Assembly (NCBI GenBank): GCA_035541195.1
Contig: DATKNU010000126.1
Location: 1-40,881 of the forward strand
Length of the DNA stretch: 40,881 nt
Source: a bacterium
Lineage (GTDB): Bacteria > Oederibacteriota > Muellerivitia > Muellerivitales > Muellerivitaceae
Reading direction: 5' to 3'
The stretch's first letter is position 1. Each line of letters starts with the position of its first letter. The translations under genes and the position numbers were made by a program. Under the pieces are notes generated by a model. It was not told the origin of the DNA and searched no databases. It worked only from the letters and a program-made list of their open reading frames with translations. Positions 1 through 40,881 of this stretch are shown in pieces.

Positions 1-1
1 G

Positions 2-679
2 GAAGAGTTCTTCCACACCTTCAATGTGCTCTACGAGGCCCAAAAACAGATCGTGGCCACCTCGGACAGTCATCCCAAGGAAATCCGTTTGGAAGAGCGC
101 TTGCGCAACCGCTTTGAGATGGGACTCATCACCGACATCCAAGAACCGGACCTGGAAACCCGCATCGCCATCCTGCGCAAGAAAGCCGAGAGCGAAGGCA
201 TCTTGGTGCCCAATGAAGTGACGCTTTTCATCGCCCACCATGTGAAAGCCAATATCCGCGAATTAGAGGGCTCCATGTTGCGGGTGATCGCTTTCGCCTC
301 CCTTACCCGCCAGGAGATCACCTTGGAACTGGTGAAGGAAGTCCTGAAAGACGCGCTCCCCAACGAGGAAAAGCGCATCTCGGTGGACGCCATCCAGCGC
401 TTGGTGGCCGAACGTTACAACTGCAAGTTCTCCGACATGAAATCGAAAAAACGCACCAAGCAGATCGCTTTCCCTCGGCAGATCGCCATGTACCTGACCC
501 GTGAGCTGACGGCTCATTCACTTACGGAAATTGGGGCGGCTTTCGGCGGGAAAGACCACACCACCATCATTCATGCCTATGAAAAGATCGACGACCTTTG
601 CCAAACTGACGCCACCCTGGCCGGCGAGGTCCTCAACCTGAAGAAAGCCCTCGCCGAAGGGCATTCCTCCGCTTTTTAA
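2..679 (+). CDS. dnaA: Chromosomal replication initiator DnaA, C-terminal part (5' end lies outside the window)
   Basis: The frame is open from base 2 (EEFFHTFNVLYEAQKQIVATSD, the typical AAA+ region of DnaA). It contains IRELEGSMLRVIAFASL and the domain IV DNA-binding region KRTKQIAFPRQIAMYLTRELT...SLTEIGAAFGGKDHTTIIHAYEKI. The M at 26 in the ORF track is an internal GTG. Stop TAA at 677-679. Confidence 0.97.
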   Translation, partial: EEFFHTFNVLYEAQKQIVATSDSHPKEIRLEERLRNRFEMGLITDIQEPDLETRIAILRKKAESEGILVPNEVTLFIAHHVKANIRELEGSMLRVIAFASLTRQEITLELVKEVLKDALPNEEKRISVDAIQRLVAERYNCKFSDMKSKKRTKQIAFPRQIAMYLTRELTAHSLTEIGAAFGGKDHTTIIHAYEKIDDLCQTDATLAGEVLNLKKALAEGHSSAF

Positions 680-719
680 AAATCCCCCAAGTTATCCCCG
701 CTTACCCCCGAAATCCCCA
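680..719 (+). repeat. Four head-to-tail 9-mers resembling a variant DnaA box: AAATCCCCC, TTATCCCCG, TTACCCCCG, AAATCCCCA
   Basis: Read directly: 680-688 AAATCCCCC, 692-700 TTATCCCCG, 702-710 TTACCCCCG, 711-719 AAATCCCCA, spaced 9-12 bp and starting right after the dnaA stop. TTATCCCC differs from the canonical TTATCCAC by one base. Confidence 0.6.
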
Positions 720-828
720 AAGGATGGAACGCCCTGGTTCTTGACCGTTCCCCAATCCCCCTTTTCCCCAAGACCACCCACAAAAGGCCCTGAGGCTTGG
801 GTATAAACCGGGCCTTCGGGCAAAAAAG

Positions 829-856
829 TTGCGGACCTGTGGATTTCTCTTATAAT
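829..856 (+). promoter_or_regulatory. Putative sigma70-type promoter upstream of dnaN (TTGCGG-16 nt-TATAAT)
   Basis: -35 TTGCGG at 829-834 and a perfect -10 TATAAT at 851-856, with a 16-nt spacer. The spacer contains the reverse AAATCCACA box at 838-846. Confidence 0.4.
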
Positions 857-1021
857 ACCCCCAATTTATTCCCATGGATTTTCCGGCTAAAACCCTGACA
901 GGGAATCAATTCCCGGATGATTTACACATATCCTCAACGCCCACTACTGCTACTCTTCTTGTAAATTTAAAAGTCTTTTAAAGTAAAAGCTTTAGAGCCT
1001 TACTTCCCCAAGGAGCCTTTC

Positions 1022-2146
1022 ATGAAAGTCGTTTTAAATCGCTCGGACCTGTTAAAAGGAATTTCCACGGTTCAAAGCGCCGTCGCGGCTAAAAATACCA
1101 TGCCGATTTTGGCCAATGTCCTTTTGGAAGCCCGGGATAAAAAATTGGAGTTTGTGGCCACGGATTTGGATATGGGGATCCGTTGTTCGGTGGCCGCCGA
1201 GGTGGTGGAAAAGGGAAGCATCACCATTAACGCGAAAAAATTATCCGATATCGTCCGGGAATTACCGGAAGCTTCGGTGGATATTGAAATTGATGAGAAT
1301 CAAAAAATGATCCTGGTTTGCCAAAAGTCCCAATTTAAGGTCCATGGATTACCCAAGGATGATTTTCCGATCCTGCCCGAAGTGAAGAAAGAAAAGACCT
1401 TTAAAATTAAGGGGTCTTTGATCCAAGAAATGATCCACAAGACGATTTTCGCGGTTTCCACCGATGAGACCCGGTATGTGTTGAATGGGGTTTATTTCCA
1501 GGTCGAAAACGAGAAATTGAAGATGGTGGCCACGGATGGCCATCGCTTGGCTTATATCCACAAAAAGCTGGATGGAAAAGGCGATGGGAAGGCCAACGTG
1601 ATCATCCCGACGAAAACGTTGAACGAACTTTCCAAGGTTGTATCCGATATGGCCAAGGGAAAGGATGAAAAAGAAGAAACCATGGTCGAAGTCGTGACCA
1701 CGGAGAACCAGATCAAATTCACGGTTGAAGGGGTGGAAATCGTCTCCCGACTGATCGAAGGGCAATTCCCAAATTACGAGCAGGTCATTCCCAAGGAATC
1801 CGACAAGAAAATTGAGGTTTCCACCGCCGAGCTTTCCGCCGGCACCAAGCGCGTGGCCATCCTGACCTCCGAAAAGTCGAATTCGATCCGTTATCAGATC
1901 AAACCGGGAAAAATCTCCATTTCCTCGAAAACCCCCGATATGGGCGAGGCCAAGGAAGAAATCGACGCCAATTATAAGGGCGAGGAGATCAGCATCGCCT
2001 ACAACGCCAAATATGTCTTGGACGTGCTCAAAAACGTGGGGACGGATCATGTCGTGGTTGAATTGACCCAACCCTTGAGCCCCGGCATCCTCAAACCCAA
2101 AGGGGACTCGGATTATCTTTGTGTCATCATGCCCATGAGGGTTTAG
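1022..2146 (+). CDS. dnaN: DNA polymerase III beta sliding clamp
   Basis: 374 aa, located immediately after dnaA. Shine-Dalgarno AAGGAG lies 7 nt upstream. Motifs: MKVVLNRSDLLKGISTVQSAV, VATDGHRLAYI, and the typical C-terminal ending LCVIMPMRV. Confidence 0.97.
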   Translation: MKVVLNRSDLLKGISTVQSAVAAKNTMPILANVLLEARDKKLEFVATDLDMGIRCSVAAEVVEKGSITINAKKLSDIVRELPEASVDIEIDENQKMILVCQKSQFKVHGLPKDDFPILPEVKKEKTFKIKGSLIQEMIHKTIFAVSTDETRYVLNGVYFQVENEKLKMVATDGHRLAYIHKKLDGKGDGKANVIIPTKTLNELSKVVSDMAKGKDEKEETMVEVVTTENQIKFTVEGVEIVSRLIEGQFPNYEQVIPKESDKKIEVSTAELSAGTKRVAILTSEKSNSIRYQIKPGKISISSKTPDMGEAKEEIDANYKGEEISIAYNAKYVLDVLKNVGTDHVVVELTQPLSPGILKPKGDSDYLCVIMPMRV

Positions 2147-2165
2147 CTTCCGGCTTTATTTCAAA

Positions 2166-2200
2166 CCCCCGGGTGGATTCGCCCGGGGGTTTTTTATTTT
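2166..2200 (+). terminator. Rho-independent terminator after dnaN
   Basis: CCCCCGGG (2166-2173), loop tggattcg, CCCGGGGG (2182-2189), then TTTTTTATTTT. Confidence 0.85.
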
Positions 2201-2220
2201 AAGGGCGCTTTTCCCCTCCT

Positions 2221-2249
2221 TTGCTTCGGTCGCCTAAAAACCGTACAAT
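2221..2249 (+). promoter_or_regulatory. Putative promoter of the helicase gene (TTGCTT-17 nt-TACAAT), -10 only 6 nt from the ATG
   Basis: -35 TTGCTT at 2221-2226, 17-nt spacer, -10 TACAAT at 2244-2249, then tcgtgc and the ATG at 2256. No Shine-Dalgarno can fit in that gap, so the mRNA would be leaderless. Confidence 0.45.
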
Positions 2250-2255
2250 TCGTGC

Positions 2256-5243
2256 ATGGCTCCTAAAGTCTCAAGTTCCCAGCCTTCGGTTTTGTCCCGG
2301 ATCCTTTCCGCCCTTCGGGCGCGGGAGGATCTCAAGGACCGGATACGGCACATTGAATCCATCCCCGCGCGGGCGGCCCAATTCGAGGATTGGCCCCGGG
2401 GCCTTTCCCCCGACTTGGTGAAGCTGCTTCAAAGGGCGGGCGTGGAGGCGCTTTGGACCCACCAGGCCCAGGCTTTCGAAGCCTTGCAATCGGGCAAGCA
2501 CGTGGCCATCACCACACCCACGGCCTCAGGCAAAACCCTTTGTTTCAACCTGCCGGTTTTCCAGTCCATCTTGAAAGACCCCTCCAGCCGCGCGCTTTAT
2601 CTTTATCCCATGAAGGCGCTGGCCCAAGACCAACTCAAAACCCTGCAGGAATGGTCCGGACGCCTTAAGTCGGCCAAGTTGCCGCTCTTCAACGCTGAAA
2701 TTTATGACGGCGACACCCCGACGAATTTAAGGGCCAAAATCCGGAAGGTTCCACCCCACATTCTCCTCACCAACCCCGATATGTTGCACTTGGGGATCTT
2801 GGCCTTTCACGACGCTTGGGCGGATTTTTTCAAGAACTTGAAGGTCGTGGTGGTGGATGAGGCCCATAGTTATCGGGGCGTCTTCGGTTCCCACGTGGCC
2901 CATGTGTTGCGGCGCCTGCGGCGGATTTGCCGCCACTATGGCGCCGATCCCCAATTTGTGACCTGTTCAGCCACCTTGGGCAACCCGGATGAGTTTCTTT
3001 CCCAATTGACCGGGCTTTCCTTCGAGATCATTTCCAAAACCGGGGCCCCCCAAAACGCGAAGACCTTCGTGCTTTGGAACCCCGACACGGCGTCGCCTTA
3101 CACCGAGGCGGTGACGCTTCTTTTGGAATGCCTGAAGGGGGGCTTGAAGACCATCGTCTTCACCAAGGCCCGCAAGATCACCGAGCTCATCAGCCTCTGG
3201 GTGACCCAGGCTCGCCCCGAATGGGCCGCCCAAATCAAAAGCTACCGCGCCGGCTACCTGCCCGAGGAACGCCGCGAGATCGAGGCCAGGCTTTTCAAGG
3301 ATGAGCTCAAAGCCGTCATCTCCACCTCCGCCTTGGAAGTGGGAATCGACGTCGGGGGATTGGACGCCTGCGTGCTGGTGGGTTATCCGGGCACCATGAT
3401 TTCCACTTGGCAACGCTCGGGGCGCGTGGGCCGCGGTGAGGCGCCGTCGGTGGTCTTTTTGGTCGCCATGGCCGACGCCATGGATCAATATTGGATGAAA
3501 CACCCGGGAAAGTTTTTCACCATGAAACCCGAGTCCCTGATGGTGGGTTTTGAAAACGAGACCATCGCCGGAGCCCATCTTCGCTGCGCGGCCGCCGAAA
3601 TCCCCCTGACCCGGGAGAACGACGCTCCCTTTTATGGGGCCTTATTGGATAAGTTGTTGACGCCGCTGGTGGCCGAAGGCCGGCTGTTGGAGGCCGCCCG
3701 GGGGGACAGGTGGCTGGTGACGGACAAGACTCCCCAGCGGGGCATCAGCATCCGGGACATGGGCGAGGGCTATCAAATCATCCGGGAAGACACCGGCGAA
3801 CTCATCGGTACCATCGACGGCATGCGGGCTTTCCGGGATTGCCATCCCGGCGCGGTTTACCTGCACCAGGGCGTGCAATATGTGGTGAAAGACCTTCAAT
3901 GGGAAACCCATAAGATATTGGTCCGGGATGAGCCGGTGGATTATTACACCCAAGTCAATTACGAGGAAGAAACGGAAATTTTGGAAGAGCTGAAAAAGCG
4001 GCCTCTGGGCCCCGCCAAAGCCCAAAGTGTCATCCATTGGGGGCGGGTGAAGATCACCCAGCGTTTCATCAATTACGAGGTCCACCGGATCCTTGACCGG
4101 TCGTTGGTTTATACCACGCCCCTCACGCTTCCGCCCCAAACCTTCGAGACCCGGGCCCTCTGGTTCACCCTGCCGGATTGGCTCCAACGGCGCTTGGGTG
4201 ATTTGAAGCTGCATTTCATGGGCGGCCTGCACGCCGCCGAGCATGGCGCCATCGCCATGATGCCCTTGCATGTGGTGTGCGACCGCTGGGACCTGGGCGG
4301 CATCTCCACCCCCGCCCACCCCCAGGTGCCCCAGCCGGTCATTTTCATTTATGATGGATACCCGGGGGGCGTGGGCTTGACTGAAAGGGCCTACGAAACC
4401 ATGGAAGAGCTTTTAGGCACGACTTTCGAGATGGTGCGGGATTGCGAGTGCGAGGAAGGCTGTCCTTCCTGCGTGCAGTCGCCCAAATGCGGGAATGGGA
4501 ATCATCCGCTGGATAAAAAGGGAGCCCTGTTGCTCTTGGCCCATCTCTTGGGCCGGGAGGATTTGGCGCCCGTCAAGGCGGGCGGGGAAAAGAATTTACC
4601 ACCGCCATCTTTATCCCCCAAGGAAACCAACGTGGAGCCTTTCAAGAATCCAAGCGCGACTTTTCCCGAAGGCCTTTTTTCCAAGGAGCCCGCCCCCGCG
4701 AAGACCGGTCCGGTGGTGTTCGACATTGAGACCCAATATTTGGCCGCGGACGTGCCCGGCGGCTGGTCCAACCTGCCCGGCATGAAGCTTTCCTGCGCGG
4801 TGCTTTACGACGTCGACCAAGGCCGTTATTTCACTTATGGGGAAGAGAACGTGGGGGCCTTGATCGACCACCTCAAAGCTTCCTCCTTGGTGGTGGGCTT
4901 CAACACCTTGCGCTTTGACTATGGCGTGCTCCAGGGTTACACCCCTTTCAAGCTCCAAAGCTTGCCGTCGCTGGACCTGATGGCGGACCTGCAGAAAAAG
5001 CTCAACCACCGCCTGTCCCTCGCGCACTTGGCCGAGCACAGCCTGGGCGGCGCCGAGAAAAGCGCCGACGGCCTTTTGGCGGTCCAGTGGTGGCGGGAAG
5101 GCAAGTACCAACAAGTGGTGGACTATTGCCGAATGGACGTGAAGCTGACGTATGATCTTTGGCGTTTCGGCCAGGAAAAAAAACACGTGCTCTTCAAGCA
5201 CAAGCAGTCCGGCGAGATCGTCAAGTGCCCGGTGAGTTGGTGA
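2256..5243 (+). CDS. MrfA/YprA-like DEAH-box helicase with C-terminal 4-Cys Zn domain (DUF1998/MZB), fused to an exonuclease-like domain
   Basis: 995 aa. SF2 motifs: TTPTASGKTLCF (I), VVVDEAHSYRGVFGSH (II, DEAH), CSATLGNP (III), WQRSGRVGRG (VI). The Cys cluster CECEEGCPSCVQSPKCGNGNHPLDK is typical of DUF1998. A Pro/Ser/Lys-rich linker follows, then the extra domain listed separately. Confidence 0.85.
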   Translation: MAPKVSSSQPSVLSRILSALRAREDLKDRIRHIESIPARAAQFEDWPRGLSPDLVKLLQRAGVEALWTHQAQAFEALQSGKHVAITTPTASGKTLCFNLPVFQSILKDPSSRALYLYPMKALAQDQLKTLQEWSGRLKSAKLPLFNAEIYDGDTPTNLRAKIRKVPPHILLTNPDMLHLGILAFHDAWADFFKNLKVVVVDEAHSYRGVFGSHVAHVLRRLRRICRHYGADPQFVTCSATLGNPDEFLSQLTGLSFEIISKTGAPQNAKTFVLWNPDTASPYTEAVTLLLECLKGGLKTIVFTKARKITELISLWVTQARPEWAAQIKSYRAGYLPEERREIEARLFKDELKAVISTSALEVGIDVGGLDACVLVGYPGTMISTWQRSGRVGRGEAPSVVFLVAMADAMDQYWMKHPGKFFTMKPESLMVGFENETIAGAHLRCAAAEIPLTRENDAPFYGALLDKLLTPLVAEGRLLEAARGDRWLVTDKTPQRGISIRDMGEGYQIIREDTGELIGTIDGMRAFRDCHPGAVYLHQGVQYVVKDLQWETHKILVRDEPVDYYTQVNYEEETEILEELKKRPLGPAKAQSVIHWGRVKITQRFINYEVHRILDRSLVYTTPLTLPPQTFETRALWFTLPDWLQRRLGDLKLHFMGGLHAAEHGAIAMMPLHVVCDRWDLGGISTPAHPQVPQPVIFIYDGYPGGVGLTERAYETMEELLGTTFEMVRDCECEEGCPSCVQSPKCGNGNHPLDKKGALLLLAHLLGREDLAPVKAGGEKNLPPPSLSPKETNVEPFKNPSATFPEGLFSKEPAPAKTGPVVFDIETQYLAADVPGGWSNLPGMKLSCAVLYDVDQGRYFTYGEENVGALIDHLKASSLVVGFNTLRFDYGVLQGYTPFKLQSLPSLDLMADLQKKLNHRLSLAHLAEHSLGGAEKSADGLLAVQWWREGKYQQVVDYCRMDVKLTYDLWRFGQEKKHVLFKHKQSGEIVKCPVSW
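4713..5240 (+). other. C-terminal DEDD-type (RNase H fold) 3'-5' exonuclease-like domain of the helicase ORF
   Basis: Candidate Exo I VVFDIETQ, Exo II VGFNTLRFDYGVL and Exo III YCRMDVKLTYDLW carry the acidic residues in the expected order and spacing over about 175 aa. This is a domain call within CDS 2256-5243. Confidence 0.6.
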
Positions 5244-5284
5244 TTTTTCACCGCCCCAACAATCCCTAGGGCTATACTGACCCC

Positions 5285-5716
5285 ATGTCCACCCACCCCA
5301 AGGAAAACCGCCTGACCATCGAGATGTCCATCATGTCCTTCGAGACGGACTACCAGGGCATCGTGAATAACACCGAATTCATCCGTTTTCTGGAGCGGGT
5401 GCGCTACGCCCTTTCCAAGAAATTAGGTTTCTCCTTCAAGCAGGTCCGCTCCTCCAAACTCTGGACCGTCATGGCCCATGTCGAAGTCAATTACGTCTCG
5501 CCGGCGCGCTTTGAGGACGTCATGTTGGGCACCGGTTGGGTGGAAAAGATGGGGCGAAGCTCGCTCACCATCGGTTATGACTTCCGCCTGAAAGGCTCTA
5601 AGCGGCTTATCGCGGACGCCCGCCAAGTGGTGGTGTTCGTGGACAGCGCGACCCTCAAACCCACCCCCATCCCGCCGAAAATACGCCATAAAATCAACGG
5701 CTTCCTTTCCCGCTGA
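5285..5716 (+). CDS. Hotdog-fold acyl-CoA thioesterase (4HBT/YbgC-like)
   Basis: 143 aa. The N-terminal catalytic-region pattern SFETDYQGIVNNTEFIRFLE and the size fit the 4HBT family. TATACT at 5273-5278 lies 6 nt before the ATG. Confidence 0.7.
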   Translation: MSTHPKENRLTIEMSIMSFETDYQGIVNNTEFIRFLERVRYALSKKLGFSFKQVRSSKLWTVMAHVEVNYVSPARFEDVMLGTGWVEKMGRSSLTIGYDFRLKGSKRLIADARQVVVFVDSATLKPTPIPPKIRHKINGFLSR

Positions 5717-5800
5717 CCTTCCAGGCCGGCCCGCTGGCCCCTTGTAAAAGGCCCGCTTTTCAAGGTATGTTGAATATTCCAATCCGCTTAAGGAACCCCC

Positions 5801-7009
5801 ATGCCTAAAGCAAAAATGAGCGTCAACAACCTTCAAAGCCAGCTTTTGGCCCTCAACCGTATCGGCATCGCGCTGACCCGGGAAAACAACCTCAACCAAT
5901 TGCTCACCCTCATCCTCACCGAGAGCCGCAGTTTCACCGGCGCCGAGGCGGGAAGCCTTTACGTGCGCGAGGGCGAGCAATTGCGCTTCGCGGTGAGCCA
6001 AAACGAGGTGATGGAAGAGCGCAAGAAGGCTGAGCAGAAGAAACTCAAAAAGCCGCTTGAAGTGGTGCCCGCCACCTTCACGGGGTTCTATATCTCCTTG
6101 GATAAAAGTTCCTTGGCCGGTTACGTGGGGGTCACCGCCAAGACCTTGAACCTCCCGGACGCCTATAAAATCCCCAGCAACCGGGAATACCGTTTCAACC
6201 GTTCCTTCGACGAGAAAAACAACTACCGCACCAAGAGCATGCTCATCGTCCCCATGAAGGACGCCCATGGCGACGTTGTGGGGGTCATCCAGCTCATCAA
6301 CGCGCGCAAGGGAAAGGCCATCGTGCCTTTCGACAAGCATTTCGAGAACCTGGTTTTGTCCCTGGCCAGCCAAGCCGCCATCGCGATCCGCAACGCGCTT
6401 CTCACCCAGGAATTGAAGGAAGCCTATCTGGACACCATCTTCCGCCTGTCGGTGGCCGCCGAGTATAAGGACGACGATACGGCCGCGCATATCCACCGCA
6501 TGAGCCGCTATTCCTCGATCCTGGCCGCGGGGCTGGGCCTCTCCGCCGCCGAGGTCGAAAGCATCCAATACGCCTCCCCCATGCATGACATCGGGAAACT
6601 CGGCGTCCCCGATTCCATCCTCATGAAGCCCGGTAAACTCACGCCGCAGGAATTCAAGGAGATGCAGAACCACACCATCTTCGGCGCCAAGATCCTGGAG
6701 AACGCCAAAGCGGACCTCTTGCGCGTATCCGAGCAAATCGCCCTCACCCACCACGAGAAGTGGGACGGCAGCGGTTATCCCCGGGGATTAAAGGGGGAGA
6801 ACATCCCCCTGTCGGGGCGCATCGTGGCCTTGGCCGACGTTTTCGACGCGCTGACGTCCAAGCGTTGCTATAAGCCGGCTTTCTCCTTGGAACAGTCGTT
6901 GGACATCATCAAGGAAGGCAGCGGCCGGCATTTTGACCCGAAGGTCGTGCAGGCTTTCCTGAACAACATCGAGAAATTCCTCGCGGTCAAAGCCCAATTC
7001 AATAATTGA
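5801..7009 (+). CDS. GAF-domain HD-GYP phosphohydrolase (putative c-di-GMP phosphodiesterase)
   Basis: 402 aa. The N-terminal ~190 aa are GAF-like. The C-terminal HD-GYP motifs are HDIGKLGVPDSIL, HHEKWDGSGYPRGL and ALADVFDALTSKRCYK. SD AAGGA lies 6 nt upstream. Confidence 0.88.
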   Translation: MPKAKMSVNNLQSQLLALNRIGIALTRENNLNQLLTLILTESRSFTGAEAGSLYVREGEQLRFAVSQNEVMEERKKAEQKKLKKPLEVVPATFTGFYISLDKSSLAGYVGVTAKTLNLPDAYKIPSNREYRFNRSFDEKNNYRTKSMLIVPMKDAHGDVVGVIQLINARKGKAIVPFDKHFENLVLSLASQAAIAIRNALLTQELKEAYLDTIFRLSVAAEYKDDDTAAHIHRMSRYSSILAAGLGLSAAEVESIQYASPMHDIGKLGVPDSILMKPGKLTPQEFKEMQNHTIFGAKILENAKADLLRVSEQIALTHHEKWDGSGYPRGLKGENIPLSGRIVALADVFDALTSKRCYKPAFSLEQSLDIIKEGSGRHFDPKVVQAFLNNIEKFLAVKAQFNN

Positions 7010-7033
7010 TCGGGGTTCCAAAGCGGTTTCTTG

Positions 7034-7070
7034 GGCGGGCCGGGGGTTTTCCCCCGCCCGCTTTTTTATT
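7034..7070 (+). terminator. Rho-independent terminator after the HD-GYP gene
   Basis: GCGGGCCGGGGG, loop tttt, CCCCCGCCCGC (one bulge), followed by TTTTTTATT. Confidence 0.8.
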
Positions 7071-7201
7071 GGGCTTCGCTACAGGTGTAACGTGAGACAG
7101 CCGGCCAAAATTAAAAGGCAACTTCATTGACAGTTTTCCGGGCGGCTGGCCATAATGGCGCCTTCTCGGGATGGGTCAAAATAATTTTAAGGAGAAGTGA
7201 A

Positions 7202-7813
7202 ATGGTGAAGAAGTTTTTAGCCCTTTTGTTGACGTTTGGTTTGACCTCCATGGTTTTCGCTCAAAGCGCCCCGACGGCCAGCCCGGCGGTTGCCGCGCCC
7301 GCGCCCGTGAAAAAGAAGAAAATGATGGGCGGCGGCGATGAGCAGGGCATCAAGAAAGCCTTCAACGCGGTGGCGACGGCTTGGAACGACGGGGACGCCA
7401 AAAAAGTGGCTTCCTTTTTCACCAACGACGCCACCCTGATCAACCCCATGGGCCAGCAAGGCCAAGGCCGTGACGGCGTGCTCCAGGTCATCACCAACGA
7501 CCTGACGGGGCCCCTGAAGGGAACCCAGCAGACCTTCACCGACTTCAGCATCACCTTCGTGATGCCGAACCTGGCGCTAGTGGACTGCACCGCGAACTTG
7601 ACGGGCATGACGGCGCCCGACGGCACCGCGGCTCCGGCCACCGTCTTCCATTTCTTCGGGATCGTGGTGAACCGTGGCAATGGATGGCAAGCCCGTACGG
7701 CCCGCATTTTCGCTTTTCTGCCCGCTCCCGGCGCGGCGTCTTCCTCGCCCACGCCTGGCAGCGCTTCCGCGGCGCCCGGCGCCGCCGGAACCCCGACTTC
7801 GGGCGGAAAGTAG
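7202..7813 (+). CDS. Secreted SnoaL-like / DUF4440 (SgcJ/EcaC-type) protein with a low-complexity Ala/Pro/Ser/Gly tail
   Basis: I start it at ATG 7202 (SD AAGGAGAAG 6 nt upstream) rather than 7127. Signal peptide MVKKFLALLLTFGLTSMVFAQS. Core IKKAFNAVATAWNDGDAKKVASFFTNDATLINPMG is typical of the NTF2-like SgcJ/EcaC family. Confidence 0.65.
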   Translation: MVKKFLALLLTFGLTSMVFAQSAPTASPAVAAPAPVKKKKMMGGGDEQGIKKAFNAVATAWNDGDAKKVASFFTNDATLINPMGQQGQGRDGVLQVITNDLTGPLKGTQQTFTDFSITFVMPNLALVDCTANLTGMTAPDGTAAPATVFHFFGIVVNRGNGWQARTARIFAFLPAPGAASSSPTPGSASAAPGAAGTPTSGGK

Positions 7814-7868
7814 CGTAGGCCTCCGGCGGGGATTCCCGCCCCGGGACGCGAAAAGCGTTTTTGCAAAA

Positions 7869-7904
7869 GCCCTTCCCCTTCGGGGGCGGGGCTTTTTTAT
7901 TTTG
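7869..7904 (+). terminator. Rho-independent terminator after the SnoaL-like gene
   Basis: GCCCTTCCCC, loop ttcg, GGGGCGGGGC (one mismatch, one G-U), followed by TTTTTTATTTT. Confidence 0.8.
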
Positions 7905-7972
7905 AGGCTTTCCATTTAATCTTGGTTAGGATAGGGCCTCCGGGATTTGATTTTTAAAACAGGGAAGAGTAC

Positions 7973-9100
7973 TTGAGCGCGACCAAAGCCATCATCGTCG
8001 GGGGCGGGGTCATCGGATTGACGATTGCCCACCACCTGTCCCAAAAAGGCGTTTCCTGCACGGTTCTCGAACGGGGTCCCTTCGCCAAGGAAGCCTCTTG
8101 GGCGGGCGCCGGCTACTTGGATCTGCGGGCCGCGGCCCAAGTCGGGGGCGCTTACTTCGACCTTTGCCGCCTTTCTTACGATCTTTTCCCCGATTGGATC
8201 GATCGGGTGGAGAAGGAAAGCGGCCTCCAAGCTGAATTGGTGGAATCGGGCAGCTTGGACCTGGCTTACGACGACAAGGATGAGGCCGGCCTTCGTTCTC
8301 TGGAAAAGAAATTGCAAAGCCATGGCCTCGGCGGGGAATGGCTCGTCGGGGAAAAGGCCCGCTCCCTGGAGCCCGCGCTTTCGCCGGGTCTCCAAGCGGC
8401 TTTTTTCCTCAAGCAAACGCGCCAAGTGCGTCCGCCCCGCCTGACCCGGGCCCTTTTGGCCGCCCTTCAAAAACGCGGGGTGGTTTTGAGGGAACTCGAG
8501 ATCGTGGAAGGCTTTTTGGCCAAGGGCAACCGCCTTTTCGGGGTAAAAACCAACAAGGGGCTCTTGGAGGCCGATGCGGTCATCCTGGCCACGGGGGCTT
8601 GGAGCGGTTTATGGGGCGAGAAATTCAAGCGTGTCATCCCGGTGAAGCCCGTGCGGGGCCAGGTGATCCTGTTCCAAGCCCGCCCGGGGTTTTTAAGGCA
8701 CATCCTCTTTTCTCCCTTGGCTTATTTGGTTCCCCGCTTGGACGGGCGGCTTTACGTGGGAAGCACCTTGGAGGAAGTGGGGTTTGACAAGTCCAACACT
8801 TCTTGGGGGTTGGAGCGGCTTAAGCGGGGCGCGCTGAAGGCCCTGCCGGCCTTAAGCGACACCTTGATCGAGGACAGTTGGTCGGGTCTTCGGCCCGGCT
8901 CGCCCGATGGTTGGCCTTTCCTGGGAAAACTGCCTGATTGGGAAGGCGTTTGGCTCGCCGCCGGCCACTTCACCCACGGATTGCTTCTGTCCGCCGCCAC
9001 GGGGCAATTGATCGCGCAGGATATTTTGGGGGAAAAACCGACCGTTGAGTTGGGCCCCTTCGCGCTGGGCCGCCGTCCCCACACTTCAGTCGGTCTCTGA
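7973..9100 (+). CDS. FAD-dependent oxidoreductase of the DAO family (glycine / D-amino-acid oxidase, ThiO-like)
   Basis: 375 aa with a TTG start. N-terminal dinucleotide-binding fold KAIIVGGGVIGLTIAHHLSQKGVSCTVLERG. C-terminal GHFTHGLLLSAATGQLIAQ is typical of the DAO family. No thiS/thiG neighbours and no TPP riboswitch motif upstream, so I do not assign thiO. Confidence 0.7.
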   Translation: MSATKAIIVGGGVIGLTIAHHLSQKGVSCTVLERGPFAKEASWAGAGYLDLRAAAQVGGAYFDLCRLSYDLFPDWIDRVEKESGLQAELVESGSLDLAYDDKDEAGLRSLEKKLQSHGLGGEWLVGEKARSLEPALSPGLQAAFFLKQTRQVRPPRLTRALLAALQKRGVVLRELEIVEGFLAKGNRLFGVKTNKGLLEADAVILATGAWSGLWGEKFKRVIPVKPVRGQVILFQARPGFLRHILFSPLAYLVPRLDGRLYVGSTLEEVGFDKSNTSWGLERLKRGALKALPALSDTLIEDSWSGLRPGSPDGWPFLGKLPDWEGVWLAAGHFTHGLLLSAATGQLIAQDILGEKPTVELGPFALGRRPHTSVGL

Positions 9101-9201
9101 TTTTCCATCAGGACCCTGCGGGCGAATTTAGAGCCATCCCCGCCGGGAGGCCTATATAATGAGCGCGCTTTGACGGACTCTTCACTGGCGAAAGGCGGTT
9201 C

Positions 9202-10164
9202 ATGACCCTCCTGCTCACGGGAGCCTATGGTTTTATCGGGGCCCGGGTGGCCCACCGGCTTTTGGCCCGGGGTCAAAAAGACCTTCTCTTGGTGGATAAG
9301 GCCGAATATGCCTCAACCCGCAGTTGCGTGAAGGGCCTGGAATCCCTGCCTTTTTTGGACCGTGACCGGCTGATCGCCGAACTTCCCCGACTGACGAAGG
9401 TGGAGGCGGTCCTCCACTTGGGCGCTTGCACGGACACCGGCAACCACGACCAAGCCTATATGTGGAAGATGAACACGGACTACACCAAAGCCCTCTGGGC
9501 CTGGTGTGCCAAAGCGGGGATTCCCTTGGTGTATGCCTCCAGCGGGGCCACCTATGGCCGGGGGGATGAAGGTTATTCGGACGATCACGCCCATATCCCC
9601 CGATACCGGCCGCTCAACGTCTATGGCCGCAGCAAGCACGAATTCGACCTTTGGGCCTTGGCCCAGACCCAAGCGCCGCCCCGCTGGTATGGGTTGAAAT
9701 TCTTCAACGTTTACGGCATGGACGAGAACCACAAGGGCCGGATGGCCTCCCCGATTTTCCACGGCTTTCACGAGATCCGGAAAACCGGCCGGCAGACCCT
9801 TTTCAAGTCCCATAAAGAAGGCGTGGCCGACGGCGAGCAAAAACGCGACTTCATCTTCGTGGACGACATCGTCGCCCTCTGCCTTTTTTGCCTGGAGGGA
9901 ACCGCCGCCTCCGGCATTTATAATTGCGGCACGGGCCGGGCCCGGACTTTTTTGGACGTCTCGAAGGCGCTTTTCACGGCCTTGGGGCTGGAGCAGAAAA
10001 TCGATTGGGTGGATACGCCGGAGAAATTCCGCGCGGGCTACCAGTATTTCACCGAAGCCCGCATGGACAAAATGCGGGCGGCGGGCTACGCCAAGCCTTT
10101 CTTGACGGTGGAAGAAGGCGTGGCGATTTACGTGAAGTGGCTTTTAGAACAAAAGCAGGCTTAA
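9202..10164 (+). CDS. hldD: ADP-L-glycero-D-manno-heptose 6-epimerase
   Basis: 320 aa, collinear with E. coli HldD/RfaD as I remember it. Motifs: LLLTGAYGFIGARVAHRLL (NAD fold), LVYASSGATYG, RPLNVYGRSKHEFD (YxxxK), FFNVYGMDENHKGRMAS, GIYNCGTGRARTF, and the C-terminal MDKMRAAGYAKPFLTVEEGV. Confidence 0.88.
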   Translation: MTLLLTGAYGFIGARVAHRLLARGQKDLLLVDKAEYASTRSCVKGLESLPFLDRDRLIAELPRLTKVEAVLHLGACTDTGNHDQAYMWKMNTDYTKALWAWCAKAGIPLVYASSGATYGRGDEGYSDDHAHIPRYRPLNVYGRSKHEFDLWALAQTQAPPRWYGLKFFNVYGMDENHKGRMASPIFHGFHEIRKTGRQTLFKSHKEGVADGEQKRDFIFVDDIVALCLFCLEGTAASGIYNCGTGRARTFLDVSKALFTALGLEQKIDWVDTPEKFRAGYQYFTEARMDKMRAAGYAKPFLTVEEGVAIYVKWLLEQKQA

Positions 10165-10307
10165 CGCAAGACAAGCGGTTGGCGACCATGGACGCGGGCA
10201 TAAGCCGATGAAGATAGGAACCTTTTAAATTTTTCTTATCTTTAGGCTTTTTGAACCTGTTCATCATTGTCCATCGCCTTGAATTTAAATTTTTCAGGAG
10301 AGGAACC

Positions 10308-11216
10308 ATGGCGCTTTATCCCGTCGTCCTTCAAACCCAAATCCCCGGCGTGCCCGCGCCCAAGCGCGGCAAAGTGCGGGATATTTATGACCTAGGCGAC
10401 AAGCTGCTCATCGTCACCACGGACCGCATCTCGGCCTTTGACGTGATCCTGCCCAACGGCATCCCGGACAAGGGCGTGGTCCTCAACCAAATTTCCCTTT
10501 ATTGGTTCGACCAAGTGAAGGACATCATCCCCAACCATCTTTTATCCACCGACATTTCCACCTTGCCCGAGCCCTTCCAAAAGGCCAAGGACCAGTTGCA
10601 ATATCGGTCGGTGATCGTGAAAAAAGCCAAACCCTTGGCCGCGGAGTGCATTGTGCGCGGTTATCTGACCGGCTCGGGCCTGAAAGAATATCAAAAGACC
10701 GGGCTGGTTTGCGGCATCGGCTTGCCCCAGGGATTGGTGGAGTCCTCCAGGATCGCCGAGCCCATCTTCACGCCCTCTACCAAGGCCGAGGAAGGCCACG
10801 ACCTCAACATCTCTTTCGACGAGATGAAAAAAATCCTGGGCGACGCCGCCCTGGCCCAAAAAGTCAAGGACGTGAGTTTGGCCATTTATGGCCGGGGCCG
10901 GGACCTGGGCGACGCCAAGGGGATCATCATCGCCGACACCAAGTTCGAGTTCGGCCTCTTGGGGCGGGACCTGATCCTGATCGACGAAGTCCTGACGCCC
11001 GATTCCTCCCGTTTTTGGCCCAAGGCGGATTACCGGGAGGGCGTGTCCCAAAAGAGCTTCGACAAGCAATTCGTGCGGGATTACCTGGAAACGCTTAAAG
11101 GTTGGGATAAGACGCCTCCCGGACCGGTGTTGCCCGAAGAAGTGGTGGAAAAGACCCGGGCTAAATACGTGGAAGCCTACGAGCGTTTGACGGGGAAAAG
11201 CTTCGGGAATTTTTGA
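10308..11216 (+). CDS. purC: Phosphoribosylaminoimidazole-succinocarboxamide (SAICAR) synthase
   Basis: I start it at ATG 10308 (SD CAGGAGAGG) rather than 10251. Motifs: [30 protein letters not shown] and [12 protein letters not shown]. At 302 aa it matches the long-form PurC. Confidence 0.92.
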
Positions 11217-11268
11217 AACCCAGGGGGGCTTGAGATAGAATAAGCCCATTCCAATCCGGGAGGCCAAG

Positions 11269-11748
11269 GTGCACCTATACGCGTTACTTTTCAGCCAGAC
11301 ATGGGCTTGGTGGGCCGGCGGACTGGGGTTGGGGTTGACGGCCTTGGCTTTCGCTTGGTTTACGGGCCAAAAGTTGGGGGTTTCCGGCAACGTGGAGGCC
11401 GTCTGCGCCTATGCGGCGCCCAAGACCAAGGTAGCGCCTTCTTGGCGGGGACTTTGGTTTCTTTTGGGGCTGCCTTTGGGTGGCTTCCTGGCGAACTTGG
11501 GTCATTGGAATTGGACTTGGCTCTATGGCCGGATGGACGGCCTGTCACTGGGCAGTTTTGTATTGAAGGCGGTCCTGCTTTTTATCGGGGGTCTTTTGGT
11601 GGGGTTCGGCGCCCGGTGGGCCGGCGGATGCACCAGCGGTTTCAGCCTCATGGGAATTTCCCGCGGCAATTGGATGGCCCTCTTGGCCACCCTGGGGTTC
11701 CTGGTCTCGGGCGTCATCACCGCCCAAATTCTTTATAAGGTGTTTTAA
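11269..11748 (+). CDS. YeeE/YedE-family membrane protein (sulfur-compound transport-like), first half of a split pair
   Basis: 159 aa with a GTG start and SD GGGAGG. Four hydrophobic segments. The signature is GARWAGGCTSGFSLMGISRG. Confidence 0.75.
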   Translation: MHLYALLFSQTWAWWAGGLGLGLTALAFAWFTGQKLGVSGNVEAVCAYAAPKTKVAPSWRGLWFLLGLPLGGFLANLGHWNWTWLYGRMDGLSLGSFVLKAVLLFIGGLLVGFGARWAGGCTSGFSLMGISRGNWMALLATLGFLVSGVITAQILYKVF

Positions 11749-11749
11749 C

Positions 11750-12205
11750 ATGGCCCCGAAAAAAAAGACCGCCAAGAAAACCGCCGCCCCCCAAGTCCCG
11801 GCTTGGGCCCTGATTTTATTCGGGACCTTGTTCGGTTATTTCCTTTCCAAGTCCCGGGCCACGGATTTTGACACCGTCCTGAACATGTTCCTCTTCACCG
11901 ACACCCAGCTTTACGGGGTGATCGCCGTGGCGGTCATCGTGATCGCCTTGGGTCTTTTCATCTTGGGCCGCAAGCACAAGGCTTTCGCCGCCCAAGTGAA
12001 GGGCTGGGACAACCCTCCCTTGGACCGCAAGCGCCTGATCGGGTCTTTTGTCTTCGGGGCGGGTTGGGCCCTGGCGGGCATCTGCCCGGGAGCGGTTTTC
12101 ACCCAATTGGGCGAGGGAAAACTCAGCGCCCTTTTCGCCCTGGCGGGCCTTTTCGTGGGCGTCTTGGTTTTCCTGAGGGTCGCCCCGAAGCTCCTTAAAA
12201 AATAA
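11750..12205 (+). CDS. YeeE/YedE-family membrane protein, second half of the split pair
   Basis: 151 aa. The ATG lies 1 nt after the upstream stop. Hydrophobic, with GAGWALAGICPGAVFTQLG, the counterpart of the Cys-containing motif in the first half. Confidence 0.7.
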   Translation: MAPKKKTAKKTAAPQVPAWALILFGTLFGYFLSKSRATDFDTVLNMFLFTDTQLYGVIAVAVIVIALGLFILGRKHKAFAAQVKGWDNPPLDRKRLIGSFVFGAGWALAGICPGAVFTQLGEGKLSALFALAGLFVGVLVFLRVAPKLLKK

Positions 12206-12206
12206 T

Positions 12207-12956
12207 TTGGGTTTTTCTCCGAAAAAATTTGGTTGGACCGCCGCCTTGGCCTTAAGCCTGCTGGCCGGGCCCTTAAGCGCCGGCGAGCCCTTTGTTTCCG
12301 CGGACCCGGACGTTTCGCTCGCGCATTTCCCCGATAAAATATTAAGCGACCTGCCCCATGCCCTCGAGGGTCCCAATCCTTGGATCCTCTTGGGCGGGGG
12401 AAGCCTGGCCGCCGCCGATGGTTTTTGCCTGGACCCGCATAATCCCTGGCCTGCGCCGCTTCAGTCCCTGGGGACGCCCGGGCTTTGGAATTTCGGGAAT
12501 TTTTACGGGGAAGGCTGGGTGGAAGGCTTTGGCTCCCTGGGCTGTTGGGCCTGGGGCGGGTTTTCGGGTGACCGCCGGTTGGCCCAATTTGGCCGGGACG
12601 CCAGCCAGTCCTTGCTGATGGCCACCCTCTTGGTCACGGGGCTCAAGTACGCCTTGCCCCGGGAAAGGCCCGACGGCAGCAACAACTTGTCCTTTCCCTC
12701 CGGGCATACCATCACGGCCTTTTGCGTGGCCCCGGTCATCGCCCGCTATGGCGGGGACGAGCTGGGAATCCCGGCTTACGCCTTGGCGGCCCTCACGGGC
12801 TTGGCCCGGGTGGAAGGCGAGCATCATTACCTATCGGATGTTTTAGTGGGCGCGACCCTGGGAGTGGTGGCGGGGAATTTGGCCCTGGACGAAACGAAGA
12901 ATCCGTCGGTTTCCCTGGGCCCGGGCCGGGTTTCGGCCACGCTGGCTTTTAACTAA
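12207..12956 (+). CDS. Secreted/membrane PAP2-family acid phosphatase
   Basis: 249 aa, with a TTG start (uncertain) 1 nt after the previous stop and signal-like WTAALALSLLAGPLSAG. The three PAP2 motifs are GLKYALPRERPDGS, LSFPSGHTITAF and LARVEGEHHYLSDVLVGATLG. Confidence 0.8.
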   Translation: MGFSPKKFGWTAALALSLLAGPLSAGEPFVSADPDVSLAHFPDKILSDLPHALEGPNPWILLGGGSLAAADGFCLDPHNPWPAPLQSLGTPGLWNFGNFYGEGWVEGFGSLGCWAWGGFSGDRRLAQFGRDASQSLLMATLLVTGLKYALPRERPDGSNNLSFPSGHTITAFCVAPVIARYGGDELGIPAYALAALTGLARVEGEHHYLSDVLVGATLGVVAGNLALDETKNPSVSLGPGRVSATLAFN

Positions 12957-14685
12957 TCTTGTCCAACTTTTGAAGTTCTTTTTGAACCTCTTCCATCAGG
13001 GGTTCGATCATCCTTAAGCTGAAATCGAATTGGATTCCGGCGGATTTGAAGATCTCCGGCAAGGTTTGGCTGCCGCCCACCGCCAGGCCTTTTTTATAGG
13101 CCTCCACCCCCGCCCGCCCCTTTTCCCGTACGTTTTTCCAGACCTGCAGGGCCCCCAATTGGGCGATGCCGTACTCAATGTAATAAAAAGGAACCTCGAA
13201 GATGTGCAGCTGGCGGTGCCAAAGCGACCGTCGCGCCTCTTCCAGGCCGGTCCAATCCTCGCCGCCGCCCAAACGATCCCTGAGGGCGATCCAATGATCG
13301 GATCTTTGCGAGGGGGTATGGTCCGGGTGGGTATAGATCCAATGCTGGAAGGCGTCAATGGTGGCGATCCAGGGCAACAGGGTGATCACGTCCTCCAGGT
13401 GCTTGCGGGCCGAGCGGGCCGCGTCCTTCGGGGAAGGGTAAAAGGCCTCCAAGTAGGGGTCGGCCAAGAGTTCCATGCTCATGGAAGCCACCTCGCAAAA
13501 TTCCATGGGCGCGTGGCGGTAAGGGGAAAAGGGGATCGTCCGGGAGGCGAAGGCGTGCAGGGCGTGGCCGCCTTCATGGAGCAAGGTGCGCATATCGCCG
13601 TCCAGTCCCACCGAATTCATGAAGATGAAGGGAAGCCGCGCCTCGGACAAGGTGGTGTTGTAGCCGCCGGGCGCCTTTCCCTTGCGGCTCTCCAGGTCCA
13701 GCAGGCCCAGGTCCCTCATTTTTTGGAAATGGGCGCCGAACTCGGGGTCCACTTGGCCCAAGATTTTTTGGCAACCGGCCGTCAATTGATCCGTGCTCTC
13801 GAAGGGTTTCAAAGGGGCCAGCCCTTGGGGGTCCACCGACAGGTCCCAGGGCCTTAAGGACGGAAGGCCCATCTTTTGGGCGCGTTTTTTTTGGATCTCG
13901 AGCACCAGGGGCCTCACGGCTTTGGCGGCGCTTTCGTGGAAATCCTCGCAGTCCTTCGGGCCGTAGTCGAAACGTTCCTTGCGGCGGAACATGTAGTCGC
14001 GGTAATTGGGGAAGCCGGCGTTTTTCGCGATTTCCCCCCGCAGGCCCCGCATCTCATCAAAGAGGGCCTCGAAAGCGTCCTTGTCCTTCAGGCGCCTTTG
14101 GGCGACCAAACGCCAGGTTTCTTCCCTTTGGCGCCGGTCGGTGGATTCCTGGTATGGGCCCATTTGCTGCAGGGTTTTTTCTTGGCCCTCGTAAACCACC
14201 GTCAAAGAACCGCTGAGCTTTTGGTATTGCTGGGACAACTTGTCGAGCTTCGTTTCAAGGGGGGTATTCTCTTCGCGGTAAAGCGCCAGCTGGTTCTCCA
14301 CGCTGCGGTTATAAAGGCGGAAATCAGCCGCCGAAAGGCCTGTCCGGTGGGGGCACTCCCAGTATTTTTTCATCAAGGCGAAAAAGCGGGGTTTGGCGGG
14401 CTCGGCCACTTCCTCGAGAAATTGGAGATATTGACCCTCGAGGGCGGGGTCGTCGGTTTGACAAGTCATGCGCACATAACGGACCGAACCTTCCTCATCC
14501 AGGGCTTCTTCCAATTCCTGGAGGTCCGCCAACCACTTTTCAAGGTCGTCGGTGGACGAGAGGGGCCTGTGTTCCAGCTCCTCCAAAAGGGGGCGGAGGG
14601 TTTCCCAGGAACCGAGCCTCACTCCCTGGGGCAGGTAATGCCGGGGAAAATCATGGGGAAGTTTTTCGGGGTCAAGCGAGGCCAT
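12949..14685 (-). CDS. M3-family oligoendopeptidase (PepF-like, M3B)
   Basis: Zn motif LLHEGGHALHAF with a downstream Glu (EFCEVASMSMELL). I prefer ATG 14685 (MASLDPEKL...) over the TTG at 14718, but the start is uncertain. The 3' end overlaps the PAP2 gene end by 8 bp (convergent). Confidence 0.85.
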   Translation of the reverse strand: MASLDPEKLPHDFPRHYLPQGVRLGSWETLRPLLEELEHRPLSSTDDLEKWLADLQELEEALDEEGSVRYVRMTCQTDDPALEGQYLQFLEEVAEPAKPRFFALMKKYWECPHRTGLSAADFRLYNRSVENQLALYREENTPLETKLDKLSQQYQKLSGSLTVVYEGQEKTLQQMGPYQESTDRRQREETWRLVAQRRLKDKDAFEALFDEMRGLRGEIAKNAGFPNYRDYMFRRKERFDYGPKDCEDFHESAAKAVRPLVLEIQKKRAQKMGLPSLRPWDLSVDPQGLAPLKPFESTDQLTAGCQKILGQVDPEFGAHFQKMRDLGLLDLESRKGKAPGGYNTTLSEARLPFIFMNSVGLDGDMRTLLHEGGHALHAFASRTIPFSPYRHAPMEFCEVASMSMELLADPYLEAFYPSPKDAARSARKHLEDVITLLPWIATIDAFQHWIYTHPDHTPSQRSDHWIALRDRLGGGEDWTGLEEARRSLWHRQLHIFEVPFYYIEYGIAQLGALQVWKNVREKGRAGVEAYKKGLAVGGSQTLPEIFKSAGIQFDFSLRMIEPLMEEVQKELQKLDKIS

Positions 14686-14748
14686 GGGCCACTTTATCAA
14701 AAGCGAGGGACAAAACAAAGCCGGATGCTTTCGGCCGTGGGGCGGGGT

Positions 14749-14777
14749 TCGACATTTGAGGGAGGGCTGGCTATAAT
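14749..14777 (+). promoter_or_regulatory. Strong sigma70-like promoter TCGACA-17 nt-TATAAT, with the -10 ending 6 nt before the ATG of the nuclease gene (leaderless candidate)
   Basis: -35 TCGACA at 14749-14754, 17-nt spacer, perfect TATAAT at 14772-14777, then ccgccc and the ATG at 14784. Confidence 0.55.
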
Positions 14778-14783
14778 CCGCCC

Positions 14784-15770
14784 ATGACGATTTATTCCTA
14801 TTCCCGCGTGAACACTTACTTCACCTGTCCCGCCCAATTCCAGTTCCGTTACATCCACAAAACCCCGTCACCCGTGGCCGAAGGCATCGAACTTTTTCTG
14901 GGGTCCCGGTTCCATGAATGCATGGAATATCTTTATGGCCTGCTTCCCCAAAGGGTCCCGACGGTCAATGAGTTGCTGGACTATTACCGGGCCCATTGGA
15001 ACCGCAAATGGCAGGAAGCCCTTCAAAAGCAGCGGGAAAGGGGTTTTGCCTCGACGCTTCGGGTGGTGCGCGAGGGCCAGGCCGTCGAGGATTATTACGA
15101 AAAAGGCCAGCTTTACCTGGAAAATTATTACCACAAATACCAACCCTTCGACCAAGACCGGACCCAGGGAATCGAGATGAAGGTGCTCTTCAATTTGGAC
15201 GAGGAAGGCCGCTACCAAATGCAGGGATTCATTGACCGCCTCGGCCGGGACGACACCGGAACTTATTGGATCCATGACTATAAAACCAGCTCGCGGAAAA
15301 TGACCGAGGAAGACGCCAAATTCGAGGACCAATTGGCGCTTTACCAGATCGGGCTTTCCCAGAATCCCAAGGTGGGCCCCGGGGCCAAAGTGAAGCTCGC
15401 TTGGCATTTCGTGGCTTTTGACAAGGACTTGGTGGTCAGCGAGCGCAACGCCAAGGAAACCGAATGGTTGAAGAAAAAATACGTTTCCAAAATCCAGCAG
15501 ATCGAGAAGGCCCGCGAATTTCCCGTCAAGCCCAGCCGCTTATGCGAATGGTGTGAGTACCTTTCCCTCTGCGCGGGCGGGAAAAGCTATTTGGAAAGCA
15601 AAGGTAAAAAAATCGAGGACCTGACGCCGGCCCTTCCGCCCACGCCGCTTACCCCCGAGCCCCAAGCCCCTTCGGCGGGCCTCGGCGGTTCTTTTGGGGC
15701 TTCGTTTTCCCCCAAGGGGCGAAAGAAAGCAAAGTCCTCTCCCTCGTTGGACCAACTCCCTCTTTTCTAA
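14784..15770 (+). CDS. Stand-alone PD-(D/E)XK nuclease of the Cas4/RecB/AddB-nuclease type with a 4-Cys Fe-S cluster signature
   Basis: 328 aa. N-terminal Cys in YFTCPAQFQFRYI, catalytic GFIDRLGRDDTGTYWIHDYKTS, QxxxY in QLALYQIGL, and C-terminal CEWCEYLSLC. A Pro/Ser/Gly/Lys-rich tail follows, ending in SLDQLPLF. Confidence 0.85.
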   Translation: MTIYSYSRVNTYFTCPAQFQFRYIHKTPSPVAEGIELFLGSRFHECMEYLYGLLPQRVPTVNELLDYYRAHWNRKWQEALQKQRERGFASTLRVVREGQAVEDYYEKGQLYLENYYHKYQPFDQDRTQGIEMKVLFNLDEEGRYQMQGFIDRLGRDDTGTYWIHDYKTSSRKMTEEDAKFEDQLALYQIGLSQNPKVGPGAKVKLAWHFVAFDKDLVVSERNAKETEWLKKKYVSKIQQIEKAREFPVKPSRLCEWCEYLSLCAGGKSYLESKGKKIEDLTPALPPTPLTPEPQAPSAGLGGSFGASFSPKGRKKAKSSPSLDQLPLF

Positions 15771-15826
15771 ACCGGGGACAGGAAAAGAGCTAAAAAAACT
15801 TTTAATTCGCTTTTGTTTTTGGGTTT

Positions 15827-15850
15827 TTAGACGGAAAAGAAACTAAAAAC
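15827..15850. repeat. Direct repeat copy 1 (TTAGACGGAAAAGAAACTAAAAAC) in the AT-rich spacer
   Basis: Matches copy 2 at 18 of the first 21 positions. It is followed by hairpin GTGGGT-aaaaatg-ACCCAC (15856-15874) and ATGAACC (15875). Confidence 0.6.
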
Positions 15851-15962
15851 AAAAAGTGGGTAAAAATGACCCACATGAACCTTCCTTTGTAATTTAAAAG
15901 CGATTCAAGTTATGATTCCCTCGATTGAGCGGCTTTTTAAACCCTTAACAATCCATCGGGCC

Positions 15963-15985
15963 TTAGACAGAAAAACAACTAAAGC
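15963..15985. repeat. Direct repeat copy 2 (TTAGACAGAAAAACAACTAAAGC)
   Basis: Lies 136 bp downstream of copy 1. It is followed by ATGAACC (15995) and hairpin ACCCCA-cttggat-TGGGGT (15999-16017). Confidence 0.6.
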
Positions 15986-16088
15986 GGACATCGGATGAAC
16001 CCCACTTGGATTGGGGTATAAACGTTAAACCGATTTTCGCGGCAAGTTACGGTTCCAGACTTATCTTTATTATTAAACGGAGAACCCT

Positions 16089-17507
16089 TTGGCGGTTGTT
16101 TTCGGAAAAGATACCTTCATCGTTTGCCGCAATAGCCAAGGCGCCGAAATCCGGGCGACATCCCTTCGGCTCACCCGCTACCTAGTGGTCTTTGAGGTTT
16201 ACAACCCCTATAGCATCCTCCAGTTGTCCGAAGTGCTCATCGATTTCAAAATTTTCATGAATGACAAGATGGCCTACTCGGGCCGGGCCGTGGTCTCCAA
16301 TTTGGTGAACACGGGCACGATCCTCATTTGTGAGGCTTCCCTGGAAGACGGCTGGGTGGACGTGGACATCTTCTCGTCCATGTTCACCCCGGGCATGATC
16401 CGCAACGAGTTCGGCGAGTTCCTCCGGGAATGGGACAAGATCCACCAGGTGACCAACGAGTACAAGGTCATTATCTCGGACATGCAGACCTTCCTCACGG
16501 ACTTGAGGGGATGGATGGACCAGGTGGAATTGGGCATTCGGTCCCAACCCTCCCGGGACAAATTGCAGATGGAACAGGAAGTCATCAAGGAACTCCAAGA
16601 ACCGGTTTCCCCGACCATCGGGGCGGTTTTCAAGAAGTTCGAGCAAATGTCCCGCCAAGTGCCCGAAGACCTTCAAATGATCCACCGGGCCTATGGCCGC
16701 CGCCAGATCCACCCCCTGGTGCTTTGTTCCCCCTTCGTCTACCGGGTTTTCCATAAGCCCCTGGGCTACGCGGGGGACTATGAGATGGTCAACATGATGA
16801 TCCGGGACCCCTTCGAGGGGGCTTCCCTTTTCGCCAAGGTGCTCAATTACCAATTCCTCATGCAGGCGCCTTGCGAGGCCCACCGTAACCGCATCCTTTA
16901 CCTGGTGGAACGGTTGCGCGAAGAAACGCTTCGAATGGTGCGCCAGGGCAAGCAGGCCAAGATCTTCAACCTGGGCTGTGGGCCGGCCTGGGAAGTGCAG
17001 CGTTTTTTGACCCAGGACGACCTGTGCGAGAAGGCCAGCCTGACCTTGATGGATTTCAACGACGAAACCCTGGAATACACCACCCGGGTCTTGAACGACC
17101 TGAAGATGAAACAGCGCGTCAACCCCGACATCCAAATGGTCAAGCGCTCGGTGAACCAGGTGCTCAAGGACGCCGCCAAGGAAAGCGCCTCGGGCACCCA
17201 GGGGCCCTATTACGACTTCCTCTATTGCGCCGGTCTTTTTGATTACCTGTCGGACCGCATCTGCAAGAAACTCCTCGATTATTTTTATTCCCACCTGGCC
17301 CCCGGCGGGCTGCTCGTGGCCACCAACGTGGACGCCTCCAACCCCATCCAATCCGTGATGGAATGTTTCCTGGAATGGCATTTGGTCTACCGTGACCAGG
17401 CCGGGTTCCTGGCGTTGAAACCCGACGCGGCCCCGGCGGAAAACTGCCGAGTCAGCGCGGACGCGACGGGCGTCAATATTTTCCTGGAAGTGCGCAAGCC
17501 CGAGTGA
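16089..17507 (+). CDS. Class I SAM-dependent methyltransferase with a ~100-aa N-terminal beta-rich domain; PhcB-like candidate signal synthase
   Basis: 472 aa with a TTG start and GGAG 6 nt upstream. Methyltransferase motifs: IFNLGCGPAWEV (motif I), LMDFNDETLEY (acidic motif II), YDFLYCAGLFDYLSD and LAPGGLLVATNV. It is followed by a membrane kinase and a REC-kinase-like gene, as in phcBSR. The family assignment comes from architecture and memory, not from a search. Confidence 0.6.
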   Translation: MAVVFGKDTFIVCRNSQGAEIRATSLRLTRYLVVFEVYNPYSILQLSEVLIDFKIFMNDKMAYSGRAVVSNLVNTGTILICEASLEDGWVDVDIFSSMFTPGMIRNEFGEFLREWDKIHQVTNEYKVIISDMQTFLTDLRGWMDQVELGIRSQPSRDKLQMEQEVIKELQEPVSPTIGAVFKKFEQMSRQVPEDLQMIHRAYGRRQIHPLVLCSPFVYRVFHKPLGYAGDYEMVNMMIRDPFEGASLFAKVLNYQFLMQAPCEAHRNRILYLVERLREETLRMVRQGKQAKIFNLGCGPAWEVQRFLTQDDLCEKASLTLMDFNDETLEYTTRVLNDLKMKQRVNPDIQMVKRSVNQVLKDAAKESASGTQGPYYDFLYCAGLFDYLSDRICKKLLDYFYSHLAPGGLLVATNVDASNPIQSVMECFLEWHLVYRDQAGFLALKPDAAPAENCRVSADATGVNIFLEVRKPE

Positions 17508-17532
17508 TTTTGAAGCCGCGAGGATAAGCCGG

Positions 17533-20181
17533 ATGCGAAAGACCGAACCGATCTTAAAAGGGCCCGAGATGTTGGCCGCCTTCCAAGCGGAGGACGCGCA
17601 AGTGCGCCTGTCCAACATCCGTATCGGCTGTTATTTCGTCATTTTCGGCATGCCGGGCGGCACGTCCCTGGATCAGCAGGTTTATCCCGCCATGGTGCCT
17701 TATTTCCTCAAAGTGCGCCTGATTTGCGGCTTCTTGGGCCTCGTGACCCTGGGGCTGCTTTACCTGCCCTTCGCGAAGAAACACCTGAGGCTCTTTGGCG
17801 TCATCCTGCCCCTGCTTCCCGTGGGTTGCATTTCCTGGATGATTTACTCGACCGAAGGCATCGCCTCGCCCTATTACGCCGGCATCCTGATGACCATTTT
17901 GGCCGTGGGGTTGGTTTGGTCCTGGACCTTCCTGGAAAACCTCACCACGGGGATCCTCAGCATCGGGACTTATTACCTGGCCTGCCGCCTGCACGGCCCG
18001 GCGGACATCGCGCACGGCATCGGCTACAACAATTTTTATTTCCTGGTGTTGGTGGATCTGCTGGTCATTTTGATGGGTTATTTCAACGAGCAGCTGCGCC
18101 TGCGGGAATTCGCCCTGCGGTTTGAGCTCAACCAGAACAAGCAAAAGCTCGAGGAATCCAACCGCAAGCTGGTGGAGCTGGACCAGATGAAGAGCCGGTT
18201 TTTCGCCAATATCAGCCACGAACTGCGCACGCCGCTGACGCTTCTCATCGGCCCCCTGGAAAGCCTCCAGCAAAATAAGGCCGCCTGGATGGATGAGGAA
18301 ACCAAGTCCACCCTCAAGATGATGCAGGGCAATTCCATGAGGCTGCTCAAGCTCATCAACGACTTGCTCGACTTGGTGAAGATGGAATCGGGGAGGATGG
18401 AGATCAAAAAAGAGCCCGTGGAAATGGAATCCTTCCTCAAGGGGTTGGTCCAATCCGTGACCCCCGCCGCCCAGGACAAGCGGGTGAAGCTTTCGCTCGT
18501 CACCCGGGACTTGGCCACGGTGCTTTTGGACCGGGACAAACTGGAGAAAATGGTGCTGAACCTCGCCTTCAACGCCATCAAGTTCACGCCCTCGGGCGGG
18601 AAGGTGGAGGTGAGCGCTTGGCGGGAAGGGCCGTCGATCGCCTTAAGGGTGAAGGACACGGGCGTGGGGATCTCGACCCAGAATCTTCCCTTCATCTTTG
18701 ACCGCTTTTGGCAGGCCGATTCCTCGGCCAACCGTAAATACCAGGGGACGGGCATCGGGTTGGCGTTGGTGAAGGAACTCGCGGAGGTCCAGGGCGGCCG
18801 GGTTTCGGTGGAAAGCCAACTGGGCCAGGGCACCACCATGACGGTCACTTTGCCCTATGAGGAAGCCTCGGTCCCGGTTGCGGCTTTGTCCCATGCCGCC
18901 GGGGCCGAGGAGCCCCCCGCCCCCGAGCCCGACGAGTGGCTCTCCAAGCTTTACCGCCGCGCGGAGCTTTTCCCCACCCTCACGGCCCTGCAGGATACGA
19001 TGCGCGCGGACTCCTACGCGCCGGGCCGCAAGCCCAAACTTTTGGTGGCCGACGACGAGCCGGACATGCTGGGCTTCCTCAAGATCCAGCTCCAGAAACA
19101 ATACGAGGTGGTGGAAGCCACCGACGGCCAGCAGGCTCTGGAAAAAGCCCGGCAATTTTTGCCCGACCTCATCTTGCTCGACATGATGATGCCCGAAAAG
19201 GACGGCATTGAGGTTTGTCGGGAACTCAAGAACCAAGTTTCCACCCAGGCCATCCCGATTATTTTGCTCACCGCCCGGGCGGACGACGAGACCAAGATGC
19301 GGGCGCTGGAGACCGGCGCCAGCGACTTTTTGTCCAAGCCCTTCTCCAGCACCGAATTGCACGTTCGGGTCAAGAATTTGGTCGAATCCCACCATTATCA
19401 ACGGGATTTGGCCCGGGAGAAAAATGCACTGGAATCGACCTTGGAGCAACTGAAGGAAACCGAGGGGCAGTTGGTGCAAAACGAGAAGATGGCGTCCCTG
19501 GGCCGTTTGTCGGCGGGCCTCATCCATGAAATCAATAATCCCCTTAACTATGCGGCCCAGGCCCTGTATGTTCTAAGGACAAAAAAAGATCAATTGCCCG
19601 AGGCGGAGCGCGCGGGCTACGCCGAAGTCTTGGCGGACATCGAGGACGGCATCCAGCGGGTGAAGCGCATCGTGACGGACCTGAGGACCTTCACCCATCC
19701 CCATATGGGCGGCGGCAAGGACTTGGTGGAGGTGCGCGCGGTGGTGGAGACCGCCGCGCGGTTCTTGAGCCACGATTTGAGGGATCCGGTGAAGCTGGAA
19801 ATGGACATCCCGGCGGACCAAACCATGCAGGCGGACCGCAATAAGATGGTGCAGGTTTTCATCAACCTGATCCAAAACGCCTGCGACGCCCTGAAGGACA
19901 AAAAATTCCCCGAGGGGGAAGGGCCCCGGATTTGGGTCGAGGCTCGGGAAGAAAAGCAAAGGGTCCTCATCCGGGTGCGGGACAACGGCACGGGCATCGA
20001 CCCCAAGATTTTGGACAAGATTTTCGACCCCTTCTTTACCACCAAGGACGTGGGCCAGGGCATGGGATTGGGGTTGAGCCTTTGTTTCAGGATCCTGCAG
20101 GAACAGGAAGGCCGTTTATCCGTGAAGAGTGAGTTGGGAAAGGGAGCCGAGTTTACGCTTGATCTGCCCGCGCGGGCCTGA
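17533..20181 (+). CDS. Membrane hybrid sensor kinase with tandem kinase cores (TM sensor - HisKA/HATPase - REC - HisKA/HATPase)
   Basis: 882 aa. The N-terminal ~190 aa carry about 5-6 TM segments and no large periplasmic loop. HK1: SRFFANISHELRTPLTLL, LNLAFNAIKFT, YQGTGIGLALVKELAEVQGG. REC: KLLVADDEPDMLGFLK, DLILLDMMMPEKDGIEVC, LSKPFSSTEL. HK2: MASLGRLSAGLIHEINNPLNYA, FINLIQNACDAL, DVGQGMGLGLSLCFRI. Confidence 0.9.
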   Translation: MRKTEPILKGPEMLAAFQAEDAQVRLSNIRIGCYFVIFGMPGGTSLDQQVYPAMVPYFLKVRLICGFLGLVTLGLLYLPFAKKHLRLFGVILPLLPVGCISWMIYSTEGIASPYYAGILMTILAVGLVWSWTFLENLTTGILSIGTYYLACRLHGPADIAHGIGYNNFYFLVLVDLLVILMGYFNEQLRLREFALRFELNQNKQKLEESNRKLVELDQMKSRFFANISHELRTPLTLLIGPLESLQQNKAAWMDEETKSTLKMMQGNSMRLLKLINDLLDLVKMESGRMEIKKEPVEMESFLKGLVQSVTPAAQDKRVKLSLVTRDLATVLLDRDKLEKMVLNLAFNAIKFTPSGGKVEVSAWREGPSIALRVKDTGVGISTQNLPFIFDRFWQADSSANRKYQGTGIGLALVKELAEVQGGRVSVESQLGQGTTMTVTLPYEEASVPVAALSHAAGAEEPPAPEPDEWLSKLYRRAELFPTLTALQDTMRADSYAPGRKPKLLVADDEPDMLGFLKIQLQKQYEVVEATDGQQALEKARQFLPDLILLDMMMPEKDGIEVCRELKNQVSTQAIPIILLTARADDETKMRALETGASDFLSKPFSSTELHVRVKNLVESHHYQRDLAREKNALESTLEQLKETEGQLVQNEKMASLGRLSAGLIHEINNPLNYAAQALYVLRTKKDQLPEAERAGYAEVLADIEDGIQRVKRIVTDLRTFTHPHMGGGKDLVEVRAVVETAARFLSHDLRDPVKLEMDIPADQTMQADRNKMVQVFINLIQNACDALKDKKFPEGEGPRIWVEAREEKQRVLIRVRDNGTGIDPKILDKIFDPFFTTKDVGQGMGLGLSLCFRILQEQEGRLSVKSELGKGAEFTLDLPARA

Positions 20182-20214
20182 GCAAGCCAACGTTTTGACG
20201 CCAAGGAGAAGTTC

Positions 20215-21477
20215 ATGGACGCTTTTTACGACTACAAAAAATACTACATTCTTTACGTGGACGACGAGGAGAAGTCCCTCAAGTATTTCCGGCAGACCTT
20301 CGGGGACAAGTTCCCGATCCTGACGGCGCCCAGCGCCGAGGAGGGCCTGAGGCTCTTGCGGGAAAACCTAGATAAAACCGCGGTGCTCATGACCGACCAG
20401 CGCATGCCCGGGGAAAAGGGGATCCAGTTTCTGGAGAAGGTCCGCCAGATCAACCCCCGGATCCTCCGGATCCTGGTCACGGCTTATTCGGACCTGGAAA
20501 CGGCCATCGAATCCGTCAACACGGGGGCCATCTATAAATACGTCACCAAGCCCTGGGACATTCCCCAATTGGAGAACACCCTTCGGCGCGGAATCGAGTT
20601 TTTCATCGTGCAAAGCGAGCGCGACCAGCTGCTGCGGGAAAAGATGTCGGTGCTGCACAACACCATGATGACCGACCGCATTTTGAGCTTGGGGATCTTG
20701 GCCACCGGCCTCAGCCACCATATCCGCAATTCCATGGTGGCGGTCAAGACCTTCCTGGATTTGGCGCCCAAGAAGCTCAAAGAGGAGAACATCGACCTGG
20801 AACAGCTGCGCAATCCCGACTTCTGGAAGGACTATTACAAGAAGGTCCAAACCCAGATGGACAAGGTGGCTTTTCTTTTGAGCGACCTTTGGGAAGCCTC
20901 CGAGAAACCCAAGTATGATTTTCCCGACGAGGTGAAGCTCCAAGAAGTGGTGGACCAGGCCCTGGCCAAGTCGCAAAGCGCCTTGACGGCCAAGAAAATC
21001 AAGGTGGAGAACAAGGTGCCGGCGGCGCTTCCCGCCCTGAAGGTGGATGGCGCCAAGTTCCACCGACTGTTTGAGCTCCTGCTCCAGGATGAGGCCGCGT
21101 CCTTGCCCGAGGGGGGCCAGGTCGAGATCTCGGCCCAGGTGCTGGGCCCTTCCCAGGGCCCGGCGGAAATCGAGGTCAAGCTCTCCGACAACGGGCCCGG
21201 CCTCTCGCCCGAGACCCTGCAATCGGTCTTTGATCCCTTTTTCGTGCGCAGCCAGAATCCCCAGGATTTCGGCCTGCACCTCATGACCTGCTTTTTCATC
21301 GTGTACCACCATGGGGGTAAGATCGAGGCTTCCAGCGAACCCGGCAAGGGCACCATCTTCACCTTGCGCATCCCGGTGAACCCGCTTTCCAACGGGTTGG
21401 TCCAGACCGAGCAGGATTTCCTGCACCGGATTTTGCTGAATGAAAACCTCTGGGAACGGCTCCTGGCGGAAAATTAA
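20215..21477 (+). CDS. Response-regulator receiver fused to a degenerate histidine-kinase-like domain (PhcR-like architecture)
   Basis: 420 aa with SD AAGGAGA. REC: ILYVDDEEKSLKYF, VLMTDQRMPGEKG, YKYVTKPWD. H-box-like GLSHHIRNSMVAV. G1/F boxes are present (SDNGPGLSPETLQSVFDPFF). The N-box Asn is missing (FELLLQDEAASL) and G2 is degenerate (DFGLHLMTCFF). Confidence 0.85.
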   Translation: MDAFYDYKKYYILYVDDEEKSLKYFRQTFGDKFPILTAPSAEEGLRLLRENLDKTAVLMTDQRMPGEKGIQFLEKVRQINPRILRILVTAYSDLETAIESVNTGAIYKYVTKPWDIPQLENTLRRGIEFFIVQSERDQLLREKMSVLHNTMMTDRILSLGILATGLSHHIRNSMVAVKTFLDLAPKKLKEENIDLEQLRNPDFWKDYYKKVQTQMDKVAFLLSDLWEASEKPKYDFPDEVKLQEVVDQALAKSQSALTAKKIKVENKVPAALPALKVDGAKFHRLFELLLQDEAASLPEGGQVEISAQVLGPSQGPAEIEVKLSDNGPGLSPETLQSVFDPFFVRSQNPQDFGLHLMTCFFIVYHHGGKIEASSEPGKGTIFTLRIPVNPLSNGLVQTEQDFLHRILLNENLWERLLAEN

Positions 21478-21489
21478 GGAGGAGGCGGC

Positions 21490-22830
21490 ATGGCCACGAT
21501 CACCTATCCGGAGGGGCCCAAGACCTCCTATCCGCTCCAGCACCTTTTGGCCCTGGCCAAGGATCCCATCGGCTTCATTTCCCGGCAATCCCAAGGGAAC
21601 CGGAAAATCATTTATTTCCCCATGGGCGGCCGCCCCACCTATATTTTGAACCATCCGGATTTGGTCCAGGAAGTCCTGGCCACCCAGCACCAAAACTTCA
21701 CCAAGGGCAGCGGGCTCATCCGCCTCAAGCAGATCCTGGGGGACGGCCTCATCACCAGCGAGGATCCCCTGCACCTGCGCCAACGCCGCCTGTCCCAGCC
21801 GGCCTTCCACCGCCAGCGCATCGCCGCCTACGGCGCCGTCATGTCGGACTACGCCTATCAAGCCCGGGAACGATGGAAAGAAGGCGAGACGATCGACATC
21901 GAACCCGAGACCGCCCGGATCACCATGGCCATCGTGGGCAAGACGCTGCTCAACGCGGACGTAGAAGGTGAGGCCCACGAGATCGCCGAGGCGGTGGACA
22001 CCATGCGCGAGCGGTTCCACATCGCGGTTTTCCCCGGCATGCAGCTGTTGGACAAACTGCCCCTGCCCCATAATTTCCGCTTCAACAAGGCCCGCCAGCG
22101 GCTCAATGACACCATTTACCGCATGATCGCCGAGCGCCGTACCTCGGGCGCGGACCGGGGGGACCTCTTGTCCATGCTGATCCTGGCCCGGGACACCGAG
22201 GGGGACCAAGGGGGCATGACGGACCTGCAGGTGCGGGACGAAGCCATGACCATCTTCCTGGCCGGTTACGAGACGATCACCAACACCCTGACCTGGACCT
22301 GGTACCTTTTGTCCCAGCATCCGGACATCGAGGCCAAGTTCCACGCCGAACTCGACGGGCTGAACGGCAAGGTCCCCGCCATGGAGGACCTGGCCCGGCT
22401 GCCTTATACCCAAAAGATCCTCACGGAAGCCATGCGGCTTTATCCGGCGGCTTGGATGATCGCCCGGGAACCCTTGGAAGAATGCCAAGTCGGGGGCTAC
22501 ACCATCCCCGCCAACTCCATCCTCTTCATGTGCCCCTACACGATCCACCGGCTCCCCGAATATTATCCTGACCCCGAGAAGTTCGATCCCGAGCGTTGGG
22601 AAGGCAAGGCCAAGGATTCCCGGCCGCGTTTCGCTTATTTCCCCTTTGGCGGCGGGCCCCGCCAATGCATCGGCGAGCCTTACGCCCTCATGGAAGGGGC
22701 GCTGATCCTGGCCACCATCGCCCAGAAATGGAAATTGCGCATGGTGGAAGGCCATCCGGTGACGATCCAAGCCAATGTCACCATTCGTCCCAAGTACGGC
22801 ATGCCCATGGTGCTTGAGAAGCGGGCATAA
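21490..22830 (+). CDS. Cytochrome P450 monooxygenase (CYP4/CYP102/CYP110-like heme loop)
   Basis: 446 aa with SD AAGGAGGAGG, starting 12 nt after the previous stop. I-helix FLAGYETITNTLTW, ExxR in KILTEAMRLYPAAW, PERF-like FDPERWEG, and Cys-heme loop YFPFGGGPRQCIGEPYALMEG. Confidence 0.93.
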   Translation: MATITYPEGPKTSYPLQHLLALAKDPIGFISRQSQGNRKIIYFPMGGRPTYILNHPDLVQEVLATQHQNFTKGSGLIRLKQILGDGLITSEDPLHLRQRRLSQPAFHRQRIAAYGAVMSDYAYQARERWKEGETIDIEPETARITMAIVGKTLLNADVEGEAHEIAEAVDTMRERFHIAVFPGMQLLDKLPLPHNFRFNKARQRLNDTIYRMIAERRTSGADRGDLLSMLILARDTEGDQGGMTDLQVRDEAMTIFLAGYETITNTLTWTWYLLSQHPDIEAKFHAELDGLNGKVPAMEDLARLPYTQKILTEAMRLYPAAWMIAREPLEECQVGGYTIPANSILFMCPYTIHRLPEYYPDPEKFDPERWEGKAKDSRPRFAYFPFGGGPRQCIGEPYALMEGALILATIAQKWKLRMVEGHPVTIQANVTIRPKYGMPMVLEKRA

Positions 22831-22864
22831 AAAAGCCCTCGGACCAAAAGGTCCAAGGGCTTTT
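22831..22864. terminator. Bidirectional intrinsic terminator between the P450 gene (+) and the HEAT-repeat gene (-)
   Basis: AAAAAGCCCTCGGACC, loop aaaa, GGTCCAAGGGCTTTT. The stem is 12 bp with one mismatch, with an A-run on the left and a T-run on the right. Confidence 0.8.
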
Positions 22865-22894
22865 GAGGCGGCTCGGCGAGGATCCCCGCCGGTT

Positions 22895-25039
22895 TTAAGA
22901 GGCTTGGGCTTTGGCGTGGATGATCTTGTCCAAGGCTTCCTGTAGTTCGGGGTTTTTCTCCGAGGCCAACTGCTCGAAAAATTCCCAGACCGCCGGTTGG
23001 TTGATTTCCCCCATGGCCTCCAAGGCCGCCAACCTCACGGGCAAGGGCTCGTTGGCGCCCCGGAAGAGGGATTTTTTCTTGGCCATCTCCTCCAAGAAGG
23101 GAAGGTACTCGGCCTGGCCGAATTTCCCCAAGGTCCGGCAAACCTCGATGGAAAAACGCTCGTGGTCCGGTCCCCGGCTTTGGCGCAGCTTCAAGGCCTT
23201 GATCAAGACCGGCGCGGCCTGGGTAAAACCGATCTTGCCCAGCACCTTGGCCGCTTCCACCGCGATTTCTTCCGAGTCATCGAACAGGGCCAGCCTTAAA
23301 GCCGGCCCGCCCTCCGGACTTCCGATTTGTTCGATCAGGCCGATGAGGTTGAGTTTCAGTTCCCGGTCGCCTTTGGAAAGCCAGGGCGTCAGTTGGAAGG
23401 CCAGGGCGGCGTCCATGCCGGCGTTGCGGATCACGGGCATCAGCGGCTTGAGGTCCTCCAGTCTTTCCACCTCGGCCACCCGCCGGGCCAAAACCGACCG
23501 CAAGGGATCGCCCATTTCGGCGAAGAGCCCCAGCCACATGCCTTTTTCCTCGGGATTGGCCTTTTGGTAGTCTTCCAAAAGAAGCGGCGCCGCCATTTCG
23601 CCCAACAAGGGGAAATGGTCCAACCGTCCCGCCTGGTGGGCGCAAAGGGTCATTTGGCGGATCAGTTCGGGATTGGAACGCTCGAAAAGCCAATGGCGGG
23701 CGATGGAGGCCCTTTCGGGGAAAGCCGCCGAGGGCTCGTCGTCGTCCGCGTGGAAATGCAGGGTCGAGAAAAGGCTCAAGGCCGAGCTCTCGTTGTGGGT
23801 TTGAAGGGCCGGTTCCACCAGGTCCCAGGCCGAAAGCAGGGCGCTCTGGTACAAGCCGGGGTTTTTCTCCGCGCCCAAAAGCTGGCAAAGCTGCTCCAAG
23901 ACTTTCCCCAGAAGCGAGGGATTGGCCACCCAGGGGCGGGCGTCCATCAAGTGGGTGAGGGCCACCCGGCGCTCGGACTCGGTGCGGTTGAGGCCCTCGG
24001 CCAAAGCCGTGACGGTTTTTTCCACTAGGTCGCCCTTGCCCTGGGCGCTCCAAAGCCCCAAGCAGTCGTTCACCAATCCTTCGGTGGCGGGATCAAAGAG
24101 CACCACGGTCCATTGGTGGCGCACGGCGATTTCCATCAAGGGCATCATGGCTAAAACGGCGTCGTTATCGACCACTTCCCCCTGGGAGGTACGGAACCAC
24201 TGGACGATCCCCTTCAAGTCCGGCGCGGCGGTTTCCAGCCGGTCCAGCAGGTGGTTGAAGAATTGGGAATAGGCTTTGTCCGTCGCGGGTTTGTCCTCGG
24301 TGGCCCCGGGGGTTTTCTTCAGCAGCCTGGAAAAATGCCAGGCCTCGGCCACCGAGGCTAACAGCGCGGCGCTCAGGGATTCGGAGGCGCCCGGGGCCGG
24401 GGTTTGCGTCGGGGCCGGGAGGGCGGCGGTCGCTTCCGCTTCCTCCATTTGGACCGCGGACAAGTTGGGCTGGAGCGACTCGGGGGAGAAGGTCTCCTCG
24501 ACTTCGATTTGGGCTTCCAGCGTCACGGGCTCGGGCAACGCGATGGGGGGAACTTCCACCTCGGCCAAGGGCGCGACTTCCGGAACGGGCGTGGGTTCGA
24601 CAGCTTCCACGGCCTCTAAAACGAAATCCGCCGCTTCCACTTGCCGCAGGTGTTCCCAAGGCACGCTGGGCGTTTGGTTTTCCTCGAAGGGGAAGGCCAT
24701 CTGGCGTAGCCAGGAAACCCATTCGTTGTAGGCCAAGCCGTTCTCGACCAAAAGCCCGGCCCAATTTTTTTCTTGGAAAATTTTCAAAAGATCGCCGGTG
24801 TCGCCCAGGGGCGAACCATTCACGAAAAGGGCGCCATCCTTCTGGTAAAGCACCAGCGGGTTGACGGTGTTGAGGAGCCGCTGGAGGTCTTTATGAAGCT
24901 TGCGGATGGCGCCGGCCACAAAGGGGCTGTCGCTGGAATAAAACGAAAGGTAGCTGAGCGCCGAGCGGAAATCCCGGGCGAGCTGAACTAAAAAGGATTG
25001 TTGAAGCGGGGGAATGGCGGAAACTTGAACTTGTTGCAT
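22895..25039 (-). CDS. Large HEAT/ARM-repeat protein with an acidic Pro/Glu/Val/Ala linker; function unknown
   Basis: I start it at ATG 25039 (SD AAGGAGAGG directly upstream) rather than 25204. The C-terminal HEAT-like repeats include GGPALRLALFDDSEEIAVEAAKVLGKIGF and VRLAALEAMGEINQPAV. The low-complexity segment is VEAVEAVEPTPVPEVAPLAEVEVPPIALPEPVTLEAQIEVEE. Confidence 0.65.
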   Translation of the reverse strand: MQQVQVSAIPPLQQSFLVQLARDFRSALSYLSFYSSDSPFVAGAIRKLHKDLQRLLNTVNPLVLYQKDGALFVNGSPLGDTGDLLKIFQEKNWAGLLVENGLAYNEWVSWLRQMAFPFEENQTPSVPWEHLRQVEAADFVLEAVEAVEPTPVPEVAPLAEVEVPPIALPEPVTLEAQIEVEETFSPESLQPNLSAVQMEEAEATAALPAPTQTPAPGASESLSAALLASVAEAWHFSRLLKKTPGATEDKPATDKAYSQFFNHLLDRLETAAPDLKGIVQWFRTSQGEVVDNDAVLAMMPLMEIAVRHQWTVVLFDPATEGLVNDCLGLWSAQGKGDLVEKTVTALAEGLNRTESERRVALTHLMDARPWVANPSLLGKVLEQLCQLLGAEKNPGLYQSALLSAWDLVEPALQTHNESSALSLFSTLHFHADDDEPSAAFPERASIARHWLFERSNPELIRQMTLCAHQAGRLDHFPLLGEMAAPLLLEDYQKANPEEKGMWLGLFAEMGDPLRSVLARRVAEVERLEDLKPLMPVIRNAGMDAALAFQLTPWLSKGDRELKLNLIGLIEQIGSPEGGPALRLALFDDSEEIAVEAAKVLGKIGFTQAAPVLIKALKLRQSRGPDHERFSIEVCRTLGKFGQAEYLPFLEEMAKKKSLFRGANEPLPVRLAALEAMGEINQPAVWEFFEQLASEKNPELQEALDKIIHAKAQAS

Positions 25040-25250
25040 GGCCTCTCCTTGGGGGATTTGGGAATGCAACCGTATTTCAAGCGGTTGGGACGGGACTTCT
25101 CTTGCCTTTAGGATAGGCCGGGCCCGAGCCGCTCTTGCACTTGAAAGCGTCAAAAAGTGGGAATGTCGTTTTCCCTGGCTTGGCAAAAAACGGACGGGGT
25201 TCAAGTGTTACTTCAAGGCGTTGGGCGGGGGTCCGCTTAAAGACCATTCC

Positions 25251-25278
25251 TTGCGCCTTCGCTGGGCGCTGGTACAAT
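25251..25278 (+). promoter_or_regulatory. Putative sigma70-like promoter TTGCGC-16 nt-TACAAT for the Gfo/Idh/MocA gene
   Basis: -35 at 25251-25256 and -10 at 25273-25278. A perfect palindrome TCCCGGG-ata-CCCGGGA (25286-25302) lies just downstream. Confidence 0.4.
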
Positions 25279-25317
25279 GAGCCGCTCCCGGGATACCCGG
25301 GAATGAAAAGGATCTTG

Positions 25318-26331
25318 ATGAACCGCAAAATCAATTGGGGCATTCTCTCCACCGGCCATATTGCCGAGCTTTTCGCCAAGGCGGTCTTGGAGTCCAAAAC
25401 CGGCATCCTGGGCGCGGTGGCCAGCCGCCAACCGGCCCAAGCCGAACGTTTCGCCCGAAAGCATAAGATCCCCATGGCTTATGGCAGCTACCGGGAACTG
25501 CTTCGGGACCCCTTCGTGGACGTGGTTTATATCGCCACCCCCCATAGTTTCCACGCCGAATGGGCGCAGGCGGCGGCCCGGGCGGGCAAGCATATCCTTT
25601 GCGAAAAACCCCTGACCCTGCATTACCCCGCGGCCCGGCGGGTCATCCAAGCCGCCAAACACCATAAGGTCTTTTTCATGGAAGCCTTCATGTACCGCTG
25701 CCATCCCCAGACGGCCAAACTGGTGGAATTGGTGAAAAAGAAGGCCGTGGGGGAACTCAAGCTTATCCAGGCTTCTTTTTGTTTTGAGCGGCCGCTGGAT
25801 TTGAAGGGCCGGCTCTTCAACCGGGCCCTGGGCGGCGGCGCCATTTGGGACGTGGGTTGCTACCCGGTTTCCATGGCCAGGCTCCTGGCCGGGGCGGCGA
25901 AGGGTTTGCCTTTCGTGGAACCTTTGGAAGTGAAGGGCGTGGGGTTGGTGGGCGCCCAGAGCCGGGTGGATGAGTTCGCCTTGGGCTCGCTCAAGTTTCC
26001 CGGCGGCATTCTGGCGGAACTTTCTTGCGCCAATCGGGTGCGCCGCCCCGTGGGAGTGACCCTTTACGGCACCAAGGGTTCCATCCAAGTCCCCTCGCCC
26101 TGGCACGCGGATCGCTTCGATCCCAAGGGCGCTAAGATCCGGGTTTTGAGGGATGGCCGAAAGCCTTTGGAAATCACCTTACGCTCGGGCCAGAGCCTTT
26201 ATTCCCTGGAAGTGGACGCCGTGGGCTCGGCTTTGCGCAAGGGCGCGATGGAATCGCCCTTCATGCCTTGGAACGACAGCCTGGGCAACGCCAAGGTGCT
26301 GGACGCCTGGATGCGCGCCGTGGGGCTTTGA
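25318..26331 (+). CDS. Gfo/Idh/MocA-family NAD(P)-dependent oxidoreductase
   Basis: I start it at ATG 25318 (SD AAGGA 5 nt upstream); 25303 is also possible. N-terminal Rossmann KINWGILSTGHIAELFAKAV and the family EKP motif HILCEKPLTLH. 337 aa. Confidence 0.85.
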   Translation: MNRKINWGILSTGHIAELFAKAVLESKTGILGAVASRQPAQAERFARKHKIPMAYGSYRELLRDPFVDVVYIATPHSFHAEWAQAAARAGKHILCEKPLTLHYPAARRVIQAAKHHKVFFMEAFMYRCHPQTAKLVELVKKKAVGELKLIQASFCFERPLDLKGRLFNRALGGGAIWDVGCYPVSMARLLAGAAKGLPFVEPLEVKGVGLVGAQSRVDEFALGSLKFPGGILAELSCANRVRRPVGVTLYGTKGSIQVPSPWHADRFDPKGAKIRVLRDGRKPLEITLRSGQSLYSLEVDAVGSALRKGAMESPFMPWNDSLGNAKVLDAWMRAVGL

Positions 26332-26348
26332 TTTAAAAACGGGAAATT

Positions 26349-27191
26349 TTAAGCTAGGACCGGCTCGTCGTAGGTGCGGATGCGGGCGATGACTTCCTCG
26401 ATCAAATAGTCGGGCGTCGAGGCCCCCGCGGTGATGCCCACCCTTTGCTTCCCCTCGAACCATTTGGACTCGAGTTCTTGGGCCGTCTCCACGTGATAGG
26501 TATCCTTCGGCAGGTTCATCTTGCAGGTATCGGCCAATTTATGGGTGTTGGACGAGTTACGCCCCCCGATGACCACCATGATGTCGACATTTTTGGAAAG
26601 CGCGGCCGCGGCGGTTTGGCGGTCCTTGGTGGGCTTGCAGATGGTGTTGGAGACGGTGACCTCGGCGCAGCGGGCCTTTAAAAGCGTCACGAACTTGTCG
26701 AACTTTTCCATCAAGAGCGTGCTTTGGCATACCACGCCGATCTTGGCGTCGGTGGGTACCTGCTCGATGTCCTCTTCGTGGTAGACGATGATGGCGTCCT
26801 TCATGCGGCTGGCGATTCCCTTGACTTCCACGTGCTTGGGGTCGCCGATGATGACGATGCGAAGCCCCTGGCCCTGCAGCTTCTCGCCCTCTTTATAGAT
26901 CTTGGTCACCAGGGGGCAGGTGGTGTCCACGATCTCCAGGCCCTTTTCCCTCATGGTGCCGATCACGTTGATGTCTAGGCCGTGGGCGGTGATGACCACC
27001 CGGTTGTCCTGCACCTCGTCGAGCGAATGGACGATCTTCTTGTTGAGGGAAGCCAGCCGGGCCACTTCCTGCGGGTTGTGGATGAGGGAGCCGAAAATGA
27101 AGGCCTTGTCCATGGTTTCGGCCTTCTCAATGGCGCGCTTGACGCCGAAACAAAAGCCGGCGGCGTCGGCGATTAAAATTTCACGGGGCAT
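26349..27191 (-). CDS. ispH: 4-hydroxy-3-methylbut-2-enyl diphosphate reductase (MEP pathway, LytB)
   Basis: 280 aa with SD AAGGAAG. The three cluster cysteines sit in ILIADAAGFCFGVKRAIEKAE, VDTTCPLVTKIYKEG and VSNTICKPTKDRQ. VVIGGRNSSNTHKLA is also present. Confidence 0.93.
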   Translation of the reverse strand: MPREILIADAAGFCFGVKRAIEKAETMDKAFIFGSLIHNPQEVARLASLNKKIVHSLDEVQDNRVVITAHGLDINVIGTMREKGLEIVDTTCPLVTKIYKEGEKLQGQGLRIVIIGDPKHVEVKGIASRMKDAIIVYHEEDIEQVPTDAKIGVVCQSTLLMEKFDKFVTLLKARCAEVTVSNTICKPTKDRQTAAAALSKNVDIMVVIGGRNSSNTHKLADTCKMNLPKDTYHVETAQELESKWFEGKQRVGITAGASTPDYLIEEVIARIRTYDEPVLA

Positions 27192-27332
27192 GTCCAGCTT
27201 CCTTTTCCAGCGATCCTAAATCCCGAAAGGCTTTGGGAGGGGGATTATATATAATGAACCCGCTCCAGTAAAAGGCGCTCCCAGGGTCTTTTTCATTTTC
27301 AGGCTTTTAGTGCGATATTCCAAGGATTCCCC

Positions 27333-30300
27333 ATGAGTTTTTCCCTTTATCTCGGCCCCTACCAGCCTTTCCTGGAACAAGCCTTGGCCGCGGCGGTGGA
27401 AAAATTCCGCTTGGGGAAACCCCACGATCCCCTGGTGGTGCTGGTGCCCAACCGCGCCTTGGTGCGCCACCTGGGCGAAACCCTCGCCCGCCTCAATGGG
27501 TCGCTCTTCAACCTGCGGGTCCTGACCTTGCACCAATACCTCGCCGAATTCACCGAGGAAAAATGGCTCAAGGAAAACTCCCGGCTTTTGCCCGAGTCCC
27601 TCGTGCCCTGGGCGCTCAAGGAAAATGCCCGCTCCGGGGCCGTCCCTAAAGCCAATCCTTTCCGGGCCGTTGAGCCAACCCCCGGTTTTTACAAAACCCT
27701 CCGGGCCACCCTCTCGGAACTGCGCCAAGGGGGTTTTACGCCGGGGACCTTGGCGGACTCGGCCAAGGCCATCGCCAAAGACAAGTCCCGGCGCCGGCTC
27801 TCGGAAAAACTGGGGTCCTTCGCCGGGGTGCTGGAGCGAAACGAGGCCTGGAAAAAGGAAAAAGGCTGGAAGGACCTGGAAGACCTTTATACCGACGCCC
27901 TTGCCCTGCCTTCCCCCGCGGGCTCGATTTGGACCTACGGTTTTTACGACGCTTCCGTCCTGCAGCAAAAAGTGCTTCGGCATCTTTGCGCCGCCCCGGC
28001 TTCCCATTGGTTCATCCCTTATGAAGACCATCCGGCTTTTGAGTATGCCAAACCCTTTGTGGCCTGGGCCAAGGCCCTGGGAAAAGTGGAACAAGAAGCA
28101 AGCTACGCCGGCGCCGGGAGCGGGCCCTTGGGAAGGCTCCAGCAACATTTGTTCCTCGAGGAAAATCCCGCGCCGCCCGAGGGGGCCCCGCCCGCCTTCG
28201 CGGATTCGGACGTGAAGATCCTGCTTTGCCCGGGCGAGCCCCGGGAAACCCGGGAAGCCGCGCGGGCCCTGACCGAGGAAGCGAAAAGGCGCGAAACGAC
28301 TTTTCCCCGATGCGCCCTGCTCTTTCGCCAATTGGAAAGCTACCGGCGCATGATCGTCCCCGCTTTCGAGGGGCAAGGCCTTCCCTTGGCCAAAAAACCC
28401 GCGGTCTTCCTCATGGAAACCCCCGAGGCCAAATCGCTCCTGCTCTTGCTCGATTGCTTCCAAAGGGATTTTCCCCGGGAAACCCTGATGGATTTCCTGG
28501 CCGGCCCCAACCTTTCCCCCGAAGGGTTCGGCTTGGGCGAGGAGGATTGGAACCCGCATCTTTGGGACCAGGTTTCCAAGGAAGCCGCGGTGGTGGAAGG
28601 CAAAGAAAGCTGGTTGGACCGGCTGCAAGCCTACCAAAAGCTCAAAGCCGAGGCCGCGCGGGACGAGGAAGAGGGGGACCCGGACGAGCGGTCGCTTTCG
28701 CTTTTGCGCACCCAGGTCCTCAAGGAACTTTTCGACCAGGCCAAGCGCTTTGAGAAGGCCAAGGCTTGGTCCCAGAAGGCCCAGACCCTTTTTGACCTGG
28801 CCGAAAAAGTTTTCCTGCCTTCCAAAGCCAAGACCGAACTGACCACCCTTCGGCGGGGCGTGGAAATCCTCGCGAAGGACCTTTCCCAAGTCGCGGGCGA
28901 GGACCTGGGGGCCCTTTTGTCCGACCTGATGGAAGAAGTCAAGATCCCCTGGGACGCCCCCGAGGCGGGCGGGGTGGAGGTGACGGACCTCATGCAGGCG
29001 CGGGGCGTGCCCTTTGACGTGGTGGTCTTGCCCGGGCTGGTCGAGCAGGGCTTTCCCCGCCTGCCCCGGCCCGATCCCTTGCTCTTGGATGAGGAACGGC
29101 GGATCCTCAATGGCCGTTACCCCGGCGAGGCCAAAATTCCCGAAAAGGCCGAGGGGCGCCTGGAAGAAAAGCTCTTGTTCCTCTTGGCGGCGCGAAGCGC
29201 CAAACAATGCCTCATCCTGACCGCGTCCCACCTGCATCCGGGCACCGGCGCGCCCCGCATCCCCTCCAGTTACCTGCATGAGACGATCCGGGCCGTCACG
29301 GGCAAGCGCCTCACCCGATGGGACGAGGTCCCCTTCGTTAAAAAAGTCGCGGTGTCGGATTGGGTCAGGACCGATGGGGAAGAAAAGGTGGACGACTTGG
29401 AAGAAATCCTCAGCCGCTTTGAGGAGGCCCGCCGGGGAAATCCCCTGCCCGCCCAGGCCTACGCGGGCGAAAAACCCTTCTTTGAGGAAGCCAGGAAGCT
29501 CCTCAAGGAACGCCAGGGAAGCCGAAAGTTCACTGCCTATGACGGCGTTTTTGAGGGCGCCGAGCCGGTTCAAAAACTGCGGCAGGATTATTCGCTCAAG
29601 GACAAAACGCTTTCGGCCTCCCGTTTGGAAACTTACGCGGCCTGCCCCCTGCGCTATTTCTACCGCTATGTGCTGGGGCTGAAGGTGCATCCGGAGCCCG
29701 AGAGGGTCTTCCAGCTCGACCCGGCCGAAAAGGGCAATTTGATGCACAACGTCCTCGAAGAAACCCTGGGCCGGGGCGTTGAAGAAGGCTGGCTCAAGAC
29801 CCGCGACGGGGAAAAGGCCTTGATGGCCCTTGAGGAAGAAACCCAAAAGGCCTTCACGAGGCTTGAGAAGGAAGGCGTCCCCGGGTCCCCCGCGCTCTGG
29901 CAATGGAGCCGCTTCATCGTGCGCAAGGATCTGGAGCGGGAACTGAAGAAGGTCTTGAAAGAGAAGGAATGGACCCCGGTGGATTTTGAGAAGGCTTTCG
30001 GCCGGGAAGGCCAACCCGAGGTGTCCTTCACCACCCGCGTGGGCACCTTCCGTTTGGAGGGCTTCATGGACCGGGTGGACCTTCATAGCGACGGCAGGCG
30101 CCTTCGAGTGGTGGACTATAAGTCGGGAACCAAGGAGGGCTTCAAGAACGACAGCGTGAAGGAAGGCACGAAGATCCAAATGCCCCTTTACCTCTGGGCC
30201 TGCCGCACGCTTTATCCCGGCAAAGCCCCCGAAGAGGCGGTTTATGAGTTCCTGACCGCCAAGGGCGGCTATGGGGAGACGACCTTCGACGCCAAAGACC

Positions 30301-30503
30301 CGGCCAGAGTCGAGGAACCCTTGAAAGCGCTTTTGACGACCGCAGCCGAGGCGGTGGAGCAGGGTTTGTTCCCAGCGGCCGCCAAGGCCTGTGAGCGCTG
30401 TGATTACCGCACGCTTTGCGGTCCCGGAGCCGAGAAGCGGGGAGAACGGAAAAGGGAAGATTCAAAGGTCGAGGAGTATTTCAAGCTGGAGAAGCTTTTA
30501 TGA
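27333..30503 (+). CDS. addB: AddB-like helicase-nuclease subunit: degenerate N-terminal motor without P-loop, C-terminal Fe-S PD-(D/E)XK nuclease
   Basis: 1056 aa with SD AAGGA. C-terminal nuclease: RLETYAACPLRYFYRYVLGL, GFMDRVDLHSDGRRLRVVDYKSG, KIQMPLYLWA, CERCDYRTLC. It lies upstream of a UvrD-nuclease (AddA-like) gene. I find no GxxxxGK[ST] in the protein. Confidence 0.75.
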   Translation: MSFSLYLGPYQPFLEQALAAAVEKFRLGKPHDPLVVLVPNRALVRHLGETLARLNGSLFNLRVLTLHQYLAEFTEEKWLKENSRLLPESLVPWALKENARSGAVPKANPFRAVEPTPGFYKTLRATLSELRQGGFTPGTLADSAKAIAKDKSRRRLSEKLGSFAGVLERNEAWKKEKGWKDLEDLYTDALALPSPAGSIWTYGFYDASVLQQKVLRHLCAAPASHWFIPYEDHPAFEYAKPFVAWAKALGKVEQEASYAGAGSGPLGRLQQHLFLEENPAPPEGAPPAFADSDVKILLCPGEPRETREAARALTEEAKRRETTFPRCALLFRQLESYRRMIVPAFEGQGLPLAKKPAVFLMETPEAKSLLLLLDCFQRDFPRETLMDFLAGPNLSPEGFGLGEEDWNPHLWDQVSKEAAVVEGKESWLDRLQAYQKLKAEAARDEEEGDPDERSLSLLRTQVLKELFDQAKRFEKAKAWSQKAQTLFDLAEKVFLPSKAKTELTTLRRGVEILAKDLSQVAGEDLGALLSDLMEEVKIPWDAPEAGGVEVTDLMQARGVPFDVVVLPGLVEQGFPRLPRPDPLLLDEERRILNGRYPGEAKIPEKAEGRLEEKLLFLLAARSAKQCLILTASHLHPGTGAPRIPSSYLHETIRAVTGKRLTRWDEVPFVKKVAVSDWVRTDGEEKVDDLEEILSRFEEARRGNPLPAQAYAGEKPFFEEARKLLKERQGSRKFTAYDGVFEGAEPVQKLRQDYSLKDKTLSASRLETYAACPLRYFYRYVLGLKVHPEPERVFQLDPAEKGNLMHNVLEETLGRGVEEGWLKTRDGEKALMALEEETQKAFTRLEKEGVPGSPALWQWSRFIVRKDLERELKKVLKEKEWTPVDFEKAFGREGQPEVSFTTRVGTFRLEGFMDRVDLHSDGRRLRVVDYKSGTKEGFKNDSVKEGTKIQMPLYLWACRTLYPGKAPEEAVYEFLTAKGGYGETTFDAKDPARVEEPLKALLTTAAEAVEQGLFPAAAKACERCDYRTLCGPGAEKRGERKREDSKVEEYFKLEKLL

Positions 30504-30539
30504 ATAAAAAATTTAATATATTCGCGACGGAGAAATGAC

Positions 30540-31739
30540 ATGATTTTTTTAAAGAAAGGGCTTCTGATTTCTGGCGGGATTATTTCCATGGTTTTTACTT
30601 TTTTCCCATCGGTGGTATTTGCCCAAGATATTTCTAATACCCCTGCGCCGACCGTGATTAATTTCCAAAATCAAGAAACGCAAAAAAGCTATTTCGTAAA
30701 GGATAAAACCTTAATCCCTTCTTTTTACATTTGGCGCAGGATTTACAAAAAGAAAGGAAAAAGTGATTTTGAATTTTACCGAGTCGATTCTAATGGAAAC
30801 ATAAACACGGAAAAGAAACCATCTGTGAGTTATGAGGATTGGAGATTGTCATGGAAAGCTGAAACGGGAGCCAATCCGGATTCTCCTGATAAAAAATGGA
30901 AAGTTCAAATACCCGGTGACGAGGATTGGGGCAAGGATATTCTTCACCTCGAAGGACTAACACAAAGTCAAAATTTGAATATTAAAATACCGGGCATCGA
31001 TCCGGATCGTGGTGCTTGGGGGTGGATGCCAATTGGTTGGAATCCAAAAATGGATTATTTTTATTTTCAAGTTGTGGAAGGAGATAGTACTGGTCGGGAT
31101 TGTGTATTTTATCAATTAAATCCAGCTTCGAAAACGATGACCGTGATTGGAGTAGGAACATATATGACTATCAGCCCGAATGGAAAATGGTGTTTATGGA
31201 TCGATGGCTCCGGAGGCGAGTATTGTGCGATCCGACAAATTCATCTTTATGACATTATTTCCAACAAAGATTACACGATCACTGATAAACGATCGATGAA
31301 TTGGTTTTATGGATGGGCCGAGCCCGGAAGTGTGAATGATTCGCAAGATGCAATTTCTTTGATTGAAAGCGCGAAAAGCGATTATCGAAATCACGATTAT
31401 GAAAAAGCCATTGGGGAATATCAAAAAGCCATCCAGGCTGATCCGCAAAATTCGGAAGCCTATGGATTAATGGGCTATTCCTATTACCGCGACAAAAAAA
31501 TAATCCAAGCTATCGACGCTTTACAAACTTCTTTGAAGATAAACCCGAATGAATTAATGAGTTATTATAATTTAGCCATAGTTTATTGGGCCAATGGAGA
31601 AAAAAGTAATTCTATTGAGCAACTAAAAATTCTGTTCGAACACAATCCGAAGTATGAAAAGCTAATAAAACAAGACAACCAATTCAACACAATCCTTAAG
31701 TCTCCTGAATATCAAACTATGATGGCTGGGTTGAATTAA
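30540..31739 (+). CDS. Secreted protein with C-terminal TPR repeats, in a strongly AT-rich segment
   Basis: 399 aa with GGAG 7 nt upstream. Signal peptide MIFLKKGLLISGGIISMVFTFFPSVVFAQ. The middle region has a beta-propeller-like ISPNGKWCLWIDGSG. The C-terminal TPR-like repeats include YEKAIGEYQKAIQADPQNSEAYGLMGYSYY and AIDALQTSLKINPNELMSYYNLAIVYW. Sampled lines are about 30-38% GC versus about 60% in the flanks. Confidence 0.75.
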   Translation: MIFLKKGLLISGGIISMVFTFFPSVVFAQDISNTPAPTVINFQNQETQKSYFVKDKTLIPSFYIWRRIYKKKGKSDFEFYRVDSNGNINTEKKPSVSYEDWRLSWKAETGANPDSPDKKWKVQIPGDEDWGKDILHLEGLTQSQNLNIKIPGIDPDRGAWGWMPIGWNPKMDYFYFQVVEGDSTGRDCVFYQLNPASKTMTVIGVGTYMTISPNGKWCLWIDGSGGEYCAIRQIHLYDIISNKDYTITDKRSMNWFYGWAEPGSVNDSQDAISLIESAKSDYRNHDYEKAIGEYQKAIQADPQNSEAYGLMGYSYYRDKKIIQAIDALQTSLKINPNELMSYYNLAIVYWANGEKSNSIEQLKILFEHNPKYEKLIKQDNQFNTILKSPEYQTMMAGLN

Positions 31740-31791
31740 TGACAATGATGGAAACATCAATGGTGCCTCTAAAATTTTATTCGAGATTTTT

Positions 31792-34700
31792 TTGATCTCC
31801 GACCAATCCATCCGGGAACGGGTCACCCACGACCACGAAACCCTCTTCGCGGTGGACGCGGGGGCGGGCACGGGCAAGACCACGCTCCTGGTTTCCCGGC
31901 TGATCGCGCTTCTCATCGAAAAAAAAGCGCGGCTCAGCCGCATCGCGGCCATTACCTTCACCGAAAAGGCCGCCGCCGAACTGGCCGAGCGCCTTCGGTT
32001 TAAATTGGAAGAAGAACTCCAACCCGTTCGACTTGCTTCGCTCGCTCAGGGTGAGCAAGGCTCCCGAGCGGCCTTGCTCAGCAAGGCACTTGAGGATATG
32101 GAATGCGCCCCCATCTCGACCATCCATTCCTTCTGCGCGGGGTTGCTGCGTGAATATCCGGTGGAAGCGGGGGTCGACCCCCAATTCACCTTGCTGGACG
32201 AGGTGCAATCCAGGGCCTTTGAGGCCCAGGCCTGGGAACATTGGCTCAAACAAAGCCTATCCAAACCCGTGGAGCCGCTCTTTCATTTCCAACGGTTGGG
32301 AGGCGCTTTCGAGCACCTGGAAGAACTCAAACAATTCCTCAAACGCAACCGCACGCTCTTGACCCTGGAGCCCCCCAAGCCCCTGCCCTCCCTGGAACCC
32401 TTGCGGGATGAAATTAAGGCCTTCGTGGAAATAACGAAAAAAGAAGCCGCCCAGTGCGCCAAGCCCGAGGACAGCCTCTACAAAGTGCTGGAAGGCTTTT
32501 GGGCCGGGTGGGAAGCCCTGGCCCCTCTTCCGGCCGGGGACTTTGGCTTTGAATTGGCGAATTTCAAGATCCCCAAGGTCGGCAATAAAGGCGCCCAGGG
32601 CAATTGGGGCAAGGACCGGCTCGCCTCCCTCCGGGAAGGCTTCGTGAAGTTGGCGGAGGACCACCAGGCGGCTTTGGCGCCCTTCAAGGACGCGGTGGTC
32701 CTCAACTTGGTGCGTTGGATTTGGGACTACTTCACCGATTGGGAAGCGCAAAAGGGCAAGGGCGGGTTCCTCGACTTTGACGACCTGCTTTTAAAGACCC
32801 GCGATCTACTGCTCAAACATCCCGAGGTGCGTGAAGAATTGAAGGGCCGCTTCGACTACCTTTTCGTGGACGAGTTCCAGGATACGGACCCGCTTCAAGT
32901 GGAGATCGTCTTCTTCCTGGGCGAGCAGGTTAAAAAGAGCGAAAAGGATTGGAAGAAAGTGAAGCTGGAGCCCGGAAAGCTCTTCCTGGTCGGCGATCCC
33001 AAGCAAAGCATCTACCGCTTCCGCCGGGCGGATGTGGCCATTTACGAGGCTACGAAGGAAAGGGTGCTTGCCAACGGCGGCCAGGTCGAGGTGCTCAGCG
33101 AAAATTTCCGCACCGTCGGCGCTTTGGTCGAATGGGTCAACGGCCTATTCATCTCCCAATTCGAGGGAACGGGCATTAAGTACCACCCCCTAACCGCCAG
33201 TCGAAAGGCCGGCGCCACCGAAGGGACGCTCCCCCTGCTTTGGGGGCTCAAGATCCCAAGATCGCCGGAAGAAAAACCCTCCAAGGGCTCGCTTCGCCAA
33301 TGGGAAGCCGAGTGGACCGCCGCCTTTTTGCAGGATCTTCTCAAAGGCGATTTCACGGTCTCGGACCCCAAGAGCCACGAAAAGCGCCCGGTTCGCCCCG
33401 GCGACATCGCGCTTTTATTCCGTGACCTTTCCAACGACGTCGAGGAAGCCTGGGAAGAGGCCCTGCGCCGCCGGGGCCTTTCGTATCAAATCGTCGGGGG
33501 GAAGCGTTTCTACAACCGGCCCGAGATTGTGGCCCTCTCCACCCTCTTGACCTGCCTTTCGTCGCCGGCGGATGAGGCGGCCGCGGTGGCGCTACTTCGA
33601 AGCCCGATCTTCGGCTTCAGCGATGAGGAGCTTTTCCTGCACCGCGCCGCGGGGGGCACATTCCAATTCCAACGAATGGCGAAGGGCAAGGTGGGCCAGG
33701 CCTTTCAAATTTTGCGGGAATGGTTCAAGGACACCCGAAGCCTGGCGGTTTCCGAGACCCTGGCCGAGCTTTACCGCCGCACGAATCTCTTGGCGGTGAC
33801 CGCCGGGCAACCCCATGGCGAACAGCGGGTGGCGAACCTTTACAAAGTGCTGGACCAGGCGCGGGAATTGGAAAGCTCCCAACATTTCACCTACCGGGCC
33901 TTCACCCAATGGCTGACCACCCAGCAGGAAGAAGGCACGCTGGAGGGCGAGGCGCCGGGGCCTGATTCCACCGAGGACCGCATCACCCTCATGACCATCC
34001 ACAAGGCCAAGGGGCTGGAATTCCCCCTGGTGTTCGTTTCCGCTTGGGCCGCGGACCCGAAGGATTCGGGCAGCCTGATGGACCGCAAAAGCTCCCGGGG
34101 AGCCTTTAAGGTGGGTTCGGCGGACCTGGGGCTCAAGACCTTGAATTATGACGGGGTCAAGGAAGAGGAAGAACTCCAGCGCCAGGCCGAGGACACCCGC
34201 CTGCTTTACGTGGCGGCCACCCGCGCCCGGGATTGCCTGCTCCTGCCTTATTTTGATTTCGCCCCCGATGGAAAATTCCAAAACGAGGGCCTTTTTGCCG
34301 GTCCTTTGTTGAAGGCGCTGGGGGAAAAAAGCGGAACTCATTGGGTCGGGGTAAAAGAAGGCGCCCAACCTTTAAGCGATCCCCCGGCCTGGGTGGTGCC
34401 CTTGGACGAAAAACCGGGCCCCGCCCTGGATGCCGAAAAGGCAAAACTGGAGGTCCAGCGGGAAGCCCGCCGGGAAAAGCTCAAGACCCTCGCCGGTGGG
34501 CGGGACTTCGTGACCGTGACGGCATTGGCCCATGGGGACGAGGAGAAGAAAGAAAGAGAAGAACGCGTCTTCGAGGAACCGGAAAGCGCCTCACCCTGGG
34601 GCGGAAAGGGTTTTGGCGTCTTGGCCCACCGGCTTTTGGAAAAGGGCTGGGACTGGGATGAGGCGATGCTTAACAAGGCCGCCCAGGCTTGGGCGCCTTT

Positions 34701-35064
34701 GGAAGGCCTCAAGCCCGAAGCCGCCCAGGAAGCGGCCCAAATGGCGCTGAGGGCCCTTTCCCATCCCATCCTTACCCGGGCCCGTCAATCCTCCCGCCTT
34801 TTGCGAGAGCTTCCTTTGAGCCTGAAACAAGAAGACGGCACCTATCTCAAAGCCGTCATGGACTTGGTTTTCCTGGAAGGCGACGAATGGGTGATCGTGG
34901 ATTACAAGAGCGACCGGGACCCGTCGCTCCAAGCGGAAGGCTATCGCAAGCAAATCGAGCATTACGCCGAACTTCTGGAAAAAACCACGAACCTCAAAGT
35001 CAAAGAAGCAGGTCTTTATTTCCTCAGGCAGGATGGCCCCGGCGCCTTCCAGAAGATAAAATAA
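31792..35064 (+). CDS. addA: AddA-like UvrD/Rep-family helicase with C-terminal PD-(D/E)XK nuclease
   Basis: 1090 aa with a TTG start. Motifs: LFAVDAGAGTGKTTLLVSRLI (Walker A), DYLFVDEFQDTDPLQVEI (II), LFLVGDPKQSIYRFRRADV (III), LMTIHKAKGLEFPLVFVS, RLLYVAATRARDCLLLP (VI). Nuclease: VMDLVFLEGDEWVIVDYKSDRD. Confidence 0.85.
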   Translation: MISDQSIRERVTHDHETLFAVDAGAGTGKTTLLVSRLIALLIEKKARLSRIAAITFTEKAAAELAERLRFKLEEELQPVRLASLAQGEQGSRAALLSKALEDMECAPISTIHSFCAGLLREYPVEAGVDPQFTLLDEVQSRAFEAQAWEHWLKQSLSKPVEPLFHFQRLGGAFEHLEELKQFLKRNRTLLTLEPPKPLPSLEPLRDEIKAFVEITKKEAAQCAKPEDSLYKVLEGFWAGWEALAPLPAGDFGFELANFKIPKVGNKGAQGNWGKDRLASLREGFVKLAEDHQAALAPFKDAVVLNLVRWIWDYFTDWEAQKGKGGFLDFDDLLLKTRDLLLKHPEVREELKGRFDYLFVDEFQDTDPLQVEIVFFLGEQVKKSEKDWKKVKLEPGKLFLVGDPKQSIYRFRRADVAIYEATKERVLANGGQVEVLSENFRTVGALVEWVNGLFISQFEGTGIKYHPLTASRKAGATEGTLPLLWGLKIPRSPEEKPSKGSLRQWEAEWTAAFLQDLLKGDFTVSDPKSHEKRPVRPGDIALLFRDLSNDVEEAWEEALRRRGLSYQIVGGKRFYNRPEIVALSTLLTCLSSPADEAAAVALLRSPIFGFSDEELFLHRAAGGTFQFQRMAKGKVGQAFQILREWFKDTRSLAVSETLAELYRRTNLLAVTAGQPHGEQRVANLYKVLDQARELESSQHFTYRAFTQWLTTQQEEGTLEGEAPGPDSTEDRITLMTIHKAKGLEFPLVFVSAWAADPKDSGSLMDRKSSRGAFKVGSADLGLKTLNYDGVKEEEELQRQAEDTRLLYVAATRARDCLLLPYFDFAPDGKFQNEGLFAGPLLKALGEKSGTHWVGVKEGAQPLSDPPAWVVPLDEKPGPALDAEKAKLEVQREARREKLKTLAGGRDFVTVTALAHGDEEKKEREERVFEEPESASPWGGKGFGVLAHRLLEKGWDWDEAMLNKAAQAWAPLEGLKPEAAQEAAQMALRALSHPILTRARQSSRLLRELPLSLKQEDGTYLKAVMDLVFLEGDEWVIVDYKSDRDPSLQAEGYRKQIEHYAELLEKTTNLKVKEAGLYFLRQDGPGAFQKIK

Positions 35065-35068
35065 ACCC

Positions 35069-36001
35069 ATGGCCCATTCCCACGACCAGGGGGATCACCC
35101 CCACGAACAAGCCCCCGGGCCGGACCGCAAAAAAAAGATGACGCGGGCGGTCTTCATCACGGCCGCCATCCTTTTGCTGGAAGCCGTGGGCGGCGTTTGG
35201 TCCGGCAGTTTGGCGCTTTTGACCGACGCGGGCCACATGTTGACCGACCTGGCGGCGCTGCTCATTTCCCTGACCGCCATGATCTTGGCCGAACGCCCCA
35301 TCAGCCGAACCCATACCTTCGGCCTCGCCCGATTGGAAGTGCTGGCGGCGCTGGGCAATTCCCTCACCTTTTTCCTGATGGTCTTCGCCGTGGCCTGGCA
35401 GGCCGGGGTGAGGCTGGCCCACCCTTCCTTGCCCGATTGGCGCGCCATGGGGTTGGTCGCGGCCATCGGGTTCGCGGCCAACGCCTCCAGCGCCTGGTTC
35501 CTGCACGGGGCGGACCAGCAGGACATCAACCTGCAGGGCGCTTGGATCCACGTGCTGGGCGACCTGGCCTCGTCCCTGGGGGTTTTGATCGGGGTCTTGG
35601 TGATCGCCCAAACCGGATGGACTTGGGTGGACCCGCTTTTGAGCCTGCTCATCGCGCTCTTGATCGCCGCAAGCGCCTTCAAGCTTTTCCGCAAAGCCCT
35701 CCGGATTTTGCTGGAAGCCAGCCCCCGGGGGCTGGCCCCCGAGGCCATCTCGGGCATTTTGCGGGGGAAAATTCCGGAAATCCGCGAGGTGCACCACGTG
35801 CATTTGTGGGAAGTGGGCGCGGGACAGGTTTACTTGACCGCCCACTTGGTGGTGGAAGACGCCAAAATCAGTGAGGCGGTGCCTTTGCTTGAGAGGGCCC
35901 AAAGCCTGCTCAAGGCTGAGTTGCAAATCGACCACAGCACCTTCCAATTGGAAGTTCGGACGCCTTCCCGGATCGCTTTCAGCGAGAAGCCCCCCCTTTA
36001 A
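35069..36001 (+). CDS. Cation diffusion facilitator family metal efflux transporter (CzcD/ZitB-like)
   Basis: 310 aa, starting 4 nt after the addA stop. His-rich N-terminus MAHSHDQGDHPHEQ. TM2 and TM5 metal-site motifs ALLTDAGHMLTDLAAL and AWIHVLGDLASSLGVLIG. C-terminal cytoplasmic domain. Confidence 0.88.
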   Translation: MAHSHDQGDHPHEQAPGPDRKKKMTRAVFITAAILLLEAVGGVWSGSLALLTDAGHMLTDLAALLISLTAMILAERPISRTHTFGLARLEVLAALGNSLTFFLMVFAVAWQAGVRLAHPSLPDWRAMGLVAAIGFAANASSAWFLHGADQQDINLQGAWIHVLGDLASSLGVLIGVLVIAQTGWTWVDPLLSLLIALLIAASAFKLFRKALRILLEASPRGLAPEAISGILRGKIPEIREVHHVHLWEVGAGQVYLTAHLVVEDAKISEAVPLLERAQSLLKAELQIDHSTFQLEVRTPSRIAFSEKPPL

Positions 36002-38121
36002 GGCCGGCTTCCCCCCGGCAACAACCGCAGGGACTTTCGCAGGTCATAACGGGGATCCACCCGGGCGGCGAGACGGAAGATTTTTTCCGCCGGGCCCGGC
36101 TGTCCTTGACTCAAGGCCTGTGTGCCCAGGTGATGGAGGATTTCCGCCAAGGGTTCCTGGAAGGGCGGCGGCGGCGCCAAATCCCCCGGCGGCAGGGACA
36201 AGAGCGGCCAAGCGCGCGTCAGGTCGCGGGTCCGGTAAATCGGGAGCACTATTTTCTCCAAGACGCATTCCTTGAGGAAGGGGTCGGGGGGAAGCCCCCG
36301 GTACAAGTCCCAAAGCCCGTCCAGGTATTTTCCATAGGCGGGGTGGGCCTCATGAAAGGGGATTTCCCCGTACAAGTCCTGCAATTTTTGGTGCGGGAGG
36401 ACCCAGCCCAGGAGTTTGGCCCGGTCGTTCCCCTGAAGGGGGACGACCGCCAACCAGACCTCATGGTCGGGTTCCGGGTTCAGGCCTTTTGAAAGGTCCT
36501 GAAGGGAGGATTGGGGGAATTCTTTCTGGAAGAGCCCGACGTCCCAAGGCGCCAAAAGCACGGCCGCCCACCGCGCCTTTTCAGGATCCAAGGCCGGGTT
36601 GGCGGCGGCGTTGAAGGGGAAAACCCCGAGGAAAAGGCTTTCGTCGAAAACGTCGTAATAAAAATCGCTGAACACCAGTCCGGGCCCGGGAATGGCTGAA
36701 AGGGCTTGGGCGGCCCGGTATTGTTCCGGCGATTTCGAGCCCCCGGTTTCCTTGTCCGGGACCGCCCAGCGGTGGTAGGGCCCCCCGAGATGGTAGAGGT
36801 CCAAGGCCAGCGAGAAGGCCAACAGGGCGGTTAAAAGCCGGGCGCGCCGGTGGACCGGGAAATGTTCGATGACGGCCTTGAGCCCCAGCGCGGTCCAGAA
36901 AAGAAAAAGCGGGAGCAGGATGAGGACCCGCATGGCTTCCACCGTGTTGGAGAAAAAACCCGGGGCCAAGCCCGCCAGCACCGCCGCCCCCAAGCCCCAG
37001 AAGGCCGGCCGGTTCCGGAAACGCCCGCACTCCACCATCCCCACCAGGCAGGCCCCGCCCAGGATCGGGTTTAAATAGCCGCCCCAAAGGGGCCCGAAAT
37101 TAAAATAAGACTTATCCAAAGTCCCCCAAAGAAAAACCGTCAAATAAGAAAAAGAGATTTTCAGTTGGGCGGGCCAGGAGTGGATTTGCCCCGTCCAAAG
37201 ATATTGGAAGGCGTGCCCTTGGGACGAATGGGGGAATAGCGAAACCAGAACGGGCCCCATCAGGATTGCCAGGGTGAAGCTGAACCCCAGGGCCGGTTTC
37301 CAGTCCTTGGGTTTGGCCCGGGCGCAATCCAGCAGGAATCCGCCCCCTACGACGGCGATCAGGGGAAGGGCTAAGACTGAAACATAGCCACAAAACCCTA
37401 AGACCAACCCCAACACCACTGCCAGCCTGTTTCGGGAAGTCCCGCGGGGAAGGTGTCGGATGAACCCCCAAAGGCCCAGGGATAGAAATTCGAAAAAGAC
37501 CAGGCAGGCTTCGGTCCCTGAAAATTGACCCACATAAATGGGCCAAAAGCCCAAGGCTAAGAGGCAAAAGTAAAGGAAGGCGAGGCGGCCCGAGACCCAT
37601 TGCCGGCAGGCCCAAAGGCCGGCCACCAAAGCCAAAGTCGATTCCAAGGCCTGCAGCGCCCAGATGGAAAACAAGGAAGGGGGAATCAGCTTGAACCAGA
37701 GCGCCTTGGCCCAAAAAGACAAGGGCCCCAGTTTTTCGTTGCTATACCAAAGATGCCAAGTCCAATGCCGAGATTGTTGGTAGGACAGCAGGCTGTGGAT
37801 GCCGTCGTCCCACATGGGCCAGACCGGTAGGCCGAGGGAGACGCATAAACGCAAGGATAAACCCAGGGCCAGCACGAGCCAGATCATTCCGGGATCGGGC
37901 GCCGACGGCATCGGTTTTTCCGGGAACTGGGCCGCGGGCCGCAGGTTGAAAATAAAGAAAAGAAAAGGGCAAAGCAGGGCTACGAGCCCGATTAAGACCT
38001 TGGCCGCGAGGCCGAGAGGGCCAAAGGCCAAAAAGGCGTTCAGCAGGGAAAAATAAAGGAACAAGGCCGGGGGATGGTAGGGAATTGAGACGCCGAGAAG
38101 TCCGGGGGCCGGGCGGGTCAT
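35998..38121 (-). CDS. Polytopic GT-C-type membrane glycosyltransferase (GT39/ArnT/PMT-like) with a soluble C-terminal, TPR-like end
   Basis: 707 aa. The N-terminal ~440 aa carry more than 10 hydrophobic segments. The first-loop acidic motif is LPVWPMWDDGIHS. The C-terminal ~250 aa are soluble and end in GQPGPAEKIFRLAARVDPRY. The ATG overlaps the hpnE stop (ATGA). Family assignment is by topology and motif only. Confidence 0.5.
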   Translation of the reverse strand: MTRPAPGLLGVSIPYHPPALFLYFSLLNAFLAFGPLGLAAKVLIGLVALLCPFLFFIFNLRPAAQFPEKPMPSAPDPGMIWLVLALGLSLRLCVSLGLPVWPMWDDGIHSLLSYQQSRHWTWHLWYSNEKLGPLSFWAKALWFKLIPPSLFSIWALQALESTLALVAGLWACRQWVSGRLAFLYFCLLALGFWPIYVGQFSGTEACLVFFEFLSLGLWGFIRHLPRGTSRNRLAVVLGLVLGFCGYVSVLALPLIAVVGGGFLLDCARAKPKDWKPALGFSFTLAILMGPVLVSLFPHSSQGHAFQYLWTGQIHSWPAQLKISFSYLTVFLWGTLDKSYFNFGPLWGGYLNPILGGACLVGMVECGRFRNRPAFWGLGAAVLAGLAPGFFSNTVEAMRVLILLPLFLFWTALGLKAVIEHFPVHRRARLLTALLAFSLALDLYHLGGPYHRWAVPDKETGGSKSPEQYRAAQALSAIPGPGLVFSDFYYDVFDESLFLGVFPFNAAANPALDPEKARWAAVLLAPWDVGLFQKEFPQSSLQDLSKGLNPEPDHEVWLAVVPLQGNDRAKLLGWVLPHQKLQDLYGEIPFHEAHPAYGKYLDGLWDLYRGLPPDPFLKECVLEKIVLPIYRTRDLTRAWPLLSLPPGDLAPPPPFQEPLAEILHHLGTQALSQGQPGPAEKIFRLAARVDPRYDLRKSLRLLPGGSRP

Positions 38122-39449
38122 TTAAGGAAAGCCAGGGCTTTTTGGGCGGCGCGATGCCCCGAAAGGCAAGCGCCCTCGATGGTGGCGGGAAGCCCCGTGT
38201 CGGTCCAGTCGCCCGCCAGGAAGACGTTGGGAAAAGGGGTGGCGGTTTTAGGGCGGAAGGCGCCCGAAGCCTCGCTCCAGATAAAAGTCGCGGACATTTC
38301 CTTGGTGACCTTCGAGTGCAGGGGCTGGGTGCCGGCCAAAGCGGGGAAACGCGACTGAAGTTCTTCCCAAGCCCGGATCAAGATTTCCTTCTCGTTTTTC
38401 GCCGCCAAGTCCGGGTCGCCGCTGGAGACCAGGCTCACATATTGGTTGGGGCCGCTTAAGCCCCAATTGGCGCTGCGGTTGAAGGCCCAGTCGAAATCCG
38501 CCCCGGCGAAACCTTCCAGGTGGCCTCGCAGGACGGGTTTTTCCAAAATCAAATGGACGGACACGATGGGCGACTTGCCCAAGCGGGCTTCCTCGCCGGG
38601 CGGGGGCAACCCCGCGCCGCCCCAAAGCGCTTCCAAGGACCTCACGGGCAAAGCCAGGATCAAAACATCGGCGGTGAATTTTTTCCCCGAGGCCGTCTCC
38701 AGGCCGAAGGGGCCGGACACCAGGTTGAGTTTCTGGACCCCTTCGCGCAAATGCGCCTGGGAGCCCCGGGCGGCCAGATATTCCAGGGCCTGGGGGAAAG
38801 CGATCTCGCTTAAAGGTTTCGCCGCCACCACCAAGGCGCTGTCCCGGCGCTTGCCGAAAAAAACCCGGTTCAAGACCCCCCCGAGGGCCCGGATGGGCGC
38901 CACTGCGGGCGGGACGTTCATCACCGCCCGGCAAAAGGGCGTCCAAAAGCGCTCCCTCGTGGTGGGGCCTTGGCGGGTGAAGCCCATCCAATTTTCCACC
39001 GTGCGGATTTTCGGGGGAAGGGGGAAGGGTCGGACCGCGAAAGGGGCCAGGGCCGCCATGAGCTTGAGCTTTTCCGATCCGGGGAAGGCGCTGGAACTAA
39101 GGAGCCCCAAAAGCAGGTGAAAAGGCGCGGGCAAGGACAGGCAATTCAGGGACGTCCTCGCGCCGCCCGGGGAAACCCAACTCAAGGCCAGCGGATCCAC
39201 CCAATGAAAATCCGAGGCGGCGCCGAGGCGCTTGAAGAGTTTGAAGGTTTCCCGGTAACAGCCCATGAGCAGGTGGGGCCCGTTGTCCACGGGCGCGGGA
39301 AAAGACGGGGAAGGCGCGGTGGAATAAACCCGGCCGCCCAAAAAACCCCGGGATTCCAAGAGGTCCACCGGGACCCCGGCCTCGGCCAAGGCCGTCGCCG
39401 CCGAAACGCCGGCGTAGCCGCCGCCCACCACCAACGCGCGCGGGCTCAA
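38118..39449 (-). CDS. hpnE: Hydroxysqualene dehydroxylase (FAD-dependent amine-oxidase/phytoene-desaturase fold)
   Basis: I start it at TTG 39449, which overlaps the hpnD stop as TTGA and puts the Rossmann motif at the N-terminus: (M)SPRALVVGGGYAGVSAATALAEAGVPVDLLESRGFLGGR. The C-terminal motif is FLAGDWTDTGLPATIEGACLSG. The ORF-track start at 39704 would overlap hpnD by 258 nt. Confidence 0.8.
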   Translation of the reverse strand: MSPRALVVGGGYAGVSAATALAEAGVPVDLLESRGFLGGRVYSTAPSPSFPAPVDNGPHLLMGCYRETFKLFKRLGAASDFHWVDPLALSWVSPGGARTSLNCLSLPAPFHLLLGLLSSSAFPGSEKLKLMAALAPFAVRPFPLPPKIRTVENWMGFTRQGPTTRERFWTPFCRAVMNVPPAVAPIRALGGVLNRVFFGKRRDSALVVAAKPLSEIAFPQALEYLAARGSQAHLREGVQKLNLVSGPFGLETASGKKFTADVLILALPVRSLEALWGGAGLPPPGEEARLGKSPIVSVHLILEKPVLRGHLEGFAGADFDWAFNRSANWGLSGPNQYVSLVSSGDPDLAAKNEKEILIRAWEELQSRFPALAGTQPLHSKVTKEMSATFIWSEASGAFRPKTATPFPNVFLAGDWTDTGLPATIEGACLSGHRAAQKALAFLK

Positions 39450-40285
39450 AAAAGCCCCTTCCAAGCCGCGCAACGGGACAAGGCGCCCGCCACCGCCCAG
39501 AGTTTTTCCGAAAGCGACAGGGAGGTTTTCCCGGCCAGGATCCCCCCCGGATGGGCCCGCAATTTTTCCTTCAGGCGGCCGTAAATCGCCGCGATGGCCT
39601 CGGCGGTGGGCAAGGCGGCGCGCTGGCGGCGGGAAAGGGCGGCTTGGGCTTTTTCCCAAAAGGATTCGGCCCGACTCAGTTGGAAATCCACGAAGTGCGG
39701 CCACGAAAGATCGCCGGGATCAAGCGCGGCGGGGTTGAGCTTGAAACGGCGGAAGTCCTCGTCCGGCAGGTATTGGCGGCCCAGCTGCGCGTCTTCCTTG
39801 ACGTCGCGGACCATGTTGACGATCTGAAGGAACAGCCCCAGGTTCTCGGCGTAGAGGCGGTGGGCCTTGTCCTTGAAACCGAAAATCTCCATGCTGGCCA
39901 GGCCCGGTCCCCCGGCCACCTGCCGGGCATAGGCTTTGAGTTCCCCGAAGGTTTTGAAGCGCAGGGGCCTCAGGTCCCGCTCCACGCCCTTGAGGATCCG
40001 CTCCAGGGGTTCGGCGGACAGGGCGAACCTTCGCCGCACCTCGGCCAAGCCCAAAAAGAGGGGGTCTGCCGGGGGCCGCCCCGCCAGGCAGGCCTTCAGC
40101 TTGGCCTTGAACCGCGCCAGGTCCTTTCTTTTTCGCGCGCGCGCGCCGGCCCCGTCCGAAATCTCATCGGCGGCCCAGCAAAAACGATAGAGCGTTTCCA
40201 GGGCCCGGCGTTGGTCCCGGGGCAAAAGCAACATGGCGTAATAGAAACTGGTTTTTTTTTGGAGCGATCCGTTTTGGATGTTCAA
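39446..40285 (-). CDS. hpnD: Presqualene diphosphate synthase (squalene/phytoene synthase family)
   Basis: 279 aa with a TTG start overlapping the hpnC stop (TTGA). First Asp-rich region SFYYAMLLLPRDQRRALETLYRFCWAADEISD; second LQIVNMVRDVKEDAQLGRQYLPDED. Confidence 0.8.
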   Translation of the reverse strand: MNIQNGSLQKKTSFYYAMLLLPRDQRRALETLYRFCWAADEISDGAGARARKRKDLARFKAKLKACLAGRPPADPLFLGLAEVRRRFALSAEPLERILKGVERDLRPLRFKTFGELKAYARQVAGGPGLASMEIFGFKDKAHRLYAENLGLFLQIVNMVRDVKEDAQLGRQYLPDEDFRRFKLNPAALDPGDLSWPHFVDFQLSRAESFWEKAQAALSRRQRAALPTAEAIAAIYGRLKEKLRAHPGGILAGKTSLSLSEKLWAVAGALSRCAAWKGLF

Positions 40286-40881
40286 GGGGTCCCTTTCGGT
40301 TTGGGGGAAGGGAACAAAAGCGCCTGGGCGGCCAAGGCGGCTTTTTCCAAGGCGCTCCAGGAAGGGCGGCCTTGGAGCACATTGTAATCCATCCGGCGGA
40401 TTTTTTTCAGGATCCCCCGGCCGCCCAGGACCGTGGCCTTGAGTTCCAGCCCCAAGCGGCCGCCAACCCCCGCGAGCAAGGGAAGGCCCTTCGCGAAATA
40501 GCCCTCGGTGTAATTGACCGCCGCTTCAACCAGGCGGCGGGTCCGGGGCGAGTCTTGGAGCCCCAGGAGCTCCCCAGGGGTGACCTTTTGGGCGCGCAGT
40601 TCCGTGAGCGGGTAGTAGATCCGGCCCCGCTTTAAATCGATGGCGCTGTCCTGCCAGAAATTGATGAGCTGAAGTCCCGAACAGAGGAAGTCCGAGTAGC
40701 GATGGAGCTTCCCGTCCCGGACGCCTGAAATCAAAAGCACCATGCGGCCCACCGGATTGGCGCTGTGGCGGCAATAAAACAAAAGGTCCTTCCAGGTGGC
40801 GTAACGCTTGACCTTGAGGTCCGTGCGGTAGGCCTTGAGCAAGTCCAGGGGCAGGCGGAGGGGGATTTTAAAAACCTTCAT
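40282..40881 (-). CDS. hpnC: Hydroxysqualene synthase (squalene/phytoene synthase family), C-terminal part; 5' end outside the window
   Basis: The frame is open to the window edge. Motifs: DLLFYCRHSANPVGRMVLLISG and GLQLINFWQDSAIDLKRGRIYYPL (second Asp-rich region). It is the first gene of the hpnC-D-E order. Confidence 0.75.
   Translation of the reverse strand: MKVFKIPLRLPLDLLKAYRTDLKVKRYATWKDLLFYCRHSANPVGRMVLLISGVRDGKLHRYSDFLCSGLQLINFWQDSAIDLKRGRIYYPLTELRAQKVTPGELLGLQDSPRTRRLVEAAVNYTEGYFAKGLPLLAGVGGRLGLELKATVLGGRGILKKIRRMDYNVLQGRPSWSALEKAALAAQALLFPSPKPKGTP

Follow-up and report, generated by a model that had tools for sequence, protein, structure and literature searches.

To our knowledge, Phc signalling has been described in no bacteria other than Ralstonia, Cupriavidus and organisms closely related to them, in which virulence and symbiosis are under its control. 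The Cupriavidus operon has the canonical layout phcB–phcS–phcR–phcQ, in which phcS encodes a MASE8 histidine kinase, phcR a REC-histidine kinase protein and phcQ a REC protein. The signals of the PhcBSRQ systems are 3-OH-PAME and 3-OH-MAME. The Verrucomicrobiota and the candidate division FCPU426 are abundant in soil and freshwater, and we know of almost no signalling chemistry from either.

Here we describe a relative of the Phc operon from an uncultured Verrucomicrobia-like bacterium (FCPU426/Verrucomicrobiota-like), located within a 40.9-kb stretch of DNA that was analysed as a whole and is referred to below as the window. The operon is a variant of the known Phc system. It is likely that its first three genes form a Phc-type signal/sensor module, and we favour, with modest confidence, an explanation of the whole operon as a Phc-type module for the production and sensing of a lipid signal, with a clade-specific cytochrome P450 added to it. 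The initial annotation of the locus, which had likened it to phcB–phcS–phcR and proposed an undescribed signalling cassette of four genes, is partly supported by these results.

Operon layout and control elements

As first annotated, the operon comprises four co-directional genes, and the ORF coordinates (Table 1) confirm the reported gaps of 25, 33 and 12 nt between them. Shine–Dalgarno sequences were likewise found ahead of all four starts: GGAG before the TTG start codon of gene 1, followed by GAGGA, AAGGAGA and AAGGAGGAGG before genes 2, 3 and 4, respectively. The 318-nt AT-rich leader 5′ of gene 1 contains a promoter-like element, TTGTAA-N18-TATGAT. Both the block in which this lies (15771–15920) and TATAAACGTTAAAC at positions 16017–16030 are near-invariant in the intergenic regions of two related loci, L007 and L170, and we infer a promoter role for the element.

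At the other end of the operon, between the P450 stop codon and a convergent HEAT-repeat gene, folding identified a strong hairpin on both strands (positions 22831–22864; dG −26 kcal/mol, z −5.6 on the plus strand and −28.5 kcal/mol, z −7.0 on the minus strand), in line with the bidirectional terminator originally proposed. Its stability was matched by none of 200 shuffles and it has an A-run and a U-run on its sides. A consensus scan for terminators did not pick up this hairpin, which has only four U residues on the plus strand. There is no terminator in the gap between gene 3 and the P450 gene, and the GC3 of the latter (0.83) is like that of genes 1–3.

No DNA-binding regulator was found among the larger ORFs of the window, as had been noted before, and no PhcA-like LysR-type regulator was found in the window; phcA is unlinked to the phc operon in Ralstonia as well. 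An hpnCDE-like squalene cluster is located 15 kb from the P450 gene, within the window.

Table 1. Features of the operon and its flanks (nt, position in the window; aa, residue of the encoded protein)
Feature	Position (nt)	Residues (aa)	Strand	Basis or remark
Promoter-like element TTGTAA-N18-TATGAT	15887–15916		+	Consensus scan; candidate
Gene 1, PhcB-family SAM-dependent methyltransferase	16089–17507	472 aa	+	Homology to C. necator PhcB
Gene 1 PilZ-like beta-barrel	16113–16343	9–85	+	Matches PilZ folds
Gene 1 helical domain	16374–16943	96–285	+	
Gene 1 Rossmann methyltransferase domain	16956–17495	290–469	+	
Gene 2, hybrid sensor kinase	17533–20181	882 aa	+	Pfam, MASE8 annotation, PhcS alignment
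Gene 2 MASE8 membrane sensor	17581–18102	~17–190	+	Precomputed annotation and PhcS alignment
Gene 2 kinase 1, H229	18187–18861	219–443	+	Pfam
Gene 2 receiver	19042–19371	504–613	+	Pfam
Gene 2 kinase 2, H665	19480–20172	650–880	+	Pfam
Gene 3, receiver plus degenerate kinase-like domain	20215–21477	420 aa	+	Pfam REC and HATPase_c
Gene 3 REC	20248–20583	12–123	+	
Gene 3 DHp/CA-like domain	20695–21381	161–389	+	
Gene 4, cytochrome P450	21490–22830	446 aa	+	Pfam p450, 2.9e-81
Gene 4 heme loop FGGGPRQCIG	22645–22674	386–395	+	
Bidirectional intrinsic terminator	22831–22868		.	Ends operon and convergent HEAT-repeat gene

Homology and conservation of genes 1–3

By sequence, the gene 1 product is a full-length member of the PhcB family. 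C. necator PhcB (P0234) aligns with it over 460 of 472 residues (E 8e-119) at 40% identity, a level that does not fix the substrate, whilst Cupriavidus P0171 and a copy from a Paraburkholderia plasmid align end to end at 38–39% identity; E values against the Cupriavidus and Paraburkholderia proteins range from about 1e-113 to 1e-119. These sequences serve as proxies for R. solanacearum PhcB (RSc2735), Ralstonia being absent from the matches listed. Cupriavidus phcB and phcS are regarded as orthologues of the Ralstonia genes (PMC6989110), and the sole bridge to Ralstonia here is a published phcB primer that translates to YKIKHYLD, similar to KVKTYLD of Cupriavidus PhcB. The family alignment is colinear with about 100 invariant columns, and the motifs RNSQG, YNPYSI, KPLGYAGDYE, LGCGP (SAM motif I, aa 295–299) and YCAGLFDY are invariant across phyla. 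Pfam Methyltransf_23, Methyltransf_12 and Methyltransf_25 match weakly, under their cut-offs. In the AF2 model of the protein (pLDDT 83), the Rossmann domain resembles small-molecule methyltransferases, and the N-terminal domain matches PilZ folds.

Arg22, whose equivalence to the Ralstonia numbering is assumed from the Cupriavidus sequence, is invariant in both gene 1 alignments (A1 and A4), and an R22C change in R. solanacearum PhcB lowers signal output (PMC6989110). That a PilZ-like N-terminal domain of PhcB carries this important arginine points to a regulatory input to signal synthesis that is as yet unexplored and would hold for the plant pathogen too. The system is unstudied but not wholly undescribed, as homologues of gene 1 already carry the JGI automatic label of PhcB orthologue / 3-OH-PAME biosynthesis protein.

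The likeness of the next two genes to their Phc counterparts is also true homology and not architecture alone. The earlier description of gene 2 as a polytopic membrane kinase lacking a periplasmic domain is upheld by the five to six hydrophobic segments and short loops at aa ~29–184, but it had missed both the receiver and the complete second kinase core, the full architecture being MASE8-HisKA/HATPase-REC-HisKA/HATPase. Full-length Cupriavidus PhcS aligns with aa 8–444 (27%, 2e-33 by blastp) and the PhcS kinase core aligns again, more strongly, with aa 629–879 (39%, 1.5e-51). Precomputed annotation places MASE8 on both the gene 2 protein and Cupriavidus PhcS, which also have the motif SPYY(A/V)G in common in this region; a separate Pfam scan did not recover MASE8 in gene 2, the assignment resting on that annotation and the PhcS alignment. 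The H, N, G1, F and G2 boxes of both kinases, together with the receiver residues, are kept in 65 orthologues. The best NCBIfam match is the LvrA model (311 bits against a cut-off of 1200).

Gene 3 combines features of two Phc proteins. Over the REC and linker it is most similar to PhcQ (40% identity, 8e-43), ahead of PhcR (35%), and its C-terminal ATPase region matches PhcR. Within the receiver, D16, D17, D61 and K112 show no variation, and T89 is found in 63 of 65 orthologues, as is R155 further downstream. The kinase-like domain has neither the N-box Asn nor an intact G2 box, 13 of the 65 orthologues lack the DHp His, and the domain is probably inactive. Gene 3 also matches LvrB structures and the NCBIfam LvrB model (67 bits against a cut-off of 500). 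A second REC-HisKA-HATPase gene, present in 23 of 48 Verrucomicrobiota relatives, is absent from the window.

Relatives of the three-gene module are present in at least 593 species-level genomes, mostly of Verrucomicrobiota and FCPU426, and the family comprises 596 clusters at 50% identity (E<=1e-30). Among 80 species-level genomes fetched, the order methyltransferase–histidine kinase–response regulator is kept in all usable loci. The module is core-chromosomal, located near oriC, vertically inherited and very widespread. A gene for a FadL/TodX outer-membrane channel for hydrophobic compounds is found in the flanks of 40 loci, and in 24 of the 50 loci in which the methyltransferase gene has an immediate co-directional upstream neighbour, that neighbour is the FadL/TodX gene. 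The presence of a FadL-type channel in the flanks thus supports a lipid ligand.

The P450 and its linkage to the module

The P450 has the heme loop FGGGPRQCIG and the PERW motif (aa 367–370) reported previously, as well as EAMR (ExxR, aa 313–316) and AGYET (aa 258–262). Its best solved relative is CYP170A1 (PDB 3dbg/3el3; E 3.6e-75), followed by CYP97A3 (2.6e-53), CYP46A1 (about 1e-41) and CYP102 (about 1e-37 to 1e-41). The NCBIfam albaflavenone monooxygenase model matches at 1e-91 (308 bits against a 700-bit equivalog cut-off) and the CYP152 fatty-acid peroxygenase model at 1e-5 only. Membership of the fatty-acid hydroxylase class (CYP102/CYP4/CYP110) was considered and rejected, CYP170A1, CYP97A3 and CYP46A1 all being closer than CYP102, and the label of fatty-acid-type P450 given initially is not the best one. 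CYP170A1 is the albaflavenone monooxygenase of Streptomyces coelicolor, a terpenoid oxidase with a sesquiterpene substrate. No ferredoxin or reductase partner for the P450 is encoded within the operon.

The P450 lies outside the conserved module and is operon-linked in one small clade only, in two gene orders. In the first (order A: the window, L007, L170 and L176) it follows gene 3, whilst in the second (order B: L174 and the contig of P0243) it is located between the methyltransferase and kinase genes. In L174, a 9-nt gap with a Shine–Dalgarno sequence separates the methyltransferase gene from that of the P450, whose stop codon overlaps the start of the kinase gene. On a simple NJ tree of the methyltransferases, the P450-bearing operons, a handful of metagenomic contigs, are monophyletic. 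Their sister clade has an orthologous FAD oxidoreductase upstream of the methyltransferase gene or between it and the kinase gene, with SDR/ketoreductase and PPTase genes as well in one locus (L014). Given this linkage in two orders, and an oxidoreductase in equivalent slots in the sister clade, it is plausible that the P450 tailors the signal; for functional coupling of any kind to the module, we put the case at just short of evenly balanced.

The P450 could instead be a passenger that, in one lineage, came to lie behind the last gene of the operon and is co-transcribed by accident, its real work being elsewhere, for instance in the oxidation of terpenoids or xenobiotics. No P450 was found within 10 kb of the module in any of the 80 species-level relatives, nor in L001, despite flanking genes identical to those of the window; a P450 of 71% identity has no phc gene linked to it, and none of 80 homologues of 32–54% identity adjoins a phcB-like gene, the neighbours of these more distant homologues being heterogeneous. 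All of this is what a passenger would predict, and it tells against the earlier notion of a self-contained cassette: of the four-gene synteny then expected, the first three genes keep theirs in all usable loci, the P450 only in the small clade and in two orders. CYP170A1 as the best characterised relative, and the squalene cluster nearby, also suit a passenger. Against this, the linkage has outlasted rearrangement, order B places the P450 between synthase and sensor with a 9-nt gap and a stop/start overlap, both kinds of slot are taken by a different oxidoreductase in the sister clade and the GC3 of the P450 is native. We regard the passenger as a serious but somewhat unlikely explanation.

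Proposed function and comparison with known systems

What the sequences establish directly is homology, which domains are present, which residues are conserved, synteny and the linkage of the P450 in two orders; what the enzymes do chemically, which ligand is sensed, which way phosphoryl groups pass and what the P450 acts on are our inferences from these. Judging from PhcB-family homology, gene 1 would most likely catalyse the SAM-dependent methyl-esterification of a (hydroxy)fatty-acid-like carboxylate, giving a membrane-permeant product that is diffusible or volatile. The MASE8 domain of gene 2 would sense this hydrophobic product inside the membrane and control kinase 1, which would phosphorylate the internal receiver and so turn on the PhcS-like kinase 2 as a Rec-controlled histidine kinase, a relay suggested by the intact motifs and the LvrB/PhcR paradigm. 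Kinase 2 would then phosphorylate the invariant Asp61 of gene 3. Having a kinase-like output without ATP-binding residues, gene 3 therefore probably acts by protein–protein contact with an unlinked regulator, as PhcQ/PhcR act on PhcA in Ralstonia. The P450 would be a clade-specific, co-transcribed accessory enzyme, most likely oxidising the signal, or a precursor of it, on the acyl chain, to give a lineage-specific signal or, alternatively, tuned signal turnover.

The module might serve membrane-lipid or fatty-acid homeostasis rather than cell–cell signalling, with the methyltransferase modifying or detoxifying a lipid, perhaps under nucleotide control through its PilZ-like domain, and the MASE8 kinase monitoring membrane state or imported fatty acids. 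A very widely distributed, vertically inherited core-chromosomal location near oriC would suit such a circuit, as would the PilZ-like fold, and a neighbouring FadL gene would be as much in place for fatty-acid uptake as for signal passage. The sole studied members, however, in Ralstonia and (by orthology) Cupriavidus, are signal synthase/sensor pairs, the functional R22 and all family motifs are kept, and a synthase beside a sensor is the typical arrangement of autoinducer systems. Homeostasis is thus unlikely.

Returning to the Phc-type signalling module, the P450 might be functionally linked but degradative, oxidising the signal to inactivate or clear it in a form of self quorum-quenching or signal reset. 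CYP102A1, to which the window P450 is distantly related, oxidises acyl-homoserine lactones at omega-1 to omega-3, lowering their activity (review PMC3355433). In order A the P450 follows the sensing genes, which would suit feedback, but in order B it is translationally coupled right behind the synthase, and we consider degradation improbable. The scheme first proposed, in which the P450 hydroxylates a plain fatty acid for the methyltransferase to esterify, finds some encouragement in the co-transcription of the four genes and in a broad P450 clan that includes CYP102, but is very improbable: Ralstonia, Cupriavidus and nearly all of the module genomes lack the P450, so the substrate of the family is independent of it, 3-hydroxyacyl intermediates are supplied by fatty-acid and lipid A synthesis, and hydroxylation by bacterial P450s of this clan is typically directed to positions close to the omega end rather than to C3.

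The same synthase–sensor module, with its functional residues conserved, is core-chromosomal in hundreds of Verrucomicrobiota/FCPU426 species, and different lineages attach different oxidoreductases to it. Its sensors form a natural series, from plain PhcS-like to double-kinase, of use for studies of intramembrane sensing and Rec-controlled kinases. We would go further only as doubtful speculation: Phc-type methyl-ester signalling could be a major communication system of Verrucomicrobiota/FCPU426, with outer-membrane passage through FadL-type channels, a P450-oxidised fatty-acid methyl ester in the window's clade and the work of an FAD desaturase/oxidase in the sister clade. If true, the P450-oxidised ester would be a new chemical class of signal, and swaps of tailoring oxidoreductases would be how lineages privatise their signals.

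Compared with the Ralstonia and Cupriavidus PhcBSRQ systems, the operon has in common a PhcB-family methyltransferase alike in three-domain layout and invariant motifs, the gene for a MASE8 intramembrane sensor kinase beside it (here following immediately), REC-plus-kinase-like regulators, the gene order and an operon without a DNA-binding regulator. It differs in the extra kinase–receiver module between MASE8 and the PhcS-type kinase core, in having a single REC/pseudokinase, PhcQ-like in REC and linker and PhcR-like in architecture, in place of PhcR and PhcQ, in the appended P450 and in its phylum. As in Leptospira LvrA/LvrB, a REC-DHp-CA protein comes after the hybrid kinase and there is no DNA-binding output. 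Rec-triggered activation of the LvrB type, a Rec-controlled kinase mechanism for which PhcR is cited as a prototype (PMC13269768), is our template for the step from the gene 2 receiver to kinase 2. The gene 2 and gene 3 scores are far under the Lvr family cut-offs, however, LvrB is an active kinase but gene 3 has degenerate ATP-binding motifs, and no methyltransferase is described in the Lvr literature examined. The P450 has the canonical heme loop, ExxR and PERW of CYP170A1, CYP97, CYP46 and CYP102, but neither the adjacent terpene synthase of CYP170A1 nor the fused reductase of CYP102.

The same logic of a synthase beside a polytopic sensor kinase without a periplasmic domain is found in the alpha-hydroxyketone systems CqsA/CqsS and LqsA/LqsS. 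There, the synthase is a PLP-dependent acyl-CoA transferase, unrelated to SAM methyltransferases, and the sensor domain differs too; as proposed for gene 2, CqsS and LqsS detect a hydrophobic ligand and feed a phosphorelay.

Operon organisation and genomic setting

The four co-directional genes described in the initial annotation, encoding a methyltransferase, a sensor kinase, a receiver fused to a kinase-like domain and a cytochrome P450, are all found on the + strand, separated by 25, 33 and 12 nt, and each is preceded by the Shine–Dalgarno sequence assigned to it. A bidirectional terminator had also been proposed at the end of the operon. This was not flagged by a consensus terminator scan; it is borne out by folding, which gives a 14–15-bp hairpin (dG −26 kcal/mol on the + strand and −28.5 kcal/mol on the − strand, z-scores −5.6 and −7.0, with 0 of 200 shuffles equally stable) flanked by an A-run and a U-run, and thus able to end transcription of the operon as well as of the convergent HEAT-repeat gene beyond it.

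Gene 1 is preceded by an AT-rich leader of 318 nt, in which a consensus scan located a promoter-like element (TTGTAA-N18-TATGAT). The leader block containing this element is almost invariant in two related loci, L007 and L170, and TATAAACGTTAAAC, further downstream, is invariant in both. Together with a hairpin in the leader (GTGGGT...ACCCAC), these conserved blocks imply either a long 5' UTR or binding sites for a regulator. An Rfam scan of the window, leader included, returned no matches.

The window belongs to the core chromosome. Its first genes are the end of dnaA and then dnaN, which places it beside the chromosomal replication origin. GC content is lower (~0.50) in the first 2 kb. At L001, a relative's locus whose methyltransferase is only 60% identical, the flanking genes of the window recur around the operon, with an M3 peptidase and a PD-(D/E)XK nuclease upstream and the HEAT protein downstream. 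Elsewhere in the window, a TPR-repeat gene of GC 0.38 and GC3 0.37 (neighbours ~0.58 and 0.75–0.83) is wedged between AddB-like and AddA-like genes; L170 has a 101-aa ORF, an HTH_3 gene and a DUF2130 gene in its place, and the slot after AddB looks like a variable insertion hot spot with foreign DNA.

Coordinates of the features discussed (in the window unless a relative's locus is named)
Feature	Coordinates	Strand	Remark
dnaA C-terminal part and complete dnaN	26-2146	+	
443-aa ORF	5423-6754	opposite to GAF/HD_5 gene	
GAF + HD_5 gene	5801-7009	+	HD-GYP-type
Gene 1 leader	15771-16088		
Conserved leader block	15771-15920		
Leader hairpin	15856-15874		
Promoter-like element	15887-15916		
Invariant leader motif	16017-16030		
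Gene 1	16089-17507	+	methyltransferase
Predicted PilZ-like barrel	16113-16343	+	gene 1 aa 9-85; also in Cupriavidus PhcB
Gene 2	17533-20181	+	sensor kinase
Gene 3	20215-21477	+	receiver fused to kinase-like domain
Gene 4	21490-22830	+	P450
Operon-end hairpin (region folded)	22826-22875	both	
Convergent HEAT-repeat gene	22895-25204	opposite to operon	
AddB-like gene	27333-30503		
TPR-repeat gene	30540-31739	+	
AddA-like gene	31792-35064		
707-aa ORF	35998-38121	−	
hpnCDE-like cluster	38118-40881	−	runs past window end
FAD enzyme, L011	139-1857		
FAD enzyme, L013	7196-8836		
FAD enzyme, L014	8031-13002		region
FadL/TodX channel gene, L023	8485-9807		example among L012-L089
FadL/TodX channel gene, L028	8542-9804		example among L012-L089
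Methyltransferase, L076	10001-11383		
Sensor, L076	from ~11380		

The PhcB-family methyltransferase

In Pfam, gene 1 has only weak class I methyltransferase matches (aa 272–433). Its homologues run to thousands, many of them carrying the JGI label for PhcB orthologues, "3-hydroxypalmitic acid methyl ester biosynthesis protein". A full-length copy on a Paraburkholderia plasmid (39% identical, with a 445-aa kinase and a pair of response regulators encoded downstream) was used as a bridge to the Cupriavidus proteins, whose genes form a canonical phcB-phcS-phcR-phcQ operon with the domain compositions MASE8-HisKA-HATPase (PhcS), REC-HisKA-HATPase (PhcR) and REC (PhcQ). R. solanacearum PhcB was not among the top 120 matches of either protein search, and the Cupriavidus and Paraburkholderia proteins stand proxy for it in all comparisons. 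Against C. necator PhcB, 460 of the 472 residues of gene 1 align at 40% identity (E 8e-119). Sixteen sequences drawn from the two groups align colinearly, and some 100 columns are invariant, including those of the motifs RNSQG, YNPYSI, KPLGYAGDYE, LGCGP (the SAM motif) and YCAGLFDY. Asked whether the enzyme groups with PhcB or with unrelated protein or rRNA methyltransferases, these data, with Cupriavidus as proxy, favour PhcB, on full-length identity and shared motifs alike. Plasmid matches from Pseudanabaena and Rhizobium were rejected as PhcB relatives: they cover only the methyltransferase half, at 23–30% identity, and thus represent a different, more distant group.

The AlphaFold model of gene 1 (pLDDT 83) comprises a β-barrel (aa 9–85), a helical domain (96–285) and a Rossmann methyltransferase domain (290–469). 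A profile search against solved structures found no structure for the family and one marginal match, to a protein-lysine methyltransferase, whilst a whole-chain Foldseek search returned generic small-molecule methyltransferases, the top match being of unknown function. As modelled, the methyltransferase fold resembles those of small-molecule enzymes and is unlike protein or rRNA methyltransferases.

Modelled alone (pLDDT 82), the N-terminal barrel matches the PilZ domains of BcsA, MrkH, PP4397, YcgR, VCA0042 and Alg44, with TM scores of 0.6–0.72 and rmsd of 2.3–3.4 Å at E-values of only 2e-3 to 5e-2. This N-terminal domain of the PhcB family, previously without an assigned function, is thus predicted to be a PilZ-type β-barrel, and it carries Arg22, invariant in the family alignment. 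In R. solanacearum, the R22C change, which lies outside the methyltransferase domain, reduces the amount of active signal, and R22 is conserved across Ralstonia, Cupriavidus and Paraburkholderia (PMC6989110). The canonical PilZ c-di-GMP motifs (RxxxR and D/NxSxxG) are not evident in the domain, and we therefore make no claim of c-di-GMP binding. About 9 kb upstream of the operon lies a GAF + HD_5 gene for a likely c-di-GMP phosphodiesterase; the ORF overlapping it on the opposite strand, which matches nothing in Pfam, is probably spurious.

Sensor kinase, receiver protein and the conserved triad

Gene 2 had been read as a membrane sensor kinase. The membrane domain and the kinase stand, but it is not a simple kinase, a receiver and a second kinase having been overlooked. 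The alignment of residues 8–444 covers Cupriavidus PhcS in full (27%, E 2e-33), membrane region and SPYY(A/V)G motif included, and the second kinase core (629–879) is closer to the PhcS core (39%, E 1.5e-51). The MASE8 assignment rests on this direct alignment and on the precomputed annotation of the exact protein, since a local Pfam scan of the N-terminus did not list the domain. Compared with PhcS, gene 2 has a classical kinase and a receiver as an insert that separates the sensor from the PhcS-type core. All catalytic motifs of both kinase cores and of the receiver are conserved across 65 orthologues. L076, from a Verrucomicrobiota MAG, has a sensor with MASE8 and the PhcS-type core only, and is a natural short form lacking the insert.

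The receiver and linker of gene 3 are nearest to PhcQ (40%, E 8e-43), then PhcR (35%), and its C-terminal ATPase domain matches PhcR. The 65 orthologues share receiver residues D16, D17, D61 and K112 without exception, and 63 of them have T89. The kinase-like domain lacks the N-box Asn and has a disrupted G2 box, and in 13 of the 65 orthologues there is no His at the phospho-acceptor position. The output domain is probably a pseudokinase. R155, conserved in 63 of 65 orthologues, aligns with Cupriavidus PhcQ R156 and is probably the equivalent of Ralstonia PhcQ R154, mutation of which to Cys has the effect of a phcQ deletion (PMC6989110).

Relatives of gene 1 occur in at least 593 genomes (scanned at one genome per species), and in an exhaustive HMMER search the number of clusters at 50% identity is 596 with a cut-off of E<=1e-30, rising to 2520 with E<=1e-10. 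The best 80 of these genomes are mostly Verrucomicrobiota MAGs, the closest, at 60–69% identity, belonging to candidate division FCPU426 (taxon labels are the MAG submitters' own). Across these 80 loci, MASE8, kinase 1, receiver and kinase 2 follow the methyltransferase in the same order and spacing wherever there is enough downstream sequence, L076 excepted, and a full-length gene 3 homologue comes directly next in 62. The synteny expected of the four genes thus holds for the first three in usable loci, but not for the P450: at none of these 80 species-level loci does one lie within 10 kb. Of the 48 loci where a co-directional gene comes after gene 3 at close spacing, 23 have another REC-HisKA-HATPase gene there, recalling the four-gene layout of phcBSRQ.

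In 24 of 50 loci the co-directional gene next upstream encodes a FadL/TodX-family outer-membrane channel. Such a gene is found in the flanks of 40 loci, nearly always within ~2 kb upstream of the methyltransferase; about half of the Verrucomicrobiota loci have it beside the PhcB-like gene, and the window has none. Channels of the FadL family transport long-chain fatty acids as well as other hydrophobic molecules. In rhizobia, one study ties them to long-chain AHL signals (PMC9938287). The association supports a lipid-like ligand independently of PhcB homology.

The cytochrome P450 and its linkage to the operon

Gene 4 encodes a canonical P450 (Pfam 2.9e-81) with the motifs AGYET and EAMR as well as the PERW motif and FGGGPRQCIG heme loop already recognised. 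Its best solved relative is 3dbg/3el3 (E 3.6e-75), which we take to be S. coelicolor CYP170A1, and the top NCBIfam match, albaflavenone monooxygenase, agrees with this; CYP97A3 (2.6e-53), CYP46A1 (~1e-41) and CYP102 (~1e-37 to 1e-41) follow. The clan proposed for the enzyme was right, but with CYP170A1 closest and CYP102 lower, "fatty-acid hydroxylase" is not the best-supported label. At the far end of the window an hpnCDE-like squalene cluster encodes an amine-oxidase-family flavoprotein (528 aa) and then two squalene/phytoene-synthase-family proteins; the adjoining 707-aa ORF has no Pfam match.

The absence of the P450 from the 80 species-level relatives and from L001 raised the possibility of a chance insertion. 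No PhcB-like gene was found in 80 metagenomic loci (557 kb in total) encoding P450 homologues of 32–54% identity, and because the neighbours of these distant homologues are heterogeneous, with no recurring partner, they permit no functional inference. Homologues at least 69% identical form a small group, below which identity falls to 60% or less, where the named matches are from Blastocatellia and other Acidobacteriota. Most of this small group lie inside phc-like operons, in two gene orders. The first, with the P450 fourth and the HEAT gene beyond it, is shared by the window, L007 (methyltransferase 93%), L170 (95%, on a contig of 325 kb) and, at far greater divergence, L176 (gene 3 67%, P450 69%, HEAT 57%). 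In the second, the P450 lies between methyltransferase and kinase, at L174 (methyltransferase 81%, P450 72%) and on the contig of protein P0243; at L174 a Shine–Dalgarno sequence and a 9-nt gap separate methyltransferase and P450, and the stop codon of the P450 gene overlaps the start of the kinase gene. A further homologue, at 71% identity, has no link to a phc-like operon. On the contig of protein P0002, from JGI sample 3300050821, a 441-aa gene lies upstream.

The P450-bearing operons are monophyletic on a simple neighbour-joining tree of the methyltransferase. Their sister clade, the FCPU426 MAGs L011, L013 and L014, carries an orthologous FAD-dependent enzyme of amine-oxidase/desaturase type (58–64% identical mutually), upstream of the methyltransferase in L011 and L013 and between methyltransferase and kinase, with a 4-nt overlap, in L014. 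L014 also has, immediately before the methyltransferase, genes for an SDR/ketoreductase and a 4'-phosphopantetheinyl transferase, a hint of ACP-linked acyl chemistry. The second order within the operon and the FAD enzyme of the sister clade weigh against chance insertion: a linkage that survives rearrangement, with another oxidoreductase in the equivalent slots, points to lineage-specific tailoring enzymes rather than passengers. The GC3 of the P450 (0.83) also matches that of genes 1–3. In this small sample of metagenomic contigs, functional coupling of the P450 to the Phc-type module is a serious possibility that falls a little short of probable, and its part in the signalling system is suggestive rather than established.

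A possible signalling route and comparison with known systems

As expected from its homology to PhcB, gene 1 would make a methyl-esterified lipid-like signal. This would be sensed in the membrane by the MASE8 domain of gene 2, driving kinase 1 to phosphorylate the internal receiver and so switch on kinase 2, the PhcS-type one, in the way that Rec-controlled kinases are activated. A recent structural study of Leptospira LvrB describes how receiver phosphorylation activates such kinases, and names PhcR as a prototype (PMC13269768); the LvrA/LvrB NCBIfam models are among the best matches for genes 2 and 3, far below their cut-offs. Kinase 2 would then phosphorylate Asp61 of gene 3, whose pseudokinase domain may act on an unlinked regulator. 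The P450 could oxidise the signal, or a precursor of it, on the acyl chain; another possibility is that it inactivates the signal, as CYP102A1 does with AHLs (PMC3355433).

By homology and synteny, the operon is a Phc-type module with a PhcB-family member at its head. Automatic annotation already labels the methyltransferase PhcB-like, though in the literature searched no relevant paper was found on Phc-type systems or PhcB outside Burkholderiaceae, or on K19620. The breadth of the family, the FadL link, the PilZ-like PhcB domain and the way accessory oxidoreductases are swapped each offer something concrete to test. Set against the Phc system of Ralstonia and Cupriavidus, the operon in the window differs in its sensor architecture, has instead a single degenerate REC-kinase protein, and adds an appended P450.
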